This document shows, in pieces, positions 1 through 64,000 of a DNA stretch of 64,000 nucleotides. Positions within the stretch are counted from its first letter, which is position 1. The number at the start of each line of letters is the position of its first letter. Source of the DNA: Marsupella aquatica. Taxonomy: Eukaryota > Plantae > Marchantiophyta. The notes beneath the pieces were generated by a model. The model was not told where the DNA came from. It made no database searches and worked only from the letters and a program-made list of their open reading frames with translations. The position numbers and the translations under genes were made by a program. The stretch lies in contig OZ316895.1 of the NCBI GenBank assembly GCA_973895155.1, positions 4,963,181 through 5,027,180 on the forward strand, read 5' to 3'.

Positions 1-1589
1 ATAGAGGTAGGGCCTATAATGTATGATAGCCCACACAACAGCAAGGCATTCACCCTCATAAAAAGAATAATGACTCTTTGCCTGATTGTTGCTCCTGGAT
101 GCATAGGCAATGACGTACTCTTTACCTTCCTCATCATGCTCCCAGAATGGCACCAATCCCAAGGGCACTCCAATCTATGTGTAGCACAAAGACCTTGTTG
201 AAATCAGGTCTTCTCAGCACCGGGTATTCTGAGAGCTTCTCCTTCAAAGTGGCAAATGCTGCCTCAACATCTGTACTCCATGTCCAAGTCACATTCTTTT
301 TCAACAAAGCATACAATGGGTGTGCAATGGTACTGAAATCTTTGATGTAGATCCGGTAGTAATTGCACAACCCAATAAAACTCCTCAAAGTGTGAACATC
401 GGTAGGAGTGGGCATTTCCAAGATGGATACCACCTTGGCCCAGTGAGCCATGGTTCCATTTGGAAGAATGCGATGCCCAAGATATACTACTGATCTGACA
501 ACAAATTCACACTTCTTGGGGTGTATCTTTAGGTTCACCTTCTTAAGCCTCATGAATAGTTCCTCAAGGTCAAGTAGATGCTGGTCAAATCCTTTGCTGT
601 GGACCAACACATCATCAATGTAGCATTTCAGAAACTCAGCACCTTGAAGAACCTGGTCCATGACTCTTTGAAAGAATAAGGGCGCATTTTTCAAGCCAAA
701 TTAATGGCATCACCAACCACTCCCATAGTTGGTTACTACCATGGAAAGCTGTTTTCTTGCGGTCCTTTGCAAGCAGCAAAATCTGGTTAAAGCCTTGCCT
801 TAGATCCACAAGAGTGAAGATGTCTGAGTCTCCAATGCTGTCAAATAGCTCCTCTGGCCGTGGCATGGGGTACCTGTCCTGGGGTGTGACCAGGTTTAGT
901 GGCCTGTAGTCCCCACACATGCGCTTCTCTGTCCACAATCCACTGGAATCCTTCTTTGCTGGCATCACTGTAGCTGCTGCAAAATCTGATGTAGATGGCT
1001 AAATAAGACCAGCTTCATATAACTCTTGGCACCTCTCATCCACCAGCTGCCACTCATGCTTACTCAAACGGTGTCTCCGCCTGAAGATAGGTGTTTCATC
1101 AGCCAACTCAATGGAGAACTGCATAGTCTTGCACTTACCCAAGTCCTTCATAGAGAAAGCAAACACATTCTCATGCTTGAGGAGCAAATTCAGTAGCTGG
1201 TCCTTCTATCTTTTACTCAGGTGGTTGCCCATGATGAATGTGTAGTTGGCAACACTAGTCTGAATAGGACCTGATGTACTCGTGCTTGAAGAGCCAGAAG
1301 TGCTAGCCTCTCCACTGTCCAAGCTGCTAGCATGCTGCTGATAAGGTGATGAGGCCTCTCCAAGGCCTGTTGTATCTGTTGCTCTGGTCTGATCCACACC
1401 ATGAAACTCAGAAAAAATATCAGCCACGTTACAAGGGACCTCCTCCCCCCCAACACTTGGACTGAAGCGGTGAGTGTTGAATAGAGGTAAGTGCACTTGG
1501 TTTGGATGCCATGTAGCAGCACCATGGAGTGGTAGGGCTGGAACTCCTGATGCTGGATGAATGTACATCTGAAAAAGGATGCAAGTGAC

Positions 1590-2505
1590 CAGAAGCCAAG
1601 TGAGAGCATTAAGATCCATTACCCTGCCAAGTAAAGCATTCCTGGCCAACCTGGTGATCTGGGTGTGACCTGTAGTACCGGATTGGAAGCCCATAGCCCG
1701 TTCTCTCTCCTCAGGACTAGGTTCATCCCAAGTACCGGTAGAATGTCGATAAACCAGGCCAGGACCATCACCCTGAAAGGCATGTGCACCTGGAAAGGAT
1801 ACAAATGTAGGCCAAGCAACACGGGGCTGTCCAATGGTATTGGCTGGATACCAAGGTGCTGGCTCTTGCCGTGTAACCGGTTAGAAAGAACTGTCAGGAT
1901 CCAAAATCTGGTCCACTGTGAGGTTAGTGTCCGTAGATGTGTGGTGAAGAGCTAACTCCAACAAGGAAGGTGGTGCAAGGTTAGTCCAAAAGTTACGAAG
2001 ACGATGTGCATAAGAACCACAGTGCACTGCATCAATGAGAAGGGGTGGTCCCAAGTAGTGTTGGACCACACTGAAATCCTCTTTGAGTTGTGGTCGCTGG
2101 TCAAACTGAGATGGAGTATTCTCAATAATATAACCAACAACAGGATAAAGGGATTGAGCCCAGGTGAGAATCTGAACCAATGCTATGAAAAGGCCAGAAC
2201 GAGAATCATGCAATCCAGCACTGTGACCAGCAACTGAAAACCCTTGGCATTCCCAACCAGCTATGATCAAATCAAGGGAGCCAAGAAGGGTTAAGTGCCA
2301 GTGCTGGACAAGCTGGATATCTGGAGGAAAGAAAGAAAATGCAGACTTCCATGCACTGTGTGGAAACTGCTGAGGAAATTGCTCTTGCCTTTGCCTTGCA
2401 CCTGGATCAATATCCACATAGATGTACTGCTTCACCACCATGCCAGACTGTAGGAGAGCTTCCAGGCCTGTAGAAATGCCACCAAAAAGCTCAAGCAATG
2501 TAAGG
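1590..2505 (-). other. C5 cytosine methyltransferase (DNMT3-like) domain inside polyprotein A1
   Basis: Motifs LLELFGGISTG (I), IIAGWECQG (IV), YIIENTP (VI), AHRLRNFWTN (VIII), MGFQSGTT (IX), RNALLGRVM (X). Boundaries approximate. Confidence 0.88.
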
Positions 2506-5413
2506 CCATCCGGAGCAGGAGTCCATGTAATTGGTGCGCTCAAGATTGGGGCTATTGGCTGTCCATTGTGCTGCCCAAGGTCTTCAAACTTGCGCAATGC
2601 AGCCACCAAAGGTCCATGGGCTGCTTGGAGCCGTTGTACCACCTCTGGTTGATGATCCACGTTGCTGGAAAGTGCTACTATACGTGCAGCAGCATGTGCA
2701 GTAGCCACCTCATCGTCATCCTCCTCAATCCAATCTTGCAATGGGTGGTTGACATAGGTAGCTGTGTGCACTGCTTTCAACACACAGTGGTGAGCCATAG
2801 GTGTATGGGCACCATGCAAATCAAGTGGAATATAGCCCAAGTGTGAGCCATCAGTATGCCAATTAACTCTGTAGTATGCATGCTCATGCCAGTTGTCAAT
2901 GGTAAAACCTGGTGGGAACAAAGCCTCCTGGCCAATGAGCACATCATACGTAGTGGCATTGGTAACCAAACATTTGACTGGGAAATGCAGTTCCTGATCT
3001 GTATCTCCATTAAAAGTGAGAGTGAGTAAAGTAGAACTCTCACCCAGCACATCCTCCACAGTGCCACTAGCAGTCCGAATGTGCCACTTGGATTGCTATA
3101 AATGATCAGTCAATAGTCCCATCTTCTTGGAAAACTGAATGCCCAATATCACTGGTTAAGCACCTGTGTCTAGCATGACCACCTGAGGAGTGTGACCCTC
3201 CAACTTGACCATTGAATTCCTGTTGTCAACAATGTCAATGGTGGTGGAAACTGAAGTCCTATCACTAGGCACCACTCTCGGCAAATGATGAGGTACCTTG
3301 TGAAGGGAGTTAGTATCCACGGTCTTTCCACTCAACAACATAGCCAGGAAAGATGGAGCAGCATGACCAGAATCAAGTGTAGCTCTGGTCACACAATCAG
3401 CAGCAATCGGTACTGGGGCAGCCAAACCAGTGGAAACATGTAATGGAGAAGAAGAAGGTCCAGTATGTACATGAGATTGGACCTCCAAAACCGGTGTCAC
3501 AGGGACTGATGAAGAATGCAGTGAACCCTCTAGCGCTCTGATGACAGCTCTAGCATCCAGCTGTAAATCATGGCAACTAAAAAGTGGAGTTGTAAGAATC
3601 CTTTGTGCCATACCGGAGGTGAAATGCTCAAGCAGCTCAAGAGAAACAACTCCCTGTGAAATGTCAGCAGCACCTGGTGGTGGAATGGATGTAGCTGAAG
3701 CTCCCTCCCCCCTCGCCAACAAGGTGCGCTCTTCAGCAAGTGTGAGTGGCTGAAAAGATTGGGGCATGATAGCCCGAGCTCCCCTGGCTCTAGTCATAGG
3801 ACCGGCAGCAAGACCATCAGCCTGTACAATGTGGCGTGTGGGAGAAATACGGGAGGCAGCACTGGCCTGCTGGTAAGCAAAATAGGAAGGGCAGAATGAA
3901 TCTGAAAATTCTGCTGTAAGGCCAGGCTGTGGAGCAGAGGACAACACACACTCACCCATATGAGCATCAAATGGCAAGCCATAGAAAGAGCAGGGTAGAG
4001 GTGCTGAACTGTCAGTGGTGCCTGGGCCAGGGATGGGTTGCACGTGACCAACCGGTTGAGAAGGACCAGCAGAGGCAGTTGACTTGCCTTTGATGTTGGC
4101 AAGTTGGGCACGTAGGGACTCAACCTCACGAGTCAGAGACTGGAGTTGAGTTGCCTGTGCGTTGTGAGCCTCCTTCTGAGCTGGTTGCTTCTGTTGCTAC
4201 TTAGGCAATTTATTGGCACTGGATGCTTTGCCACTGGAAGGAGGAGCAGTTGATGCAGTAGGAGCCCTCCTAGCTGGTGGGGGAGTGGAAGCAGGAGCAG
4301 GGGCCTGCTGTCGGAGCTGCTTCCTCTCTGGGAATTTGGCAAAACAAATTGCCTCCAAGTGACCCACTTTCCTGAAAAAATCACAAGACAGGTCCTCAGC
4401 AACAATATCACAATCATTAGCCTTGTGATTGGGGTTACCACAGTAGTTGCAAGATGACAGCATGAAAGCAGCATGGGCTTGCTTGGTCTTGGAACCATAC
4501 TGTGGCACACGGGAAGGGGTGGCCAGTGTAGGGGCAGCAGCCTGGTACCTGGATCGCGGTGGACGTGCAATACTGGCCTCATAATGTGCATGGGCCAAAT
4601 CAAGTTTCTCAGCAGTGTCATAGACATTGAGCAGGGTGTAGCTGTCTCCAAACTCTGAGAATACTTGCTGCAACACTTGCGAATGGAGAGCTGGTGTGCC
4701 CTCCAATGCGCGAAGATAGCGATGAGCAGCTTCCAGGTTAGTGATGCTCTGGGTGTCCTCCTTCAGCTTGAGAAGCCGGCGATACATCATCTTCAAGGTT
4801 TCATCGTGCTGCCTCACAAAGGTGGCCAACTGCATGATTTTGTCAGCACTCTTGATTGGGAATTCCAATTCAAGAACCTGGAAAAACTCAGCCACTGGAT
4901 CAGCAAAGGCAGGGGAATCAATGGTGGGAGAAATGCCTGATGTAGCCTGTGCCAAGACAGTGGGAGTAACTGGTGCAGTGGTGGGAACTGGAGTAGGAGG
5001 GGAAGTGGCAAGAGCAGCAGCATGGGCTGCAATGGCATTCTGTAATGCCAACTATGAGGCAGCCGCAATTGCAGTGGCATAGGCAGGGTTAGGCAATTAT
5101 GTGACAGCAAGCAGCCGTTGAGAGTGCTGCTCATACACATCTAAAGCCTCATGGTGCACATACCTGGCTAGCTGCTTAAATGCAAAAGCATTGTGAAATT
5201 GCTGCCATACTTCAACTCCAATTCGTAAACAACAGTGTAGAAAGTGGATTTGAACTCATGCAAAGAAACAGTGCCTGGCCGCCCACTGAAGCGCTCAATG
5301 CGGCCAGATGAGTGACTGGCATCCATGCTATATGTTCGATGAAGCTGGAACAATCACTGATGCAGAAGGAGTAAAGGGCAATGAAGTGATAGCAGGCTTC
5401 GGAGTAGTGGTGA

Positions 5414-5686
5414 CTCGGGGGGGTCACTTCCACAAATGTTGACATCATGTGCGAACGAAGTAAGGGGCGTTTTATTCATTTTAGGGAAGTACTTAGAAGT
5501 AGCGAGGAAGTAAGTAAGGGGGTAACAATTCAAAAAGTGCCACCTGTCATCACATGATTCATTGCTTGCCACGTGTCAACAAATTATTGATGGGTTTTTT
5601 GAGCTTCCTATTCCTTTTTGAGAGAGTGATTAAATAGGGGCATTCACACATGGTATACAACAATTTCATAAGGTGAATCCCCCGAG
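5414..5686. mobile_element. 273-bp MITE-like non-autonomous DNA transposon inserted in A1 gag
   Basis: Absent from A3 at the homologous site. 8-bp TSD AGTGGTGA at 5406-5413 and 5687-5694. Imperfect TIR CTCGGGGGGGTCAC / GTGAATCCCCCGAG. Confidence 0.85.
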
Positions 5687-7384
5687 AGTGGTGAAGCGAC
5701 CGCCAAATGTAGCAGAAGGATTGCGTGGTGTGGGTGCTGGTGCTGTCTGTGGACGTCGTCAAAATTGCCAAGATTCCAATGAAATTGGCACCAACGGCCG
5801 TGGATCACTCCGTAAGTGGTACCGAGGTGTTGGTGGGGGTGAGCTGCTACCTCCCGGCTTGTCTGCTGACATGCTGTGTGACAGTACCCGATGTACCCAA
5901 AATGTGCAAAATGTGTAAACACACACAAAAACTGTCACCGTTGAAAAACCGTCGGAGAAAAAGTACCCTTAAAAACGCAAATTTAGCCCCCTGTGCGTTT
6001 GCTGATGTATATGCCAAATTGACCGTCAGATGTGTATACACCGGACCCGCAACCGTATGCAGATGACCTGATGTCAGCGGCCGCAAAAGAATCCGAGGAA
6101 AACGGGCCCCTAAAATGTGAAAGGGGGCCCCCTGAAGTGTATACCTCGGGCCCCTATGTGGACCCAAAAACAGAAGGACCGGCTGGCACGATGCCCTATG
6201 CACATAATCGAGAACAAGGTAGGAGCGAACGGAAAGAAATGGGCCCTGCAACACGTGAAAGGGGCCCCCTTAAGTGTATACACATCGGCCCGATGTGGAC
6301 CCAGGAACTGGCAGCAGGTCGATCGTCGCGCGGCGAAAAAGCGAGGAAGGCCGAAAAAGGGGAAAATAGCCGAGGCAGGCTCGCAGGTGGCCGGAAAGAA
6401 GAGAAAAGCCGTCGCGAGGTGGGCAAAAGAAACTGGGCCCTCTTAATGGCATGAGCCCTCCATAGGGCTTCGTGCCCCACCTAATGTGCTCCCGAAAAGG
6501 GGCTACAAACTCCCCCCTCCTCTCCTTCAATGCAATTTGGGCCTCGTGCCCTGGCAGAAGACTCCCGTGTGAGGGAGTTCGAATTTGAACTCCCCTGAGT
6601 CCCCTCCCCTGGTTGAATGCTGCCTAGGGCCTCGTGCCTGGCAGGACTGTGACTCCTAAGAGGAGGGAGTCGAATGTACTCCCCCTCTCCCCCTCTTTAA
6701 TTCCTCATAGGGCTTCGTGCCCTCCTTTCGCTTCCCCCTCCCCTCCGTGGCTGGTGCTCGGCTCCCCCCTCCCTCCTCTTTAATGCTGAAATGGGGCCTG
6801 GCAGAATGGCAGAAGGACTCCAGGGAAAGGAGTCGAATGTAACCCCCGCCCGTCTTTAATCCTCCATAGGGCCTCGTGCCCTCTCCTTGCGCTTCTCCCC
6901 CTCCCCTGCTTTAATTGCTTGCTGACAGCTGACTCCAGGAAAAGGAAAAGAACCGGGTGAGAGCAGTAGGAAGTGGCGCGCGGCCCTATGCCCCCTGCGC
7001 AACATTAAGGAAGGAGGCCATAAAGGACCCCCCAGAAAACGCAAACCTCCCCCCTCCGATGTGTATTAGCGGAAGAGAACGGGCGCACGGAGACCGCAAG
7101 GCAGGATAAAATGCGAAAGAAAGAGCCAAAGCAAGGCCGAGGGAGGAAACAGGGCGCACGATGGCCGTGGCCGGGAAATTGCCATAAAAACCAACGAAAA
7201 AGGGGCCCCGACGGGAGTGTTATGTGTATACACTTAAGTATACACATAACACCACACTAAACCCATAGTTTTGAAGCCTTGTTCCAATGTCTATCGAGGA
7301 AATTGCAACGGCTTAACCAAAAATTGTCGAAACTGCCACGAACAATCTTCTTCCCTTCACCGCTAACTCGACAATTCTTCTTGA

Positions 7385-7742
7385 ATAAAAGGCGTAAGAG
7401 AAACAATCGTACTGAAATCAAATCGAAAACCGGCGGGATGCCAAGATCGGCCGGGAGCATCTAACGAATCACTGTGTGAATCCCGTGTACGGAACTGACG
7501 AGCACTGTCTGAGCTCTGTCAACAGCGATTCAAGAAGAACTGAAAACCCACAAAGAAAGACATGCCCTAAGTAAACAAAGTCCTGGCGTCACACTAACAA
7601 GCGTGTTTGCTTCAAGAACGTCTTGCATTTGCTATAAGAACATGTCGCTAACTCAAGTAGTACACTAGCCCTAACTACATACCTAGCGGGCATGCGAGGG
7701 ACATGTCGATGTGCATAAGAGGCATTGTCCCTCTGCATGACA
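7385..7742 (-). repeat. Terminal repeat segment 'A' (5' end) of copy A1
   Basis: Matches 45202-45558, 62763-63121 and 25612-26611. Begins TGTCATG on the element sense strand. Confidence 0.9.
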
Positions 7743-8345
7743 ATGGTCTTGTTAGTAAAGGGGACGTTACAAGTTAGCCACAGCACTAACAGGCATTATT
7801 ATCATGGCTGAAAGGGAGCTCAGACTTGGGTGTACAACTAGATGCCATGCATGACAGACAGAAAAACCTGAAAAGTGTTGTGTACTTTTTCTAAAGTGAA
7901 TTCAGCCTGGCACTTGCCACTTTATTTGCCCCTAATGTGCATTATTCACATGCAGACCGGCAGGAACTCATCTGGGAGAAATGGTCTGGACATAATCTAC
8001 AGCCCTTATCATAGTTTGTCCTCAGCAGAAAGTCAAGCTGAAAACGGCATAGAAACTAGCTTGGACATGTCACAAGGAGAAAACAAGCTATTGTTTGGGA
8101 CTTCACATGGAAAGCACTACGGGGAGGAAACCAACCTTCTCTGCTAGATGAATCACAACCAACCTTATCTACCAGAACAGTCACAGAAAATTCTTTACTC
8201 TGGAATCCAAATTTCCAATCGTGTAGCCTTTAAGGAATGGAGCCCTAGACTGTATGGGCTCCATTCCTTAAACGATCCAGGAGCTCGTTTAAGAGCAAAC
8301 TCCAACATTGATTGCACCACTAATTACAGTCAACCGTGTCAAAGT

Positions 8346-9297
8346 GCTCTAAATTTCAGGAAACGTTTTCATGAAAATAGGAACATGGAATAAAAGTGGT
8401 TTTGAGCGCTCCTCTTCATGTACAGTTGAACTCAACTGCACACTCAATCCTGGCAAGAGACTCTGAAAGTAATAACTTTTGTTCATACTATATCCTGCTC
8501 AAAACTTCAGGAAACACTTTTATGAAAATATAGGAGCATAGAAGAGAAATGGTTCTGAGCGAGCCTCTTCCTGTACACTCAATCCCGCCAACGAGATGAA
8601 TTGACTCTTGCAACGCTTCCCCAACCCTCAGGTAACCGCTCCAATTTGGGACAATCTAATAGCAAACTGCGTACCGGATTGAGATCCCCCAAACGGTCAG
8701 GTATCCTCTCCAATTTGAGACAACCCAACGTCACGAATCGGATGGATTCGAGAGCGCCAAAACTGTTCGGTAAGCTCTCTAGCTCTTTGGACTCAATGGT
8801 CAAATCCATGAGACTCGCGAGCTGGCCAAAGTCATCCGACAACCTTTTCAGTCCCCAACACCTCTCTAGTGTTAATTTTTCCAGTGAAGAGAGCCTTCCG
8901 AAACCGTCGGACGGTCGGTGCAATTTAGAACAATTCAATGTAACCACATGCAGCGCTTTGAGAGAACCGAAGCTGTCGGGTAGTGTCTCGAGCTCATCGG
9001 AGACAATGGTTAAATCTTTCAGAGTTGCCATTTGGCCGAAATCATCCGGCAAACTTTTCAGCTGCGAACAGCTTAGTCTTAATTCTTCAAGTGAGGAGAG
9101 CCTTCCGAAACTGTTGGGCAGCCTCTCCAATTTGGGAACAGCCAACCGCAACCTTCGCAATGATTTGAGAGCGCCAAAACTGTCCGGTAAGGCCTCCAGA
9201 AGGCGGGTTTCAATGGTCAATTCCTTCAGACGCGTATGCTGTCCGAATGATTCGGCCAATTTAAGATACTCAACCTTCAACAGTTCCAAATTGTTCC
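8346..9297 (-). pseudogene. Truncated duplicate of the LRR/3' end of the neighbouring NLR gene
   Basis: ORF 8579-9334 is near-identical to parts of the 11534-13690 LRR exon (KVEYL.LAESFGQHTRLKELTI...; ...RIPDRLGDLNPV.S.LLDCPKLERLPEGWGS). Flank 8346-8600 matches 11191-11448. No NB-ARC upstream. Confidence 0.85.
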
Positions 9298-10656
9298 TCT
9301 CACTATATTTATCTAGTGCATTTCCTTGTAACATAGTAATATATAAATAAATAAATTAATTAGTTAGCTAATATGTACATTTGGGGACTTCTGGAAAAGA
9401 AAAGTTCCATTATTCTCCAAATAAGTGTGACCAGTAAGTACAGTCCTTATTGTCTAAGTGCATTTCATATATTAGTGCAGGCTGATCCTGTACCACACTG
9501 GTAACTTGTTCTGATCAAATATAGCAAATGTGACCATTCAGACTTTTCTCAGCCAAGGAAAAATCTACAAAGTTCCAAAGATGAGTCTCATTTTCCTGCC
9601 ACATTTCACTTGTCCATGTAATATGTACTACATGAGCAGGAAAGATGATTTCTAGCTGTTCACCCGGAGTTGCAAAATATCTATAGGAGCATGTTGACAA
9701 AAGTGGAAGTCCCATCCGGGCTTCAATTTCAAAAAGAGCAGTTACCCGTGATCAAAGTAGTCAATTAACGCACGCACAAAAACCACAATGATCTGCACAT
9801 GTACCATTCCAGCTTTCCCTCAGTAAAACCTTTTGCATTACCCGCCCACTGTGCTCCATTTCAGAATTAAACCTACTTTGCACAGCAGAAAAAACATCAG
9901 GACTTGCAAAGCCTGCAAGCTTCCTCTGGAGTAAAGTAAGCTAGCAGCAACAATGGCCATTGCAAAATTAACAGTGTTTACATAGAATGGGATACCTGAG
10001 GTTGGGGGTGGCAGTTATTAGGCGGGCAAGGAGCTTTTTCGGAACATTCTGGACACAGGGCTATAGACTATAGTAGTAGTAATTAGGTTCACACATAAAA
10101 TAATTAAATCAAAAAATTGCCACCAAAATGCACAAATTTGAAGCGTTAGATGCCTTAGCCCAGGAAACTTGCGGGCCCTTCCATGAAATTGAGAAAAAGA
10201 TTAAAATGGAGATACTAAAGCTCAGAAAAGTTATTGGGGCAAAATACTCTGGAAAACATCCTTGTCCATTGAAACATTAATGCTGTCGGGGAAAAGTCTC
10301 TCAGAAACATTTTGGCTGGGAAAACTTCTGCCATCATATGGCAGCCACTGGGCAGTAAATTTAATAATTCTTTTGCATTGGAAGATCACCCAATCAGGTT
10401 ACAACTCCAGTCAAGACCCCACCCAGACATCTATTTTTGTACCAAAGTTTTTTCCAGAAAACTGTTTCCAGGCTTGAGACTGAGAAACTGAAACCCGCAT
10501 GGACTTCCTCATTGTCTATGAAGCCCAGATGGACTGGCAAAGCTTAGATGTTCTTGCTCATAACTTTTAAACTAGCTCCCAACAATATTGTTTAACCTTT
10601 TGACTGAAATGTGACCTATAAGCAGTCTCCTTACAGTTTGCAGTAGGTTTCAGTTG

Positions 10657-10941
10657 CATTACAGATCTGGTCTCTTTGGTAATTTGATGACTTGTCAATC
10701 TTGAACCCGAAAGACATCAAGACATCATGCCATTACTCACAAACACTAGTTGTTCAATTGGGCTGAGAAGAAGTTCCATTCTTTTCCAGGCATCATTTTA
10801 CATTACAGATCTGGTCTCTTTGGTAGTTTGATGACTTGTCGACCTTGAACCCGAAAGACATCAAGACATCATGCCCTTACTCAAGAACACTAGTTTTTCA
10901 ATTGGGCTGAGAAGAAGTTCCATTATTTTCCAGGCATCATT
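10657..10941. repeat. Tandem duplication, about 144-bp unit x2
   Basis: CATTACAGATCTGGTCTCTTTGGT...TTCCAGGCATCATT starts at both 10657 and 10801. Confidence 0.85.
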
Positions 10942-11533
10942 GCTGACCCATTCAGACAAAATAGCACTAGAGGTCAATCTAAAAAAAACATGACTTGACA
11001 TCTTGACTACTTTCTCTGCAAGGTAGTCTAAGTAGTCAACTCCAATCTGCAACCATTTCCTTTATCTTTTTGGTGTAAGAGCAGCAATCACTTTATGCAA
11101 TCCATGGGGATGGACAGGGACATTGTCCTGGTCCATCCAGGCTTCAGATTCAGTCTTTGTCCGCACAAATTTTTGTCCATACTACATCCTGCTCTAAAGT
11201 TCAGGAAACGTTTTCATGAAAATAGGAACATGGAATAGAAGTAGTTTTGAGCCCACCTCTTCTTGTACTGTACACTCAATCCTGGCAAGAGACTCTGAAC
11301 GTAATAACTTTTGTTCATACTACATCCTGGTCAAAACTTCAGCAAACATTTTTAGGAAATATATAGGAGCATAGAGTAGAAATCAATGGTTCTGAGCGAG
11401 CCTCTTCCTGTACACTCAGCTGTACACTCAATCCCGCCAACGAGATGAGTGTACCCATCTTATCATTTGATTTGGTCAGCTCCTCCCATGATATTTCCTG
11501 TTTATCTCATTGATGCATGTCCCAACCTGTTTC

Positions 11534-14500
11534 TCAAGCGAGATTTGCTTGAGAGTCTTTTGATTTTGCTGCAATGCTTCCCCAACCCTCAGGTAGCCGC
11601 TCCAATTTGGGACAATCTAATAGCACACTGGGTACCGGATTGAGATCCCCCAAACGGTCCGGTATCCTCTTCAACTTTTTGGACTCAATGGTCAAATCCT
11701 CGAGAGCTGCGAGCTCGCCAAAGTCTTCCGACAAGCTCTTGAGTTGCCGACACTTTTGTAAGCCGAGTTTTTCCAGTGACGAGAGGCTTCCAAAACCCTG
11801 AGGCAGCTGCTTCAATTTGGGACATTGCAACCGCAGGTTGCGCATGGATTTGAGAGCCCCAAAATTGTCGGGTAAGCTCTGTAACACATCGGACTGAATG
11901 GTCAAATCCATCAGAGTTGCAAGCTGACCGAAGTCATCCGACAAGCTTTTGAGTTGCTCACAGTTCCGTAGTGTTAAATGTTGCAATGAAGAAAGTTTTC
12001 CGAAATCCTCAGGCAGCTGCTTCAACTTGGGACAATGCAACAGCAGGTTGCGCATGGATTTGAGAGCGCCAAAATTGTCGGGTAAGCTCTGTAACACCTG
12101 AGACCGAATGGTCAAATCCATCAGAGTTGTAAGCTGACCGAAGTCATCCGACAAGCTTTCTAATTGCTTACACTCGCGCAATCTTAACTTTTCCAGTGAA
12201 GAAAGTCTTCCGAAACCCTCGGGCAGCTGCTTCAGTTTGGGACATTGCAACAGCAGGTTGCGCATGGATTTGAGACCGCCAAAACTGTCGGGTAAGCTCT
12301 GTAAAGCATGGGACCGAATGATCAATTTCATCAGAGATGCAAGCTGACCGAAGTCATCCGACAGGTTTTTGAGTTGCCCACAGTTCCGTATTGTTATATA
12401 TTTTAATGAAGAAAGTCTTCCGAAACCCTCAGGCAGCTGCTTCAACTTGGGACATTGCAACACCAGCCTGCGCATGGATTTGAGAGCGCCAAAATTGCCG
12501 GGTAAGCTCTCTAGCTCACTGGACTGAATGGCCAAATCCTTCAGAGTTGTGAGCTGGCCAAAGTCATCCGACAACCGCTTCAATGCCCAACAACTCCCTA
12601 GTTTTAATGTTTTCAGTGAACGGAGCCTTCCAAAACCCTCAGGCAGCCTCTCTAATTTGGGACAACCCAACGTCAGTAATCGGATGGATTCGAGAGCGCC
12701 AAAACTGTTTGGTAAGCTCTCTAGCTCTTCGGACTCAATGGTCAAATCCGTGAGACTCGCGAGCTGGCCAAAGTCATCCGACAACCTTTTCAATCCCCGA
12801 CACCTCTCTAGTGTTAATTTTTCCAGTGAAGAGAGCCTTCCGAAACCGTCGGGCAGTCGGTCCAATTTAGGACACTGCAATGTCACCGCACGCAGCGCTT
12901 TGAGAGAACCGAAGCTGTCGGGTAGTGTCTCGAGCTCATCGGAGACAATGGATAAATCTTTCAGAGTTGCCATTTGGCCGAAGTCATCTGACAAACTTTT
13001 CAGCTGCGAACAGCTTAGTGTTAATTCTTCAAGTGAGGAGAGCCTTCCGAAACTGTTGGGCAGCCTCTCCAATTTGGGAACAGCCAACCGCAACCTTCGC
13101 AGTGATTTGAGAGCGCCAAAACTGTCCGGTAAGGTCTCCAGAAGGCGGGTGTCAATGGTCAATTCCTTCAGACGCGTATGCTGTCCGAATGATTCGGCCA
13201 ATCTAAGATACTCGACCTTCACCAGTTCCAATTGTTCCAACTGAGAAAGATTGCTGAAATTCTCTCGTCGACTCTGCATTTGCACTGTCAAGTCCGTCAG
13301 GGACAAAACGTGCAGGTGTTTCAGTTTGCCCAAAGCTTCACCAAGTCCCTCAGGGACTTCACAATGACTAAGTTTCAAAATGCGCAGGTTGATGAGTTTT
13401 CCCAAGGTTTCAGGAAAGTCGTTTGGGATCACAAAACCACTGAGTTGCAGGACAGCTAAATCAGTCAGTTGGATGAGGCTGATCTGGAACGGACAAATGA
13501 TGGCAGAGTCGAATTCCCAGCTTAGAAGACGAAGCTTTTCTGGAAGACCCTTTCCCTCACCTATATCAGCAATACCATGAATCTCCACGTATTTCAATTC
13601 TTTCAGCCAAACTAAAGAATCGACCCGAAGTGTTGCGTCCCATGCATCCCCACAAGACCCAAGCCGCAAACTCTTCGTATTTTCATTCACCTACAAACAT
13701 AAACTCTCAAATCAGTATTATTCCGGTGCTAAAGTTGTGTGAGAGAAAAATATACGGCATGAAAAGACCCCAGGACAGGGTTTTCGAATGAGATTTTGTC
13801 GGTCCAAAAGCTACACGTAATATGCAACACTGTCTCGCTAAGAGCTCTCACCATTTTTGCGTTAAGTTGATCCACCACCGCCTTAACGTTATTTTTGCTA
13901 CCTTGCACCATGGTACCTTTCGAAAGCTTCTTAGCCAGGTCTCGCAATTGCTCATGGACCCAGACTTCCTTGTATTGAACTTCCTGTAGATATCCGCCAA
14001 TAGACAACAACTTTGTCATCGTGACTTCCTTCACCATTGCCCTGTCAACCAAGATTCTCCATGTTGTCTCTGCCTTCCTGTTGCTCCATGCAGCAAGGGC
14101 TGTGTCCAATCGCTCTCCAAACAAAAATGTGGCGGCATCACAAAACAAATCTTGCGCCTGGCTTGAAAGCTTGTTATAGCTCACCTCCAAGGTAGCCCAC
14201 AATCTGTCATCTTCATTTTGAACTCCCTCAACGGATATAGCTTTCTGGAGATTGTCTAACGTGTCCTCCCACACTTCATCCGATGTCTCGTTACGAAGGT
14301 ACCGGCCCATGACTTCCAGCGTTAGTGGCAACCCACCGCATTTCCCAACCAGTGACTTGACATGGTGTGCCAATTGACCCGAATCACGTGGGGGAATTCT
14401 GTCTGAGCCGAATGCATGTTTGCAGAAAAGCTTCGTCGCGTCGGTCGTGTCTAAAAACTGAAGTTCATGGACTTTGCAGTTTTCGTGAAACGCGAAAATC

Positions 14501-16984
14501 CTTTGATTACGGCTTGTGATGATCAAGCAACTGCCATCCCCGAAGTGCTGCCATGCAGGCAGGACACGAAGTTGATCTATAGAGTCAGCGTCATCCATAG
14601 CGACCAATGTTTTCTTCCCCTTCATCCGAGACCATTCCGATTGAGCCCCATCCAGCTTTACCCCTTTGTGATGAAAGTTCTCAAGAACCACCTTCTCCAA
14701 ATCGTTGATGGCGAAGCCTTTCACAGTATCGACGAAGCAGGTGTACTCAAACTCTTTTGAAATATTGTTGAACACTTCTCGGACGAGGGTGCTCTTACCG
14801 ATTCCACCCATGCCAAAGATCCCCAAAACAGCTCCACCCTTCAGCAATTTTTGAACTTCCTGAGCACGCGTTGTCAGCCCGACAATATAGGCTGGCAGCC
14901 CCGAATATATTTTATGAACAGGCTCTTCATCGTGAATCTGTCCTTCCGCCTGAAAACGTAGAACAATTCATTTAAAGTCTTGAATGTCCACATACAAAAC
15001 GAATGGTGATTGGAGTAGACGTAATCTCACGTGAAGTACTGCCAGCAACTTCAGGTGACTTTTAATCAGAAATAATCAGGAAAATCGGTTGAGGAAACAA
15101 TAAGACACGAACATGCTGTCAAATGGTGTCCCGGACACAAAAAACCTCTGCTGAAATTGGGGCATTGTTTCAAGAATGTAGATGAACACAATCAATTACA
15201 CTGTTAGCCTGTGTATTACAGAATTTTGTGTCTCCTTAGCAGAAACAGCAAAAGCTACGAACCTCAAAAGCATGAACTTCCTCATTGTAACAACATATCC
15301 TGAGATAGTCATGCCTGTTGCTTTTCAACTGTTCCTTACCTCTTTCATCACTGCATCGATGAATTCCACTAGGAGGCTATAGTTGCTCGAATTGGTTGAC
15401 TTCGGTCTACAAACATTGAAGTGGTTTGTCTCTGGAGCTGTGTAAAATCCATCCACATCAGACCTTGCTGACGCCTCTTCCACAATAAGGCCACTGAATC
15501 TTCCCTGTAGGAATTGCAAGGAGAACACGTCAATCAAGTGCACATGGTTCCATAACCAATCCTTTTGAGAATTTCTCAGGCCAAAGCTGTATCATGGTCT
15601 GGTACTTTAAATCTGATAGAATAGAAGATTGGCCAGGCTGCTACGTTACACAGAAGACTATTCAACTAGGCTTTTTAGATTGTTTGCAAATATGAGAAAA
15701 TTTTCAATTCAACTTAGAAAAAATCTCTCCAACAACATGCCTTGCATACTAGGATTGAAGGGAGTTTTGGGAAGAGAGGTGGCGTCAAACTGACGAGGAT
15801 GACATCTCAAATATCCTACTTCAACAATCCATTGTCTAAGTTACCCAACAGGACAAAGGATGTATCTCTAACTCATGCATGTTCATTATTACACGGGGTT
15901 CTATTCAAATCTGGTAATTCTCATGTTATTTGATATAAGCACACAAATACGTACATTTTTAATTTTGAAATGTTGGAGATGAAAGCAGCAGCTACATACC
16001 AGGGTGACTTTAACATTTTCTACGATTCCATAAGTTCTCCAACGTTTCTTCACACGTAACATACGAAAGTCTTCACTTAGCCTTGCAGCCTCCGGATTGA
16101 GCGGTGCAGACCGTTCAAACAGTATCCCTTTTGTGAATACAGTGTTGGATTCAGCTAGCCTGGTCCCATGGTGTGGAGTGGCATAAAAGAAGAGTCCTTT
16201 TAATTGGTCTAAGAACTTTTGCACAGGTTGGGTTACTTCGGTAGGAGCTAGAGCCACTTTCTTGGTGGCATAAACACAAAGTTCTTTCATTACAAGCCCT
16301 CCAATGCAATGTCCCACTAGAATCACGGGGCATTTGTTTTGCCCAACTTGAGCTCCTCCTATCAAACATTGGAGCAAATTTTCTGTTGTGACGAACATAT
16401 CCATATTCCCATCAGTCTCGTTTCTGTGTGCGTGTGCATCATACGAGATAACTAAAATGCGGGCCTTGGGAAACTGTTCCAAGATCCAATTGAGCCACAA
16501 TCCTGAACCATCTTCTGCGATCCATGTGTCAAGATGTGCTTCTTGTGTTTCTTGAGATTTTCCCAGTTGCAGACCGTGGAAAAAGACAAGCTCAACCGAG
16601 GGCTCAGAGCTTGAAGGACTCGAAACTTCATGGACATAATCATTAATCTGCAACGAGACAAAAATGAACAAAGGACCCTTTTAATCACAAATTGAGCAAC
16701 TCGTTACCATGATGATGGAAACAGCGAGCACTCTAAACTAGAGGAGCCTCAATGAAAGCTGTTGCTTAGGCTATGTTATTTATAAACTAAACCCAAACAA
16801 AAACACAAACTACCAAGTGATGATTTAAAACGGCCCAAGCAAGGTAACGCAAGCTATCTACCTCTCGTGGTCTACGTGGACCATCGTTAGACCCTGCTCT
16901 TGATGACGATGCCCGTGTTGAAAGTGCAACATTATCTTGTATATCTGTAGGTAGCTGAGAGAGGAAATCCCATATCCAACCCAT
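11534..16984 (-). CDS. alpha/beta-hydrolase-NB-ARC-LRR (HNL-class) NLR immune receptor; predicted exons 16984-16862, 16647-16000, 15504-15340, 14949-13852, 13690-11534 (~1396 aa)
   Basis: GT-AG introns, all phase 0. Hydrolase motifs VFFHGL and VILVGHCIGGLV. NB-ARC: P-loop GMGGIGKS, kinase-2 VAMDDAD, GSCLIITSRN, CGGLPL, MHD-like VHEQLRDLA. More than 20 LRRs of type LxxLPxxFGxLxxL. Confidence 0.9.
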
Positions 16985-17276
16985 ATCCTCGTCTAGACTA
17001 GGAAGGACGAGTGCTACGAGTTTGTAACAGCATCTCCGCTCTCAGTTGTCTAGGTACAGACACATTGTGAGCTCCAGCTCATTGAATATGGAGACCGTGT
17101 ACCTGTGACCTTTCCCGGGGCTCGATGCAGACAAACAGGTCGGGGACATTCTTCAAGGTTCTGCTTCATGACTCAGGTGCATTACGCATTAAAATCGGTT
17201 CGACTTGTGAGGCACTGCTCCAAGAAGACATAATCGCAACACTCCGTCGGAAAACTGTAAGAAAGCTAACAACATC

Positions 17277-17318
17277 AACAAACAAACCAAACCAAACCAA
17301 ACCAAACCAAACCAAACA
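17277..17318. repeat. (CAAAC)n microsatellite upstream of the NLR start codon
   Basis: AACAAACAAACCAAACCAAACCAAACCAAACCAAACCAAACA. Confidence 0.85.
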
Positions 17319-18358
17319 AAGAACACACGTTTTAGGACCAATATCAAGGTCTGGCTGTGGACTCTATGACGACCAATACAGTGAATCTGGCTGGGAACAA
17401 TCACATTGGCTAAGACACATTCTTCTAGAGCCGAACTGGTTTTAATGGAAAAACTGCAATCGACAAAGGTCGGAGGAATATTGCGTGCATTCCTGAAAAG
17501 GAGAAAGGGATAGAGAAATCAGAATCTCATCTATCAGTTCATAGAAAGTCTGGACCAAATTTTATACAGTCAGCGTGAAACCAGTTGCGTTATACCTTAC
17601 AGATCAGTTGCATTCTCCAGAATCTGTTTGGATGTGAGAGCCAAGGCTTTGAGAAGATGTCGTCTTAGATTGCTTCTCTCTCTGAAGAACTGTACTGACT
17701 GTCACCAACATGAAAGAGGCAACAGCTCTGTGCAGGACATTTTCCCGCGGGTGGGTTTTACAACAAGATCTATCTCAAAAATTCTACGAGAAAGCGAGCT
17801 GACCATATGAAGCAAAACTGATTGAACAGTGAACCGAAGCATCAGGGACAAGAACAGGGACTATTAACAGTGTACAATTAACAGCAAAATGTTCCTGGAA
17901 ACACATACAAGGACTGGCCAAAAGACGAGCAACCTGATCGTGAACATTGGTCTATAAGGACGTAAGTAACGTACGTGTTGCTTTCTCCACTTTGCAGGGT
18001 TTGCGACTATCCTCCGAGATATTTACTCTTGGGGTCCATGATCTGCAATGTGACCAAAAAGCAATGGACGAGTGACTTCTGGCCAAGAAAGCTTCAGGAT
18101 TATCCTACAATTTGAGGACGAATGAAGCGCAGATCGTCTCTAACCGCAAACGAACGCTTTACGCCTGCTTGAGTTGAGCAGAGTTTTCCTTCGGGCGTAA
18201 GCTACATCCATAATTGGGCATTGAGTACCGGCTGATTGAGTGAACAAGTACGAAACAAGTTGTAGCTCTTAACTTTTGATTTAGGTCCGTGATTCCGATC
18301 ACGAGAAGCTGCAAGGGCTAGATATTGAGCCATGCAGGTGTTTGAATCATCCATTTTT

Positions 18359-18987
18359 TTTGCCTTTGAAACCTAAAACTAACCCATCCAACAGAGGATA
18401 AACGATCAACTCAGAAGCATGCACCTCTGTAGGGTACCCCACAACGAGGGTAGGATAGACGATCAACTCAGGAACATGCACCTCTGTAGGGCAACATGCA
18501 CCCCACCTCTGTAGGGTAGCCCACAACAGGGGTCATACCCAGGACCAGGACCAGGAGGGAGAGGGTTGGACCAGAGCCCAAAGGCACTTCTTTTTGGCCT
18601 TGTAACCAAAAGCTGACCCATCCAACACAGGATAGACGATCAACTTCGAAACATGCATCTCTATAGGGTAGCCCACAAGGGGGGTCATACCCAAGACCAG
18701 GAGGGAGAGAGGGTTGGACCAGAGCCCAAAGCGGACAATCAACTCGGAAACATACACCTCTGTAGGGTAGCCCACAATGGGGGTCATACCCAGGAGGACC
18801 AGGAGGGAGAGAGGATTGGACCAAAGCCCAAAGCGGACCGGCCAGGATTGAAGAGAAACCAATACTCCCACCACTACACCCCACCCACAGACACATTCCC
18901 CTTCCACAACTCTTGCATGTGGAGGGGGATTGAACCTGGGACCTCTCAATTCTAGGCTAATCCCCTGGCCAACTGAGCCGAGTGTCC
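18359..18987 (-). mobile_element. tRNA-derived SINE with internally repetitive body
   Basis: Minus-strand head GGACACTCGGCTCAGTTGG (A box)...GGTTCAATCCC (B box) and a short A tail. 11-bp TSD CATCCATTTTT at 18348-18358 and 18988-18998. The body repeats CTCT(G/A)TAGGGTAGCCCACA...GGGGTCATACCCA units. Confidence 0.82.
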
Positions 18988-19959
18988 CATCCATTTTTGT
19001 GTCACGTTCCATATTCTTAGAGCAATTGTATTATCTCTAGGACACAAGTATGGATACCGTAGCTACTCAGTCAAAAACAGACTCGAGGTTTTGTGAGTGT
19101 TTACTTGCACCAAGTGACAGTTTACCTCAGCCGTTCATAAACTTCTCACCATCCCATGGATTTCATTGAAGCATTGAATGAACTTAGCGAGAATTCCAGA
19201 TTACAGACCGGAAAATCCAGACAGATCTGTCAATTACAGTAGCCCCGTGAGATTTGCTTTAGTTTAGGGTTTTGCATGCTGCTTGACGAGCGTTTGTTGT
19301 CGTTCTCCGAGTTCAAGTTTGATGATGACACCCAACAGTAGTTCCGGATTCGTTCGATCCTCCAGAATCACACTCGATCTCCATGAAATTCAGCAGCCCT
19401 CGGCCGGACATAGTATAGGGCTATGGAATGAAACCAGCTTCTCCACAGAATTCCCAGAAATAATGGAACCTTGATCGCGCAAAAAGCAGGGACAATACGA
19501 GGCCACAGTCACGATGTGCGGGGATTCTCGAAGAACAGCATGTACTGCGCAGGTGACAGCGGCGGCAGATTCAATCCCCCAAGGCGACCATTTCAACATT
19601 TTTATGTTGACAACACAGAAGAATACATCTACAGTATCATAAAAAAAGCAGGTTGACATTATAGGGGGGCTAGCCTCATAACGAATCGCCTTGCCCAGTG
19701 AGTTTCTTTCGCAACTCTTCCGCTGCCCCACCTGACAAAAGGTGACAAGTCCAGGGTCGAAATTTCTTTCCGGCACGCAATCAAAAAGTGCGCGACTCCA
19801 AACGAGAGGCAGATAAAAACACTCGACCCAAGTGACTCGAACTTTGAGTCCTCCTAATAGAAAATCCCCAAAATCTAGATTTCAGTGTCTGTAACTATCG
19901 AGTTAGAATGCACTGGTCAATGGACCAGCCAAAAGAATCATCGTTGCCTCTTTACTCAT

Positions 19960-22900
19960 TCATTGAGATGGGACTAGACAAATGATTTGAAGGGCCTTGT
20001 AATTTAAAGCTACTCTTTGAAGGCCCTTCTTAAATAATGACTCAACATATGATTGTTTGATGCTCTCGACTACGTTGATGCTCGAAGGTACATCGCAATG
20101 CCAGTGGCCGACTACATGGAAGCCATGTGAAACTGCAGAGGAAATAATGTCAGACTCTGCAACCCTCCTAATTCTGTGACATAGGACAAGCAGTGGCTCT
20201 TGAACAGCCTCACTAGGTCCACTAAGCAAGGCTCTTGCGGTTTCAAACAACAAAGGGACCGCCTCCTGCACATATGTAACATCTGTACCTATGATGAGCT
20301 CGTAGCCAGATCCATTGTTGGCAGCTCTAACAACATCAATGTCGTCCTTATTTCCCCACTCTAATTTATGGCAAGCGATACTACCAACTGAGAAGTTTTC
20401 TTTGTTAAGATAAAGGTTGTCTTGGAGTAAGCTTAGACTGCCTACGTCACCATCTGTTGCAACTACTTTCTTGGCTGCAATTGAAGCCAACAAAGAGCAT
20501 AATCCCACAGATCCGCATCCAAGCTCAAGTACAGATTTCCCTTTGAAGAAATCAGAGTTTGCTGCCAAGAGATCAGCAAATGCATAAGCCGACTCCCACA
20601 GCATCAAACCAGTGGAGGAATATGTGTGTTGATTTTCCTTAGACAAACAGTTCGCATACACTGTATAGCTTCCAACAGTTACCTCCAAAGGCTGCAGAAC
20701 CACACGTGATGTACAGCATAAGGTACGTTTCAGGTAAAACGGCTCCTCGCAGTTTCTTCGAATGATCAGAAATTGCAGTAATGCGTGTAAAGCCCTGAAG
20801 ACAAACTTAAAACAGTACCTCTATAGGAGGAGCACCACCAAAAAGCTCAGCTGCACAACCTTCTGATAAGTCGACAATGGACTCCGTGTCAGTAGTCGAA
20901 GATAAGTTTTTATCTTCGACCATCGTTGCCAGGGTTACACTACTATCCAGCTTCTTGGCTAACGCAAGACTGTCAATTGGAGTGGACTCCAAACTTTGTG
21001 CAACTGGTTGAAAAGCTTCTGTTGGGCCCCGTGATCGTTGCTCAGTATTGGCATTCTCCTCCCTCGATTGCATTGGTGACGGAGGGAGACAGAAAACAGC
21101 TTGAATCCACCTTCTGCAGTCGTAACAGAGGTCAATATCGGTGTCACAAGCAAGACTCCGAAAATCAACAGGACGAGGCAAGAAATGAAGTACCTATCCA
21201 TCACAATTTTGCGGGAACGGTTCTCCAGCTGGCGACAGTATACTTTCATTTCCTTGCGCTCGAAACCTTCCTCAACAAAAAGGGATTGCAGACCATCTTC
21301 TGAAAAATAGTATGCAAGCTGCCAGTTTTCCAATAGTCAACGACAGAAAGTTAGTCCCTTCAAACTACCAGAAAACCTGGATGCATCACGATTTCCGTCG
21401 ACTCATCACAATAAACACCAATCCACAAAATAACCTACATCATTAAGCAGTTACTGGCCAGAGAATGGGACATACAGTGCCATCTCCTCGCACGTAGAAG
21501 TTCTCACTGAGTTGCTGGTCTTTCAGCATGAGTCTCTCCTGTAATGGCAATAAGAGTCCATTAGTTGAGTAACCGAGAGGAAAATTCTTGTGGCCAAGAA
21601 CCAGCCTCGAAACAGTTCCACGCAAACATTGTCAATGCCCAAAGCTACTCAAGAGGACACAGTACATTGCTTCAAATAAACTTTCCAGCGTGGCAAACTT
21701 CAGTAATCATACCTGGGCAAGGTCACCAACTGCATAGTCCCGGAGCAAAATACAGCCACCTGGCTGAATCTCAAGGAATAACAACAGGTAAGTACTCGAA
21801 GGATACTGATTGCCTCCACAATATTGCAGCATCGTTCCTAGACAATTTGTGTGCTTCAAATGCTCGAAAGGAAACAGAAACACTCCTCGTCAGTTGATGA
21901 TCTGACCTTAAGAACAGCCTTCAGATTGCGGAGAACAGCTGGCATCTTTTCGGGTGCTATAGCAGATAGAACAAAAATCTGGCATGTCCCCAAGAGGATT
22001 GAAATTAGCCCCGCAAGCAGTGTACACAATCAAGGACGAGCATCACTGCACGTAATGGAAATCCCCCCATTCAACTCCAAGTGTATTCAATACAGTTCTC
22101 CCACTCTTCTCGGAGACGGTCTTGAGGGATTTGGAAGTTACCAACGTAATGACATCCACTGATGCTAGTGGAACTGCCTCAGATAACGGATTGGTTGTGA
22201 CATCGCATACAAATGCCTTCACGCGATCCTCGTCGTAGTCTTCATGGGCCTGTTCCAGAGATGACCGTGTCAATCCAACTTCAAGGACTCACTGAAGTTC
22301 AAACATCTACTCTCTTCAAGTTTCTATGTTCACGTACAATAAGCAGCAACTGGAAGAGTCACAGAATTAGGTGTCTGCGAGTCTCTCCAGAAGACCATAA
22401 CATGTTGACCTTAAGCAAATTACTGAAAAGCATGTGAAAACATGGAATTTGTAAGAAAGGAACCTTCAAAAGGTCGACAGCTCTTGGAGAGAAGTCGCAG
22501 GCGTACACATAAGCCTGTGGGTAGTTTGCAATTAAGGGATATATGGTGTTTCCTGTACCGCATCCAATCTGTACATCACACGCACCCAAATCCTTGGTTT
22601 TACGTAAATCAATGCATTCACGTACGCATTGTTCCAACAACATGCCGGAAGTACTGAACCTGAGTTACTTTCCATTCACATTGGACGACGCTCAGACTTG
22701 CTCATTCCAGTAGGATTGATCTCGGCTAAGCTCTTACAAAACATACCTCTAGGATGGCTTGACCCTTCTCTTGATGACTTGACTGTGCCTGTCCTTCGGA
22801 AGGATCTGCATCAACACCCTGAGGCATAACATAAGCAGAATTTCACAGATCATTTTTCTGACAATTGGCTACAAAATTCTGCACACAACGGGAAGGCTAA

Positions 22901-23840
22901 CACGAATGTATTTTAAACATATGAGACATGACCGAAATAGGCCTCTCGCTGCATTGTAGCTTCCGCTAAAAAGCAGCTCGTTGCACACTAAATACACCCG
23001 TGCATCATTTTCAATCATTCACCAAAGAGAAACAAATTTTCAGACTCTTGTTCTGTTCCATAATTACCATGCCTGCGAAGTAATGGCCCCATTCCTTGCG
23101 AAGGTAATGCCTGTCCTTGAAAAACTGGACAACAGAACACATCAGATATCCAGACACATCAATTGGTATTGAAGCCAACGTGATCGATACAACGTCAATT
23201 GATTTGAATACAGAAATCATTTCGGGGCACAAACTTACCCGATTAGCATTTCTTTTATAGAACATATCCCAGTACTTCTTTGCATCCTTCTCGTACTTCT
23301 CTGTCATCAGATCCTCTCGTGAGAAAAACCCATTATTCAGGGACCGTTTACAATTCAAATTGTTCACATGTGCAAGGGATGACAATCACGACGGCAAAGA
23401 CTTCTGAAAGTAATTCCCCTCATACAAACCTCCCCTAAAGTATCTACAAGGTACTAAATTTCAACCTCATCATTTGATGCACGGGTGAAGCTCCAAAACA
23501 GTACGTACTCTGTTCCAAGCTTTAATCGTTATTTCACCTTAGGTCGACAGTGCCTGCTGACAGTTCTCACTGGACGAGCAAGCTCTGAAAACGTCTAAAG
23601 TTCAACGCTGGAGTCCAAGATTTCTCGAAGGAACTCCTATCAATTTTTAAATTAAATCTTGTAAAAAAAGAGGGGAATTGGAAGGGAGGGAAGACGGCAC
23701 CTCGCAGCGGAGAGTGCAGATCATGATTCATTACCTTTCCAGAAAGCGGAGATGAGGGGCGTCTTCTCTGGATAGAGCTGGAGCGTTGGAGAGCTGCTGG
23801 TCTCGGCAGGAGCACCAGGAGCAGCAGCAGCTGCAGCCAT
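19960..23840 (-). CDS. METTL6: METTL2/METTL6 (Trm140)-type tRNA m3C methyltransferase with a C-terminal second SAM-dependent (Methyltransf_16-like) domain; ~12 exons
   Basis: Exonic peptides YEKDAKKYWDMFY, FFKDRHYL, IGCGTGNTIYPL, YACDFSPRAV, AFVCDV, RDYAVGDLAQ, ENFYVRGDGT, AYYFSE, ENRSRKIVMDR/RWIQAVF. Last exon TGLMLWESA...VLELGCG...LIIGTDVTY. Some exon edges are approximate. Confidence 0.88.
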
Positions 23841-25437
23841 GGTGTGAGGGAGCTCGATTGCCGAGTGAAATCGCTTGTGAGAAAACTTGCTTGACACCCC
23901 GAATTTATCACAGAGGAATGCCGACGATGATTTGCTCGAGGGTGCCACGTTCCAGGAAAACCCTAATTTGTTACAAAGGCTCATCGCCATCAGCTCCGTT
24001 TATGTTCAGATATTTCAGACCCACAGAGCAAAACCCCGATTTTATTCTGGAAGAGAGGATCGACCGGAGGATCACGTTAGGGGAAAAAATAACTACTAAC
24101 TCTTAATTATTTGGCCACTAAACATGTTCAAATGGATAATATTGACATGTTTGTTTTTGTATTCATAAATATGCCATGGTTTTGTATAAACACTACAAGT
24201 TCAACAAACCAAGCTGAGAATATAAAAAAATCATATCATGCTTATATATAAAAATTTATGTATAGTAAATAGTACATCTTTAATGGCAATGTAGTTAAAA
24301 GTTGAAACAATTAATTATTGAAGATTCAATCTTCAGACAAAATTTTAGGTGGTGCTTGTGAAGAATGCAAGGCCAGGATAGGATAGATGGAGGGTTTTCT
24401 CTGACACCACCATGGATATATGAAAGGAGTACCAAAACTTGGGATGGATCCACATAGAAGAGTTTAAATTGCTCTGATAGCACCTTTTATAGTTTCAACT
24501 GAAATGTGACCTGTAAATAGATTCTTGACGGTTCCAGTTAGTTTACCTGGCTGGTAAAAGTAGTTGGTTATGCCCAAACTACACAGGGTGTCCTTCCCAA
24601 AAGTTGAGTTGTCCAAAGTATTTGGGTGTTCCTCATGAAAGTGAAGGGTTGGCTGGCAATCGGTTTATAGTATTTGATCATTTTTGCACTGATTGATAGT
24701 GAAGCAAATAATCTCACAAAAAATCCCAAACTTTTGTAATAGATTGGACATCACAAAACATGTTGTCAAAACTTGAACTGCAAAAGAAATCTAAAAGTTG
24801 TCCAAATGAGCACAAGCCTGCCGAAAATCAAATGCATGAGTCCATTAAAAACTAGTAGTTTACAGTTGTTTGGGCTCCTCTAACAACTACTTAGGGCGTC
24901 ATTCTCAAAAGTGAAGACTCAGTCCTTCCAAAAGCATTGGGTAACTTTTTCTTTCTGGTGTAAACTACCAGCCCATGGGACAAAGGGCAGTCTCACCAAA
25001 AAGCCCAAGGGCTTAACTAGTTAGTGTAGTTTGAGGATACCACGTCCTTTCCTGAACTAATAAAATACCTCTGACTTTCATAAATCAATTATTCTATTTA
25101 AATTACAAACTAACCTATTTTACTATAAAATATATTTTAAAAGTAACATTTGCTATTTGTGTATAGTAACCATCTTATTTACTTCCTAAGCTTCATTAAA
25201 CTTTAGTCAAAATAGTATGAAGATACCTTTTGGATTGCAAGTCATGCCTACAAGCTTTTGTAGTTCACCCAATGAAAGTGCAGGAGAAAGTCCTTGATCC
25301 AGGCCTTATATTGTGTTTGTGAAACCTGGATAAAATTGCAATTCATGTTTTAGGAATATTCTAAGCATTTTGATGCAAAACACTGCTTTACCATAACAAG
25401 ATACACAATGTTGGACAAGACAGTGCTTGGATGGACT

Positions 25438-26789
25438 TGTCGTGACATATAGTATCGTAGCCATAGTGTATCGAAAAATACAAGTCACCGGCAAGGCATA
25501 TGTGCAAGCTGCTAGCAACCAACATGCATAGAAAAAGTCCCATCACATTTACAAGTGCCAAGAAAAAGCAAATGAGGTGGTATGTAGTAGTGGAGGTGTA
25601 AACCTCTGTATATAAAAGGCGTAAGAGAAACAATTGTACTGAAATCGAATCGAAAACTGGCAGGATGCCAAGATCGGTCGGGAGCATCTAACGAATCACT
25701 GTGTGAATCCCGTGTACAGAATCGACGAGCACTGTTTGAGCTCTGTCAACAACGATTCAAGAAAAACTGAAAACCAACAAAGAAAGACATGCCCTAAGCA
25801 AGCAAAGTCCTGGCGTCACACTAACAAGCACATTTGCTTCAAGAACGGCCCAGACTTGCTACAAGAACATGTCGCTAACTCAGGTAGTACACTAGCCCTA
25901 ACGGCCCCATTCACAATTGGGTGTACCTCGTAGGAACCACTTTCAGGACTCAAAAACATGCTTTTTTAGTGAAAAATAACTTTCGTAACATGGAAAAAGG
26001 TTCATCATGATTTTATGTCAAGACATTTAAGTCTAATTTTTTCACAAGACTATTTTACATGGCGTAACCTACCTCACCATGTAGATACATCAAGTTTTCA
26101 ACTATTTTAAGGGATCCTTTTATTGATGGCCCTAAATAAGCCAAAATTACTAATTATTTTTGTCCTATACATAAAGATTTAGTGTGTGTCACTATTTAAG
26201 TTTTGAAATATAAGATTATGCTATTAGTATGCATGCTTTGGTAAAATTTCATTGTCTAAAATGCATTTTTTAGAGTCCTTTTGAGTCCTGAAATGATGTG
26301 ACCCATTGCGTGACAAGTTCTTTTATCAATCTTTGAAGGACATATAAAGAAAGCTTCAAAGTCTCAAATGCTAGATAGTTTAATGAATGTTACCAACCTC
26401 TAGGATGTTTATTAAGTATAGTACATCAAATTTTCTATATCATCTCCTTACACCCTAAAAATGATATCCTAAAGCATAATAAACTATGGTCACTTTTGAG
26501 TGTGACGTTCCTTTTGGGTCCTCCAATTGTGAATGAGGCCTAACTACATACCTAGCAGGCATGCGAGGGACATGCCAATGTGCATAAGAGGCACTGTCCC
26601 TCGGCATGACAGCTGTCGTGACATATAGTATCGTAGCCATAGTGTATCGAAAACATACAAGTCACCGGCAAGGCATATGTGCAAGCTGCTAGCAACCAAC
26701 ATGCATAGAAAAAGTCCCATCACATTTATAAGTGCCAAGAAAAAGCAAATGAGGTGGTATGTACGTAGTGGAGGTGTAAACCTCTGTAT
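25438..26789 (-). repeat. 3' split-repeat block B1-GC-A2-B2 of copy A2
   Basis: 25438-25611 repeats 26614-26789. 25612-26611 (minus the MITE) repeats 45202-45558. Junction TGACA-GC-TGTCG at 26607-26618. Confidence 0.92.
25903..26540. mobile_element. 638-bp AT-rich MITE (PIF/Harbinger-like) inside repeat A2
   Basis: 18-bp TIR GGCCCCATTCACAATTGG / CCAATTGTGAATGAGGCC (1 mismatch). Flanked by TAA(C) on both sides. Absent from the other A segments. Confidence 0.85.
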
Positions 26790-29700
26790 CCCCCCAGACC
26801 ACAGCCAAAAGGAGGGCTGAAGAAAAATCAGGTAGCATGTGGAGCACAGGAAGGGCAAAACCATAACCCTTCTGGCACCTGGGTAAGTTCAGGCCGAAGG
26901 TAGAAAAGATGGTACCCTCCATTGCAATTGTCACACAGCAGCATCTGGTCAGCATCATCAATTCGTAAACACACTTTGCAAGGGTAGTCCACAGGTGGAA
27001 TCCAAGTAGAAGTCACAATGGTGGGATCCAGATTAGGCAGATGACAAGGGGCGCAATTCTTGGCATTGTCAGCAATTGTGCGCCCATTTGCCCCTTGTAA
27101 CTCTAGCACTCCAGATGGTTGAATAGCTTTAACCCTGAGAATCGTATGACTGGTAGAGGTGTCTAGGGTGTCGTTAGCTTGCCGCTGCAAGTACACAAAA
27201 TCTCCCACATCAAAATTCCTGACCTTGGGCTGAAAAGTGCCCCCTCATGTGTGTGCATAATGCAGTGTGTCCCTGTCTTGTGCAATGGCCAAATTCTCCA
27301 TGGCCATGGGCATAACTCTCCTGAATAGGGCAGCCCTCTCAGAGATCACATCAGACCAAGTCACAGCTGAATCCAAGTCCACCACCTGAAGCATGTGAGC
27401 AGCAATAGCAGAAGGTGGAACTGGGTGACGACCAAACAACAAGAAGTAGGGAGAAAAGTTAGACAGTGATGCATGTCTGAACATCCTATACCCCATGGCA
27501 ATGTAGGGTAAGGCCAGATCCCAATCCTCCTTGTTTTTGGTGAGGCAGATCTTTCGGAGGCCCTTCTTGCATGTCTGAACTATGCGCTCTGCCAAGCCAT
27601 CTGCCTATGGGTGATCTCGTGATGTCCAACGATGATCAATGAGGGCCTGATCAAGCAGCTCCTGGAACTCTCCTCTAAACTTTGAGCCCTGGTCAGTGAG
27701 ACATTCTGCACAAGCTCCAAAGCGGCTGAGAACTTGTTGCAAGAATGCCTGGCTGGTGCTACGGGAGGTCTTATCCGGCAATGCCACAAGTTCTATCCAC
27801 TTGGAGAAATGCTCTATCATGAACATGATGTAGAGATTACCCCAAGACGTGAGGGGTAATTCTCCAGCCAAATCACATGACCAGCAATAAAACATGCCCT
27901 GAATAGGGAGTGGATGAAGTGTGGGTTGCCGAGATGTGAAAGAAGTCCTCACCCTATCACATTGTTCACACCGGGCAATAACATCTCGAACCTGGCCATG
28001 CATGCCTCTCCAATGATAATGAGGGACCAAGAGGCTGTAAGTCCTCTTAACGCCAAAATGACCAAGCTCATAATGTACCTTACGGATAAGGCCAACCCTC
28101 TCATGAATGGGTGGAACCACCACTTCCCTGTTTGGCAAGCAGCGCACGAGATGATCTCCCTTCCACAAGTAACGCTTGGACCTTTGCTGAATTTGGTCTC
28201 TCTGGGCAGTAGTAACATGTATGGGGTACTCCCCATGCTGCAAAAATCTTAGAGTGTTGTTGTCCTCCCATATGTCCACCACAAGTTGGTCAACAACATA
28301 GCATGGCAGCAAAGCAAGATAGGTAGATGCATGAAATGTAGGCAGGATGGAAACCTGGTCAAAATCCTGTCGTGCATCTGAGGAATCATTAGAGGCAATC
28401 AAAGGGCTGCGGGACATAGTGTCAGCATTTTGATGTGTCACACCAGGCCTATGAATTACCTCAAAATCATACTCTTGGAGTATGAGCGCCCAACGAGCAA
28501 GCTTGCCATTAAGCTTGTCGTTGGTCATCAACCACTTCAAGGGCTGGTGGTCGGTGTAGAGAACAAACCTAGTCCCATAGAGGTAGGGCCTATAATGTAT
28601 GACAGCCCACACAACAGCAAGACATTCACCCTCATAAGAAGAATAATGACTCTCTACTTGATTGTTGCTCCTGGATGCATAGGCAATGACGTACTCTTTA
28701 CCTTCCTCATCATGCTGGCCCAGAATGGCACCAATCCCAAGGGCACTCCAATCTGTGTGTAGCACAAAGACCTTGCTGAAATCAGGTCTTCTAAGCACCG
28801 GGTATTCTGAGAGCTTCTCCTTCAAAGTGGCAAATGCTGCCTCAGCATCTGTACTCCATGTCCAAGTCACATTCTTTTTCAACAAAGAGTACAATGGATG
28901 TGCAATGGTACTGAAATCTTTGATGTAAATCCGGTAGTAATTGCACAACCCAATAAAGCTCCTAAGAGTGTGAACATCAGTAGGAGTGGGCATTTCCAAG
29001 ATGGATACCACTTTGGCCCAGTGAGCCATGGTTCCATTTGGAAGAATGCGGTGCCCAAGGTATACTACTGATCTGACAGCAAATTCACACTTCTTGGGAT
29101 GTATCTTTAGGTTCACCTTCTTAAGCCTCATGAATAGCTCCTCAAGGTCAAGTAGATGTTGGTCAAATCCTTTGCTGTGGACCAACACATCATCAATGTA
29201 GCATTTCAGAAACTCAACACCTTGAAGAACCTGGTCCATGACTCTTTGAAAGAATATGGGCGCATTCTTCAAGCCAAATGGCATCACCAACCACTCCCAT
29301 AGTTGGTTATTACCATGGAAAGTTGTTTTCTTGCGATCCTTTGCAAGCAGCAAAATTTGGTTGAAGCCTTGCCTTAGATCCACAAGAGTGAAGATGTCTG
29401 AGTCTCCAATGCTATCAAATAGCTCGTCTGGCTGCGGCATGGGGTACCTATCCTGGGGTGTGACCAGGTTCAATGGCCTGTAGTCCCCACACATGCGCTT
29501 CTCTGTCCACAATCCACTGGAATTCTTCTTTGCTGGCATCACTGTAGCTGCTACAAATCTGATGTAGATGGCTGAATAAGACCAGCTTCATAGAGCTCTT
29601 GGCACCTCTCATCCACCAGCTACCACTCATGCTTACTCAAACGGTGTCTCCGCCTGAAGATAGGTGTTTCATCAGCCAACTCAATGGAGAACTGCATAGT

Positions 29701-30162
29701 CTTGCACTTACCCAAGTCCTTCATAGAGAAAGCAAACACATTCTCATGATTGCTTGAGGAGCAAATTCAGCAGCTGGTCCTTCTGTCTTTTACTCAGGTG
29801 GTTGCCCATGATGAATGTGTAGTTGGCAACACTAGGAATAGGACCTGATGTACTCGTGCTTGAAGAACCAGAAGTGCTAGCCTCTCTACTGTCCAAGCTG
29901 CTAGCATGCTGCTGATAAGGTGATGAGGCCTCGCCAAGGCCTGTTGTACCTGCTGATCTGGGTTGGTCCACACCATGAAACTCAGAAATAATGTCAGCCA
30001 CATTACAAGGGACCTCCTCCCCCCAACACTTGGCTTGAAGCGGTGAGTGTTGAATAGAGGTAAGTGCACCTGGTCTGGATGCCATGTAACAGCACCATGG
30101 AGTGGTAGGGCTGGAACTCTAGATGCTGAATGAATGTACATCTGAAAAAGGATGCAAGTTAC

Positions 30163-31103
30163 CAGAAGCCAAGTGAGAGCATTGAGATCCATTACCCTGC
30201 CAAGTAAAGCATTCCTGGCCAACCTGGTGATTTTGGTGTGACATGTAGTACCGGGTTGGAAGCCCATACCCCGTTCTCTCTCCTCAGGACTAGGTTCATC
30301 CCATGTACCGGTAGAATGTCGATAAACCAGGCCAGGACCATCACCCTGAAAAGCATGTGCACCGGGAAAGGATACAAATGTAGGCCAAGCAGCACGGGGC
30401 TGTCCAATGGTATTGGCTGGATACCAAGGTGCTGGCTCTTGCCGTGTAACTGGTTGGCAAGAACTGTCAGGATCCAAAATCTGGTCCACTATGAGGTTAG
30501 TGTCCCTGGATGTGTGGTGAAGAGCTAACTCCAACAAGGAAGGTGGTGCAAGGTTAGTCCAAAAGTTACGAAGATGATGTGCATAAGAACCACAGTGCAT
30601 TGCATCAATGAGAAGGGGTGGTCCCAAGTAGTGTTGGACCACACTGAAATCCTCTTTGACCTGTGGACGCTGGTCAAACTGAGATGGAGTATTCTCAATG
30701 ATATAACCAACAGCAGGATAAAGGGATTGAGCCTAGGTGAGAATCTGAACCAATGCTGTGAAAAGGCCAGAATGAGAGTCATGCAATCCAGCACCATGAC
30801 CAGCAGCTGAAAACCCTTGGCATTCCCAACCAGCTATGATCAAATCAAGGGAACCAAGAAGGGTTAAGTGTCGGTGCTGGACAAGCTGGATATCTGGAGG
30901 GAAGAAAGAAAATGCAGACTTCCATGCATTGTGTGGAAACTGCTGAGGAAATCGTTCTGAAAATTCTAGCAGACGAGATTCAGCCACTTGCCTTGCACCT
31001 GGATCAATGTCCACGTAGATGTACTGCTTCACCACCATGCCGGACTGTAGAAGAGCTTCCAGGCCTGTAGAAATGCCACCAAAAAGCTCAAGCAATGTAA
31101 GGC
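30163..31103 (-). other. DNMT3-like methyltransferase domain of A2
   Basis: LLELFGGISTG, IIAGWECQG, ENTP, AHHLRNFWTN, ERERGMGF, RNALLGRVMDLN. In-frame stop near 30733. Confidence 0.88.
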
Positions 31104-33923
31104 CATCCAGAGCAGGAGTCCATGTAACTGGTGCGCTCAAGATTGGGGCTATTGGCTGTCCATTGTGCTGCCCAAGGTCTTCAAACTTGCGCAATGCAGC
31201 CACCAAAGATCCATGGGCTGCTTGGAGCCGTTGTACCACCTCTGGTTGATGATCCACGTTGCTGGAAAGTGCTGCTATACGTGTAGCAGCATGTGCAGCA
31301 ACCACCTCATCGTCATCCTCCTCAATCCAATCCTGCAATGGGTGGTTGACATAGGTAGCTGTGTGCACTGCTTTCAACACACAGTGGTGAGCCATAGGTG
31401 TATGGGCACCATGCAAATCAAGTGGAATGTAGCCCAAGTGTGAGCCATCAGTATGCCAATCAACTCTGTAGTATGCATGCTCATGCCAGTTGTCAATGGT
31501 AAAACCTGGTGGGAACAAAGCCTCCTGGCCAATGAGCACATCATACGTAGTGGCATTGGTAACCAAACATCTGACTGGGAAATGCAATTCCTGATCTGTA
31601 CCTCCATTAAAAGTGAGAGTGAGTAAAGTAGAACTCTCACCCAGCACATCCTCCACAGTGCCACTAGCAGTCCAAATATGCTACCTGGATTGCTATAAAT
31701 GATCAGTCAGCAGTCCCATCTTCTTGGCAAACTGAATGCCCAATATCACTGGTTGAGCGCCTATGTCTAGCATGACCACCTGAGGAGTGTGACCCTCCAA
31801 CTTGACCGCTGAATTCCTGTTATCAACAATGGCAATGGTGGTGGAAACTGAAGTCTTGTCGCTAGGCACCACTTTTGGCAGATGATGAGGTACCTTGTGA
31901 AGGGAGTTAGTATCCATGGTCTTTCCACTCAATAGCATAGTCAGGAAAGATGGAGTAGCATGAGCAGAATCCAGTGTAGCTCTGGTCACACAATCTGCAG
32001 CAATACTATCATCGCTACCACTGGAAATTGGTACTGGGATAGCCAAACCAGTGGAAGCATGTAATGGAGAAGAAGAAGGTCCAGTATGTACATGAGATTG
32101 GACCTCCAAAACCGGTGTCACAGGGGCTGATGAAGAATGCAGTGAGCCCTCTAGCGCTCTGATGACAGCTCTAGCATCCAGCTGTAAATCATGGCAACTG
32201 AAAAGTGGAGTTGTAAGAATCCTTTGTGCCATACCGGAGGTGAAATGCTCAAGCAGCTCAGGAGAAACAACTCCCTGTGAAATGTCAGCAACACCTGGTG
32301 GTGGAATGGATGTAGCTGTAGCTCCCTCCCCCCTTGCCAACAAGGTGCGCTCTTCAGCAAGTGTGAGTGGCTGAAAGGATTGGGGCATGACAGCCCGAGC
32401 TCCCCTGGCTCTAGTCATAGGACCAGCAGCAAGACCATCATCCTGTACAATGCGGCGGGTGGGAGCAGTACGGGAAGCAGCACTGGCCTGCTGGTAAGCA
32501 AAATAGGAAGGGCAGAATGAATCTGAAAATTCTGCCGTAAGGCCAGGCTATGTAGCAGAGGACAACACACACTCACCCATATGAGCATCAAATGGCAAGC
32601 CATAGAAAGAGCGGGGTAGAGGTGCTGAACTGTCAGTGGTGCCTGAGCCAGGGATGGGTTGCACGTGACCAGCCGGTTGAGAAGGACCAGCAGAGGCAGT
32701 TGACTTGCCTTTGATATTGGCAAGTTGGGCACGTAAGGACTCAACCTCATGAGTTAGAGATTGAAGTTGAGTTGCCTGTGCATTGTGAGCCTCCTTCTGA
32801 GCTGGTTACTTCTGTTGCTGCTTGGGCAATTTGTTGGCACCAGGTGCTTTGCCATTGGAAGGAGGAGCAGTTGATGCAATAGGAGCCCTCCTAGCTGGTG
32901 GGGGAGTGGAAACAGGAGCAGGATGAGTGGCCTGTTGTCGTAGCTGCTTCCTCTCTGGGAATTTGGCAAAACAAACTGCTTCCAAGTGACCCACTTTCCC
33001 GCAAAAATCACAAGACAGATCCTCAACAACAATATCACATTCATTAGCCTTGTGATTGGGGTTACCACAGTAGTTGCAAGATGGCAGCATGAAAGCAACA
33101 TGTGCTGGCTTGGTTTTGGAACCGTATGGTGGCACACGGGAAGGGGTGGCCAATGTAGGGGCAGCAGCCTGGTACCTGGATCGCGGTGGACGCGCAATAC
33201 TGGCCTCATAATGTGCATGGGCCAACTCAAGTTTGTCAGTAGTGTCATAGACATTGAGCAATGTGTAGCTGTCTCCAAACTCTGAGAATACTTGCTGCAA
33301 CACTTGCGAATGGAGAGCTGGTGTGCCCTCCAATGCACGAAGATAGCGATGCGCAGCCTCCAGGTCAGTGATGCTCTGGGTGTCCTCCTTCAGCTTGAGA
33401 AGCCGGCGATACATCATCTTCAATGTTTCATCGCGTTGCCTCACAAAGGTAGCCAACTGCATGATTTTGGCAGCACTCTTGATTGGGAATTCCAATTCAA
33501 GAACCTGGAAAAACTCAGCCATTGGATCAGCAAAGGCAGGAGAATCAATAGTGGGAGAAATGCCTGATGTAGCCTGTGCCAAGACAGTGGGAGTTGTCAC
33601 ACCATTCTGAGTAGTGTAGTAGTATATCGTGCTATTAGAGTATGTACGTTTGGTATGAGTGCTATTGGAGCCGATAAGGTTCTGTCAGGTTTGTGTGAGA
33701 GGGTACTTCTCACTTGTGAGGCATTGAAAGGTCATCTTTCAATGTTGAGCCTTGGAGAGAGAGGAGCTTGAGTGTGGCTATGGTGGCTGTGAGCTCCGCT
33801 TGTGTAACGTGGATTCCTTGAGTAGTGCAAGGTGCGTTGGCTTGACATACATGTGTGATCGGATCGGTGCGGGATCGATGGGGTATTGTTGACCGAGATC
33901 GTTGTGCCGATTGTATGGAGATT

Positions 33924-33935
33924 ACATTGAAAGAT
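33924..33935 (+). promoter_or_regulatory. Putative self-priming primer-binding site of element B
   Basis: ACATTGAAAGAT directly follows repeat A1 and is the exact reverse complement of ATCTTTCAATGT at 33734-33745 inside A1. There is no TGG-type tRNA PBS. Confidence 0.7.
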
Positions 33936-36900
33936 CACATTCGAAATCTGTTGTACGGACTGTGCGGACAGAAGTTCGATTGATTGAGTTGTCGACGGTT
34001 CGTGGTAGCTCGGATCGTGTGTTGTTATCGAACAGATTGTTGGTATCTTGACCTGTATCGTTGTTGTCCGATCGGCCTGCTTCCCGATCGATGTACAAAT
34101 CTGTGATTGGTGACAGGTTTTGAGTTGGAGGTCGATTGATGATTCGTGGAGGAAAGCGAATGTTGAGTAGATGTTGGACAGTGGAAGTCGATCCGTGAGG
34201 CTTCAGATCCGATTGCCGGCTACTGTGAGGCTTCAGATCTGATTGTTGGCTACTGTGGGGCTTCAAATCTGATTGCCGGCTATTGTTGGACGATGTTGGC
34301 AAGGCGCAGGTGAAGCGATGGCTCTTTTCCTGAAGGAACGGAGCTGCCAATGCCCCGTGCGACGGTATCATCATTTCAGTGAAAGAAACGAGGGTCAAGG
34401 GTGTTGAATCAAGCTGCTGCCAATTCTGTGGAAGGGCTGCGTTTTTCATGAAGGAAATCAACAGTTTTCGGGAGCTTTTCGTGAAGGAAGTAGTCGTTTT
34501 TGGGGTTAGGTGTGAGGCGCACGAGGTCACCCATCCCGAAAGTGCTCACGCGAGGCGACGCGTGAGGTCACCCATCCCGAAAGTGCTCCCAACCGCGAGC
34601 GCGAAGTCACCCATTGCGAGCGCAGGCAGGCGTGAGGTCGAGGTCACCCATCCCGGGGCTATTCCGGGCCGTGAGCGCGAGGGGAGGCACAAGGTCGAGC
34701 GCGAGGAGGTCACCCATCCCGGGGCTATTCCCAGCCGCGAGCGCTTAACTGGCAAGTTCTCATCCCACCTTGTGTACACACAAGCTTTGACAACTTGTTG
34801 TTTAGATTCAAGCGCCAGGGGGCTTTATACACTTCCCGGTTTGTTTAGAGGCCTATTCTAGGCCAAATCAGAGGCTGTTTGAGGGTTTTTGATACTTCTG
34901 AGTCCATCTAGACTCACAGATTGAACCAATTTTGCCTTGGTTCTCATCTACAACATTGGAGTGCCATTGTGAAGCCTATTATGAAGGCTCTTCCTTGAAC
35001 CTTATGCACATTGTCATATTGATTTGCATTTGCTTTTGTGTGGAGAGTTGAATGGTATCCATTCTTGTTTCTGGATCCTCTTCACACATGTTTCCTGTTT
35101 ATGCGCCATGTTAGTTTCATGTGGGCGCTTGATTCCATAGGAGTGATCCGGGTTTGCAACTGGACATTCTAGTGTGCTGTGTATTTCTCTCTTGGTGATG
35201 TTGGAGTGATGCCCAACACACCATGGTGAGTGCTTGTGGTGCTGACAGGGATAGATTGCCCTTAGGGTTAGCACATAGATTAGGTTAGGGTTGGTCACCA
35301 CGGATTCTTCTGGTGCTGCTGGATTACCCGATGGACGACGGACCGGTTTCACTCGGAGTGGGGCACAGTTTCGGCCAGCGGCATTGGTAGCAGTCAGCAG
35401 TGCAGCTTCAGACAGTGATTCTGATGAGGACTCAGTGACCAGTTCTCCTCATCATCAGGTGGTTGCACCTTTGTTGTGGGATATGGACGAGATGTACGGG
35501 GCTACAAAGGGCCCACGACGATACTCTGGTGCAGTTGGCACAATTGATCTGGATGACTTCATCCAGGAGTTTGATACGTGGTGCGATATGCAGACATTGC
35601 GTAATGTCACGTTGTTTACCCCTTTCATGGCATGGAAGGGATTATTCCAACATTTGGAGGGGCCACCCATGGATGACTACCATGAGTTTCGGAAGGCTCA
35701 TTTGGTTGAGATTGAGGCATGGAGGCAGCATTGGTCACCTAATTACGTGTCCATCACCTATGGCACTAGTGTGGCTGCCCAACCAATTGCCACAGCTGCT
35801 GCTTCTTCTAGCAGCACTAGCCAGAGTGGCACACCATCCACCAGCAGCACTCCAGCAGCATCCACCACTACTCTTGCCGGTGTGATTGTGACAGGAACTA
35901 GAGTTGCGCCAGCATTTAATCATGTGGTGGAATTCTTTGAGGTACTGAAGCAGAACTATCAGGGTGTGAGAACTGATAAGTTGAAGGGTCTTCAGGAGTT
36001 CCAACGCAAGACTGGAGAAAGCCTACGTGAGGCATACACACGTATGCGCAGATTGATCACTGTCACCAAGGGAGTGACAGAGGCTCAGGCAGTCCAATTT
36101 TGGTATGCAATTCTGGACAGAGAATTGCGACGCAGAGTGAGAGATGTCACTCTGCTTAGGGATGCAGATCCCACATTAGCAGTTGTTTTCACCCTTTCTG
36201 AGCGCATTGAGCTCAATATGGTGAATGAGAAGGTGGTGACTTCCGAATTTTCCAAGGAAGCACCAAAGGCTGCATCTACATCCACACTAGAAGCCTACTG
36301 CACGAGAGTCTACCAGCCAGAGACCTGTGCCCTCTTATGTTGGATAGCAGTCAGGATGTTGGACCTGTGGTGGGGATCATGCACAGAGATATTGTCCAGA
36401 TCATAGAGGATCAGGGGGAGCATCAGCGCCTGATCAGCGACAGTGTGATCACTGTGGAGCTCCTGGACACACCAAGGATAGGTGTTTCTCACTCCACCCT
36501 GAGTTACGGAGAGGAGGATCCCGTACACATGATCAGGGAAGAGGAGGAGGAGGTAGAGGTGGTGGACGTGGTCGTGGCATGCCACATGCAGGGAGACAGG
36601 GAGGTGACGCTACCCCTACTGTAACCATAGATCCAAAGGATGCTAAGATTGCTCAATTGGAGCAACAACTAGCTGCCATGGCTAGTTCCCAGGTGAGACC
36701 TAATTCTGGTGATGGGGCATCTACATCCTATGGACCTTCCACATCCCATGGTCCTTCCACATCTTATGGAGCTGATGGAGACCTTGCCACCATGGGATTC
36801 ATGTATGGCACTGCACATATTGATGCATCAGCAGCTTTGACACGTGGGGCAGCCAAAGCTCTTGAGCCCCGAGGAGCAGTAGTGGAGTTAGATCCACAAA

Positions 36901-38117
36901 GGGGGGATGCACGTCGGCAGACAAAGCTTCCTCAGTCTTTTACATTGTCAGAGACAGTTCAGACTGCCTCTATGAACCCGGTTCGGACAAACCCTGATGT
37001 GGGTAAGTTGGCAAAATCAGGTAGTGATGCAGCAGGGATGACAGGTACCTTGCTGGGGGCGGCTACTGCCATAGTACGCACCCCATTATTTTCAGCGACA
37101 GACATGCTGAACTTGGGAGTTGGTCCTGCAGAAGTGTTCAGATTGGCAGCTACACTCTGTGAGGACACTCCAGTGGTTGCTTCCCATGCAGAAGCAATTT
37201 GCAGTGTTGATGCAGTGAAGACCATGCCACCTATTGCTACTAGTGAGACATGGCATGCAGCAACAACGAGGTTGGTGGATTTACCAGCACGCCCTGCATT
37301 TGAGAGGACTAGGTTTAAACCTAGTGTTGTGTCATTGGATAATCGGAGTGGTATCTTCCGATTAGTTGGGCCTTCTGGAGCAGTATACCAGCTAGAGAGA
37401 GTGTTATTGGATACTGGTGCTCAGCCCTTGATGTTGGGGAAGTCTGCCATACGTGGATTGGGATTGCGTCCAGAGGATTTGGAGGATTGTCCCTTTCCCA
37501 TTCAGACTTCATTGGGGGGACCTACACCTACACAGCATATCACCAGGAGACCACTTGATTTGAGGATTCAGGAAGGTCATACCACAGATAGCTCACAGAT
37601 ACAGGCGCGAGCTATTCTGACTAAGGCAGAGTCATATGATGTGTTGGTGGGATGTACAGTGCTCTACCCCATGGGATTTATTCTTGATTTTTGGGAGGAA
37701 TCAGTGTCATATAGACCTGATTGGCAGTCAGGAGATGCTCGATTGAGCAAATTGCCAGTGAGATTTAGTGGACCTATGGGAGGCCCTAAATCCACACCAT
37801 TGTCTTTGGCAGCATTCAGTGGTGTAATTGCTGGACCTGATGATTTGATTGAGGGTAATACGCATGCAGCCGATGTTCCACCATTGGAGGAGTCTCATGA
37901 GGAGCACATCATGCGAGGATTACCTGTTGGCAATGTTGTGCCACCAGTGTGGGGCACTGCACAAGCCTTGCCACAGGCAACAGCACGATTGGTACATGAT
38001 GCATGGCGTCATGCTTTTACACCACAGTCAGGAGCAGAGCAGTCTCTTGCAGATGGACCTGTGACTCTTTCACCATTGGATACCACTCCTATTGCTTGGC
38101 AGTATCCACCGGAGGGT

Positions 38118-39060
38118 ATTTGTTGGTTGGATCTTTTTGGTGGGATTAGCACTGGATTGGCTGCTATTCTTCAGGCAGGAATTCCTGTGCGTCGTTATTT
38201 GTATGTGGAGACAGATGAGACAACACGGAGGGTCTCATTACGACATGTGGCTATGTTGGTGGATAGATATCCACAGTTGCTGCCAGTGGATGCTGTTCGT
38301 GGTTATCAGCATGCACTACCTGCTGATATTTCATTGTTGGGGGCGGATCATCTACATCGTGTTGGCCCCATTGATTTGGTGATTGCTGGTTGGCCATGTC
38401 AGGGCCAATCTAGAGCTGGCATTGGGCATGGACTTCATGATCCATGCTCTGCATTGTTTTGGGAGATGTTACGGGTGTTGCGTCACCTCCAGCTACATCA
38501 GACACAGTCTCCAGCATACATTTTGGAGAATGTGCCATTGTTAGGTGATGATCGTAGTCGGATTGTTGCCAGTGTTCACCAGGTGAGGTCTTGGATTGGA
38601 CCTGCTGTGTTATTGGATGCTGCATGTGTGGGTTCTCGTGCACATCGTCCACGCTTGTGGTGGACTAATTTGATCCCATGTGAGGTGCTGAAGCGTGCAT
38701 TTGACAGCATTCCACGCTCACCAACCTTAGTGGTGGATAATATTTTGGATCCAGGGCGTCGTGCACAGGGTGTGACCCAACCTGATAGACCTCCATTGGC
38801 AATGGTCAATGCAGTTGGGTGCCCACGTTGTGCATTACCCACTCTTGTTAGCCACTCTACTTCATATGCATTCAGAGCAGGTGGCCCTGGACTTGTATGG
38901 GACACAGCTCTCCAGCAGTTAGTGGAGCCTACTGCTGATGAGAGAGAGCGTGCTATGGGATTTTTGACTGGCACCACTGCAGTTGCCTCTGTGTCAGAGG
39001 GTTTGCGGCGCCAGGTTCTTGGTCAAGCAATGGATTTGAATTGTTTGACTTGGATTATTA
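38118..39060 (+). other. DNMT3-like C5 cytosine methyltransferase domain of element B (uninterrupted)
   Basis: WLDLFGGISTG (I), YVETD (II), VIAGWPCQG (IV, catalytic PC), YILENVP (VI), AHRPRLWWTN (VIII), ERERAMGF (IX), RRQVLGQAM (X). Confidence 0.92.
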
Positions 39061-42000
39061 GCTTGGGAGTAGCTGAACAGTTGCGGATGCGCTCTGCTGG
39101 AATTACTGATTGTCCCTTGGTGAGCTTGCGGTCCACTGAGACAGTATTCACCACAGCTGGGGGCGAGCAGACAGTCCATGGACCTATGACAGGATTGGCG
39201 GCTGGACAGACTGTTGAGCAGGAAGGGACTACTCAATCTACTACTAAATAGCAATCATCGGCTATCTCTTCTACCCTACAAAGAGATATTAGGGATTTGG
39301 TGGAGAGTTGGGAACCACAGCTTGGCCCTAAGTTAACAGGGGAGGAGAGACGTTGCATGCATCGATTCCTGAAGAGTTATTGGAATTGTTTTGCATTCAG
39401 CATGAAGGATTTGGGGACATTGAAGGGCCCTGGTATTCAGATTGAATTGGCTAGTGATGCGCCAATCTTTCATAGACCATACCGTTATAGTGACATGGAG
39501 AGAGCTCTGATTCAAAGCAGAACTCAAGATTTGTTGGAGGCTGGATTGGTGGAGATTTCATATGGGGAGTATGCATCTGCCACAGTGATGCTAGCCAAGA
39601 AGGATGTGCAAGGCAATTACACAGATAGGCGCATGTGTGGTGATTATAGACCTATTAATCGCCAGACAAAATCTGATCGATATGCCATGCCCACACCTGA
39701 GGAGATCTTTGATGCTGTGGGGCATGCAAAGGTTTTCAGTTCATTGGATCTGAGGGCAGGATACCATCAGCTTCCAATTAGGCATGCTGACAGGTCCAAG
39801 ACAGCATTCTAGGGGATTGATTCTTATGGCAAAGATCGTTTGTATCAATGGTTATTCTTACCATTTGGGTTGAAGAATGCACCAGTTGAGTTCCAGAGAG
39901 TCATGGATCAAATCATTGCAGGTTTGGATTTTGTTAGATGTTATATTGATGATATTTTGGTCTATTCTTCTACTGTGGAAGAACATCAGCAGCACTTGCA
40001 GACTGTGTTGGAGAGATTGAGAGCACATGGGTTGAAGCTCCATCCTAGCAAGTGTAAGTTCTTCCAAGACCAGATTGAGTATTTGGGCCACACCATATAC
40101 CCAGGGGGATTGGGTGTACAGCAGACTAAAGTGGAGGCCATTACACAGATTCCTTGTCCTACTGATGTGAGTAGAGTTCGTGCATTCTTGGGATTGGCGA
40201 GCTACTACAGGAGGTATGTTAAAGGATTTAGCCAGCTTACTAAACCTTTGACCATACTCACTAAGTTGGATCAGGAATGGATTTGGGGTGATGACCAGGA
40301 GCATGCCTTTCAGGAGTTGAAGCAAAGGTTGGCATCATCCCCTATTTTGAGAAGACCCATTTCAGGCAGACCATTTCAGCTACACACTGATTGGAGTGGA
40401 GTAGGACTTGGAGCAGTGCTGACTCAGAAGGATGATGAGGAGAATGAGTTTGTTGTGGCTTATGCCAGTAGATCAAACAATTCAGCAGAGGCTAAGTATA
40501 GCTCTTATGAGGGAGAGTGTTTGGCAGTAGTGTGGGCTGTTGCACACTTTCGTTGCTACTTGTTTGGTAACCCCTTCACCTTGATCACTGATCATCAGCC
40601 TCTTAAGTGGTTAATGGAGTCTGACAAGCTTACAGGGAAGCTTGCACGATGGGCATTGTTGTTACAGGAGTATGATTTCCAGGTGGTGCATAGGCCTGGA
40701 AAAGTGAACTTGGATGCAGATGGATTAAGCCGCAATCCATGTACCAGTCAGCAGGATGAGACTGGAGCCAGATGGCATGATGAGTCAGATAAGGAGATGG
40801 TGCCAGGATGGCATGCATCTGCCTTTCTTTGTTGGGTGCCAGCATACAGTGGATCTATGGACTCTACTTCATTGGATGGAGTGGGTGATGAGTCTTCAGA
40901 TGTGGATGTTGGTGAGGTAACTTCTGGACAACAAGATATTCACAATGATGTGAGAGTGTTGGAATATCTGCGCAATAGTTCTATTGTTGGCAGTGTTGAT
41001 GCCAAGGAACGTGACAGGGTTCTACAGAGAGCCAAGAGGTTTCGATGGGAGGGAAACCATCTTTTGAGAGTACTGCATGATGGTAGGATGTTGGTGGTAC
41101 CAAAACCATCACAACGAGTACATTTGGTGCGACATGCGCACGAGGAGTTGGGTCACTTTGGTGTGAAGCGCACTTACAGCTTGCTGCAGACGCAGTATTG
41201 GTGGCGTGGTATGCACACTCATGTCCAACAGTTGATAGCTAAGTGTGTGGTATGTGACAGAGTGAGAGCATCATTTAATGCTCCCACTCCCCAGTTGCAC
41301 CCGTTATCGATCATGGGTTTGGGATATCGTTGGAGTTTGGATTTTGCTGGTCCATTACCTCTTACCCAACGTCATAATCGGTATGTTTTGGTCATGGTGG
41401 AGCACTTCTCCAAGTGGATTGAGCTAGTGGCGTTGCCAGATAAAGCCAGTGGAGGAGTTGCTGCTACATTTTTGGATCGTGTACTCAGTCATTTTGGAGC
41501 ACCAGCTGAGGTGTTGACTGATCAGGGAACTGAGTTCCGTGGAGAGTTTGAGAGTTTGTGTGAACAAGCTCTGATTGATCATCGCACTACCTCTTGTGAT
41601 CATCCTGAGGCAGATGGATTAGCTGAGAGAGTTGTGCAAACTGTGAAGAGAGGATTGCGTAAGTATGGCTTGCAGGTTGGTCATCTGGGAGATTGGGATC
41701 TCCAACTACCTTGGTTAGCTATGGGCTACCGTTTCAGTCGGCAAGCATCACTTGCATCCTTCTCACCCTACTTTTTGCTCTATGGTAGAGAGCCAGATTT
41801 GCCAGCAGCTATTCGTCGTCATGCTGCACTAGTTGTGAACTTGGATGATCCTGATGTTTGGGTCAAGGTGTGTTCAGAGAGAGCACGGGTATTTCAGAGA
41901 GTGATGCCCATGGCTTTTGACAACCTTGCCATTGCCCAACATCGTGATACTTTGAGGTATGCCACTATTCGTGGAGGAGGTTACCGTGCAAGCATTCGAC

Positions 42001-42236
42001 GATTTCATCCTGGTGATTATGTTTATTTGCAGCAGACAGCACCCACGACACTTGATGTGACCGCAGGCCGGATAATCTTACGTGTGCGTGAAGTGTTGCC
42101 TTCTGGTGTCCTGATGTTGGAGGGACGCGATGGTATGGTTTGGAAGGATCATGTGCGCAACTGTGCACCATGTCACCTTCCCAACATTGATGGTACAGTA
42201 GATCCAAGCTTGGCACATGTTCGTGCTGGCTTGAAA

Positions 42237-42377
42237 TGTATGTTGTGTGGATCTGCTCAGGGAGCAGCTACTATGTTGATTTGTGATAAGTGTTCTAGAG
42301 GATGGCACATGTCATGTTTGACACCACCATTGCAGGTGATTCCTAGTGGATCATGGTTGTGTCCTCAGTGTCGGTGA
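42237..42377 (+). other. PHD finger at the integrase C-terminus of element B
   Basis: CMLC...MLICDKCSRGWHMSCLTPPL..IPSGSWLCPQC, a C4HC3 pattern. Confidence 0.92.
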
Positions 42378-42550
42378 AGCCGACTAGTTATCATTTGTGT
42401 TCTCTTGGCAGATATGGATTGCAGGTAGGTGATCGATGGGGCTCACTTGCACCCGGCCTCCTGATCTTCACACCTAAAAAGGTGTATATCAACCTTGTAG
42501 AACTCATGGCTAGCTAGAGTTAGAGGACCTTACTCCCAGCTAGGGGGGCG

Positions 42551-43157
42551 ATTGTGGGTTTTGGACATGTGTGGACATGAGTTCCACTTGTATTCCATTC
42601 TCTTGTATTTGTGATGTGGCAGTGTGACTATGTCTGGATGTATGTGACAAGCGATGTATGTTGTGTAGCGATATGTATGCGCACGACAGCTGTCACACCA
42701 TTCTGAGTAGTGTAGTAGTATATCGTGCTATTAGAGTATGTACGTTTGGTATGAGTGCTATTGGAGCCGATAAGATTCTGTCAGGTTTGTGTGAGAGGGT
42801 ACTTCTCACTTGTGAGGCATTGAAAGGTCATCTTTCAATGTTGAGCCTTGGAGAGAGAGGAGCTTGAGTGTGGCTATGGTGGCTGTGAGCTCCGCTTGTG
42901 TAACGTGGATTCCTTGAGTAGTGCAAGGTGCGTTGGCTTGACATACGTGTGTGATCGGATCGGTGCGGGATCGATGGGGTATTGTTGACCGAGATCGTTG
43001 TGCCGATTGTATGGAGATTATTGTGGGTTTTGGACATGTGTGGACATGAGTTCCACTTGTATTCCATTCTCTTGTATTTGTGATGTGGCAGTGTGACTAT
43101 GTCTGGATGTATGTGACAAGCGATGTATGTTGTGTAGCGATATGTATGCGCACGACA
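42551..43157 (+). repeat. 3' split-repeat block B1-GC-A2-B2 of element B
   Basis: The 138-bp B1 (42551-42688) equals B2 (43020-43157). The 329-bp A2 (42691-43019) equals A1 (33595-33923), with about two substitutions seen by eye. Confidence 0.95.
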
Positions 43158-45189
43158 GAGTAACTGGCGCAGTGGTAGGAACTGGAGTAGGAGGGGAAGT
43201 AGTAGGAGCAGCAGCATGGGCTGCAATGGCATTCTGTAATGCCAGTTGTGAGGCAGCTGCAATTGCACTAGCATAGGGAGGATTAGGCAATTGTGTGACA
43301 GCAAGCAACCGTTGAGAGTGCTGCTCATACACATCGAAAGCCTCATGGTGCACATACCTGGCTAGCTGCTTAAATGCAAAAGCATTTGTGAAATTGCTGC
43401 CGTACTTCAACTCCAATTTGTAAATGATAGTGTAGAAAGTGGATTTGAACTCACGCAAAGAAACAGTGCCTGGCCGCCCACTGAAGCGCTCAATGCGGCT
43501 AGATGAGTGACTGGCATCCATGCTGTATGTCGGTGAAGCTAGAACAATCACTGATGCAAAATTGCCGAGACTCCAATGAAATGGGCACCAACGGTCGTGG
43601 ATCACTCCGTAAGTGGTACCTGGGCGTTGGTGGCGATGAGCTGCTACCTCCCGGCTCGTTTGCTGACATGCTATGTGACAGTACCCAAATTGTGCAAAAT
43701 GTGTAAAGACTAAGAAAACCCGTCACTGTCAAAAAACCGTCAGGGAAAACGGACCCTTAAAACCTCAAATGTACCCGTGTTGTGCTTGCCGGAAAGACCA
43801 TTTGATGTGTATGCCGGGCCCTCACCGTGATGCAGATAAAATGTGGTGGCATCAAAGAAATCCGGGAAGAATAGGCCCTTAAACGTGAATAGGCCCCCCC
43901 CACCTTAAGTGTATACACATCCGGGCCCCATTGTGGACCCGGAAACTGCAGCCGGACCGGCCGAGTGTGTATACACGCTCGTGGCACGCTCCCTATGCAG
44001 CGGTAGTCGGAAGGCGTCGAAAAGAGGCGAGGAGGTACTATGACCGGCGAGGGAAAGAAATGGGAGGCAACTCGTGAAGGCAGCGGCCGAGGCGAGGCAA
44101 GGCGAAAAGGAGAGAAGTCGGCAGAAAAGAAACAGGCCCCTCTTAAGTCGAGGGGGAAGGAAGGAAAACGGTCAAAAAAGGGAAAACCGGGCACGATGCC
44201 CTGTGCATTGACAGTCGATGGTGAAGGGCGAGGCAAAAGAAAACCGGACCCTAATTAATTCGGGCCAGCACTTGAGGCGAGGCAGGGCGTTCAGAAAGAA
44301 AGGAGCCCCTGACGTGAGCCCTCCATAGGGCTTCGTGCCCCCCCAATATGAGCTCCCGAATAGACGGGGCTACGAGCTCCCCTCCCCTCCTGAAAGGTTC
44401 TGTGGGCCTCGTGCCCTGGTGAAAGTGTGACTCCCGAGAGAGGGAGTCAAATGTACTCCCCTCCTCCCTTAAATGCTTCATAGGGCCGTGTGCCCTCTCC
44501 TTGCGCTCCCCCCTCCCCTCTTTTAATGCTGTATTGGGCTTCGTGCCCTCTCCTGGCAGTCGCTCCCCCTCCTCCCTGCTTTCGCTTGTACTTGGCTCCC
44601 CCCTGCCCCTGCATTAATGCATAATAGGGCCTCGTGCCCTCTCCATGCTTGTGCCTCAACTTAATCCCCCTTCCCTACTGTGTAATTGTTGGCAACAGGC
44701 GAGGGAGGAAGAAAAATGCCGAAGGGAGGGCGCACGGCCCTATGCGCGACCCAGGGCAATGATGAGCCCCGCATGTGTATACATAGGGGAGGCAGCTCAC
44801 GACGGTAGCTGCGAGGGGAGGCAAAATGAAACGACGGCCGATGACAGAAAAGAAAGAACGGGACCCCAAAGGGTCGTCAAAACGTAAGGGGAAGGGAAGG
44901 TGGTCGCGCTGCGACCGGAAAACACCGAATATGGCCCGAAAAAGGTCGTGGCAGTCAGCAGTCGGCAGCCATAGTCGAAAGCAATTATGGAAGCAGATCG
45001 AGTTGCGGCTGGCAAGAAAAATCCGGGCCCCTTGTTATGTGTATACACTTAAGTATACACATAACACCACCATAAACCCATAACTTTTAACTCAACACTC
45101 CGATGTCCGTCGAAGAAATTGCAATGGCTTCACCAGAAATTGTCGAGATCATCACAAGCAATCTTCTTCCCCTCACCACTATCTCGACG

Positions 45190-45201
45190 AGTTCTTCTTG
45201 A
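45190..45201 (-). promoter_or_regulatory. Putative self-priming PBS of family A
   Basis: Plus-strand AGTTCTTCTTGA abuts repeat A and is inverted-complementary to TCAAGAAGAACT at 45347-45358. The same pairing occurs at 62751-62762/62908-62919 and, with 1 mismatch, in A1. Confidence 0.7.
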
Positions 45202-45558
45202 ATAAAAGGCGTAAGAGAAACAATTGTACTGAAATCGAATCGCAAACCGGCAGGATGCCAAGATCGGCTGGGAGCATCTAACGAATCACTGTGTGAATCC
45301 CGTGTACGGAACCGACGAGCATTGTTTGAGCTCTGTCAACAGCGATTCAAGAAGAACTGAAAACCAACAAAGAAAGACATGCCCTAAGCAAGCAAGTCCT
45401 GACGTCACACTAACAAGCACATTTGCTTCAAGAACGGCCCATACTTGCTACAAGAACATGTCGCTAACTCAGGTAGTACACTAGCCCTAACTACATACCT
45501 AGCGGGCAGGCGAGGGACATGCCAATGTGCATAAGAGGCACTGTCCCTCGGCATGACA
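45202..45558 (-). repeat. 5' repeat segment A1 of copy A2
   Basis: Matches 25612-26611, 7385-7742 and 62763-63121. Confidence 0.92.
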
Positions 45559-47297
45559 GACTTTTGCAACCTCATGCATGGACTACTTTAATATATCACT
45601 TTTTAATCAAATAGCACATCTACTTCGTATGATTTCATCGTTTTGGGGATTGAAAAGTGCTTGGTTCATCAGATTCCTGTCGTTAAATGTCCTAGTTCAT
45701 CCAACTATCAACTTCCATAAGTTGGGTCATTTGAGTGAACCCAGAAAAATCTAATCTATCTAATACCACTATAATCAACAATGACCTCCACATTTGGCTA
45801 TTCCTGTAATTGATATGTAGGAAAACTTGGGGGAGGAAGTAGGTAGCCATCTGACACGTAGGAGAAGGGAGGAAGGAAGTCACAGGTAGGGTTTCTAGCA
45901 GATGATGTTGAAGGGAGAAGATTAGTTTGCTACTAAGCTATGGTGGTGTTCTGGTGGTGTGGTCAAAGAAGCTATGCTGGTCTGAGAGCCTTCTTATCTC
46001 TCCCTTAGCTAGTTGCAGGTTGGAGGGCTTGGGGCAACTGGGACAACTTCAGGTCAATGGCAGAAAGTAGGGAAAGGGGAACAAGGGCTCCATGTGTCCG
46101 TGACAGCCCCTTGCCACCTTCCCCATGGTTGCTGTATGTGGTGGCCCTGGGAGTGGATGCACTCATAGTCCTTACACATTCCACACTGCATGAACCTAAC
46201 CCTTATTTTCATTTGTCCACTACTATTTGTGCAATTACTTCTCGCCATTAGTCCAAGCAAGACCAAACTCAATTAGACACTCATTTGTTAGTCATGATGC
46301 TGAATGTATGTCCTGTTCAGTTGGACGTTTTGCTTTGCCTGGCTGCTTTGTATCACCTGGCCCTTTCCCATATCCTCCTAGGTATTTGCAGTGAACACTT
46401 CACTTCACTGGGCCATTTCTCATGTCACCCTTTGTTTCTCCCTGCCCCAGGACTGACATTCCACCTCACCAGGCCTTTTCTCCTGTGACCCTTTGTTTCT
46501 CTCCACGCAAGGACGGACAGACAAAACTGTTTGGTCGAGAGCCCTCACTTTGGTTGGGAATTTTGTGTGAGGTTGTGAACCAGCGTATCAAATAGCTATG
46601 TAATGTGGACACTCCATCAGACTTTCCCTTGTGGCCCTGGCAACGTCCCCATCAACCTTTGTTTCCCCCTGCACACTCCTTTGTGGCCCTGGGAAAGTCC
46701 CAATCACCCTTTGTTTCTCCCTGCAAAGGGCCAAGACACATAACTATTGTATGTCGAAGTGCTGTCTTGCATGTGAAAGTCTCCGAGGTTTGGGCCCTTA
46801 ACATTCCCAAATATGCAATTCCCAAATATGCAACCTAAAAGCACATTTTGCTGTGCATAAGATCTCTGTCATTTTTGGTCTCCTTGTCAAATCAAAGGTG
46901 GGGACCTCAAGGGCCATAAAGTGTCAGCCCTTGCCCTTGGAAACCCTAAATTCATGCCACAAGTCTCGCTCATTCATATTCCCATCGGTTCACTTCAAGG
47001 CCGATCTGTTGAGGACCTTCTACATGCAAGAAAACCCTAAGCTTTCCCTTTGGTTGGGAATTTTGTGCTAGTTTGGGAACCAGCATATCAAAGAGGTATG
47101 GACGCAGAATCCAAACAATGAGATTGAGCATGAATTTTAAGCTCACGTAGTCCAACAACTCTTTACTGCAATATGAATTCACTACGAGTAATTGGAGTCT
47201 GTCGAACTACAATTCAAAATAATTCAAATTAATGGTTCCTTTTTTATTTGCCTCCGCATTCCGGCCTGAATGATTGTGTCACCAAATTTATGACCGC

Positions 47298-49361
47298 CTA
47301 TCTTTCTAACAGTCCCTTCACATACACCATGCCCTTTTCCATAAGACCCAATTCTCGTCGAAGACGGTCGATTTGTTCGTCATCCCCTTGGATTATAACA
47401 TCAGTCGATGATTCATCATCAGCTACCACCATCTTTACTTTTATCTGCTCCTTGCGTGATGCCCTTGTCCAGTAATAGAATCCTCTGAGGATATAAAAGG
47501 AGGAAGTTGTCAGAAAGGAGTGCTAAAGAAAATACTTTCCTTGAGAGTACAATTCAGGGCAATTGAAGCTGACAACGTGGGATGAGGTGCAGTTCCCACA
47601 TCCACAATTTACAGGCTCTTTCTCTTCCAGCAAGACTCGGCTATAAAATGCCAAATCGCTCTTATTGATGGATACTGTTGGAACTCTCGTTGCAATATGA
47701 AGCCCCAATTCGAACAAGAAGCCAATGCAGATTTTGAAGAGTGAATTCGTTTGCATAATTTGTACAACTACTACTAAAACGGGGCCAGCAATGGTTTCAG
47801 AAGACTTTTAAACGGCCAGACGCCAGAGTGAAGATAGTATCACGTCTAACCCCGTGAACTTGTTTGTTTTTACGGCACGAAAGGAACATAACCCCGTGAA
47901 CAAAACATCTCGTGTAGAGAAGATGAAGTGTAGGTGTACAATGCAAGGACAAGCTCCAGGCCCTCCAATGGCTCCTACTGTTCTTCTGCGTACCAAAATG
48001 AAAACAAGAGGGTAATCCTGGGAATAGTGACTTACGCAAGAGGGCTGAGAACGGTCAGATAGTACCAGTTCTCTCCGATAGCAGGCGCAGTGATGGACAA
48101 CACCAATGCCACACAACCCAGGCTGACAGCAGTGCAGAAACTCAAAAATGCTGCTTGTCCTCTGCTTGGAACCATCCTCCCCTCGAACCTTCATAAACGG
48201 AGCATAAAAAATGACAGGCTGTTATACAAGTTAGGTACATGCCTCGCTAATTCAACCCACAATAAACTTACTGTAAATACGGGTGCTTTCTGCCAAGAAA
48301 ACTACGAAAATGCATTCTTTCACGGAGTTCTACCGTCTTGGAGACTGTATATACCAGGATACCAAACTTTACAGAGATGCAATTCATTACTGGATGCTCA
48401 CAAAATCTACTGACTGGATTCCTAGAAATGCCCTTACTCACAAGATACCTGCCTTGTCCGCTTCACAGCGATAGAATTGCTAGAAGTATTTGAAGGAACA
48501 GAAAACTGATGAGATCATGGAATTCGATGCACATACGTGACAGTGTCTCCTCTGTCTGCAACTGCGAAGTTATTTCGGGTGAGAGAGGATGTGATTTCGC
48601 CTGCAATTTGGCTGGGAGCCTTTCCTTCGGGTACGGTTGGACCCGGTAATTCAAACGTTTTCTTCACTATCTGCATAGAAGATTGAAAGGGATCAACACG
48701 CTCCGCTGAAACCAAAGAAAAACAGAAAACAATGGACGGCGTTTACACGAAAGTCATTTAGTTCTTCTCCCAGAATTCAAGTCACTACAGAGAGAAAAAT
48801 ACCGAGAGAGTCGGAGAATCTCTCTACCTTAGATTTGGTAGAGCGCTTAACCAGAGACCAAATGCCAGGAACAGATATCACAAACAGACCAAGAGATGTG
48901 TAATAGCTCGCTTGGGAATAACCAGGACCTTCAGCAATCAAGGGGTAAACGATCATGGGGGCAATGCTAAACAGAGTAAATGGCGATTCTGAGCTGCTGG
49001 GAGCATTGTCACTGTCTCGTCGAGCTCCCTCCCCTGCGAAGCTATCCTCCAAATTCAGAGGATCAAAGTCTGCTTCTTCTAATTGTCCTCCGCTCCCGCT
49101 GCCGTTCTGCAGGCTTCCTAGCGCTGTCTCGACCCTTTTCTGTCGAGACGAAATCAGCCCAGCGCAAATCCGACCCACCCTTGGCCCTGGCCATGTTTGC
49201 CTCCCGGCAGACCTTGCACAAGATAATCTCAAAATCGATACCGATGACATGATACCATATTGCCGCTGGGCACGAGAGGGACCGAGCGAATTCCACAGAC
49301 CCTGTCCCTTGACAATGTACAGTTGTGGCACCACCGAGTTGCCCGCCATCGCCATAACCAT
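47298..49361 (-). CDS. CCB1: Cofactor assembly of complex C subunit B CCB1 (chloroplast cytochrome b6f heme ci assembly); exons ~49361-48828, 48670-48537, 48189-48036, ~47484-47298
   Basis: GYSQASYYTSLGLFVISVPGIWSLVKRSTKSK / IVKKTF...RNNFAVADRGDTVT / FEGRMVPSRGQAAFL...WYYLTVLSPLA / GFYYWTRASRKEQIKVKM...EKGMVYVKGLLER*. The N-terminus resembles a transit peptide. GT-AG introns. Confidence 0.92.
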
Positions 49362-52300
49362 TCAGAACACGCAACACTGTCTCTCTCTGTCTCCCTCTCC
49401 AATAAACTCCCAGATGTGAGCGAGACCAACTAAAATTCCCGTGCGAAGTGAGCGCTCTCCCTAACAAAATTATTGTCCTTCCGCAGGCACGGGACAGGGG
49501 AAGCAACCGGGCGAGGTTCTCAATTGTTTTCAGTTGCTTGCTCGTTAGACATGACAACCGGGAGTCGAGATTGCGCAGAGACGTTCAGGTGACCTGCAGG
49601 AGCCAACCATCGTTGCAGAAATCTTAGTACATCAAATTTAAAGATCACTGAATCAATTCTCGAAAAACCCGTGCACAGACAATTCATATCAATTTCAATA
49701 ATCACAACCTTTACAACATTCCTTCTAATTTCTTTTTCTCTCTTATTTACTGTTTGTGCAGTTGGACAAGTGTATTGGTCCGGAAACAAAAGCAGCCAAC
49801 GACTAGTCAAAACTACATAAAGTCCCAATGGGCTAAGAATCACGAAATGAATTGCAGCCATTTCGACACTGAAGTAGAGGATGAATTAGACAAAATAGCA
49901 GGACTGACTACATTAATTGATGCTAATTCAATTGTTCTGAAACAGGGCTTTAAATGAAGAGGTATCGGCCACAACTTCAAGATGCAGGAGATAGCAAGAA
50001 AAACGAGATTGAGTGGATGGAAAGGGGGAATCGACGGTGCATTTCACTGGCCGCAGCAAGGGACATGGGACACACTGGCAATGAGAGACACTAGACTAGG
50101 AGGGAAATTTTCCATCAGCATTGACGGATGCAAAAACAAAACCAGAAATCCGAAATTGAGTCAAACCGATTCGTTTTTTCGTCTTGGACCAGTCCACCGG
50201 TCCCCGGAGGAAGCATTCAGCAAAGACTACGAAGCGGACGACCATCCCCAAAGGAAAGGGAGGAATAGAAACAGACAGAAAAAGACCAAGTAATTGCTGA
50301 TTTCAAATAGGGCAGGCATGGCCAGGAACATCAAGAAAATCGAAACAATGTGACCAATTGAAGCACCTGGGACAGCAAGGAGAAAGTAAACGGGTTTTGA
50401 GTTTATCAGCTCCCGGCCAGTAAGCTCCATTCAGTGAGCTCCATTCATTGCACACAGACAATCTTCACCATGGAATTTAACAGTGTTGCAGCTGAATTGA
50501 ACTGAACTACCGGACTGCAGGACCCACAAAAACATCATATCCTCCCTTGGAATGGAACAGAACCAAACACTGACCTTCAAATTTTCGAGCCGTGACAATA
50601 GTCAGTCATGGAACGGACACGGCCGAGACCCCATTTCCCCCACAATAGTCCGGTCTTCACAGCCCAGGAAGAGCTCACTCACAGTCGCTCCCAACGAGAG
50701 GGAGCACCACTCGCAATGCGCTAGAGCTTTGCCTAGCTCGGGCACCACCACCCCACAGCTGAAGAGGAGTTCGACGTCACACAGTCAATTCTCTCTAAGT
50801 GCATACTCCGTGGCTTAAACCTGGATAACTGCAAGGAGTCTTGTTCTTCCCTTTTCTCCAGTTGAGTTTGCACTTTTTGCATTTTTAGTGAGTGCAAACC
50901 TGCCCAAGAAACGTTGGCTTCAAGGATACCTGTATAAGTGTAAACCCTTGATAACTGTACATGAACACGTATAGTGTGAGAGCAATTCCATCAAGTTACA
51001 ATTGCTGAGAAGTGCATGGCAATATAAAGTTGCGCTTGTGGGGTAGGGAGGGGATCATGTTTGGGATAGGGATTACATTTTAGGGTGGATGTCACTAGAA
51101 TGTTCAGAGACAAAAGAGCGCATTGGAGGCCCTGTAGCTTTTATCAATAAATGCACAATTCCACAACTTTGCACATATCAAGTAGTGCAACTCCGCATTA
51201 AGTGTACACAGGAGGCTTCATCCCATGAGTGTGCACTGATTGAGAGATGATTGTTGTACAATGATACTTCAATAAGTGCAACCTTGACAAGTGAAACCTT
51301 ATAAACTTAAGCTGGGATGTACTGAGGCGCAGTCTGTGAAGCTTGGTTGGACTTTCTTGAAGTGTCAAACAGTCTCAGATCGCATCTATTACTCTGTCAG
51401 CTTAGTTGTGAATTGTAACCCCTGTTGTAGATGCTCTCCTCACCATTTGTAGCAAGTTGATTTAATTTATCCCCAGTCTTGTGGCATCTGAGTGTTGCCA
51501 GTGCGCAAACAGGATGTTCTTGCCTTATCTTAATATCTATGAGAACAAAGTTTAAGTGTTATTGTTGGCAGTGTACTCAAGGCGTCCATTGGTACGGAAC
51601 GGGCGTCCCCAGTAAAGCACATGGAAAGAAAACAACGACCAAGAAGTGTCCTCCTCTGCTTAGTCTGTGGACACTTTGTAATGGTCGTCGGGCTTAGAGT
51701 TGTTTATAGTTCTCTTGTGTGCTTATGTGGACTTAACCTCTGGTGAGATGAACCATTTATCTCTTGCCCTATTTTCAGTGTCAACTACTAGTGTGTATGG
51801 TGGATGTTGCACATGTGCATGCTATCTTATGAGTAGAGTTCATTTACTCAACAACCTACAATTGATGTACCTCTCTCAAACACAACCTTATAACCTTTGA
51901 CATGAGCTTTTCTGTGCCTTCAACGCCTAAAGGGTTCTGATGTCATAGGTTCCTTTGTCATGTGGGAGTTTCGGATACAACAATGTTGCTAGTTCCTCGG
52001 GGGTTTTCACTTCCATAGAATCGGCACATCACGTGCAATGAAGAATATGGTAGTTTTATTGGTTTTAAGAGAAGACTTTAAAAAAATGGAAGATTTTTAG
52101 GGTCTTTTAAATCCAATTTGGAGTCCTTGTAATCAAAATTTTTGGAATAAAGTTGGAATATTCCACTTTATAAGGTTTAAAAACTAAAAAATTTCTTACA
52201 TTTTAGGGGGTGCAGGGCTTGAAAATGTTGCAGATGATGGGGGGGCTCTATGTAGTGAGACCCCCAAGCCTATTTGAATTTGATGTTGACCTCAGTCTTC

Positions 52301-53671
52301 ATATGACTCTAACTTGTAGCACGTTGGTTTGGGTGCAAAGTTGATTGATTTAAGAGTGGGATCAACATTTTCGTGCAGCTCAAGCCAATGTCAATGGAGA
52401 CATAATGCCTAAGGTCAATTCACATAGCAAACAACCAATATTACTATCATAATGATTCTTCTTAGCACTACATATTGTATTCTATCTTCTAACAATGCAA
52501 GGTCACAAAATTGCCTTGAAACCTTAGAGACAATCAACTGCTGAACTACTCAAGTCATTATATTTGGACTACAGCAGCACCACCTGCCAAGTAGAATCAA
52601 TCTTGGGCCATACTCCCATCCCGGAGCTAGGGAGGGCTCAAGACCAAATACCAGAATCAATCTCAAGATACTCTGTTCCCTAGCACCAGCTCAACTAACT
52701 ACCAAAAACAATTCTAACCTTGTGGGCAATTGCATTAAAGTTCACATTCCTTTGTATTCTTGCCTCATTTTTACTCATCTTAATAATAACTAAAGCAAAA
52801 CCTTTTTACTTCTTTCCCAACAATCATGGTGTACATGGCTCAATTGTTTTTGCAAAACGCCTCCACAAAAGGACTGTCTCCCTTTGAATTGTTGCCCAGC
52901 AGCACCCAACGCTAGGGTAGTTGGGTGGGAAACTAATTTTAGAATATTAATAAACCCAAGGCGCAGTTTTTTGTTTTTTAACGTTAGTTGATTTGGGTAT
53001 TGGATGACACTATACTAGACCACTAAAGTGCCATGGGCACTCAATTTGAGTTGAGAAGAGTACTTTCTCAACTAAGATGAATTGAAAAGTTAACTTTGCT
53101 TTTCTCCTCACTTTTCTCAACAACGAACACTAAGCTTGTTGAATTATGACATCTTCCTTCATGATGATCCAATCATTACTCATACCATGCACACGTAGTC
53201 GACACAATCTCTACGTGGTTCACCTCTTCTCCAAGGCTACGTCCACACGACCACAACAACTTTACTTCACAATAGTCGAACACACAAGCTCTCTCTCTTC
53301 CTCAAGTTGCTTCGTTACAATGAGCAAGCGGGTGAGCAAGCACCACACACCAACGGCTTACACTAGCCCTGGTATATACAAGGTCACAAATGACTAACCT
53401 AACCTTAGCTAAATCCCTAACTGTGGTTAGCCTAAGTGCCGTAACCTATGATTCACTGTCGTGACATATAGTATCGTAGCCATAGTGTATCGAAAACATA
53501 CAAGTCACCGGCAATGCATATGTGCAAGCTGCTAGCAACCAACATGCATAGAAAAAGTCCAATCACATTCCCAAGTGCCAAGAAAAAGCAACTGAGGTGG
53601 TATGTACGTAGTGGAGGTGTAAACCTCTGTATCCCCCCCAGACCACAGTCACAAGGAGGGCTGAGGAAAAG

Positions 53672-56600
53672 TTAGGTGGCATGTGGAGCACAGGAAGGGC
53701 AAAACCATAACCCTTCTGGCACCTAGGTAAGTTCAGGCCACAGGCAGAAAAGATGGTACCCTCCATTGCAATTATCACATAGCAGCATCTGGTCAGCATC
53801 GTCAATTCGCAAACACACTTTGCAAGGGTAGTCCACAGGTGGAATCCAAGTAGAAGTCACAATGGTGGGATCCAGGTTAGGCAGATGACAAGGGGCGCAA
53901 TTCTTGGCATTGTCAGCAATTGTGCGCCCATCTGCCCCTTGTAACTCTAGCACTCCAGACGATCGAATAGCTTTAACCGTGAGAATAGTACGACTGGTAG
54001 AGGTGTCCAGGGTGTCGTTAGCTTGCCGCTGCAAGTACACAAAATCTGCCACATCAAACTTCCTGACCTTGGGCTGAAAAGTGCCCCCTCGTGTGTGTGC
54101 ATAACGCAGTGTGTCCCTATGTTGTGCAATGGCCAAATTCTCCATGGCCATGGGCATAACCCTCTTGAATAGGACAGCCCTCTCAGAGATCACATCAGAC
54201 CAAGTCATAGCTGAATCCAAGTCCACCACCTGAAGCATGTGAGCAGCAATAGCAGAAGGTGGAACTGGGTGACGACCAAACAACAAGAAGTAGGGAGAAA
54301 AGTTAGACAATGATGCATGTCTAGACATCCTATACCCCATGGCAATGTAGGGTAAGGCCAGGTCCCAAATCCTCCTTGTTTTTGGTGAGGCAAATCTTCC
54401 GGAGACCCTTCTTGCATGTCTGAACCATGCGCTCTGCCAAGCCATCTGCCTGTGGGTGATCTCGTGATGTCCGGCGATGATCAATGAGGGCCTGATCAAG
54501 CAGCTCCTGGAACTCTCCTCTAAACTCTGAGCCCTGGTCAGTGAGACATTCTGCACAAGCTCCAAAGCGGTTGAGAACTTGTTGCAGGAATGCCTAGCTG
54601 GTGCTACGGGAGGTCTTATCCGGCAATGCCACAAGTTCTATCCACTTGGAGAAATGCTCTATCATGATCATGATGTAGAGATTACCCCGAGATGTGAGGG
54701 GTAATTCTCCAGCCAAATCACATGACCAACGATAAAACATGCCCTGAATAGGGAGTGGATGAAGTGTGGGTTGTCGAGATGTGAAAGAAGTCCTTACCCT
54801 ATCACACTGCTCACACCGGGCAATAACATCTCGAACCTGGCCATGCATGCCTCTCCAATGATAATGAGGGACCAAGAGGCTGTAAGTCCTCTTAACGCCA
54901 AAATGACCAAGCTCAGAATGTACCTTGCGGATAAGGCCAACCCTCTCATGAATGGGTGGAACCACCACTTCCCTATCTGGCAAGCAGCGCACAAGATGAT
55001 CTCCCTTCCACAAGTAGCGCTTGGACCTTTGCTGAATTCGGTCTCTCTGGGCAGCAGTAACATGGGTGGGGTACTCCCCATGCTGCAGAAATCTCAGAGT
55101 GTCGATGTCCTCCCATATGTCCACCACAGGTTGGTCAACAACATAGCATGGCAGCAAAGCAAGATAGGTAGATGCATGAAATGTAGGCAGGATGGAAACC
55201 TGGTCAAAATCCTGTCATGCATCTGAGGAATCATCAGAGGCAATCAAAGGGCTGCGGGACATAGTGTCAGCATTTTGATGTGTCACACCAGGCCTATGAA
55301 TTACCTCAAAATCATACTCCTGGAGTATGAGCACCCAACGAGCAAGCTTGCCAGTAAGCTTGTCGTTGGTCATCAACCACTTCAAGGGCTGGTGGTTGGT
55401 GTAGAGGACAAACCTGGTCCCATAGAGGTAGGGCCTGTAATGTATGACAGCCCACACAACAGCAAGGCATTCACCCTCATACGAAGAATAATGACTCTCT
55501 ACTTGATTGTTGCTCCTGGATGCATAGGCAATGACGTACTCTTTACCTTCCTCATCATGCTGGCCCAGAATGGCACCAATCCCAAGGGCACTCCAATCTG
55601 TGTGGAGCACAAAGACCTTGCTGAAATCAGGTCTTCTCAGCACCGGGTATTCTGAGAGCTTCTCCTTCAAAGTGGCAAATGCTGCCTCAGCATCTGTACT
55701 CCATGTCCAAGTCACATTCTTTTTCAACAAAGCATACAATGGGTGTGCAATGGTGCTGAAATCTTTGATGTAGATCCGGTAGTAATTGCACAACCCAATA
55801 AAACTCCTCAAAGTGTGAACATCGGTAGGAGTGGGCATTTCCAAGATGGATACCACTTTGGCCCAGTGAGCCATGGTTCCATTTGGAAGAATGCGGTGCC
55901 CAAGGTATACTACTGATCTGACAGCAAATTCACACTTCTTGGGGTGTATCTTAAGGTTCACCTTCTTAAGCCTCATGAATAGTTCCTCGAGGTCAAGTAG
56001 ATGCTGGTCAAATCCTTTGCTGTGGACCAACACATCATCAATGTAGCATTTCAGAAACTCAGCACCTTGAAGAACCTGGTCCATGACTCTTTGAAAGAAT
56101 ATGGGTGCATTCTTCAAGCCAAATGGCATCACCAACCACTCCCATAGTTGGTTACTACCATGGAAAGTTGTTTTCTTGCGGTCCTTTGCAAGCAACAAAA
56201 TCTGGTTAAAGCCTTGCCTTAGATCCACAAGAGTGAAGATGTCTGAGTCTCCAATGCTGTCAAATAGCTCCTCTGGCCGTGGCATGGGGTACCTGTCCTG
56301 GGGTGTGACCAGGTTCAGTGGCCTGTAGTCCCCACACATGTGCTTCTCTGTCCATAATCCACTGGAATCCTTCTTTGCTGGCATCACTGTAGCTGCTGCA
56401 AAATCTGATGTAGATGGCTGAATAAGACCAGCTTCATATAACTCTTGGCACCTCTCATCCACCAGCTGCCACTCATGCTTACTCAAACGATGTCTCCGCC
56501 TGAAGATAGGTGTTTCATCAGCCAACTCAATGGAGAACTGCATGGTCTTGCACTTACCCAAGTCCTTCATAGAGAAAACAAACACGTTCTCATGCTTGAG

Positions 56601-59600
56601 GAGCAAATTCAGCAGCTGGTCCTTCTGTCTTTTACTCAGGTGGTTGCCCATGATGAACGTGTAGTTGGCAACACTAGGAATAGGACCTGATGTACTCGTG
56701 CTTGAAGAGCCAGAAGTGCTAGCCTCTCCACTGTCCAAGCTACTAGCATGCTGCTGATAAGGTGACGAGGCCTCGCCAAGGCCTGTTGTATCTGTTGCTC
56801 TGGTCTGATCCACACCATGAAACTCAGAAATAATATCAGCCACGTTACAAGGGACCTCCTCCCCCCCAACACTTGGACTGAAGAGGTGAGTGTTGAATAG
56901 AGGTAAGTGCACTTGGTCTGGATGCCATGTAGTAGCACCATGGAGTGGTAGGGCTGGAACTCCTGATGCTGGATGAATGTACATCTGAAAAAGGATGCAA
57001 GTGACCAGAAGCCAAGTGAGAGCATTAAGATCCATTACCCTGCCAAGTAAAGCATTCCTGGCCAGCTTGGTGATTTTGGTGTGGCATGTAGTACCGGGTT
57101 GGAAGCCCATAGCCCGTTCTCTCTCCTCAGGACTAGGTTCATCCCATGTACCGGTAGAATGTCGGTAAACCAGGCCAGGACCATCACCCTAAAAAGCATG
57201 TGCACCTGGAAAGGACACAAATGTAGGCCAAGCAGCATGGGGCTGTCCAATGGTATTGGCTGGATACCAAGGTGCTGGCTCTTGCTGTGTAACTGGTTGG
57301 CAAGAACTATCAGGATCCAAAATCTGGTCCATTGTGAGGTTAGTGTCCATGGATGTGTGGTGAAGAGCTAACTCCAACAAGGAAGGTGGTGCAAGGTTAG
57401 TCCAAAAGTTACGAAGACGATGTGCATAATAACCACAGTGCACTGCATCAATGAGAAGGGGTGGTCCCAAGTAGTGCTGGACCACACTGAAATCCTCTTT
57501 GACCTGTGGTCGCTGGTCAAACTGAGATGGAGTATTCTCAATGATATAACCAACAGTAGGATAGAGGGATTGAGCCCAGGTGAGAATCTGAACCAATGCT
57601 GTGAAAAGGCCAGAACGAGAATCATACAGTCCAGCACCGTGACCAGCAGCTGAAAACCCTTGGCATTCCCAACCAGCTATGATAAAATCAAGGGAGCCAA
57701 GAAGGGTTAAGTGTCGGTGCTGCATGGACAAGCTGGATATCTAGAGGAAAGAAAGAAAATGCAGACTTCCATGCACTGTGTGGAAACTGCTGAGGAAATT
57801 GCTCTTGCCTTTGCCTTGCACCTGGATCAATATCCACATAGATGTACTGCTTCACCACCATGCCAGACTGTAGGAGAGCTTCCAGGCCTGTAGAAATGCC
57901 ACCAAAAAGCTCAAGCAATGTAAGGCCATCCGGAGCAGGAGTCCATGTAATTGGTGCGCTCAAGATTGGGGCTATTGGTTGTCCATTGTGCTGCCCAAGG
58001 TCTTCAAACTTGCGCAATGCAGCCACCAAAGGTCCATGGGCTGCTTGGAGCCGTTGTACCACCTCTGGTTGATGATCCACGTTGCTGGAAAGTGCTACTA
58101 TACGTGCAGCAGCATGTGCAGTAGCCACCTCATCGTCATCCTCCTCAATCCAATCTTGCAATGGGTGGTTGACATAGGTAGCTGTGTGCACTGCTTTCAA
58201 CACACAGTGGTGAGCCATAGGTGTATGGGCACCATGCAAATCAAGTGGAATGTAGCCCAAGTGTGAGCCATCAGTATGCCAATCAACTCTGTAGTATGCA
58301 TGCTCATGCTAGTTGTCAATGGTAAAACCTGGTGGGAACAAAGCCTCCTGGCCAATGAGCACATCATACGTAGTGGCATTGGTAACCAAACATCTGACTG
58401 GGAAATGCAGTTCCTGATCTATACCTCCATTAAAAGTGAGAGTGAGTAAAGTAGAACTCTCACCCAGCACATCCTCCATAGTGCCACTAGCAGTCCGAAT
58501 GTGCCACTTGGATTGTTGTAAATGATCAGTCAACAGTCCCATCTTCTTGGCAAACTGAATGCCCAATATCACTGGTTGAGCACCTGTGTCTAGCATGACC
58601 ACCTGAGGAGTGTGACCCTCCAACTTGACCACTAAATTCCTGTTGTCAACAATGGCAATGGTGGTGGAAACTGAAGTCCTGTCACTAGGCACCACTCTCA
58701 GCAAATGATGAGGTACCTTGTGAAGGGAGTTAGTGTCCATGGTCTTTCCACTCAACAACATAGCCAGGAAAGATGGAGCAGCATGACCAGAATCAAGTGT
58801 AGCTCTGGTCACACAATTAGCAGCAATCGGTACTGGGGCAGCCAAACCAGTGGAAACATGTAAAGGAGAAGAAGAAGGTCCAGTATGTACATGAGATTGG
58901 ACCTCCAAAACCAGTGTCACAAGGGCTGATGAAGAATGCACTGAACCCTCTAGCGCCCTGAGGACAGCTCTAGCATCCAACTGTAAATCATGGCAACTGA
59001 AAAGTGGAGTGGTAAGAATCCTTTGTGCCATACCGGAGGTGAAATGCTCAAGCAGCTCAGGAGAAATAACTCCCTGTGAAATGTCAGCAGCACCTGGTGG
59101 TGGAATGGATGTAGCTGCAGCTCCCCCCCCTCGCCAACAAGGTGCGCTCTTTAGCAAGTGTGAGTGGCTGAAAAGATTGGGGCATGATAGCCCGAGCTCC
59201 CTTGGCTCTAGTCATAGGACCGGCAACAAGACCATCAGCCTGTACAATGCGGCATGTGGGAGCAATACGGGAGGCAACACTGGCCTGCTGGTAAGCAAAA
59301 TAGGAAGGGCAGAATGAATCTGAAAATTCTGTTGTAAGGCCAGGCTATGGAGCGGAGGACAGCACACACTCACCCATATGAGCATCAAATGGCAAGCCAT
59401 AGAAAGAGCGGGGTAGAGGTGTTGAACTGTCAGTGGTGCCTGGGCCAAGGATGGGTTGCACGTGACCAACCGGTTGAGAAGGACCAGCAGAGGCAGTTGA
59501 CTTGCCTTTGATGTTGGCAAGTTGGGCACGTAGGGACTCAACCTCATGAGTCAGAGACTGGAGTTGAGTTGCCTGTGCATTGTGAGTCTCCTTCTTAGCT

Positions 59601-61015
59601 GGTTGCTTCTGTTGCTGCTTGGGCGGTTTGTTCACACTGGATGCTTTGCCACTAGAAGGAGGAGCAGTTGATGCAGTAGGAGCCCTCCTAGCTGGTGGGG
59701 GAGTGGAAGCAAGAGCAGGAGGAGGGGCCTACTGTCGTAGCTGCTGCCTCTCTAGGAATTTGGTAAAACAAACTGCCTCCAAGTGACCCACTTTTCTGCA
59801 AAAATCACAAGACAGATCCTCAGCAACAATATCACAGTCATTAGCCTTGTGATTGGGGTTACCACAGTAGTTGCAAGATGGCAGCATCAAAGCAGCATGG
59901 GCTGGCTTGGTCTTGGAACCATACTGTGGCACACGGGAAGGGGTGGCCAGTGTAGGGGCAGCAACCTGGTACCTGGATCGCGGTGGACGTGCAATACTGG
60001 CCTCATAATGTGCATGGGCCAACTCAAGTTTCTCAGCAGTGTCATAGACATTGAGCAGGGTGTAGCTGTCTCCAAACTCTGAGAATACTTGCTGTAACAC
60101 TTGCGAATGGAGACCTGGTGTGCCCTCCAATGCGCGAAGATAGCGATGAGCAGCTTCCAAGTCAGTGATGCTCTGGGTGTCCTCCTTCAGCTTGAGAAGC
60201 CGGCGATACATCATCTTCAAGGTTTCATCGCGCTGCCTCACAAAGGTGGCCAATTGCATGATTTTGTCAGCACTCTTGATTGGGAATTCCAATTCAAGAA
60301 CCTGGAAAAACTCAGCCACTGGATCAGCAGAGGCAGGGGAATCAATGGTGGGAGAAATGCCTGATAAAGCCTGCGCCAAGACAGTGGGAGTAACTGGTGC
60401 AGTGGTGGGAACTGGAGTAGGAGGGAAAGTGGCAGGAGCAGCAGCATGGGCTTCAATGGCATTCTGTAATGCCAGTTGTGAGGCAGCTGCAATTGCAGTG
60501 GCATAGGCAGGGTTAGGCAATTGTGTGACAGCAAGCAGCCGTTGAGAGTGCTGCTCATACACATCCAAAGCCTCGTGGTGCACATACCTGGCTAGCTGCT
60601 TAAATGCAAATGCATTTGTGAAATTGCTGCCGTACTTCAACTCCAATTCGTAAACGACAGTATAGAAAGTGGATTTGAACTCACGCAAAGAAACAGTGCC
60701 TGGCCGCCCACTAAAGCGCTCAATGCGGCCAGATGAGTGACTGGCATCCATGTTGTATGTCGGTGAAGCTGGAACAATCACTGATGCAGAAGGAGTAAAG
60801 GGCAGAGAAGCGATAGCAGGCTTCGGGGTAGTGGTAAAGCGACCGCCAAATGTAGCAGAAGGATTGCGTGGTGTGGGTGCTGCTGCTGTCTGCTGGCGTC
60901 GTCGAAATTGCCGAGACTCCAATGAAATTGACACCAACGGTCGTGGATCACTCCGTAAGTGGTACCGGGGTGTCGGTGGCGATGAGCTGCTACGACTCGG
61001 CTCCTCTGCTGACAT
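53672..61015 (-). pseudogene. Disrupted gag-pol of copy A3
   Basis: ORFs 59729-61057 (Gag), 58309-59157 (PR), 57189-58260 (DNMT pieces), 55215-57110 (RT/RH), 54594-55157 and 53723-54634 (IN, PHD). Multiple stops and frameshifts. Confidence 0.9.
57005..57925 (-). other. DNMT3-like domain of A3 (frameshifted)
   Basis: LLELFGGISTG, IIAGWECQG, YIIENTP, AHRLRNFWTN, MGFQPGTT, RNALLGRVM. Confidence 0.87.
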
Positions 61016-64000
61016 GCTGCATGCTAACCCGGGGTGCCAAATTGGAAATGGTAGCAACAGGAAATGTCTCCACCCCCCCTCTTTTTCTGGTGGTATGGGG
61101 TGCTGTTGGGAAAGAAACTGACAAGAAAAGAAATGGCAACCCCAAGGCTAGGAAATGAAACCCACAAAGGAAACAAACAATGCGAGGCAGAAATGTGTAG
61201 AATGTGTAAGCACCGAGAAACCGTCAGAGTTTATGCAAATGACATGTGGCGGCAACAAAGAAATCCCGGAAAAATGGGTCCTTAAACGTGAATAGGGCCC
61301 CCCCTTAAATGTATACACATCGGACCTAAATTTCCCCCGTTGTATATACACATCGCACGTCAGAATAAGTGGCCGAGTGGGGACAGGCGCACACGGCCCT
61401 ATGCAGGGTGTTGCCCTGTGTAGGTTGCGCAGTGAATGGCGACCACGGCCGGTAAGAAAAGTCGACTTGAAGCAGGTCGCAGCCAGAAAGAAGTAGGTCG
61501 CGGCCCTATGCACTCCCGTATGTGTATACACAGGGGAGCGGGTGGCAGGGAGAAAGAAAACGGCCGAAAAAGGGAGGACCGGGTACGAACTGTTGAGGCG
61601 AAAAGAAAACAAAAAAGGTGAGGCGAGCAAAAAGAAACCGGCTCCTTAATGGGGCCGAGCCCTGCATAGGGCTTTGCACCCCCTCCCCTCCTTGCAAGCT
61701 GTCGAAGAGGAGCTACGAGCCCCCTTCCCCTCCTTAAATTTATTGTTTTGGGCCTCGTGCCCTGGCAGGAGGACTCCTCCTGAGGGAAGAAGTCGAATGT
61801 ACTCCTCCCTCTCTTTACTCCATCTCCCCCTCCTTTAATGTAGCATAGGGCCTCGTGTCCACTCCTTGCGCTCCTGCAGTCCTGCTCCCCTCCTCCTGGC
61901 TTTAATGTTGCTGAAGGGGCTTTGTGCCCTGCAAGAGGGGACTCCAGGGAGTCGAATGTACTCTCCCCCCCTTGAATGCTTCAGAGCTGCCTAGGGCCTC
62001 GTGCCCTACTTTCGCTTCCCCTCCCCGGGTCCCCTTGCTTTGCTTGGCAGGCCTCCCGAGAGACTCCCTCTCCTCCTTTTAATGCAACATAGGGCCTCGG
62101 GCCCTCCTGCCTTGGCCTGGGGCGAAAATCTACTCCCGAGTGAGGGAGTTCGAATTGGACTCCCCTCCCCTGCTTTAATGCTGCCAAGGATGCTGGCAAC
62201 GGTAGGAAACAAATGAAGGAATGGGCGAGGGAGGAAGAAAAATGCCGAAGGGAGGGCGCGCGGCCCTATGCATGACCCAGGGGCAATGATGAGCCCCGCA
62301 TGTGTATACACAGGCAGGACCAGGAGGCACCTCGCGACGGTAGTTGCGAGGGGAGGCGAAATCAAACAACGGCAGGTGAGGGAAAAGAAAGAACAGGACC
62401 CCAAAGGATCGTGAAAATGTAAAGCGAAGGGAAGGTGGTCGCGCTGCGACTGGAAAACACCGAAAATGGCCCGAAAGGTCGTGGCAGTCAACAGCCGGCA
62501 GCCATAGTTGTAAGCAGCAAAGGGTCCCCGGATGCAACCGGAAAGAAAAAATCAGGCTCCAACAGGAGCGTTATGTGTATACTTATGTTAAGTATACACT
62601 TAACACCATATTGAACCCATAATTTCAACCCGTACCTCCATTGTTGCTCAAAGAAATTGCACCGGCTTTGACGGAAATTGTCTGGACCGACATAGCAGCT
62701 GAGAAGCACAACGTCTTTGATCTTCTTCCCTTCACCGCTAACCCGGCGGCAGTTCTTCTTGAATGAAAGGCGTAAGAGAAACAATCATACTGAAATCGAA
62801 TCGAAAACCGGCGGGATGCCAAGATCGGCCGGGAGCATCTAACGAATCACTGTGTGAATCCCGTGTACGGAACTGACGAGCACTGTCTGAGCTCTGTCAA
62901 CAGCGATTCAAGAAGAACTAAAAACCGACAAAGAAAGACATGCCCTAAGTAGATCAAGTCAAGGCGTCACACTAACAAGCACATTTTGCTTCAAGAATGG
63001 CCCAGACTTGCTACAAGAACATGACACTAACTCAAGTAGTACACTAGCCCTAACTACATACCTAGCGGGCATGCGAGGGACATGCCAATGTGCACAAGCG
63101 GCACTGTCCCTCGGCATGACATCACAAGACTAAGAGCAATCCTTAACAAAGCTTTCTAGCTAGTAGCTAAATTCTATCTAGAAGATTTGTCGCCCAATTT
63201 GTCAATTTATTTTCAAATAATTGAAAATTCTGGACATTTCACTGAAGTCTGACTTTGGCAAGTTTTGAATTAGAAGTTAATAGCCTCATGACCTTGACGC
63301 AACTATTCACCGAATGGAGAAGGGCAAAGCTTAAGCTTTGAGAAGAGAGAAGTATGATTGGGAAGCGAAACTGTTAGTCATGTTGTGTTGGACAAGTATG
63401 ATATATTCTACACTTTGCATTGTTTAAATTATATTTTCTCACGGAAGCATTGTGGACCCATTGAGCAATGGCCGCTTGAGAATTTTGGCATTCCTTCAAC
63501 TGCCACATGAATACTTTGCTTTGCAGGCCAAAGTTGACGACATGGTTATCACAAGCAATTGTCAAATTCAGACCTTTTCGCTACATATATGTTGCAACCA
63601 AATTCTCAAGCTAATTAAGAGGTCAAAATACAATCCATGGCAAGTCCATTACTTTGAAACCAAAACAATGTCTGATCAAATGAATTATATCAGTTCATTG
63701 AATTCAAGTTCCGACTATAGCTAGCAGTTTGCCTAAAAGGTAAAAGGCCAAAAATCTTACTCCAGGTGCTAATTACCCTTTAACAAAAAAGTTATCAAGT
63801 CAGTTATTAGTCATTGTTTGTTATACAAAAGAAATACTTTTTGAATCTTTGAATTTAAGTTTTAAAATTAGAAATGTAACTAAAACGGTTACATAGTGAT
63901 AATTTTACTCGTCTTGCTCTTTGTATTTCTAAATTTTACATTTTCTTTTTACTGCATGGCGTCCCAAACTTTACGTCCAAATTGAGGCAAACACGAATGA

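Follow-up and report, generated by a model that had tools for sequence, protein, structure and literature searches.

Organization of the Locus

The window, by which we mean the whole 64,000-nt stretch of Marsupella aquatica DNA that was analyzed (GCA_973895155.1, OZ316895.1, positions 4,963,181-5,027,180, forward strand), contains members of two retrotransposon families, A and B (Table 1). Element B is nested in the gag of copy A2 of family A, and its target 4-mer is single in the uninterrupted site of copies A1 and A3. Both elements follow the order TSD-A-internal-PPT-B-GC-A-B-TSD. The preliminary description of this DNA had reported this layout for copy A2, with a G6 PPT and the TSD GACT, and had placed B directly after the G-run and the end of A directly before the 12-mer of the PBS; the coordinates bear out each of these points, as well as the repeat lengths of about 357 bp (A) and 175 bp (B). 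Within copy A2, B1 and B2 differ at 3 of 176 columns and the two A repeats at 14 of 358, while in element B the corresponding figures are 0 of 137 for b1/b2 and 2 of 330 positions for a1/a2. The A2 repeat also harbors a MITE-like insertion that is younger than the element itself and was missing from the preliminary description.

Table 1. Coordinates of the two nested elements and the further family A copies (positions are those of the window).
Feature	Position	Strand	Remarks
Copy A2 of family A, whole	25438..45558	-	10,554 bp after subtraction of nested element B and its TSD
TSD GACT, 5′ side of A2	45559..45562	.	direct reading
A1 repeat, 357 bp	45202..45558	-	begins TGTCATG; probably second part of U3 + R + U5
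12-mer within A1 repeat	45347..45358	-	pairs with PBS; predicted self-primer and transcript start
PBS, non-tRNA type	45190..45201	-	sequence; adjoins A1 repeat end
gag, downstream part, CCHC knuckle	32806..33594	-	weak match, E 0.0012; interrupted by element B
Frame with C5 DNA methyltransferase domain	30733..31680	-	Pfam PF00145
RT, RNase H, integrase zinc finger, rve core	27605..29587	-	profile match
pol end with PHD finger	26828..27244	-	broken by stop codons in copy A2
G6 polypurine tract	26790..26795	-	sequence
B1, 176 bp	26614..26789	-	directly after PPT; ends CACGACA; probably first part of U3
Palindrome GACAGCTGTC spanning B1-GC-A2	26608..26617	.	predicted integrase site
GC spacer between B1 and A2 repeat	26612..26613	-	sequence
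A2 repeat, with insertion	25612..26611	-	alignment to A1
AT-rich MITE-like insertion, 638 bp	25903..26540	.	in A2 repeat; ~18-bp terminal inverted repeats, GTTA duplication
B2, 174 bp	25438..25611	-	blunt join to A2 repeat end; ends CA; alignment to B1
TSD GACT, 3′ side of A2	25434..25437	.	AGTC on minus, GACT on plus
Element B, whole	33595..43157	+	nested in gag of copy A2; TSD GAGT at 33591-33594 and 43158-43161
Element B a1	33595..33923	+	predicted self-primer 33734-33745; PBS 33924-33935 follows
Element B frame with DNMT3-like domain	36348..39251	+	best solved match DNMT3A, E 1.8e-9
Element B RT, RNase H, DDE integrase, PHD	39252..42377	+	one stop, 39812
Element B PPT GGGGGGCG	42543..42550	+	sequence
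Element B b1	42551..42688	+	followed by GC spacer
Element B a2	42691..43019	+	after GC spacer
Element B b2	43020..43157	+	ends element
Copy A3 of family A	53457..63121	-	short form A-internal-PPT-B; TSD GTGA
Copy A1 of family A	1..7742	-	5′ part only, starting with A + PBS; cut by window start

Coding Content

Both families encode a Gypsy RT, RNase H, DDE integrase, DNMT3-like domain and PHD finger, in the gene order of Ty3/Gypsy elements (gag, then PR-RT-RNase H-integrase), with a protease match in copy A3 and locus L081 only. The best solved match is Ty3 Gag-Pol (E 1.8e-79), the catalytic D, D and E of the integrase (rve) are all present, and the DNMT3-related domain matches PF00145, with DNMT3A/B/C as its best solved matches. 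The Pfam search of the frames gave no chromodomain. A hidden tyrosine recombinase was considered and rejected, as an rve integrase is present and no Pfam match to such a recombinase was obtained at E 0.01 in the frames of at least 85 aa in the region or in seven frames of three relatives.

Repeats, Junction, and Element Ends

The A and B repeats of the two families are unrelated save for the junction CACGACA-GC-TGTCA, as the preliminary description had held: the cross-family alignment scores (19 for A, 18 for B) lie within the range of 300 shuffles (maxima 28 and 28), and only the junction aligns. The 64 kb contain two occurrences of CACGACAGCTGTCA, one in copy A2 and one in element B. In all 24 distinct junctions the spacer is exactly 2 nt long (GC 14, AC 6, GT 2, AT 2), the last three being deamination products of GC. 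The palindrome GACAGCTGTC follows a G-run in three of six distant contigs with 41-46% amino-acid identity, where about 0.05 would be expected, and is absent from the canonical Gypsy element L088.

The ends of the elements agree with those of the Ty3/Gypsy group, which combines a DDE integrase with TG...CA ends and TSDs of 4-6 bp; among the 12 elements with both ends, 10 have TG...CA-type ends and a perfect 4-bp TSD. The two full LTRs of that group, of which the first runs up to the PBS and the second begins at the PPT, are not found. Instead, the 5′ end carries A alone and the 3′ end carries either B-GC-A-B or only B. The A|B joint in the longer 3′ end unites the last base before the PBS with the first base after the PPT, both in the two window copies and in 10 of 13 distinct metagenome loci scored by eye. 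The remaining three joints carry extra bases, which are PPT-like in L009 and L022, while that of L065 is an aged junction. These exact boundaries, together with the PPT-like bases, suggest that the joint is made anew. A further case is the end shared by L076 and L078, which consists of the PBS and an inverted copy of A (168-1; 12 differences in 180) that stops exactly at CA; it is thus the site sequence, not the end of the reverse transcript, that sets the element end.

Predicted Self-Priming

As in Tf1, the PBS is complementary to a short stretch of the element's own repeat, here a 12-mer within A; tRNA priming was rejected. The pairing is found with a sequence of its own in each family that has it (A, B, the L007 family, L081/L035 and L083), and it arose in only 2 (copy A2) and 0 of 20000 shuffles. 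L084 and L087 yielded no self-primer pair. A TATA box lies about 30 nt before the primer in two related families, and not in A or B. Given this pairing, the expected unit of reverse transcription is B-GC-A, and A|B is the blunt join of that unit's two ends.

Distribution and Forms among Relatives

The preliminary description had called for a survey of related elements, and the layout does recur. Among 80 metagenome loci, A-internal-B-GC-A-B was found with fixed boundaries in 14 distinct insertions with full 3′ ends, so the boundaries do not vary randomly among copies, and no canonical LTR pair was seen in any clade member examined. A readable B1 end is present in 51 of these loci. Distinct 3′ ends comprise 16 of 37 in the full form and 21 of 37 in the short A-internal-B form, a count that omits L018, L033, L035, L076 and L078 and takes L016 as short despite its damaged end. 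The mirror form A-B-A-internal-B is represented by none of 16 5′ ends (Fisher p 0.001 against the full 3′ form), leaving aside L019, L020 and L045, in which the start of A is cut. The genome contigs provided 29 loci, of which L081-L088 were examined and 21 short integrase-core matches (L089-L109) were set aside; viral contigs gave none in two scans. In three of the distant contigs (L083, L084 and L087) no B2 was seen. Loci L035, L081 and L083 show the order PPT-B-NN-A-PBS and are presumed to be collapsed assemblies or tandems. The sole candidate for a solo A|B unit, L031, proved to be B-GC-A and was rejected.

In public sequencing runs the exact A|B joint was recovered in 4/4 for family B and 3/4 for family A, the richest of which may be the window's own source; it predominates there, with minor variants that have a shorter A and keep the start of B, and since these contigs are not phased across A they are uninformative on the mirror form. 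In the old L007 family, B1/B2 identity is 0.932 within a copy and 0.925 between copies, a test that is too weak to be decisive, as is that of A1/A2.

Families A and B share 52% amino-acid identity and form one clade in a quick tree (SH-aLRT 97), within a clade of 28 rows that includes three proteins of Klebsormidium nitens (SH-aLRT 99). One chromodomain protein falls outside this clade; the tree was built without a Tf1 or Tcn1 reference and lost L001, L065, L075, L087 and P0091 to length filters. The independent occurrence in two families that the preliminary description had proposed is therefore rejected in favor of shared ancestry. Its companion claim, that chance rearrangement or an assembly artefact is unlikely, gains from the constancy of the boundaries across 14 distinct full 3′ ends and from the joints in the public runs, and we infer a conserved replication mechanism for the lineage.

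A Candidate Integration Route and Its Alternatives

Integrases of retroviruses and LTR elements normally act on the ends produced by reverse transcription, and the debate over 2-LTR circles is an old one. For the elements described here, which are KnitGypsy-Dnmt3-like Ty3/Gypsy elements with 4-bp TSDs, we consider it reasonably probable that the cDNA ends are first joined and that the integrase then cleaves a conserved palindrome within the LTR. Read from sequence alone, the circle, the transcript start and the integrase cut are all predictions. The RNA would start inside A1, and its first 12-13 nt, whose complementarity to the PBS is observed, would fold back and prime as in Tf1. From the positions of PPT and PBS, ordinary strand transfers would then yield a linear DNA with B-GC-A at both ends and without TG...CA. 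Joining of the U5 end to the U3 start, to which the observed blunt A|B junction points, would give a 2-LTR circle. The integrase would open this circle at the PBS-side CA^GC^TG with a 2-nt stagger, leaving two ends in the 3′-processed state for insertion. There is precedent in that integrase cuts palindromic LTR-LTR junctions in foamy virus and HIV-1, according to the available passages of two studies (PMC1180852, PMC1905944). The predicted product is A-internal-B-GC-A-B, which would keep R at both RNA ends and could be recopied. The short form may stem from cutting of both sites, from cutting of a 1-LTR circle or from later B-by-B deletion, and should be a dead end.

The absence of the mirror product does not fit a symmetric cut of the circle. 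Because both sites of a 2-LTR circle are locally identical, the proposed route requires a hypothetical additional site bias, which may, speculatively, reflect earlier completion of the PBS-side LTR relative to the other final LTR. The full-to-short ratio of 16:21 could also be reached if the two sites were cut equally and the mirror form then collapsed.

An alternative possibility, which we regard as rather unlikely, is that the same internal site is used without a circle: the integrase would cut the palindrome on linear cDNA and hold both pieces, and the leftover blunt ends (the A end and the B start) would be joined in the chromosome, or else annealed via B or A, which would produce the short form. 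This route, too, predicts the observed layout, TSD and blunt joint, the many short forms are accounted for, and the joint of L022 contains a 17-nt insertion resembling nearby A sequence, as in end-joining repair. However, a chromosome break would be left at every insertion, and a site bias is needed here too. Break repair would also be expected to give less exact joints than those observed, of which 12 of 15 are exact.

Copying in the manner of Ngaro or PAT appears less probable still. Here the RNA would reach the B2 end, B2 and A|B would be templated by the parent element, and template switches among the split repeats would yield a circle with B-GC-A as its sole junction, to be opened by the integrase. 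The A1-B1-A2-B2 order is that of PAT, Ngaro and VIPER as given in the available parts of PMC4157794 and PMC6681497, and the asymmetry comes free of charge. Yet in every family tested the joint coincides exactly with the boundaries set by PBS and PPT, and some joints hold PPT bases, two observations that point to a joint made from the ends of the reverse transcript; moreover, TSDs are present and no tyrosine recombinase was found in the frames searched.

Explanations by chance rearrangement, by canonical LTR elements in tandem or nested in one another, or by an assembly artefact can be taken as already refuted: tandem and three-LTR structures are listed in the literature as common in plants and L081 is a circular assembly, but boundaries are fixed in unrelated repeats across a clade, a single TSD pair brackets each whole unit, the repeat copies are aged and not identical, and the joints are present in several runs.

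Relation to Known Elements

The layout itself is already in print, without explanation, for KnitGypsy-Dnmt3 of K. nitens (de Mendoza et al., 2018; PMC5890265), whose figure legend gives a DIRS-type repeat structure, defined in Fig. 1 as A-coding-B-A-B. That element shares with those described here the Gypsy domains, a DNMT3-related domain in Pol and the A-coding-B-A-B arrangement. The available passages of the paper concern one alga and contain no PBS, PPT, TSD, junction, PHD finger (0 occurrences) or mechanism, whereas the layout is found here in a land-plant genome and many relatives. The three K. nitens proteins of our clade (P0052, P0066, P0074), known as proteins without DNA ends, may or may not belong to the published elements. 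In a literature search that lay outside subscription papers, Repbase reports and bioRxiv supplements, "KnitGypsy" was found in PMC5890265 only, the name being absent from the text of its supplementary figures, and no description matching the proposed integration route was found.

As far as the available texts on Tf1/sushi and Tcn1 go (PMC7175516, PMC4600332, PMC6317226), those elements likewise have a PBS that can pair with a short segment of their 5′ repeat and no tRNA PBS. Tf1 differs in having an 11-nt primer and ordinary LTR pairs, as opposed to 12-13 nt and a split repeat, and the frames searched here gave a PHD finger and no match to the chromodomain of Tf1/sushi-type elements. No text on whether Tf1 keeps its primer was encountered in the literature. 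PAT, Ngaro and VIPER share the A1-internal-B1-A2-B2 order and encode a tyrosine recombinase according to the parts of PMC4157794 and PMC6681497 at hand, while the present elements have a DDE integrase, PBS, PPT, TG...CA ends and 4-bp TSDs; the likeness in layout is probably convergent. In foamy virus and HIV-1, an internal symmetric palindrome is cut to give processed ends, much as proposed here, and in the available text of PMC1180852 and PMC1905944 that palindrome arises where the reverse-transcript ends are joined, and the cut restores the normal linear form. In the present elements, by contrast, the palindrome lies within the LTR at a distance from those ends, and its cutting would be the normal route.

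Implications

These elements likely represent a barely described Gypsy lineage of non-seed plants and algae with an unusual integration route, as judged from their sequences. We lean slightly toward the broader view of a green-plant-wide Gypsy clade in which the ends used for integration have been split from those of reverse transcription, joining of the cDNA ends is obligate, the DDE integrase serves as an endonuclease specific for an internal CAGCTG palindrome, the 2-LTR circle is a true integration precursor, and the PAT/Ngaro layout arose by convergence. It is debated whether 2-LTR circles serve as precursors or represent dead ends, as the available passages of PMC1905944 and PMC1180852 indicate. 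Copies of this kind, of which the examined runs contain many, are likely to be overlooked or wrongly dated by LTR-pair search tools. The lineage also illustrates how DDE and tyrosine-recombinase elements can converge on one split-repeat design. If the proposed route is true, it would be a naturally occurring case of integration that proceeds as a rule through an internal palindrome and end joining, one for which a single integrase and a 30-bp substrate would suffice as a test.

Layout and Relative Age of the Two Elements

The split-repeat layout previously described for copy A2 of family A and for element B, the second-family copy nested in it, was borne out by self-comparison and sequence, with both in the full form, A-internal-PPT-B-GC-A-B. 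The empty site for element B is present in the sequence of copies A1 and A3, and element B is younger than its host copy because its repeats differ at 2 of 467 bases, as against 14/358 in A and 3/176 in B for copy A2. Copy A3 has the short form, A-internal-B, with its own target-site duplication (TSD). Outside the junction, likeness between the repeats of the two families lies within that of shuffled sequences, in agreement with the preliminary description, and CACGACAGCTGTCA occurs at two sites only in the window, the junctions of copy A2 and element B.

Features of the window
Feature	Position	Strand	Basis
Copy A2, TSD AGTC on both flanks	25438-45558	minus	self-comparison and sequence
Segment A1 of copy A2	45558-45202	minus	sequence
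G6 run of copy A2, between internal region and B1		minus	sequence
Segment B1 of copy A2	26789-26614	minus	sequence
GC spacer of copy A2, between B1 and segment A2		minus	sequence
Segment A2 of copy A2	26611-25612	minus	sequence
Segment B2 of copy A2	25611-25438	minus	sequence
Element B, layout as in copy A2, TSD GAGT, within gag of copy A2	33595-43157	plus	sequence
MITE-like insertion in segment A2	25903-26540
NLR-type gene	11534-16680	minus
Second LRR fragment	8579-9355
Frames matching Pfam Methyltransf_16 and CCB1	19960-20820; 48777-49361	minus
Short tandem repeats, degenerate	18354-18838

The MITE-like insertion (638 bp, AT-rich, with inverted ends of ~18 bp and a GTTA duplication) is present in one copy in the window and postdates copy A2. 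The NLR-type gene comprises an alpha/beta-hydrolase frame, NB-ARC and an LRR array with ~210-bp repeats, and the second LRR fragment lies nearby; hydrolase-type NLR genes are linked to bryophytes, and this gene, taken with the relatives of the two families named below, makes a bryophyte host probable. The Methyltransf_16 (lysine methyltransferase) and CCB1 frames are probably host exons.

Relationships and Breadth of the Layout

Both families encode RT, RNase H, rve integrase, a C5 methyltransferase (best match DNMT3) and a PHD finger; Pol matches Ty3 best and is 52% identical between them. The integrase of element B keeps D, D and E, and no tyrosine recombinase was matched among frames of at least 85 aa in 25438-45558 (copy A2 with the nested element B). 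Relatives named among the best 120 of 2798 matches come from Calypogeia, Riccia, Marchantia, Closterium, Klebsormidium and Tetraselmis. In a quick tree of 54 rows, families A and B and their relatives form a single clade of 38 rows (SH-aLRT 97) with ordinary Gypsy proteins outside; liverwort proteins group with family B, and family A groups weakly with Klebsormidium (88). Since both families fall in one clade, their common layout is inherited. The interpretation offered in the preliminary description is supported with corrections, but its independent occurrence in two families does not hold.

Among the best 80 of 272 metagenome matches, the B1 end is readable in 51: 22 run on as B-NN-A-B (14 distinct sites), 24 finish after B (20 distinct) and five were set aside from this count. 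All 12 distinct intact 5' ends start at the TG-type A start with no B preceding, and a perfect 4-bp TSD flanks 10 of 12 elements with both ends. A scripted census of L007, an old metagenome family of the same clade, gave 36 A copies with both ends, not de-duplicated (18 B-A-B, 14 flank-A-PBS, 2 B-A-PBS, 1 degraded B, 1 misfiled). The range widens with contigs of plant or algal origin deposited under prokaryote genomes: L082 reads B1-GC-A2-B2 with identical B copies, and L083, L084 and L087 (41-43% identity) carry GACAGCTGTC 56-240 nt downstream of a G-run; GACAGCTGTC is absent from L088, which has an ordinary LTR pair. In public runs (from 2-3 studies; one run may be the window's own source), family B shows its exact A|B joint in four of four, and CA ends bordered by differing flanks in two runs (24 and 43 contigs); family A joints were A|B in three of four and B-GC/GT-A in two of four.

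Several variants were also seen. Three runs share a family B joint, 33866/33867 to 42551, with A ~56 bp short and the B start exact. L006:8588-11565 is a short form with an internal deletion (2978 bp, A-PBS...integrase-PHD-PPT-B; TSD agreeing at 3/4 bases). L081 (9285 bp), a near-intact member, is a circular assembly with a 127-bp end overlap filed in a cyanobacterial MAG, and L082-L088 are eukaryotic retroelements likewise placed in prokaryote bins. The distant relative at L087:122-12900 has one 3265-aa frame with the DNMT domain between RNase H and integrase, unlike A, B and L081, where it lies upstream of RT; an additional 713-aa frame without a Pfam match is followed by a G-run and the same palindrome.

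Predicted Self-Priming and the A|B Joint

In both families, the 12 nt that directly follow A1 match, as reverse complement, a 12-mer within A; shuffling reached such a pairing in 2 and 0 of 20000 trials. The sequence differs between families while the pairing is kept within each, with 0-4 mismatches across 14 old 5' ends of the L007 family and L065. It is also kept in L081, L035 and L083, and was looked for and not found in L084 and L087. Such complementarity is the signature of Tf1-type self-priming known from the literature. Inside A, a PBS-like copy just upstream of the predicted self-primer forms a hairpin with it in four families (window 33720-33745 in element B, and L007, L065, L081, L035), unlike family A; speculatively, this hairpin could hide the primer sequence in its 3' copy.

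Because A ends at the PBS and B starts at the PPT, the repeat rebuilt by reverse transcription at both ends should be B-GC-A, and such predicted ends would be without TG...CA. Read by eye, 12 of 15 A|B joints run directly from the last base before the PBS to the base that immediately follows the PPT; the other three have additional bases, PPT-like in two. At L022:10837-10855, the joint holds two PPT bases and a 17-nt insertion that resembles A sequence close by.

The Internal Palindrome as a Probable Integrase Site

The inserted element is bounded at either end by one half of the internal palindrome; in 24/24 junctions this palindrome has a 2-nt spacer, always GC or a decay product. Integrase would cleave the palindrome behind the CA on each strand, with a stagger of 2 nt, leaving processed ends of the kind used by DDE integrases. 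It is very likely that such an internal integrase site exists in these elements. Internal cuts at LTR-LTR junctions are reported for foamy virus (PMC1180852) and HIV-1 (PMC1905944) integrases.

One site in two assemblies (L076:3361-3878 and L078:1412-1929) reads PPT-B-GC-A-PBS followed by an inverted A(168-1), the arm stopping exactly at CA with unrelated flank beyond. The arm differs at 12/180 bases, and the structure is therefore old and no read chimera. The simplest reading of this single case is a cDNA whose terminal PBS copy folded onto the primer sequence, the resulting product nonetheless being ended at the site; the 3' end is probably a by-product of reverse transcription, a fold-back molecule that was integrated.

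We lean toward a route in which the ends of the reverse transcript are joined and the resulting 2-LTR circle is opened at the internal palindrome. Such a circle would hold two sites, and a cut on the PPT side would yield the mirror form, A-B-GC-A-internal-B. This was found at none of 16 5' ends, against the full form at 16/37 3' ends (p 0.001; metagenome ends only, p 0.009). The asymmetry may reflect a preference of integrase for the site beside the PBS, a collapse of mirror copies into short ones, or an A|B joint that arises in some other way. Cutting of linear DNA at the internal site followed by repair in the chromosome is an unlikely alternative to joined ends, and Ngaro-like copying is more doubtful still.

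The layout has been published once, without explanation: in the available parts of De Mendoza et al. (2018; PMC5890265), the Fig. 4c legend gives KnitGypsy-Dnmt3 of Klebsormidium nitens the repeat structure of DIRS elements with Gypsy domains, the mechanism is not given and an assay of its DNMT in yeast gave no clear outcome. The literature searched, of limited coverage, held no description of this integration route for an LTR retrotransposon, and it is to such a route that the anatomy of families A and B points.

Follow-up and report, generated by a model that had tools for sequence, protein, structure and literature searches.

Element B, at positions 33,595-43,157 of the window (the whole 64-kb stretch of DNA analysed here), is probably a Ty3/Gypsy retrotransposon whose linear cDNA is joined at its tips and then cut by the integrase at internal palindromic sites. 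Its reverse-transcription signals, a palindrome with a 2-nt spacer and a variable join between its repeats together make internal cleavage of an end-joined cDNA by the integrase the most likely reading. Read base by base across 33,591-43,161, the order is GAGT-A1-int-PPT-B1-GC-A2-B2-GAGT, exactly the layout given in the initial annotation, which had A only at the 5′ end, PPT-B-GC-A-B at the 3′ end, TG...CA boundaries and a 4-bp target-site duplication (TSD).

All parts of the element lie on the forward strand. The left TSD (GAGT, 33,591-33,594) is followed by the 329-bp A1 (33,595-33,923), which opens with the integrase-type end TGTCAC and would comprise R and U5 preceded by the 3′ portion of U3. 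At the other side, a polypurine tract (PPT) ending in a G run (42,542-42,550), found at the equal position in relatives, adjoins the 138-bp B1 (42,551-42,688), which terminates in CACGACA and would represent the 5′ part of U3. A GC dinucleotide (42,689-42,690) separates B1 from the 329-bp A2 (42,691-43,019), which differs from A1 at two positions. A2 abuts B2 at a precise join of U5 end to U3 start (43,019/43,020), and B2 (43,020-43,157; 138 bp, identical to B1) carries the right integrase-type end CGACA ahead of the right TSD (GAGT, 43,158-43,161). The TSD is genuine, as two window paralogues of the host element have an unoccupied site in which GAGT occurs once. In addition, the joint from 33,590 to 43,158, with four shared letters, occurs in contigs of 4/4 public runs, and none of the listed public contigs spans the whole B-GC-A-B block. 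Logan contigs are shorter than needed to phase B-A-PBS against B-A-B, and their summed depth is not copy number, so they are of no use for counting forms or for testing the mirror form discussed below.

The reverse-transcription signals place the LTR ends elsewhere than the insertion ends. Immediately 3′ of A1 lies a primer-binding site (PBS; 33,924-33,935) that is complementary at 12/12 positions to a site inside A1 (33,734-33,745), predicted to be the first 12 nt of a transcript that would start at 33,734. This putative self-priming PBS, on which the initial annotation had not remarked, takes the place of a tRNA PBS; no tRNA genes were found in the window. With the PPT ahead of B and the 12-nt self-priming PBS behind A, the LTR as defined by reverse transcription is B-GC-A, as had been proposed. 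Across relatives, the 12 nt after A reach at least 10.5/12 against a site within A at 18 of 23 5′ ends (5/23 fall below this threshold), a score attained by 0.5% of control 12-mers. The primer-site sequence itself varies by family (ACATTGAAAGAT, TCAAGAAGAACT, TCTAGAAAAACT and A(C/T)TCAAAGAACT), and the PPT adjoins B in every family examined. In locus family 1, a TATAAA-like box precedes the primer site by about 30 nt; element B has no obvious TATA box ahead of its own primer site. A fold of 33,736-33,960, begun 2 nt late, gave no signal (z -0.87), and in a fold begun at 33,734, computed with no shuffle control, the primer pairs with the PBS.

The integrase ends, by comparison, meet inside the LTR so defined. 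Between B1 and A2 lies an uncut internal att junction, CACGACA-GC-TGTCACA (42,682-42,697, forward strand), with the core GACAGCTGTC forming a perfect palindrome. The spacer is 2 nt long in 27/27 metagenome loci and in both window copies (29/29), it is GC or a G>A/C>T derivative of GC in 26 of the 27 loci, and the palindrome around it is conserved as CACGACA-NN-TGTCA(T/C). All 21 copies with both ends readable begin with T(G/A)TCA. A 4-bp TSD flanks 18 of these 21 (14 exact and four with one mismatch), the remaining three being two copies without a TSD and one with a damaged end; no matching TSD was found at L006 and L034. The TSD sequence differs from copy to copy, and in public contigs the flanks behind the B end are heterogeneous (12-21 contigs per place, agreement 0.39-0.46), as are those before the A start. 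TG...CA ends together with a TSD in the 4-6 bp range are those of Ty3/Gypsy elements.

The coding content also identifies a Gypsy element. The gag part of ORF1 (35,279-36,406, forward strand, stop to stop) gives a Retrotrans_gag match below the cut-off (E 0.016), and a frameshift near 36,262-36,300, seen as a change of frame relative to relatives, cuts gag off from the remaining ORF1. Domain searches and relatives assign to that remainder (36,348-39,251, forward strand) CCHC knuckles, an aspartic protease (LDTGA) and a DNMT3-like C5 methyltransferase at about 38,109-39,101. The methyltransferase, absent from the initial annotation, matches PF00145 (E 4e-9), has DNMT3A as its best PDB match (E 1.3e-11) and contains the PCQ and ENV motifs. 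The stop codon at 39,249-39,251 is probably the natural end of ORF1, as the relative P0121 stops at the same place. ORF2 (39,252-42,377, forward strand; Pfam and alignments) encodes a reverse transcriptase, an RNase H, a DDE integrase (D-x34-E) and a PHD finger, which closes the integrase C-terminus where no chromodomain is present; an in-frame TAG at 39,810-39,812 breaks this frame, and this copy is defective. Pfam matches cover the reverse transcriptase, RNase H, integrase zinc finger, rve and PHD, and the catalytic residues are present (integrase D510, D570 and E605; reverse transcriptase motif YIDD). The order gag-PR-RT-RH-IN and the Gypsy-type reverse transcriptase are likewise those of Ty3/Gypsy, and among solved structures the best match of the RT-RH region is the Ty3-G Gag-Pol (E 1.8e-79).

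Split direct repeats of the order A1-B1-A2-B2 typify the PAT, Ngaro and Viper groups (PMC4157794), so an element of that type has to be considered, with the tyrosine recombinase either encoded by the element itself or provided by another. No Pfam match to a tyrosine-recombinase family was found in ORFs of at least 100 aa on either strand of element B, nor in 24 other ORFs of the window. The integrase D, D and E are unchanged in 36/36 aligned relatives, and this intact triad, the TG...CA ends and the varied 4-bp TSDs point to a DDE enzyme; among solved structures, that of Ty3 comes nearest to the RT-RH region. The Pfam scan and the D510/D570/E605 residues thus bear out the claim of a DDE integrase with no recognisable tyrosine recombinase; insertion by such a recombinase is largely refuted, and we regard it as extremely improbable.

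The layout is not peculiar to one copy. Element B sits inside a host Gypsy-DNMT-PHD element of a second family (copy H2; 25,438-45,558, reverse strand, TSD AGTC), which itself has the long layout, a point the initial annotation did not make: A1 45,558-45,202, B1 26,789-26,614, GC, A2 26,611-25,612 with a 633-bp insert, and B2 25,611-25,438. A further copy of this family (H3; 53,457-63,121, reverse strand, TSD GTGA) has the short form A-int-B, with A at 63,121-62,763 and B at 53,632-53,457, and a third (H1; 1-7,742, reverse strand) begins with A alone (7,742-7,385) and has its 3′ end beyond the window. Additional copies came from the best 80 of 507 metagenome loci, which derive from few data sets and therefore do not represent independent genomes; five were duplicates, 52 had a readable 3′ end and 23 were not readable. 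The 52 readable 3′ ends among these best 80 comprised 27 long, 23 short and two ambiguous ones (L015, L024). Repeat A is about 270-360 bp long, roughly twice the length of B (about 100-190 bp).

With 18 metagenome loci and three window copies readable at both ends, 11 have the form A-int-B-NN-A-B and 10 the form A-int-B; counted by 3′ ends, long to short is 29:26. In 24/24 cases A stands by itself at the 5′ end. The split-repeat layout is a family trait, beyond one copy. An ordinary Gypsy element with A+B as its LTR, rearranged, deleted or misassembled at this place, would suit the TG...CA boundaries of A2+B2, which resembles a normal LTR of 467 bp. Such an origin is scarcely credible and is refuted by the family data: the layout recurs in the second window family and in 27 loci of other assemblies, A+B stands at the 5′ end in 0/24 cases, the PPT precedes B, the PBS adjoins A, and the TSDs match the odd ends. 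One locus (L002) reads int-B-NN-A-int; it may be a collapsed assembly and was left out of the mirror and circle counts. Three loci from viral contigs, of about 42% identity, showed no split repeats and are uninformative.

These forms can be accounted for by the following sequence of steps. Transcription would start inside A1 and end inside A2, and the element would prime itself, so that reverse transcription restores B-NN-A at either tip and yields a linear cDNA of the form [B-NN-A]-int-[B-NN-A]. The tips would then be joined; the simplest form of this would be a 2-LTR circle arising before integration, and such a circular intermediate is what we infer. The integrase would cleave at the internal CACGACA-NN-TGTCA palindromes, with the left end always drawn from the A adjoining the PBS and the right end from either B. 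Use of the B supplied by the join would give A-int-B-NN-A-B, retaining terminal redundancy for further copying, and use of the B behind the PPT would give A-int-B, a predicted dead end. The short form had been predicted in the initial annotation and exists, as the window copy H3 with its TSD and as nine loci, seven of them with a TSD. As also predicted, an insertion of the form B-GC-A...B-GC-A with a TSD did not occur among the classified copies; two full LTRs with att sites at the tips defined by reverse transcription were seen in 0/21 both-end copies. Short forms could also arise by recombination between B1 and B2 or by collapse in short-read assembly.

The third predicted form, the mirror form A-B-GC-A-int-B, was not found among the 21 both-end copies or the 24 5′ ends. 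Against 11 long copies this absence gives a two-sided binomial p of about 0.001, and random opening of a 2-LTR circle at either junction, as first suggested, therefore misfits unless an extra rule is added. A symmetric circle can be retained if either CA-GC-TG junction is opened equally and the mirror form later collapses to A-int-B by recombination between its A repeats, which the twofold length of A over B would make easier. This would predict long and short forms near 1:1, close to the 11:10 and 29:26 recorded. It also demands complete loss of the mirror form while long forms persist, and the window copy H3, its TSD intact, already has the short form; we hold it to be fairly improbable. Age proxies did not clearly separate long from short copies (p 0.65, 0.06 and 0.56 for 22 versus 15 copies, a weak test, with the 0.06 leaning towards older short copies), and long forms are still found at repeat divergences of up to about 10%. 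As the mirror form is never seen, the choice of site by the integrase looks directional, by a rule fitted post hoc to 11 long, 10 short and 0 mirror copies.

The A/B join is the place where end-to-end joining of the cDNA would have left its trace. Among family-1 copies the join is precise in 11/20 and altered in 9/20, the alterations being 1-3 nt lost or gained and two large deletions that end at the join (L019 and L042, about 145 and 220 nt); six of the nine were judged against the A end of the family, not that of the copy itself. Comparison sites showed no indels (eight A1 ends and 20 B1 starts; Fisher p 1e-4), and the join has AT/AT microhomology. Judged from sequence, this variability resembles an end-joining scar of cDNA, which sustains the proposal that the A2/B2 join is a fossil ligation point. 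Small losses and gains of 1-3 nt at such microhomology would equally suit a reverse transcriptase that jumps from the finished right tip to the left tip, with internal cutting by the integrase afterwards. We judge this jump improbable, as it does not by itself account for the missing mirror form and the deletions in L019 and L042 look more like resection.

Another route would dispense with the circle: the integrase would insert both cut ends of the internal junction in the left LTR, and host end-joining would close the break between A and B. In the retroviral scheme the right LTR is expected to lag behind the left LTR in becoming double-stranded, and this would give a bias among the forms. The variable join and the asymmetry would thus be explained together, and locus L023, which reads int-B-NN-A and then unrelated DNA with no B2, resembles a repair product, as do the deletions ending at the join. 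The genome data would be the same as under integration of end-joined cDNA, and internal att sites are common to both. A double-strand break would however be required at every insertion, and the majority of joins are exact; we consider this route unlikely and favour the joining of cDNA tips before integration.

Comparison of repeats within copies suggests that A and B are renewed in every cycle. Minor variants common to a copy's own B1 and B2 numbered 159 against a shuffle mean of 59 (maximum 100 of 500 shuffles; 18 copies), and those common to its own A1 and A2 numbered 180 against 61 (maximum 141 of 1000; eight copies). No fixed difference was found between B1 and B2, and the nearest neighbour of B2 was its own B1 in only 7/18 copies. 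Gene conversion could be a partial cause of this likeness.

The layout has a precedent in print, contrary to the initial annotation, in which the combination was thought undescribed. KnitGypsy-Dnmt3 of Klebsormidium nitens is a Gypsy element with a Dnmt3-like methyltransferase in its polyprotein (de Mendoza et al. 2018), and the Fig. 4c legend likens its repeat arrangement to that of a DIRS retrotransposon, which the Fig. 1 legend gives as A-coding-B-A-B (PMC5890265). Element B shares its Gypsy domains, its Dnmt3-like methyltransferase and this repeat order, and differs in that the methyltransferase closes ORF1, with RT-RH-IN-PHD encoded by a separate second frame. In the available text of PMC5890265, neither an integration model nor a short form is described, and no mention is made of a TSD, an att palindrome or a self-priming site. 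The name KnitGypsy occurs in one paper only in the literature searched, which left Repbase, theses, figures and most subscription journals outside and yielded no mechanism for this layout; nothing on a split-repeat Gypsy layout appeared in the available text of PMC9977147 and bioRxiv 10.64898/2026.05.21.726589. Gypsy-7a_cRei combines a PHD finger with an LTR divided into subparts, but its description has two LTRs (PMC9940879); it was not tied to the split-repeat layout.

Canonical Ty3/Gypsy elements, including Tf1/Sushi, which are self-priming, and the Tcn1 group of plants, share with element B the order PR-RT-RH-IN, the DDE integrase, TG...CA ends, a 4-bp TSD and the PPT; a PBS that can pair with part of the 5′ repeat is a Tf1/Sushi-like trait (PMC6317226, PMC4600332). 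Element B departs from them in lacking a full LTR pair, in having its integrase ends inside the LTR defined by reverse transcription, and in its PHD finger in place of a chromodomain, its DNMT3-like domain and a D-x34-E instead of a D-x35-E spacing. PAT, TOC, Kangaroo, Ngaro and Viper elements have the same split repeats but use a tyrosine recombinase, whereas element B has a DDE integrase and a 4-bp TSD (PMC4157794); this shared layout most plausibly reflects convergence upon a permuted intermediate with joined ends. Retroviral integrases are capable of cutting inside a palindrome formed where two LTRs meet, and in foamy virus and HIV-1 a DDE integrase cuts a palindrome of two abutted att ends, as proposed here, although there the palindrome is made by tip joining, on a side route (PMC1180852, PMC1905944). 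In element B the palindrome is an inherited part of the LTR, the join is at a different place and cleavage at internal sites is apparently the rule. IS3 and IS30 insertion sequences likewise pass through a circle junction of two ends with a few-base spacer on which a DDE enzyme acts; unlike element B, they are prokaryotic DNA elements without reverse transcription.

Whether DDE integrases make productive use of LTR circles is an old question, studied as a retroviral side reaction (PMC1180852, PMC1905944). The Gypsy-DNMT-PHD clade is a naturally occurring example where cleavage at internal sites looks to be the rule, and its young, high-copy families make the question testable. Split direct repeats would cease to be diagnostic of tyrosine-recombinase elements. 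Tools that search for LTR pairs would be expected to miss or mis-delimit such elements, so that the fraction of bryophyte and algal genomes they occupy, and the number of their DNMT3-like genes, may be underestimated.

A wider reading, to which we give slightly less than even confidence, is that a Gypsy clade of bryophytes and streptophyte algae, with chlorophytes included by protein likeness, has uncoupled its reverse-transcription ends from its integrase ends and obligatorily integrates end-joined 2-LTR cDNA, which it cuts directionally at a palindrome inside the LTR. The 2-LTR circle would be its productive intermediate, its DIRS/PAT layout would be convergent without a tyrosine recombinase, and its integrase core would be clade-specifically shorter. 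In an RT-RH tree, three K. nitens proteins, not confirmed as KnitGypsy-Dnmt3 itself, group with the window host family (95/96) among split-repeat elements, and a 100/96 branch sets apart 15 other Gypsy rows; deeper nodes are weak and the tree includes no Tf1 reference. The D-x34-E spacing was found in 124 matches of the top-78 and DNMT hit sets and in three others, and 27 more distant Gypsy hits have D-x35-E instead.

Element B, the focal Gypsy element (33595..43157), carries split repeats whose coordinates in the initial annotation were reproduced exactly. A1 (33595-33923) and A2 (42691-43019), each 329 bp, differ at 2 bases, B1 (42551-42688) and B2 (43020-43157) are identical, GC lies between B1 and A2, and both element ends are bordered by GAGT. 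The insertion point lies in the gag gene of a retrotransposon from a second Gypsy family, the host family, and an empty site with a single GAGT is present in both other host-family copies of the window; 4 of 4 public runs also yielded contigs with this empty-site joint. The coding region comprises gag, CCHC knuckles, protease, a DNMT3-like methyltransferase, RT, RNase H, a DDE integrase and a PHD finger, and, as first annotated, no tyrosine recombinase was found in element B. A frameshift near 36262-36300 and a TAG at 39810 leave this copy defective, and its stop at 39249 coincides with the ORF1 end of one relative. Named relatives occur in Calypogeia, Riccia, Marchantia, Sphagnum, Closterium, Klebsormidium, Tetraselmis, Haematococcus and Chlamydomonas eustigma, with liverwort proteins as the closest named matches. 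In two more distant relatives grouping with chlorophyte proteins (P0211, P0213), the methyltransferase does not precede RT; it follows RNase H and precedes integrase within a single long polyprotein.

The host family is ~67% alike to element B in pol DNA, and its repeats are unrelated except for end motifs, with the same layout plan. With int as the internal region and NN as a 2-nt spacer, host copy H2 (25438..45558) has the long form, AGTC|A-int-PPT-B-GC-A-B|AGTC, and H3 (53457..63121) the short form, GTGA|A-int-B|GTGA. Metagenome loci were sampled as the best 80 of 507, drawn from short-read contigs of a few data sets. Among the 21 copies with both ends (18 of these loci and 3 window copies), 11 were long and 10 short; the latter, including H3 with its GTGA duplication, represent the A-int-B form that had been predicted. 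B-NN-A at both ends, predicted never to occur with such a duplication, was seen in 0 of the 21, as was A-B-NN-A at the 5' end. The 4-bp target site duplication (TSD) in these copies was exact in 14, had one mismatch in 4, was absent in 2 (L006, L034) and was unreadable in 1 (L053). All 24 of the 5' ends seen show A followed by internal sequence, and 3' ends were long-type in 29 cases and short-type in 26. Since the layout recurs in a second family and many metagenome loci, misassembly or a local accident was ruled out as its source, and the split-repeat layout is a real, clade-wide feature. Within 64 kb, the minus strand carries all three host-family copies (1-7742, 25438-45558, 53457-63121), which share 93-96% identity and have separate flanks, suggesting local clustering of insertions.

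A polypurine tract (PPT) adjoins B in all families, and no tRNA-type primer binding site (PBS) was found after A. Instead, the 12 nt after A in element B (33924-33935) are complementary at 12 of 12 positions to 33734-33745 inside A, and such complementarity reaches at least 10.5 of 12 in 18 of 23 5' ends, compared to 0.5% of control 12-mers. The primer/PBS sequence pair differs in each of four families, and a fifth (L002) has a similar pair; in locus family 1, one repeat family among the loci, a TATAAA-like box lies ~30 nt upstream of the primer site. Element B and its relatives thereby resemble Tf1-type elements in a predicted self-priming site, that signature being a PBS complementary to a site in the element's own 5' repeat (PMC4600332 and PMC6317226). 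By this signature, transcription is predicted to begin within A, whose end would also be that of U5. Together, the PPT before B and the predicted PBS after A give a predicted cDNA of [B-NN-A]-int-[B-NN-A], the same reverse-transcription LTR as first annotated. In each host-family copy a ~35-nt self-complementary stretch of TATACAC...GTGTATA type (7217-7252, 45033-45067, 62570-62606) lies ~135-170 bp downstream of A and is possibly a packaging or dimer signal.

The integrase-type ends and TSDs sit at an internal palindrome, with the reverse-transcription signals elsewhere. This B-NN-A junction is conserved as CACGACA-NN-TGTCA(T/C), and its spacer measures 2 nt in 27 of 27 loci as well as in the two long copies of the window. 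In locus family 1 (L006-L071), two to three tandem CACGACA-like units close the B repeat, and the penultimate one forms the end of some copies. A right end on the penultimate repeat was found in L061 with an exact TSD, and L053, L040 and L005 are candidates, which suggests that left and right ends can be chosen separately, although repeat-unit deletion could produce the same picture.

The A2/B2 join (43019/43020) had been proposed as an LTR-LTR ligation point, and A|B joins are indeed scar-like. In locus family 1, 11 of 20 joins were exact, 7 showed losses or gains of 1-3 nt, and in the other 2 (L019, L042) large deletions ended at the join. Indels numbered 0 when the same sequences were read at 8 A1 ends and at 20 B1 starts (Fisher p 1e-4); this control is imperfect, and 6 of the 9 altered joins were scored by comparison with the family's A end. 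Single public contigs carry deletions that end at 43010, 43017 and 43018, which lends weak support to altered joins. Minor variants common to a copy's own B1 and B2 numbered 159 (shuffle mean 59, maximum 100), and those common to its A1 and A2 180 (shuffle 61, maximum 141); own B1 was the nearest neighbour of B2 in just 7 of 18 copies. As B1/B2 sharing exceeds every shuffle, B2 appears to be renewed from B1 rather than inherited on its own, and gene conversion could contribute. Locus L023 (4549-4900) reads int-B-NN-A and then unrelated DNA without B2, possibly a cDNA tip that was never joined or the result of deletion afterwards.

These joins and ends are very probably accounted for by two cDNA tips being joined end to end and the integrase cutting internal sites of the joined molecule. 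Internal cleavage of LTR-LTR palindromes is published for retroviral integrases (PMC1180852 and PMC1905944). The D-to-E span of the clade's integrase is one residue shorter, 34 in 36 of 36 aligned rows versus 35 in 27 more distant Gypsy matches. The symmetric 2-LTR circle of the initial annotation predicts as many mirror (A-B-NN-A-int-B) as long forms, but 0 and 11 were counted (p ~0.001). All forms seen are fitted instead by a rule in which the PBS-adjacent A always supplies the left end and either B can supply the right. The best explanation, which combines end-joined cDNA, internal integrase cuts and a directional left end, is probable; of an obligatory circle-first route we are slightly more doubtful than persuaded. 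Mirror forms might also be made and then rapidly collapse into short forms, and age proxies of long and short copies showed no clear separation. Likewise, the A|B join could reflect a jump of the reverse transcriptase, or tips joined after insertion rather than before. Genome sequence does not tell these three alternatives apart.

Element B resembles Gypsy elements in its enzymes but lacks their canonical two LTRs, and resembles PAT/Ngaro elements in layout but lacks their recombinase. The combination, thought undescribed in the initial annotation, already stands in the Fig. 4c legend of De Mendoza et al. 2018 (PMC5890265), where KnitGypsy-Dnmt3 has a DIRS-type repeat structure with Gypsy domains. 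An RT-RNase H tree with 57 rows places three K. nitens proteins beside the host family (95/96) and element B in a group of liverwort proteins and further loci (98/92), 15 other Gypsy rows being set apart by a 100/96 branch; deeper nodes are weak. Element B probably belongs with KnitGypsy-Dnmt3. The relevant section and three supplement files of PMC5890265 give no mechanism for the layout, previously known from that one legend line, and no other paper in the literature searched names KnitGypsy-Dnmt3. Nor did that literature include the internal att palindrome, 4-bp TSD, self-priming site, short form, join heterogeneity or missing mirror form.

Elsewhere in the window, a 633-bp AT-rich insert in A2 of H2 (25903-26535), with terminal inverted repeats of core CATTCACAATTGG, is likely a non-autonomous DNA transposon. 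Sequence adjoining H3 (53150-53456), with a CT/GA run and TATA-like motif, resembles another LTR-like repeat, so a third element may enclose H3. An NLR-type gene region (8579-16680, minus strand) contains an NB-ARC domain and LRR arrays with ~210-bp repeats, and upstream of these is an ORF of alpha/beta-hydrolase type; a second LRR fragment occupies 8579-9355. Host gene pieces at 19960-20820 and 48777-49361 (both minus strand) match a lysine methyltransferase (PF10294) and, weakly, CCB1.

Follow-up and report, generated by a model that had tools for sequence, protein, structure and literature searches.

The window analysed here is a stretch of 64,000 nucleotides from the liverwort Marsupella aquatica, which carries copies of two retrotransposon families, A and B. 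The question that it raises is what primes reverse transcription in these elements. An earlier note on this DNA had pointed out that the 12 nucleotides directly after the first repeat (A1), called the box below, are complementary to a 12-mer inside that repeat, and had proposed that the minus strand is primed by the element's own RNA, as in Tf1 of Schizosaccharomyces pombe. That reading is now supported by covariation of the two 12-mers in two new families, and by the lack of TGG at the boundary in four families out of four. Judged from sequence, Tf1-type self-priming, in which the minus strand would be primed by the presumed 5′ end of the element's own RNA, is very probable. The features concerned are collected in Table 1.

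Table 1. Features of the two families in the window (positions in the window; box and start-site assignments are predictions)
Feature	Position	Strand	Remarks
Element B	33595-43157	+	A1-internal-B1-A2-B2; starts TG, ends CA; 4-bp target duplication GAGT
Repeat A1, element B	33595-33923	+	Distal U3 and predicted R-U5; starts TGTC; GAGT at 33591-33594
Upstream 9-nt arm, family B	33722-33730	+	Copy of part of the box; can form a hairpin with 33736-33744
Inner 12-mer, family B	33734-33745	+	Predicted self-primer (RNA nucleotides 1-12)
Predicted helix stacked on primer helix	33746-33846	+	33746-33751 with 33839-33844, MFE fold
Predicted primer-binding box, family B	33924-33935	+	0 nt after repeat A1
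Coding region, element B	35279-42377	+	gag-like ORF, then protease region/C5 methyltransferase/RT/RNase H/integrase/PHD
PPT, element B	42542-42550	+	Directly before B1; same tract precedes B in related families
3′ end, element B	42551-43157	+	B1 42551-42688, GC spacer, A2 42691-43019, B2 43020-43157
Internal junction, element B	42685-42694	+	GACA-GC-TGTC
Inner 12-mer, family B, second copy	42830-42841		Inside A2
Right target duplication, element B	43158-43161		GAGT
Family A host copy	25438-45558	-	Same A-internal-B-A-B layout; target duplication AGTC; element B nested inside
3′ end, family A host copy	25438-26789	-	B1 26614-26789, junction 26608-26617, A2 25612-26611, B2 25438-25611
Predicted primer-binding box, family A	45190-45201	-	After A1 (45202-45558)
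Inner 12-mer, family A	45347-45358	-	Predicted +1 at 45358; in copy 25438-45558
Family A copy	53457-63121	-	A-internal-B only; target duplication GTGA
Predicted primer-binding box, this copy	62751-62762	-	
Inner 12-mer, this copy	62908-62919	-	Exact complement of 62751-62762
Third family A copy	7373-7541	-	Extends past the window edge; box 7373-7384, inner 12-mer 7530-7541

Pfam matches in 20 open frames identify both families as Ty3/Gypsy, with RT, RNase H, a zinc-binding domain, rve integrase and a C-terminal PHD finger, and with a C5 DNA methylase (PF00145) upstream of RT. An aspartic protease and a CCHC knuckle were matched in family A frames, and element B has the acidic residues of RNase H, as judged from motif positions located by eye. 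No chromodomain was matched by Pfam in the window elements, which have the PHD finger instead. The pol sequences of the two families are 51% identical. The polypurine tract before B1 is G-rich, and A2 meets B2 without extra letters in the window copies. An empty site for element B is seen in contigs of public runs X1 and X5, whose loose ends match the window's own right flank. A frame change near 36348-36406 and TAG stops at 39249 and 39810 interrupt the coding region of element B, whose repeats are nevertheless nearly identical (2 differences in 329 nt between A1 and A2, 0 in 138 between B1 and B2); the element may have moved in trans.

The three 12-nt pairs claimed in the earlier note are all exact reverse complements at the positions given there. 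The third family A copy, which that note did not mention, has a single mismatch, which would be a G-U wobble in RNA. In family B the complementarity is exactly 12 nt long, while in family A it is 14 nt, of which 2 lie within the end of repeat A. The boundary of A was set independently of the pairing, from the A2|B2 junction (43019/43020 in element B) and the PPT before B1. As a measure of chance, positions were counted that have a perfect 12-nt reverse complement lying 20-360 nt upstream: there are 21 among the 63,628 positions of the window (3.3 × 10⁻⁴) and 142 among 344,932 positions in loci L001-L048 (4.1 × 10⁻⁴), true cases being included in both counts. A search of 33500-34400 against Rfam gave no matches at E 1.

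Further loci were collected by a metagenome scan (48 loci) and a scan of genome contigs (7 loci). Both pairing arms are visible in four families only (A, B, C and E), all from the streptophyte-like branch. Families C and E were out of sample, and the covariation check that the earlier note had called for was passed in both, with 12 of 12 pairs in family C (L021) and 13 of 13 in family E (L052, a 13-nt pair). The family C box, ACTCAAAGAACT, lies directly after A and has its complement inside A. At the measured background, the joint chance of these two pairs is about 2 × 10⁻⁷. As had been claimed for the window, the letters differ from family to family and the pairing is kept: 9 of the 12 columns vary over the four families, all as Watson-Crick pairs, and the primer 12-mers have a pairwise identity of 3-8 of 12. 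The A repeats themselves have no alignable similarity between the four families except for one 20-nt match. There is no G-U pair in the 49 bp of the four family representatives, and the neighbouring helix does have G-U.

Seven distinct family C loci have A together with the box, which is exact in 5 of them. One locus has a perfect 12/12 pair, four have 11, 10, 10 and 9 of 12, and two are without the inner 12-mer (deletion). The imperfect pairs are read as decay after insertion. In L011 the 12-mer is kept in A2 and lost in A1, which points to loss after insertion.

Several sources lie outside this count. Family D (L015, L040, L046) is represented by 3′ ends only, and its 12-mer is predicted from the motif that follows it. 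The alga-like loci L054-L057 are missing the 5′ end, although the internal junction is visible in L054 and L057. A pattern search for more families gave 78 matches, none of them with a pol relative, and the P0020 and P0045 queries yielded no further loci among viral contigs. The contig of L052 was assembled as circular, with a 127-nt overlap, which is taken as repeat collapse and not as a sign of a DNA circle.

Copies within each window family give a similar picture. For family A, contigs of four public runs were aligned over 45130-45420 (1461 contigs, variant threshold 3%, complete table). Of the 39 variant rows at 3% or above, nine fall within the 14 nt that follow the box; the box itself has one, compatible with G-U pairing, and the inner 12-mer is free of them. 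In the family B alignment, among the 40 rows listed of 63, both 12-mers are free of variants and the 11 nt that follow the box account for five. Conservation ends at the edge of the box, and no other conserved box follows in either alignment. No strand-changing joint was found at the box among the joints listed for the two families.

The predicted RNA start is the A of the inner 12-mer. A TATA motif lies upstream of it at -31 and -29 in two family C copies, at -29 in family E and at -31 in family D (with its 12-mer predicted from the motif that follows the 12-mer); there is none in window families A and B, making three of five families with TATA. Family B has GGGTA at the same offset as in C and D. 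The earlier note had also placed the start in an Inr-like TCA context in both families: this holds at 33734, 45358 and 7541, but the copy at 62919 has TTA. An Inr-like TCA is poor evidence when taken alone, since what the families have in common is only a pyrimidine followed by A; 7 of the 8 element starts whose 12-mer region is intact, plus D, have pyrimidine-A at +1.

An inverted repeat spans +1 in three families (9 bp in B, 10 bp in C and 11 bp in E); in D it amounts to 5 bp, and it is absent from A. According to folding predictions, the upstream hairpin in B, C and E can mask the 12-mer in RNAs that start further upstream; that it also masks the primer copy at the RNA 3′ end is a guess. 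For an RNA starting at +1, the predicted probability of the primer helix is 0.60 in B, 0.88 in L028 (family C) and 0.87 in E. With 30 nt of the real upstream sequence added it is 0.02, 0.17 and 0.00, and with shuffled upstream sequence the means are 0.48, 0.57 and 0.89. Family E is the only one in which, at both lengths, every one of the 20 shuffles gave a higher value than the real upstream sequence. Folding is unstable for L021 and B with long downstream sequence, and for family A it ranges from 0.01 to 0.94 depending on the choice of window and gives no support. The two motifs that would form the predicted helix stacked on the primer helix are also present in families C, D and E.

Two aberrant structures provide natural footprints. 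In L039 (3244-3878) the order pol-PPT-B-junction-A-box is followed by A in reverse complement, which begins at the 12-mer, extends to the A start and finishes with CA. Between the two A segments there are 12 differences in 180 nt, indicating that this is old genomic DNA and not a mirror made by assembly. Such a structure would arise if a plus strand with a copy of a 12-nt primer at its end folded onto the inner 12-mer, or if a long self-primer was copied. In L019/L021 an internal deletion has its left break 0-2 nt from the end of the box; the element has a near-perfect 4-bp duplication. Both structures are compatible with plus-strand DNA that terminates in the copy of a 12-nt primer. For Tf1, Li et al. 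(PMC11042837) report a single-stranded PBS copy at the end of about half of the cDNA, and they also describe PBS remnants for HIV-1. Since a PBS copy at the cDNA end also occurs in tRNA-primed viruses, the footprints bound the primer at 12 nt and do not name it. As a separate observation, the L039 fold-back ends at a TG/CA half-site, which seems to serve in either orientation.

What could prime the minus strand other than a short 5′ fragment of the element's RNA? A tRNA that binds by its CCA end needs TGG at the boundary. The boxes of the four families begin ACA, TCA, ACT and ACT and never TGG, so that a tRNA 3′-end primer is excluded by the sequence, in agreement with the earlier note. Priming by a tRNA half or another small RNA of the host, with the inner complement there by accident, is extremely unlikely, given four different boxes that are each perfectly matched in their own A repeat against a background of 4 × 10⁻⁴. 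None of the four complements holds the Met anticodon. In tRNAs an invariant U precedes the anticodon, and the single AAU, in family B, is preceded by C. Half-tRNA-Met and half-tRNA-Ile priming does occur in plants, where the portion of PMC6317226 consulted reports it for Ty1/copia lineages only. A tRNA scan found none in the window and one in 33 loci. The pairing might instead be a structural RNA helix, involved in leader folding, packaging or translation control, with priming by something else nearby. Covariation alone cannot tell structure from priming, and a second conserved helix adjoins the first, but the box abuts the cDNA end set by the A2|B2 junction with a gap of 0 nt, which is where the 3′ end of a primer must sit. 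The conservation stops there with no other conserved box to serve in its place, G-U pairs are confined to the neighbouring helix in the representatives, and the aberrant junctions land on the box edge. A purely structural role is thus very unlikely.

The remaining alternative keeps self-priming and has the RNA begin at a more upstream point, such as the start of A; the last 12 nt of a long 5′ fragment would then pair with the box. The inverted segment in L039 could equally be the copy of such a primer, families A and B have no TATA to fix the start, and with the whole of A included the copy at 62919 forms the helix in two of three folding windows (0.94, 0.83 and 0.10). Against this stand the TATA motifs at -29 to -31 in C, D and E and the upstream hairpin predicted to mask the 12-mer in B, C and E. 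Moreover, ends of the L039 type would be expected as the rule, and among the family C loci with a B repeat they are found at only one. We consider a long primer quite unlikely.

With a short self-primer, replication would proceed as follows. RNA polymerase II would start at the A of the inner 12-mer, nucleotides 1-12 of the RNA would pair with the box, and RNase H would cut after nucleotide 12 (13 in family E) to release the primer, as in Tf1. Strong-stop DNA would then transfer to the R copy in A2, and plus-strand synthesis from the PPT would give a linear B-A-internal-B-A DNA in which B+A is the LTR. U3 would consist of B and the proximal part of A, and the LTR would end in the primer copy; each round of replication would thereby rewrite the box from the 5′ end of the RNA.

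The TG/CA signal lies inside B+A, and the outer ends are without it, so that B+A behaves as an LTR with an internal signal. Five bryophyte-like families and two alga-like loci (both window families, L005, L015, L052, L054 and L057) have CA-NN-TG where B and A meet internally. This B|A junction lies between the PPT and the predicted start, and would be in U3 if the start site is right. Together with predicted linear cDNA ends that lack TG/CA, it is probably the most unusual trait of these elements. Because the linear ends have no TG/CA, we infer that integrase cuts at the B|A junction inside U3; the cDNA ends would be joined beforehand, a step of which we are less sure than of the earlier ones. 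A symmetric two-LTR circle would also yield A-B-A-internal-B copies, which leaves the joining and cutting step unsettled. No such copy was seen among the nine visible 5′ ends (5 in family C, 4 in the window), none of which has B upstream of A. Taken as a whole, the cycle of the Gypsy-DNMT/PHD elements could be new for retroelements with a DDE integrase, with self-priming gained apart from Tf1/sushi, a U3 hairpin that masks the 3′ primer copy, and a joined-end circle opened at a palindromic U3 site to give A-internal-B-A-B or A-internal-B. We put this forward tentatively, as something possible.

The 3′ ends in family C are B-A-B at 4 distinct loci, B only at 14 and aberrant at 2 (paired contigs merged by eye). 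A-internal-B-only copies are common, being found in the window (53457-63121) and at those 14 loci; they have clean CA ends and no 3′ copy of R, and 4-bp duplications flank those whose two ends can both be seen. At the A2|B2 join, L010 (2669-2688) and L011 (10837-10856) contain about 19 nt of filler, such as end-joined circles can have, whereas other copies are clean. In L027 (6843-6960) and L028 (12738-12855) B is fused to A and the internal junction is deleted at a short common motif. Summed contig depth over repeat A (45190-45399 and 33693-33881) is at least tenfold that of the adjacent internal region; summed depth is not a copy number, and the excess may reflect many solo repeats.

The closest named relatives are liverwort proteins with 73-75% identity, followed by proteins of Closterium, Klebsormidium and Tetraselmis. 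A quick tree of 55 rows places the PHD/DNMT set (28 rows, SH-aLRT 95) apart from rows with chromo or SH3_Tf2-1 domains; it was built without a Tf1 or Tcn1 reference, three short pieces were dropped, and L011 and L015 gave no row. Viral contigs retrieved with the alignment A1 query gave three loci, each of which either lies outside the PHD clade or was removed from the tree. By PF00145, layout and pol grouping, the elements fit the streptophyte Gypsy-DNMT3 type. The Klebsormidium proteins P0052, P0066 and P0074 fall in the same tree set as both window families, and are not labelled KnitGypsy. KnitGypsy-Dnmt3 is described as having DIRS-like repeats and Gypsy domains (Fig. 4c legend; de Mendoza et al., 2018, PMC5890265), meaning that the repeat layout was already known. 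It shares with the window elements a DNMT within Gypsy pol and the A..B-A-B repeats, while the window elements are closest to liverwort proteins. The text and three supplementary text files of that paper contain no analysis of primer, PPT, att or target site (the word primer occurs once, for PCR), and its supplementary figures may bear on priming.

Self-priming itself is known. In Tf1 the primer is nucleotides 1-11, with RNase H cleavage between nucleotides 11 and 12 (PMC7175516, in part). As far as the consulted portion of PMC6317226 goes, self-priming in plants is confined to two groups of LTR elements, in both of which it is predicted: Tcn1, related to Tf1/sushi, and the TAR lineage of Ty1/copia (Houba, Osr-1). 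Like Tf1/Tf2, Tf1/sushi and Tcn1, the present elements have a short box after the 5′ repeat that is complementary to the RNA 5′ end, here a predicted one, and like Tf1/sushi they have the Ty3/Gypsy domain order and no match to a tRNA 3′ end. They differ from Tf1 in a primer of 12-13 nt as against 11, and from Tf1/sushi/Tcn1 in having a PHD finger and C5 methyltransferase, no chromodomain match, 4-bp duplications, and split repeats with TG/CA inside U3 and not at the LTR ends. Membership of the Tf1/sushi/Tcn1 chromovirus clade was rejected on the chromodomain and the LTR ends. TAR elements have ordinary LTRs, and belong to another superfamily with another domain order.

Split direct repeats are also found in Ngaro/PAT elements, and SymbioDIRS-Dnmt3 combines the DIRS order with split direct repeats, A-coding-B-A-B (PMC5890265, in part). 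The arrangement is that of DIRS elements, which have a tyrosine recombinase and no target duplication, as against the DDE integrase, TG..CA ends and 4-bp duplications here; an identity as Ngaro/DIRS is ruled out by rve integrase and the 4-bp duplications. Troyka, which the part of PMC12440569 consulted describes as having CG..CG ends and 3-bp duplications and as restricted to animals, is ruled out by TG..CA and 4 bp. Phygy and Selgy have tRNA sites (PMC6317226 supplement, in part).

No earlier report of self-priming in the Gypsy-DNMT/PHD lineage was found in the literature searched, which did not extend to subscription journals and Repbase; in the part covered, bioRxiv 10.64898/2026.05.21.726589 mentions Gypsy-DNMT3 and has no match for priming or PBS. 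What is likely to be new here is self-priming in this lineage, combined with an integration signal moved inside U3. If true, this would be a third self-priming lineage, extending from algae to bryophytes, and would imply repeated escape from tRNA primers. The pairing would fix the U3-R-U5 register of a repeat structure noted in 2018 and left unexplained in the text searched. LTR-finding programs would overlook or misinterpret such elements if they insist on LTRs at the ends and on a tRNA site. The register would place the integrase signal inside U3, making integration from a joined-end circle, an old idea of early retrovirology, testable in a natural element.

Some further observations concern the surroundings. 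Within A2 of the family A host copy, at about 25903-26535, is a 630-nt AT-rich insertion with terminal inverted repeats, MITE-like and later than A2. The window also contains an NB-ARC and LRR resistance-like gene (11534-14967, minus strand), with an alpha/beta hydrolase-like frame upstream (15901-16680). The contigs of L052-L057 are eukaryotic retrotransposon sequence inside bacterial genome bins, evidently contamination; among them the alga-like L057 has, between pol and PPT, an additional long region of open frame (9860-12180).

Follow-up and report, generated by a model that had tools for sequence, protein, structure and literature searches.

Four Gypsy retrotransposons, elements A to D, occupy much of the 64,000-nucleotide stretch of the Marsupella aquatica genome analysed here (the window, contig OZ316895.1), and each carries a DNMT3-like C5 cytosine methyltransferase between its protease and its reverse transcriptase (RT), where the first-pass annotation had placed it. 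On balance, the whole is best explained by a Gypsy/PHD element whose DNMT is likely packaged and would methylate the element's own new DNA in the course of the cycle proposed below. Gypsy elements carrying DNMT3 are a known kind, while the comparisons made here suggest that a stop-codon readthrough site, self-priming, circle-type ends and membership in land plants are apparently new; the first-pass annotation mentions neither the split repeats at the ends nor the contexts for self-priming and readthrough. The weight of the finding accordingly lies in the replication anatomy and in its testability in Marchantia, and not in the presence of a DNMT alone. Feature coordinates are collected in Table 1.

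Table 1. Features of the four DNMT-carrying elements, in window positions
Feature	Position	Strand	Remark
Element B, complete, lying within gag of C	33595..43157	+	target duplication GAGT 33591-33594 / 43158-43161
B repeat A1 (putative 3′ part of U3 plus R-U5)	33595..33923	+	
B self-primer site, predicted transcript start	33734-33745	+	inferred
B primer-binding site (putative, Tf1-like)	33924..33935	+	exact reverse complement of 33734-33745
B gag	35279..36406	+	frameshift before zinc knuckles (near 36348-36406)
B zinc knuckles, aspartic protease, DNMT, spacer, terminal TAG	36348..39251	+	protease DTG at 37410
B DNMT3-like C5 cytosine methyltransferase domain	38118..39060	+	
B motif I, DLFGGISTG	38130		
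B motif IV, GWPCQ	38388		
B motif VI, ILENV	38520		
B motif VIII, RAHRPR	38637		
B motif IX, ERERAMGF	38940		
B motif X, RRQVLGQAMD	39006		
B TAG CAA TCA, family-wide in-frame stop	39249..39257	+	TMV-type readthrough context
B RT, RNase H, integrase (DDE), PHD finger	39252..42377	+	private premature stop 39810-39812
B polypurine tract adjoining repeat B1	42542..42550	+	
B repeat B1 (putative 5′ part of U3)	42551..42688	+	ends CACGACA
B palindromic junction GACA-GC-TGTC	42685..42694	.	right end, 2-nt spacer, left end; putative site of the integrase cut
B repeat A2	42691..43019	+	328/330 identical to A1
B repeat B2	43020..43157	+	138/138 identical to B1; A2|B2 is U5-end to U3-start join
Element C, ECQ, A1-coding-B1-GC-A2-B2, interrupted by B	25438..45558	-	target duplication GACT
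C repeats	A1 45202-45558, B1 26614-26789, A2 25612-26611, B2 25438-25611	-	
C DNMT	about 30187-31095	-	
Element D, ECQ, A1-coding-B only	53456..63121	-	target duplication TCAC
D DNMT, frameshifted	about 57030-57918	-	
Element A, ECQ, cut by window edge	1..7742	-	A1 7385-7742
A DNMT	about 1614-2498	-	

The elements are Gypsy by their pol order of RT, RNase H and DDE integrase (rve, H2C2), followed by a PHD finger. Although they had been taken for four copies of one element, two families are present. Elements A, C and D, all on the minus strand, are 94–96% identical to one another, whereas B gives no blastn match to any of them and shares 33% identity with A and C across the protease-DNMT region. 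Moreover, the DNMT of B reads GWPCQ and ENV where those of A, C and D read GWECQ and ENT, with Glu replacing Pro before the catalytic Cys, and the families are here called PCQ (B) and ECQ (A, C and D). The insertion of B into C is confirmed by four of four sequencing runs, in which 33590 is joined to 43158 as at the empty site, with 4 letters in common. The repeat pairs of B are almost free of differences (Table 1), a sign of its youth, and variant contigs of its family are numerous in public runs (run X1, 25,057 contigs); the earlier proposal of recent activity thus holds for B's family. All four window elements are nonetheless broken. Breaks fall in or beside the DNMT in A, C and D, and B, whose DNMT domain is uninterrupted as described earlier, carries a gag frameshift and a stop in RT, along with private changes in the DNMT itself, one of them at position 38125. 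Marchantia relatives (P0003 and P0004) retain an unbroken Gag-PR-DNMT.

The claim that all four elements carry a C5-MTase domain was borne out by PF00145, which scored above its cut-off in each (B, E 4e-09, 36.8 bits against a cut-off of 22; A, 1.8e-07; C, 1.7e-05; D, 4.6e-06). In B, the domain lies in the polyprotein region 3′ of the protease motif LLDTGA (37404) and has no introns; motifs I, IV, VI, VIII, IX and X, PCQ and ENV among them, were located in the order claimed for them, motif II is present as well, and the arrangement is canonical and unpermuted, with the catalytic Cys, the motif VI Glu and the motif VIII Arg-x-Arg in place. DNMT3A is the best solved-structure match (E 1.1e-11 with the single sequence, 8e-18 with a profile), and DRM (4.4e-4) and M.HaeIII (6.1e-4) are far weaker. 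An AlphaFold model of the domain (pLDDT 79.5, pTM 0.83) has DNMT3A as its top fold match (E 2.5e-17, TM 0.65), the matched form is DNA-bound DNMT3, and the matches listed are DNMT3A/B/C entries only. By both sequence and fold, therefore, the B domain is nearer to DNMT3 than to DRM or to bacterial enzymes, in agreement with the likeness first noticed from its motifs. Across eight aligned sequences of 44–70% identity, the catalytic Cys, the motif VI Glu-Asn, the motif VIII arginines and the SAM-binding motifs are invariant; B has a Cys at the Arg position of D-x-R-S, which is Arg in the other seven. Between subfamilies, the ratio dN/dS of the DNMT is about 0.07–0.21 (10 of 12 pairs computable), a rough figure since dS is saturated at 1.4–2.9, and that of RT is 0.03–0.12 where computable, so that the DNMT is somewhat looser than RT. 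The dN/dS comparison proposed earlier thus points to purifying rather than neutral evolution of the DNMT. Within-family values of 0.13–0.55 were rejected as a sign of function because they reflect decay after insertion.

The terminal regions depart from those of ordinary LTR elements. Elements B and C share the layout A1-coding-PPT-B1-GC-A2-B2, in which A and B denote two repeats and PPT the polypurine tract, and D has A1-coding-PPT-B; the complete layout recurs in loci L032, L054, L058 and L068. Target duplications of 4 bp flank all three window elements that retain both ends, and in six loci they are perfect (three), carry one mismatch (two) or are absent (one). Two further features of these regions are a run of short, imperfect tandem repeats (unit length 41 nt) at 34523-34746, within B's long 5′ UTR, and an AT-rich insertion of ~630 bp in the A2 repeat of C (25903-26535), which has imperfect inverted-repeat-like ends and is possibly a MITE. 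In eight of nine elements, the 11–17 nt after A1 are complementary to a site inside A, a match reached in 0–1 of 300 shuffles (12 nt and 0/300 for B), and a 10-nt match is present in L005 once its boundary is corrected. Four different primer sequences occur, each with its own matching site. TATAAAA stands ~30 nt upstream of the self-primer site in L054, L058 and L068; no clear TATA box precedes the predicted start of B, and no tRNA genes lie within the window. The RNA of Tf1 self-primes reverse transcription through its own 5′ end, and on the strength of these complementarities the present elements very probably do the same.

Since the primer site follows A and the polypurine tract precedes B, the true LTR would be B-NN-A, the B repeat starting directly after the tract and the A repeat ending at the primer site. 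The A2|B2 boundary joins the right and left ends to within ~2 nt in B, in C and in eight loci, and 11 loci drawn from both families have (C/T)A(C/T)GACA-NN-TGTCA, or a sequence close to it, as the junction after B1. In the ECQ family, the B repeat (right ends L053-L069 and L080) contains, ahead of its end, a tandem pair of CACGACA motifs spaced by 15 nt, which may form a double binding site for integrase. In the cycle that we propose from these features, transcription would start inside A, giving an RNA whose 5′ end is complementary to the nucleotides after A1 and hence self-primed, and reverse transcription from the self-primer and the polypurine tract would yield linear DNA with B-NN-A LTRs at both ends. 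These ends would join to form a two-LTR circle, creating the A2|B2 joint, and the DDE integrase would make a staggered cut at CACGACA-NN-TGTCA of the left LTR, where cleavage 3′ of CA on both strands would agree with the 2-nt spacer, and insert the circle as a permuted provirus. Copies of the D type, which are missing the 3′ A repeat that replication requires (L009, L013, L036, L051, L053 and L064 in addition to D), could be integrants of one-LTR circles or products of later B1/B2 recombination.

Integration from a two-LTR circle is, on this anatomy, the likelier route. A lesser but appreciable probability goes to an A-B-A-B arrangement formed without a closed two-LTR circle, for example by integrase acting on the internal site at the left with both cDNA ends tethered or joined in the particle, or from cut tandem cDNA dimers. 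The mirror permutation A-B-A-coding-B, with B at the left end, was seen at none of the left ends of 25 loci (some of them the same insertion) and in none of the four window elements, which implies that the two sites of the circle are not equivalent and counts against a free two-LTR circle, in which they would be. D-type copies are also frequent, with six B-only right ends against 11 full junctions. Such a route must nevertheless account for B2 being covalently joined behind A2, at a joint that is a near-precise meeting of U5 end and U3 start, and we retain the two-LTR circle as the working model for the provirus.

The PCQ and ECQ families also differ in how RT is reached. The DNMT had been described as sharing the pol reading frame apart from copy-specific lesions, which appears to hold for the ECQ family; in B the frame is shared, but the DNMT ORF closes with a TAG in frame with RT. 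In four of four runs, no variant at 25% or more occurs within 39244-39260, and the 40 positions that do vary between 39190 and 39860 all lie outside that interval. In contrast, the premature stop within RT is private to B, position 39811 differing in more than 99% of the X1 depth. The stop after the DNMT is thus a trait of the family and not a lesion. Among 80 metagenome loci, an RT start was present in 36 of the 54 of the PCQ group, and TAA or TAG followed by CAR lies 18–25 codons before RT in 31 of these 36 and in none of 21 ECQ loci, against a background of 401 such successions in 11,384 TAR triplets (3.5%). The five misses comprise three loci in which the motif is still present but precedes an insertion or a further stop, one that is frameshifted, and L031, which has no such motif. 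DNMT and RT share a frame in 26 of the 36 across spacers of 306, 309, 312, 351, 432 and 441 nt, and in the other ten the spacer is a few bases off 309. CAR-YY-A follows the stop in B, L003, L021/L022 and L026, and the motif is common to at least four lineages whose silent sites are saturated; many PCQ loci are near-copies, and most of them, a single near-copy family, read CAA CCC, the last base of which is off the CAR YYA consensus. Readthrough at UAG-CAR-YYA is used by SIRE1 retroelements. The same context, UAG plus CAR YYA, is the consensus of TMV readthrough (PMC2754532).

We consider it likely that the PCQ stop is read through at a low rate. Gag-PR-DNMT would then be the main product, readthrough at UAG-CAR-YY adding RT-RH-IN-PHD, and the DNMT, lying upstream of the conserved stop, is therefore predicted to be made at the Gag level and in excess over integrase. 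No consistent RNA-structure stimulator was found 3′ of the stop among B, L001, L003, L021, L026 and L029 (z against mononucleotide shuffles of -0.56 for B, about -3 for L021 and L026, and -1.3 to -1.9 for L001, L003 and L029). Many predicted proteins of B's clade stop about 70-160 residues past motif X. It is rather improbable that the stop is a real end and that RT-RH-IN-PHD of the PCQ family comes from a transcript that is spliced or begins internally, or from re-initiation. The off-consensus CAA CCC variant favours this, as do the Marchantia and Sphagnum gene models P0007 and P0048, predictions in which the DNMT region is joined to RT without a stop. A frame kept over six spacer lengths and a CAR directly after the stop in several lineages count against it, because neither is expected of independently translated ORFs, and low-rate readthrough remains our preferred reading for this family. 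The ECQ family, by comparison, seems to have a single long ORF, damaged here and there, that would yield one long polyprotein: in D, the ORF 55215-57188 spans the end of the DNMT and enters RT, and 10 of 20 ECQ loci are open and in frame from DNMT to RT. No conserved stop lies between gag and protease in A, C or D. The TAG CAA TCC that interrupts the protease in both A and C was taken as a lesion because D reads through there.

In the proposed cycle, the PCQ DNMT would be packaged at the Gag level and would methylate the element's new DNA before or at integration. We judge the case for methylation of its own cDNA, in or near the particle, to be evenly poised; this activity is favoured because of the position of the domain, its predicted dose, its conserved catalytic residues and the methylation of CG in yeast by SymbioDIRS-Dnmt3 (PMC5890265). 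Base composition offers no separate sign of it. CpG observed/expected is 0.22–0.34 in the elements and 0.75–0.82 in an NLR gene of the window, but depletion was rejected as a signature of self-methylation, as non-DNMT Gypsy controls, three pieces only, are equally depleted (mean 0.31, against 0.45 in 57 DNMT-clade pieces). Copy-specific C-to-T changes affect CG and CHG alike at ~0.06 per site and CHH at ~0.01, a pattern such as host silencing would give. A CpG within the right end (CACGACA) is conserved despite the depletion, and its link to the DNMT is a lead only. Still more tentatively, the elements may represent a green-lineage clade, abundant in bryophytes (Marchantia among them), that replicates unlike ordinary LTR elements: it would self-prime, circularise its cDNA and open a palindrome in U3 with a retroviral-type integrase, its Gag-level DNMT marking the new DNA and so setting either the cut site or how the host reads it; the mark would possibly include the conserved CpG of the CACGACA end.

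Two other roles for the domain are less probable. It is unlikely, though not negligibly so, that the DNMT rides with the PHD-integrase and methylates the insertion site or the fresh copy in place of particle cDNA, as might be supposed from the PHD finger on the integrase and from the many algal-type relatives in which the DNMT lies between RNase H and integrase; the PCQ DNMT, upstream of the conserved stop, is instead predicted to be made with Gag and to exceed the integrase. Somewhat more doubtful is a domain that does not methylate DNA but either serves the particle as a structural or nucleic-acid-binding component or acts on RNA. The Klebsormidium domain showed no activity in yeast, PCQ has been swapped for ECQ in many lineages and the CpG comparison lacks a self-methylation signature, all of which would suit such a role, but the catalytic and SAM-binding residues are invariant in the eight sequences and the fold agrees with that of DNMT3 bound to DNA. 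We accordingly still prefer a role in methylating the DNA of the element itself.

Relatives of the B domain are widespread. They were matched in Marchantia (as much as 73% across the whole domain; those of Marchantia polymorpha are about 70% identical to B), Calypogeia (72%) and Sphagnum, and at greater distance in Closterium, Mesostigma and Haematococcus, and a search with the B domain of a representative library gave 435 clusters at E 1e-30. The description of a land-plant lineage therefore suits the host but not the clade, which extends beyond land plants. No Klebsormidium-named protein and no host DNMT3 was among the relatives retrieved in protein searches, and gene annotation names these elements host methyltransferases. 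In an RT tree of 50 rows chosen from the 77 carrying both domains, elements with the DNMT before RT are split from those with the DNMT after RNase H (SH-aLRT 99), the ECQ family forms one group (support 100), and domain order and motif type track the tree with two changes. The replacement of PCQ by ECQ has taken place in many lineages. A DNMT tree, built from element-borne domains, places B with Calypogeia, Marchantia and Sphagnum sequences (support 99). Chance capture of a host DNMT3 fragment, or an assembly chimera, might be suspected from the broken state of all four window elements but is refuted, and keeps hardly any probability, given a domain order repeated in two families, dozens of loci and named genomes, an order and motif type that follow the RT tree, and purifying selection on the DNMT. 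The DNMT lies between RNase H and integrase in P0047, P0052-P0057, P0061 and P0093-P0105, Haematococcus included; either the domain moved within the polyprotein or it was gained twice. P0092 and P0132, element proteins filed under bacterial metagenome-assembled genomes, are probably algal or plant contamination in those bins.

Among described elements, the closest relative is KnitGypsy-Dnmt3 of Klebsormidium nitens, a Gypsy with DNMT3 and 'DIRS-like' A-coding-B-A-B repeats, a layout that is given in a figure legend and unexplained in the text available (PMC5890265). The Gypsy domain set, an unpermuted DNMT3-type domain, the A-coding-B-A-B layout and purifying selection are common to it and to the window elements, and the kinship with the elements of de Mendoza et al. 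that had been proposed holds on these counts. Judged by these shared features, the elements are of the KnitGypsy-Dnmt3 kind. According to the peer-review file, DNMT and RT share one ORF in KnitGypsy-Dnmt3 (PMC5890265), as in A, C and D, whereas B's family is split there by the conserved stop. Its host is an alga and the present one a land plant; the PHD finger, target duplications, self-priming, junction palindrome and replication model that are present or inferred here are not described in its accessible text (PMC5890265). KnitGypsy-Dnmt3 gave no methylation in yeast, a result that its authors call inconclusive, and de Mendoza et al. 2018 left open the role of retrotransposon DNMTs (PMC5890265). 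A 2026 preprint has only 'streptophytes (Gypsy-DNMT3)', and Gypsy-7a_cRei, with a PHD and 'LTR subparts', is not decisive in the part of its report available (10.1101/2022.06.16.496473). The available parts of PMC6453930 were not decisive for these elements, and those of 10.1101/363937 and PMC9977147 held nothing relevant. Our literature search, of incomplete coverage, returned no report of land-plant members, although the supplementary figures of PMC5890265 and PMC12344493 may show them or a PHD, no Gypsy split repeats explained by circle integration, and no readthrough or self-priming in these elements.

Split direct repeats of the form A1-coding-B1-A2-B2 are shared with the tyrosine-recombinase elements PAT, Ngaro and VIPER, and SymbioDIRS likewise carries DNMT3. 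The present elements differ in having a DDE integrase (rve, H2C2) and 4-bp target duplications, which, together with the absence of a tyrosine recombinase among the scanned element ORFs, rule out a tyrosine-recombinase element. At the palindromic end-to-end junction, the inferred action of a DDE enzyme on a circle has parallels in the circle junctions of the IS3 family, where such an enzyme also acts on an end-to-end junction. In the foamy viruses, integrase cleaves the palindromic LTR-LTR junction of the two-LTR circle (PMC1180852). Here, by contrast with both, the predicted site lies inside U3, a permanent copy of it is kept within the provirus, and the route is apparently the normal one. 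Like Tf1/sushi elements and plant Tcn1, for which self-priming has been predicted (PMC6317226), the elements have a primer site complementary to the predicted 5′ end of their own RNA and not to a tRNA. They differ from them in having a PHD in place of the chromodomain, an added DNMT and permuted instead of ordinary LTRs, and the PHD without chromodomain and the permuted repeats rule out identity with the chromoviruses. The hexanucleotide after the in-frame UAG in B, L003, L021, L022 and L026 is of the TMV type, but the stop, predicted to be recoded, follows Gag-PR-DNMT and stands neither at the gag/pol border nor before env.

Several consequences follow from this anatomy. Integration of a circular substrate is generally seen as marginal for LTR elements and retroviruses, and the terminal structure predicts an LTR-type integrase that would routinely use one. 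The readthrough site predicts a DNMT dose at the level of Gag, and the relatives in the genetic model Marchantia polymorpha make the DNMT question testable in a plant. Software that, as in PMC6317226, searches for a pair of terminal LTRs and a primer site for tRNA will overlook these elements or misplace their boundaries.

A viral-contig scan of the window gave no match. The window further contains an immune receptor gene of the hydrolase-NB-ARC-LRR type (11534-16680, minus strand), composed of DUF676/Abhydrolase_6, NB-ARC and an LRR with a ~210 bp repeat, and a further LRR piece at 8579-9355; this receptor type is enriched in non-flowering plants (PMC11218826). Together with the named relatives of the elements, the gene suggests a bryophyte host. 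A host exon resembling protein-lysine methyltransferases (19960-20820, minus strand; Methyltransf_16, E 4e-17) is unrelated to the elements.

Follow-up and report, generated by a model that had tools for sequence, protein, structure and literature searches.

An internal palindromic attachment site in the terminal repeat of Ty3/gypsy-type elements, likely cut by their DDE integrase

The 14-mer CACGACA-GC-TGTCA, present in the 64,000-nucleotide stretch of Marsupella aquatica DNA analyzed here (the window), is best read from its sequence context as two element ends joined head-to-head inside a Ty3/gypsy-type terminal repeat, forming an internal attachment site (att) that the DDE integrase likely cuts after CA on both strands. 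We put the probability of this reading at about 0.72. It also seems fairly likely that the elements represent an old, widespread lineage of LTR retrotransposons in which att has left the cDNA ends for the interior of the LTR and integration takes place only by integrase cleavage of the intact palindrome. An internal att with likely cleavage appears to be undescribed, the layout of the clade having been glimpsed earlier, and the integration route is probably new.

The window contains two exact matches to the 14-mer, where 100 shuffles averaged 0.00, at both places named in the preliminary description; at up to three mismatches there was no excess (7 matches versus 6.2 by chance). The palindromic core, GACAGCTGTC, occurs in the window only at these two sites, i.e., in family B at 42682 to 42695 on the plus strand (B-end CACGACA, spacer GC at 42689-42690, A-start TGTCA) and in family A copy A2 at 26607 to 26620 on the minus strand (spacer 26613-26612). 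Each of the seven element ends seen in the window corresponds to one half of the 14-mer, with TGTCA at the 5' ends (7742, 45558, and 63121 on the minus strand; 33595 on the plus strand) and CACGACA at the 3' ends (25438 and 53457 on the minus strand; 43157 on the plus strand), bearing out the claim that insertions terminate in site halves without the central GC. The three window copies with both ends are flanked by exact 4-bp duplications (AGTC, GTGA, and GAGT). A CGA(T/C) motif, discerned by eye 20 nt before the CA end and 9 nt upstream of CACGACA (42669-42672 in the window), occupies the same position at the B ends of families A, S1, S2, and K, the bryophyte-type families. This motif is possibly another point of contact for the integrase, confined to the B side.

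Self-comparison of the window revealed four copies belonging to two retroelement families, with coding parts ~67 to 74% alike and with A and B repeats that otherwise bear no clear likeness between families (local scores 10 to 11). The family B element and copy A2 have the same long form, A-coding-B-GC-A-B. The former (33595-43157, plus strand) is inserted in copy A2, with its GAGT duplication at 33591-33594 and 43158-43161 and a matching empty site in copy A3. On the plus strand, its 5' A repeat (33595-33923) is identical at 327/329 positions to the 3' A repeat (42691-43019), and its first B repeat (42551-42688) at 138/138 positions to the terminal B repeat (43020-43157), which ends in CACGACA; the end of the 3' A repeat abuts the terminal B repeat, forming what we call the A/B join. 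Copy A2 (25438-45558, minus strand, duplication AGTC) comprises a 5' A repeat (45558-45202), a first B repeat (26789-26614), the GC spacer, a 3' A repeat (26611-25612), and a terminal B repeat (25611-25438). Its 3' A repeat contains a 638-bp MITE (26540-25903, minus strand) with 18-bp terminal inverted repeats and a target duplication of GTTA (or TTA). Copy A3 (53457-63121, minus strand, duplication GTGA) is of the short form, A-coding-B, without an internal att, while copy A1 (1-7742, minus strand) has its 5' end TGTCA at 7742 and runs off the window edge. The window also holds an alpha/beta-hydrolase-NB-ARC-LRR immune-receptor gene with 210-bp LRR repeats (16671-11534, minus strand), of a class known from liverworts, a partial duplicate of its LRR part (8345-9297), a Methyltransf_16 (lysine-methyltransferase) frame (19960-20703, minus strand), and a CCB1 fragment (48777-49361, minus strand).

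In four public runs, contigs too short to separate long from permuted forms diverge to mixed flanks just behind 42688 (48, 24, 9, and 16 contigs) and also just before 42691 (5, 3, none listed, and 4 contigs), that is, on either side of the GC spacer. Listed records from these runs carry other letters in the stretch searched, and no invariance of the site is claimed from them. Over 42380-43200, family B drew thousands of contigs from runs X1 and X2 (organisms A and B), making it a very abundant repeat in both organisms, depth sums not being taken as copy number; in these runs, five of the nine listed joints end within ~25 nt of the A/B join, and among the 40 of 90 variants listed none fell within 42682-42695. 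The alternative that the layout arose artefactually, through assembly or recombination, or that an ordinary LTR element lies beside a solo LTR, has a negligible chance of being correct. Some contigs of related elements (L081, L004, and L064) are collapsed cycles, which we did not count as evidence of real circles, but the layout and matching 4-bp duplications are found in both window families and in independent assemblies of others, the ends are sharp in the four public runs, and the artefact and solo-LTR readings are refuted by the duplications that flank complete long forms.

The coding part of family B follows the Gag, protease, RT, RNase H, integrase order of Ty3/gypsy elements. Its plus-strand frames encode a Gag-like protein (35279-36406; weak Retrotrans_gag match, E 0.016); the Gag C-terminus, a protease motif, and a Dnmt3-like C5 methylase (36348-39251), with a stop before RT; and RT, RNase H, an integrase (H2C2, D-D-34-E), and a PHD finger (39252-42377), with RT broken by a stop at 39810. 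Pfam matches were obtained for the zinc knuckle, protease, C5 methylase, RT, RNase H, H2C2, rve, and PHD domains, and the best solved relatives are Ty3 Gag-Pol and the foamy-virus integrase, plus DNMT3A for the methylase (E 2e-11). Stops or frame breaks interrupt Pol in every window copy; the catalytic D, D, and E of the family B integrase are all present. Among 240 homologues, 198 of the 200 fitting the pattern have the D-34-E spacing, a one-residue gap relative to Ty3 and foamy virus and a departure from the D-35-E of Ty3/gypsy elements. The C-terminal domain is PHD only, with no Chromo match at E up to 1, and no GPY/F motif was evident in it by eye (41103-42374 and the 240 homologues). Neither a tyrosine recombinase nor a chromodomain was matched in any of the 55 frames scanned, the rve integrase being present. 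Named homologues belong to Calypogeia, Marchantia, Riccia, Sphagnum, Klebsormidium, Haematococcus, Pleodorina, and Tetrabaena. These matches, together with the hydrolase-NB-ARC-LRR gene, point to a bryophyte host.

The methylase is present in 41 of the 47 loci with enough upstream DNA; a match was absent from L064, L084 to L086, and L073, with att kept in L064 and L084. The possibility that the methylase is needed to shield att was ruled out, since these last two loci have att without a methylase match, and the enzyme is thus not required for att.

The priming signals of these elements border B at its start and A at its end, and not the TG/CA ends as would be expected of Ty3/gypsy elements. 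A G6 run directly precedes the first B repeat in both window families (26795-26790 in copy A2, minus strand; a G-rich, polypurine-tract-like run at 42542-42550 in family B, plus strand). In all four window copies the first A repeat is followed by 12 to 14 nt that are reverse-complementary to a segment within A, the sequence of this self-complementary site differing between families A and B. In family B, the predicted self-priming primer-binding site (33924-33935, plus strand, 12 nt, directly after A) is the reverse complement of the predicted RNA 5' end and self-primer at 33734-33745 (plus strand); in copy A2 the primer site lies at 45201-45190 on the minus strand. The longest background matches were 10 to 11 nt (853 and 903 windows; 10 nt in the 853). 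The pairing was predicted in both folds, by the MFE and centroid structures in one and by the centroid only in the other, with z-scores that were not significant. In related copies, 15/17 A ends match the primer site at two mismatches or fewer and a G-run stands directly before B in all long forms examined; two K contigs have inverted matches of 13 and 16 nt. At distant loci, a G-run was found 53 to 237 nt before att (7/7), and three of the five loci with enough sequence have an inverted match of 11 to 12 nt some 400 to 450 nt past att, the remaining two having one of 9 nt; with the two K contigs included, matches of 11 to 16 nt are present in 5/7 loci. A self-priming arrangement of this kind, recognized here by complementarity only, is known in Tf1/Sushi and Tcn1 elements (accessible text of PMC6317226).

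Standard LTR reverse transcription between the primer site and the polypurine tract would make the LTR B-GC-A, with att inside it. On these signals, the cDNA should have one free end where B starts and the other where A ends, neither with TG/CA. Given a 12-nt primer, the A/B join of the long window copies is an exact blunt fusion of the predicted ends.

Related copies were collected with a 37-integrase alignment as the query, taking the best 80 of 532 confirmed metagenome matches and 14 genome-contig loci. The B repeat of families S1, S2, and K was recovered in 58 loci, of which 32 were first classed as long, 24 as short, and 2 as truncated, with L037 later reassigned to the long form; leaving out eight same-insertion duplicates and three K contigs gave 25 long and 20 short independent copies. 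Long and short copies are interleaved on trees, and no age trend was found between the two forms (S2, p 0.52; S1, p 0.17). The B end of S2 consists of a 16-nt tandem repeat ending in CACGACA (L052:9173-9335; L068:11334-11493), with one unit fewer in single B copies. Contigs L081 to L087 were binned into prokaryotic assemblies (cyanobacteria, Halorubrum, and Mollicutes), which is likely contamination. A 4-bp duplication flanks 11 of the 13 related loci with both ends, seven exactly and four with one transition. L048 shows an apparent 8-bp duplication (2445-2462, 11516-11523) and L033 none; these two are possibly non-concerted integrations or mis-assemblies.

The spacer measures 2 nt in 24 of the 25 independent long copies, the exception being L015, with a deletion through att. 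Its length is therefore as fixed as had been proposed; in old copies its sequence varies, mostly by CWG deamination, with GC in just 8 of 24 copies, AC in 9, AT in 3, GT in 2, AA in 1, and TC in 1. AC, AT, and GT are products of CWG deamination, the CWG decay rate being 0.19 to 0.25 per site. In S2, the first spacer base is A in 10/17 copies compared to a CWG decay rate of 0.25 (p 0.003), an excess suggesting that perhaps a perfect palindrome is not required. A tree examined for inheritance of the A spacer contained one supported clade, with 3/3 A-spacer copies (three copies only).

The A/B join, with classes called by eye in copies ~10% diverged, is altered in 13/23 cases (12 if L033 is a substitution; Fisher p 7e-5 versus the spacer). 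The changes comprise losses of 1 to 7 nt, two larger deletions, and three joins retaining polypurine-tract or primer-site bases (L010, L011, and L037), and several joins sit on 1- to 2-nt microhomology (AT in S2). Clear join deletions were seen in just three of the nine copies whose own 5' A is visible. L039 and L042, from one subfamily, have a common duplication in A and different A/B joins, indicating that the join is not inherited; it presumably represents a true end-to-end ligation point.

These data do not support the initial view of the site as a circle junction, because the polypurine tract and primer site predict a cDNA that begins with B and finishes with A and because the end-joining scars sit at the A/B join, 330 bp downstream; att would instead be copied from RNA inside the LTR. 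The same evidence makes it rather unlikely that the GC site is a circle junction rebuilt as in PAT, Ngaro, and TOC1, in which case the RNA would run from the first A to the last B, B-GC-A would template closure, and the integrase would open the junction. Such a cycle would account naturally for the use of a single junction and for the lack of a permuted form (0/18), and the A-coding-B-A-B layout is common to split-repeat DIRS elements (accessible text of PMC5890265), but a polypurine tract directly ahead of B and a self-priming site directly behind A are in the standard positions for cDNA ends, and a join that varies between L039 and L042 is not an inherited one. Microhomology at several joins would also suit a route without any internal cut, in which RT stops or re-primes at att and jumps templates to give a linear A...B-GC-A-B with free TG/CA ends for conventional processing. 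The downstream att would then be spared. We nonetheless consider this route very unlikely: neither a polypurine tract nor a primer site lies beside att, both strands would have to stop at a palindrome that is copied through elsewhere, and the polypurine-tract and primer-site bases kept at some joins are what ligated linear ends would leave.

The reading of att as internal to the LTR and cut by the integrase suggests the following cycle. The RNA would have its 5' end within the first A and its 3' end within the second. Tf1-type self-priming, which includes a cleavage step, and the polypurine tract would then yield a linear cDNA, B-GC-A...B-GC-A, with free ends lacking TG/CA. The conversion of this molecule into A...B-GC-A-B with a target duplication implies that the upstream att was opened, its halves joined to the target, and the free ends ligated. 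Nicking of the upstream att by the integrase would leave two CA-3'OH ends with 2-nt 5' overhangs, both of which would be joined to target DNA 4 bp apart, and host end joining would ligate the free cDNA ends into the A/B join either before integration, as a 2-LTR circle, or after it. The short form A-coding-B could result from later B-by-B recombination or from cleavage of the only att in a one-LTR circle, and it would not be copyable again.

The 5' end is visible in 18 copies, at 14 loci and in the 4 window copies; 11 of them are long, 6 short, and 1 unknown. None has the permuted form A-B-GC-A-coding-B, and B never lies upstream of A. The two atts are thus not equally used. A free 2-LTR circle with equal atts predicts as many permuted as long forms, compared to the 0 versus 11 seen (p ~0.001), and an extra assumption is therefore needed. 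As a guess, the upstream LTR may be the first to become double-stranded and may capture the integrase, so that the downstream att is spared; unequal use might also come from loading at the nearer cDNA end, or appear if permuted copies were lost fast by A-by-A recombination. The exact blunt joins in both long window copies, the att deletion in L015, and the aberrant duplications of L033 and L048 are points against the favored explanation.

By analogy with known enzymes, it is presumably the integrase that opens att. The cut geometry put forward at the outset, after CA on both strands, has a counterpart in vitro in the foamy-virus integrase, which cuts a CA-2nt-TG junction and leaves a 5' AT overhang (accessible text of PMC1180852), and copy-out/paste-in transposases integrate from abutted ends (accessible text of PMC7780238). 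That some other nuclease, of the host or the element, opens att inside the permuted LTR, leaving only trimming and transfer to the integrase, is unlikely. Internal cleavage by retroviral integrases is an in vitro side activity, but RNase H and integrase are the only nuclease domains found, a cut exactly after CA on both strands is integrase-like, and the site has been kept in hosts apparently spanning green algae and bryophytes.

This conservation was examined in the 26 loci outside S1, S2, and K by a palindrome scan followed by an exact core search. The exact GACAGCTGTC lies downstream of the integrase in six of them (L044, L074, L077, L083, L084, and L087; integrase identity, 43 to 50%), with 0.27 expected by chance, and upstream of the integrase in none of the 26. 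L064 has the core with one mismatch. Of the 13 distant loci with at least 1.4 kb downstream, six are without the core, whether exact or at one mismatch; att is decayed in L045, and only the B half is present in L062 and L073, as expected of short forms. L056, L063, and L066 end within 1.7 kb, and att lies 0.7 to 3.9 kb downstream in others. Positions G.CA-GC-TGTC are identical in 12/12 family representatives, which were picked on the core. Conservation of the core over very distant families was thus corroborated, the common unit being its 10 bp and not the whole 14-mer as first described. The GC-rich distant loci appear to be algal, and the hosts of the clade are likely mosses, liverworts, and green algae.

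To our knowledge, integration in all characterized LTR retrotransposons and retroviruses proceeds from the free ends of linear cDNA, with circles as dead ends. An obligatory junction-cleaving route was put forward for retroviruses in the 1980s and later dropped. If our reading is correct, these elements would provide a natural case of an integrase obliged to cut an internal junction, and a plant-lineage integrase inserting uncut or circular DNA through a 10- to 14-bp site; the old question of the circle as precursor would become directly testable with a 10-bp substrate, and a circular-donor integrase with a short att would merit attention in the engineering of plants and algae. The internal-att reading would also explain the DIRS-like repeats of Klebsormidium. 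LTR finders require paired TG...CA LTRs and are predicted to miss or mis-delimit this abundant repeat family.

PAT, Ngaro, VIPER, and TOC1 use a tyrosine recombinase; the frames scanned here contain none, and TG...CA ends flanked by 4-bp duplications are of the DDE integrase type. The A-coding-B-A-B layout is shared with those elements (accessible text of PMC5890265). The closest published counterpart is KnitGypsy-Dnmt3 of Klebsormidium nitens, presented in a figure legend of de Mendoza et al. 2018 as having Gypsy domains with DIRS-like repeats, and like the present elements carrying a Dnmt3-like methylase in Pol (accessible text of PMC5890265). K. nitens integrase-PHD proteins are 52 to 56% identical to those of the window, and by this protein-level comparison both very likely belong to one clade. 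That account, in the accessible text of PMC5890265 and three supplementary files, uses neither "junction" nor "circular" (0 occurrences each) and states no junction, target duplication, primer site, or mechanism. The clade as seen here, in contrast, includes bryophyte-type and alga-type loci, some without the methylase. "KnitGypsy" was mentioned only in de Mendoza et al. 2018, and no published description of the internal-att layout or mechanism was found in a search that had subscription journals, Repbase, and theses outside its scope; the accessible parts of PMC9940879, PMC8557442, PMC6338049, and bioRxiv 10.64898/2026.05.21.726589 describe neither.

With Tf1/Sushi and Tcn1 the elements have in common the self-priming site, the G-rich polypurine tract, and the RT-RNase H-integrase order, and their 4-bp duplication is within the normal 4- to 5-bp range of Ty3/gypsy elements (accessible text of PMC6317226). 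Integrated Tf1/Sushi and Tcn1 copies have two full LTRs with TG...CA ends (same source). Here att lies inside the LTR, a PHD finger stands without a chromodomain match, and the integrase is D-34-E; the TG...CA ends and short duplication of Ty3/gypsy elements are retained, and in place of two complete flanking LTRs there is A-coding-B-GC-A-B or A-coding-B. As in bacterial insertion sequences of the IS3, IS30, and IS256 families, a DDE enzyme would cleave abutted ends in continuous DNA and integrate both, but copy-out/paste-in has no RNA step and its spacer comes from the donor flank and is variable (6 to 8 bp in ISCth4; accessible text of PMC7780238), unlike the fixed, templated GC found here. 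The foamy-virus integrase offers the nearest likeness in the cut itself, a palindrome opened after CA on both strands with a 2-nt 5' overhang (accessible text of PMC1180852), and HIV-1 integrase is likewise reported to cleave the palindromic 2-LTR junction (PMC1905944). In these viruses the palindrome is made by ligation of cDNA ends and its cleavage is an optional route (accessible text of PMC1180852), whereas in the elements described here the palindrome would be encoded in the RNA and its cleavage would be the sole route to integration.

Follow-up and report, generated by a model that had tools for sequence, protein, structure and literature searches.

A3, a decayed Ty3/gypsy copy on the minus strand (53457-63121), has ends that are not repeated: it begins with a segment A, ends with a segment B and carries a clean target-site duplication (TSD). 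We put at roughly 55% the probability that A3 took on this repeat-less shape at integration, through an integrase whose predicted cutting site lies within the terminal repeat. Taken alone A3 is a decayed copy, and its value lies in the evidence that it offers on mechanism.

A3 has 7-bp inverted tips, TGTCGTG at 53457 on the plus strand and TGTCATG at 63121 on the minus strand, and is flanked by TCAC at 53453-53456 and at 63122-63125 (both plus strand). Its insertion point is ~25 bp into a host repeat that is LTR-like, present in many copies and ~290 bp long, with TG...CA ends (53188-63148, minus strand; further copies are present in the runs), which is followed by a primer-binding site (PBS) remnant (53179-53187) that we take to be tRNA-Met-like. 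Other copies of the host repeat are empty and carry only one TCAC, indicating that the second TCAC is a true duplication caused by A3 insertion; in all four runs (4/4) the empty joint passes from 53452 to 63122, with four letters assignable to either side. Self-BLAST of the window, that is, of the whole 64-kb stretch of DNA analysed, identifies no second A or B adjoining A3. The description in the sequence-only reading (A-internal-B, TGTC(A/G)TG tips, a TCAC TSD and no flanking A or B duplicate) is therefore accurate to the exact coordinates.

Segment A (359 bp, 62763-63121) forms the 5′ terminus, TGTCATG, and probably comprises the 3′ part of U3 together with R and U5. Segment B (176 bp, 53457-53632) forms the 3′ terminus, ending ACGACA, is 96-97% identical to both B segments of the sister copy A2, and probably corresponds to the 5′ part of U3. 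Between them, and like them on the minus strand, lie a palindromic hairpin in the 5′ UTR (62575-62599; present in copies A1, A2 and A3), a gag-like ORF with a weak zinc knuckle (59729-61147; PF00098, below the curated cut-off), an aspartic protease (58339-58629; PF13975), a broken C5 cytosine-methyltransferase-like region (57168-57950; tblastn with P0037/P0098), reverse transcriptase (RT) and RNase H (55218-56462; PF00078 and PF17917), and an integrase with H2C2 and rve core and a C-terminal PHD finger (53675-55211; PF17921, PF00665 and PF00628; tblastn with P0001). This gag-PR-RT-RH-IN order with a DDE integrase (Pfam, tblastn) matches Ty3/gypsy. Decay is seen as stops and frameshifts, one of each interrupting the integrase/PHD region. 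Pfam matches to PF00145 are found in the sister copies A2 and C, where the C5 methyltransferase sits between protease and RT, and none among the A3 fragments. No tyrosine recombinase is matched by Pfam in the 20 ORFs scanned, a DDE integrase being present instead, and the position after the integrase gives no Pfam match to a chromodomain and is occupied by the PHD finger.

Copies A2 (25438-45558, minus strand, TSD GACT) and C (33595-43157, plus strand, TSD GAGT), both delimited by self-BLAST and sequence, represent two families, C being nested in A2 and its integrase ~67% identical in nucleotides to that of the A family. Both have a split layout, A-int-B-GC-A-B, with 4-bp TSDs. The segments of copy A2 are A1 (45202-45558), B1 (26614-26789), GC (26612-26613), A2 (25612-26611, a second A that bears a 633-bp insertion) and B2 (25438-25611); those of copy C are A1 (33595-33923), PBS, internal region, polypurine tract (PPT), B1 (42551-42688), GC, A2 (42691-43019) and B2 (43020-43157). 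B1 and B2 are identical over 138 bp in copy C, and are separated by one substitution and two indels in copy A2. Family C is young, with a repeat divergence of 0-0.6%. The sister copy A1 (1-7742, minus strand; self-BLAST) is represented by its 5′ part only, its 3′ end lying outside the window. The ordinary layout of two direct LTRs at the ends is seen neither in A3, which has no direct repeat, nor in its sisters, whose repeats are split.

The boundaries of these segments coincide with landmarks of reverse transcription. In copies A2 and C, B starts at a G-rich PPT, and in A3 a G7 tract (53633-53639, minus strand) stands immediately before B, a position shared by relatives; a PPT that precedes B and not TG departs from the ordinary LTR layout. 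At the other side of the internal region, the A3 PBS, TCAAGAAGAACT (62751-62762, minus strand), is complementary to A3's own segment A through a 14-nt perfect inverted match. Its partner is a predicted self-primer and transcript start, AGTTCTTCTTGA (62908-62919, minus strand), with which it pairs in the predicted fold (whole-fragment z -1.9, a modest value). From this complementarity we infer that the PBS acts by self-priming, and the PBS/LTR geometry is that described for Tf1-type self-priming (PMC4600332). In copies A2 and C the second A ends where, after the first A, the 12-nt self-complementary stretch starts (AGTTCTTCTTGA / TCAAGAAGAACT and ATCTTTCAATGT / ACATTGAAAGAT). Among relatives, 12 of 23 5′ ends keep a perfect inverted match of 11-16 nt linking A to sequence located at its end or immediately beyond, and self-primer and PBS co-vary between hosts, with compensating changes relative to the window. 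The metagenome 5′ ends of relatives also have a TATA box ~32 nt upstream of the self-primer motif, an element not found in segment A of the window's own copies, and a third host has the same PPT and PBS features.

Because B begins at the PPT and the second A ends at the self-priming site, the reverse-transcription repeat would be B-GC-A and the linear cDNA B-GC-A-int-B-GC-A. The CA/TG integrase ends would then probably stand head to head inside U3, at a junction conserved among relatives as TCACGACA-GC-TGTCATGC. The idea that CA-GC-TG is an integrase site within the reverse-transcription repeat, already put forward in the sequence-only reading, gains support from the PPT and putative self-priming PBS, which define B-GC-A in three hosts.

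We propose that the RNA starts inside A and primes itself, yielding linear cDNA B-GC-A-int-B-GC-A with blunt ends that would not serve as integrase sites. An integrase site would be formed by ACGACA-GC-TGTCATG, in which two att ends meet head to head; a staggered cut after each CA would produce 2-nt overhangs and the usual CA-3′ ends. The insertion would always draw its left end from the first site. Were the right end to come from the same site, and were host end-joining to connect the free cDNA ends before or just after insertion, the product would be the live split form; if it came from the second site, or if the substrate were a 1-LTR circle with its one site, the product would be A-int-B. 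Retroviral integrases have been described to cleave a palindromic 2-LTR junction internally (PMC1905944, PMC4372172). A3 has the shape that had been predicted for a 1-LTR circle opened at its site, for doubly cut cDNA or for a B1×B2 deletion. A 1-LTR circle, a doubly cut cDNA and repair by annealing directly after insertion give an identical sequence and are not distinguishable here. A3 keeps the self-primer, PBS and PPT. The anticipated lack of a downstream R is borne out, and because 3′ R is absent minus-strand transfer would fail, leaving an A-int-B copy such as A3 dead in cis.

The joint between the second A and B2 in split copies bears on the end-joining step. This A|B joint is exact in 8 and altered in 12 of 20 split copies, the alterations being gains or losses of 1-6 bp, large deletions or extension past the PPT, and single contigs in runs X2 and X3 have an extra base at the joint. 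Such imprecision suits joints that are made anew in every cycle by end-joining of the cDNA ends, not joints copied from a template. In retroviral 2-LTR circles, too, cDNA ends are reported to be joined by end-joining (PMC5314604).

The products are also asymmetric. The mirror form A-B-GC-A-int-B occurs at 0 of 23 5′ ends in relatives and 0 of 4 in the window, and if it made up one third of products the chance of encountering none would be ~1e-4 (computed for 22). A simple model of 1-LTR and 2-LTR circles predicts this absent form too, because a 2-LTR circle contains two equal att sites and opening the second gives A-B-GC-A-int-B. Every product observed starts from the first A end, and its right end may be either B; were the two B ends chosen freely, a 1:1 ratio would result, as seen. 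The PBS, the palindrome in the 5′ UTR and the timing of strand synthesis are candidates for marking the first site. That no product observed uses the second A end counts against the proposed mechanism.

Relatives show how common the two forms are. By protein search the lineage is present in liverworts (Calypogeia, Riccia and Marchantia), Klebsormidium and Closterium; the window's own host is probably a bryophyte. In a scan of metagenome contigs we analysed the best 80 of 498 confirmed loci, of which 51 had B after pol, 50 had a readable 3′ end and 41 were distinct sites; left out of the count were 29 of the 80 loci, which had no B after pol, a contig that ends in B (L063), nine duplicate views of sites already counted and a locus with an ambiguous end (L027). 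The 40 distinct relatives thus retained among the best 80 of 498 loci comprise 19 single-B (A-int-B) and 21 split copies. A perfect 4-bp TSD flanks five of the six single-B relatives with both tips (L014, L054, L055, L069 and L076, not L009) and six of ten split relatives, the other four having 1-2 mismatches. Methyltransferase matches occur in 59 of the 80 metagenome loci and in Marchantia P0098. With 19 of 40 relatives single-B, and five of six testable ones with perfect TSDs, the repeat-less form is a regular product and not a one-off. That it is a rarity gains no support, since about half of the sampled relatives have this form. Single and split copies are intermixed in the tree, which is of low resolution, and the single-B form has no clade of its own; such scatter is as expected for repeated by-products. 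Of the comparison of numbers and ages that had been proposed for the two forms, the metagenome relatives give 19 versus 21 copies and no difference in five age proxies. Viral contigs gave only 58 distant RT matches, with 26-33% identity. A circular contig with one B-GC-A and a 127-bp end overlap (L139) was not accepted as a genuine 1-LTR circle, because an assembly graph in which the A1/A2 repeats are collapsed yields the same cycle.

Exactly the sequence of A3 would also result if the element had inserted in the split form and later lost GC-A2-B2 by B1×B2 recombination or single-strand annealing, with the TSD retained. We regard such a later deletion as a serious contender, although its chances fall short of even. 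With ~300-360 bp between them, B1 and B2 are well placed for single-strand annealing. A3 is decayed, and the metagenome copies are all old (repeat identity ~81-96%), leaving time for later deletion; the absence of the mirror form would, moreover, be explained without a choice between B ends. In the age test, which covered 36 of the 40 copies (L047, L054 and L062, all single, and L002, split, were dropped for inflated branches), the single-B share is 5/15 among younger and 11/21 among older copies (p 0.32 by Fisher's test); a model in which inserted copies are steadily converted fits as well as one with a constant share, or slightly better (lnL -24.2 versus -24.7). Against this, none of five age proxies differs between single and split copies (p 0.20-0.80); among split copies, terminal branch length rises with repeat divergence (rho 0.73, n 18). 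Nor is there a sign of frequent B1×B2 exchange, since in nine split copies B1/B2 are not more alike than A1/A2 (0.109 v 0.120, p 0.30). Solo A-B units, which the sequence-only reading had predicted as the product of A1×A2 recombination, failed to appear among 20 A|B matches in 925 kb of partly redundant loci, a small and pol-biased sample. In run X1, single-contig depth is ~1200-1330 inside the element, rises to 1835-1970 at the B tip and falls to 596 across the B-GC-A joint; these depths do not measure copy number, and as a rough hint they fit a single-B share of about half in the window's family, which is younger and whose majority contigs are only 1-2% different from A3. The lack of solo A-B units, the lack of homogenisation and the depth each weakly favour formation at integration. 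If later deletion is correct, the internal att site and the end-joined cDNA still hold, and what changes is solely how the repeat-less copies arose.

A collapse of B1-GC-A2-B2 into a single B at 53457 during assembly is very improbable. Among the contig matches listed (99%, 53330-53800; contigs drop rare variants) none bridges 53456|53457 with 31 letters on each side, and the metagenome relatives are likely to be short-read assemblies. However, the window keeps B1 and B2 distinct in copy C, where they are identical, and in copy A2, where they nearly are, showing that this assembly can resolve the longer form, and in the relatives, which have both forms side by side, B1 and B2 differ by 6-13%, too much for k-mer collapse. 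Contigs specific to the A3 5′ UTR, with 0 differences, are among the matches listed for runs X1, X2 and X3.

Equally hard to credit is a TIR-bounded, Ginger-like DNA unit in which A-int-B is the real element and the split form a tandem with a short A-B derivative: the 7-bp inverted tips, 4-bp TSD and lack of direct repeats in A3 are in keeping with it, but the inner joint of the short unit lies at PBS/PPT boundaries in two families here and in two other hosts, as reverse transcription only would explain, a single TSD spans the entire split form with only GC between the units, no free A-B unit is seen among the 20 A|B matches, and RT and RNase H are retained. A TIR DNA transposon would encode an integrase and no RT, and A3 has RT, RNase H, PBS and PPT. 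The suggested resemblance to a DNA transposon holds for the outline and goes no further, since A3 keeps RT, PBS and PPT.

Among known systems, split direct repeats are characteristic of the DIRS order (PAT, Ngaro and TOC1), for which circle-based insertion is the usual model and which is not known to leave a TSD. DIRS elements use a tyrosine recombinase, whereas the A3 lineage lacks this enzyme among its Pfam matches and has a DDE integrase, 4-bp TSDs, CA/TG ends and a PPT. Its TG...CA termini and 4-bp TSDs lie within what is expected of Ty3/gypsy (4-6 bp). In the IS911/IS3 family two ends abut across a 2-3 bp spacer and are opened by a DDE enzyme, but these are bacterial DNA transposons without reverse transcription, unlike the A3 lineage. 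REM1 is a Gypsy element with a PHD finger. So is Gypsy-7a_cRei of Chlamydomonas, which resembles A3 in this respect but is described with two LTRs (the left without 8 bp) and not with split repeats (PMC9940879). The Tf1/Sushi group and the plant Tcn1 clade share a self-priming PBS complementary to their own LTR, a feature matched here by complementarity, but they are reported to have ordinary TG...CA LTRs and mostly chromodomains, in place of the PHD finger, methyltransferase-like domain and permuted repeats of the present lineage (PMC4600332, PMC6317226). The accessible part of the REXdb survey makes no mention of PHD or methyltransferase (PMC6317226). For HIV-1 and foamy virus, internal cleavage of a two-att palindrome by integrase is reported, as are 1-LTR circles and end-joined 2-LTR circles as by-products (PMC1905944, PMC4372172, PMC1180852, PMC5314604); there the palindrome is a ligated junction and a side route, whereas here it would be templated inside U3 and the ligated junction would not be cut.

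The closest likeness is to KnitGypsy-Dnmt3 of Klebsormidium nitens, a Gypsy Pol with a cytosine methyltransferase (PF00145 in copies A2 and C), for which the legend of Fig. 4 in de Mendoza et al. 2018 notes A-coding-B-A-B repeats as in DIRS (PMC5890265). The same layout is given there for DIRS-order elements (SymbioDIRS-Dnmt3, PMC5890265). In our material A-int-B-A-B is found in copies A2 and C and in 21 distinct relatives, A3 being a reduced form. Three K. nitens retrotransposon proteins (P0042, P0053 and P0070) are 46-54% identical to the RT-RH-IN of copy A2; they may correspond to KnitGypsy-Dnmt3 itself, and the methyltransferase of the present lineage is, judging from sequence, of the C5 type. 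In its accessible text the K. nitens description mentions neither a TSD, an att site or a primer nor a PHD finger, and it gives no repeat-less form and no mechanism (PMC5890265). As far as the literature searched extends, the split layout on a methyltransferase Gypsy is thus known from that figure-legend remark (PMC5890265), and the repeat-less form and a mechanism are not found. The internal att site, self-priming and end asymmetry described here are likewise not found in the openly searchable literature.

A3 is a Ty3/gypsy element by its proteins that would work like a circle- or internal-site integrator, and it fits neither the ordinary LTR layout nor that of DIRS. The accepted view of LTR retrotransposons and retroviruses is that a linear cDNA is inserted by its tips and that any circles lead nowhere or represent a side route. 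The genomic products described here suggest internal att sites, a live form that needs joined cDNA ends and a repeat-less form as common as the live one. It is an even bet whether these belong to a widespread streptophyte Ty3/gypsy lineage with att sites in mid-U3, end-joining for the live copy, a left end from the first site, a right end from either site and about half of its copies born LTR-less and dead. If so, linear DDE integration and circle integration by a tyrosine recombinase would be joined by a third logic of integration. Repeat-less copies would be missed or given wrong bounds by LTR finders and are not datable by LTR pairs, and their share in bryophyte genomes is likely to be under-counted. 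Circle-based DDE integration becomes testable in bryophyte models such as Marchantia, whose annotation includes a relative of family C at 75% identity.

The near-perfect palindrome in the 5' UTR is retained in the repeat-less copy A3 (window 62575-62599) and in its sister copies A2 (45036-45066) and A1 (7220-7250) despite their diverged surroundings. It is a candidate RNA dimerisation signal, or a candidate mark that sets the first putative integrase (att) site apart.

The repeat segments of copy A2 have diverged unequally, with B1 and B2 differing at 1 of 174 sites and A1 and A2 at 13 of 357, possibly through local gene conversion or by chance. The second A also contains a MITE-like, AT-rich insertion of 633 bp (window 25903-26535) with imperfect inverted ends CATTCACAATTGG. 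Copy C (window 33595-43157, plus strand), a member of a second split-repeat family, is inserted within the gag region of copy A2. This is a young insertion, with two changes in 326 between its A1 and A2 segments and identical B1 and B2 segments. Marchantia Mp_2g26090 is a 75% match to its RT-RH-IN piece.

A family from a third host is represented by contigs L139 and L140, which were placed in a cyanobacterial MAG, where they are eukaryotic contamination. The family has the same GACA-GC-TGTC site as the others; L139 has a self-primer match of 13 nt and L140 has the split form.

Among the metagenome relatives, the joint between the second A and B2 is aberrant at L057 (13267-13571), where B2 reaches about 140 bp further upstream, beyond the polypurine tract, and at L031 (13135-13278) and L007 (13246-13275), which carry large deletions. 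Joints of this sort typically arise where cDNA ends were mis-primed or resected. The single-B (A-int-B) copy at L009 (3893-3899 and 12965-12972) lacks a clean 4-bp TSD, and its flanks may hold an imperfect 8-bp duplication or four extra bases.

Elsewhere in the window, consecutive alpha/beta-hydrolase (DUF676), NB-ARC and LRR frames (11534-16680, minus strand) have the appearance of an immune gene of the hydrolase-NLR type, which occurs in bryophytes. There is a diverged LRR fragment at about 8345-9350, and the ORF at 19960-20820 (minus strand), which encodes a lysine methyltransferase domain (PF10294), is probably a host gene.
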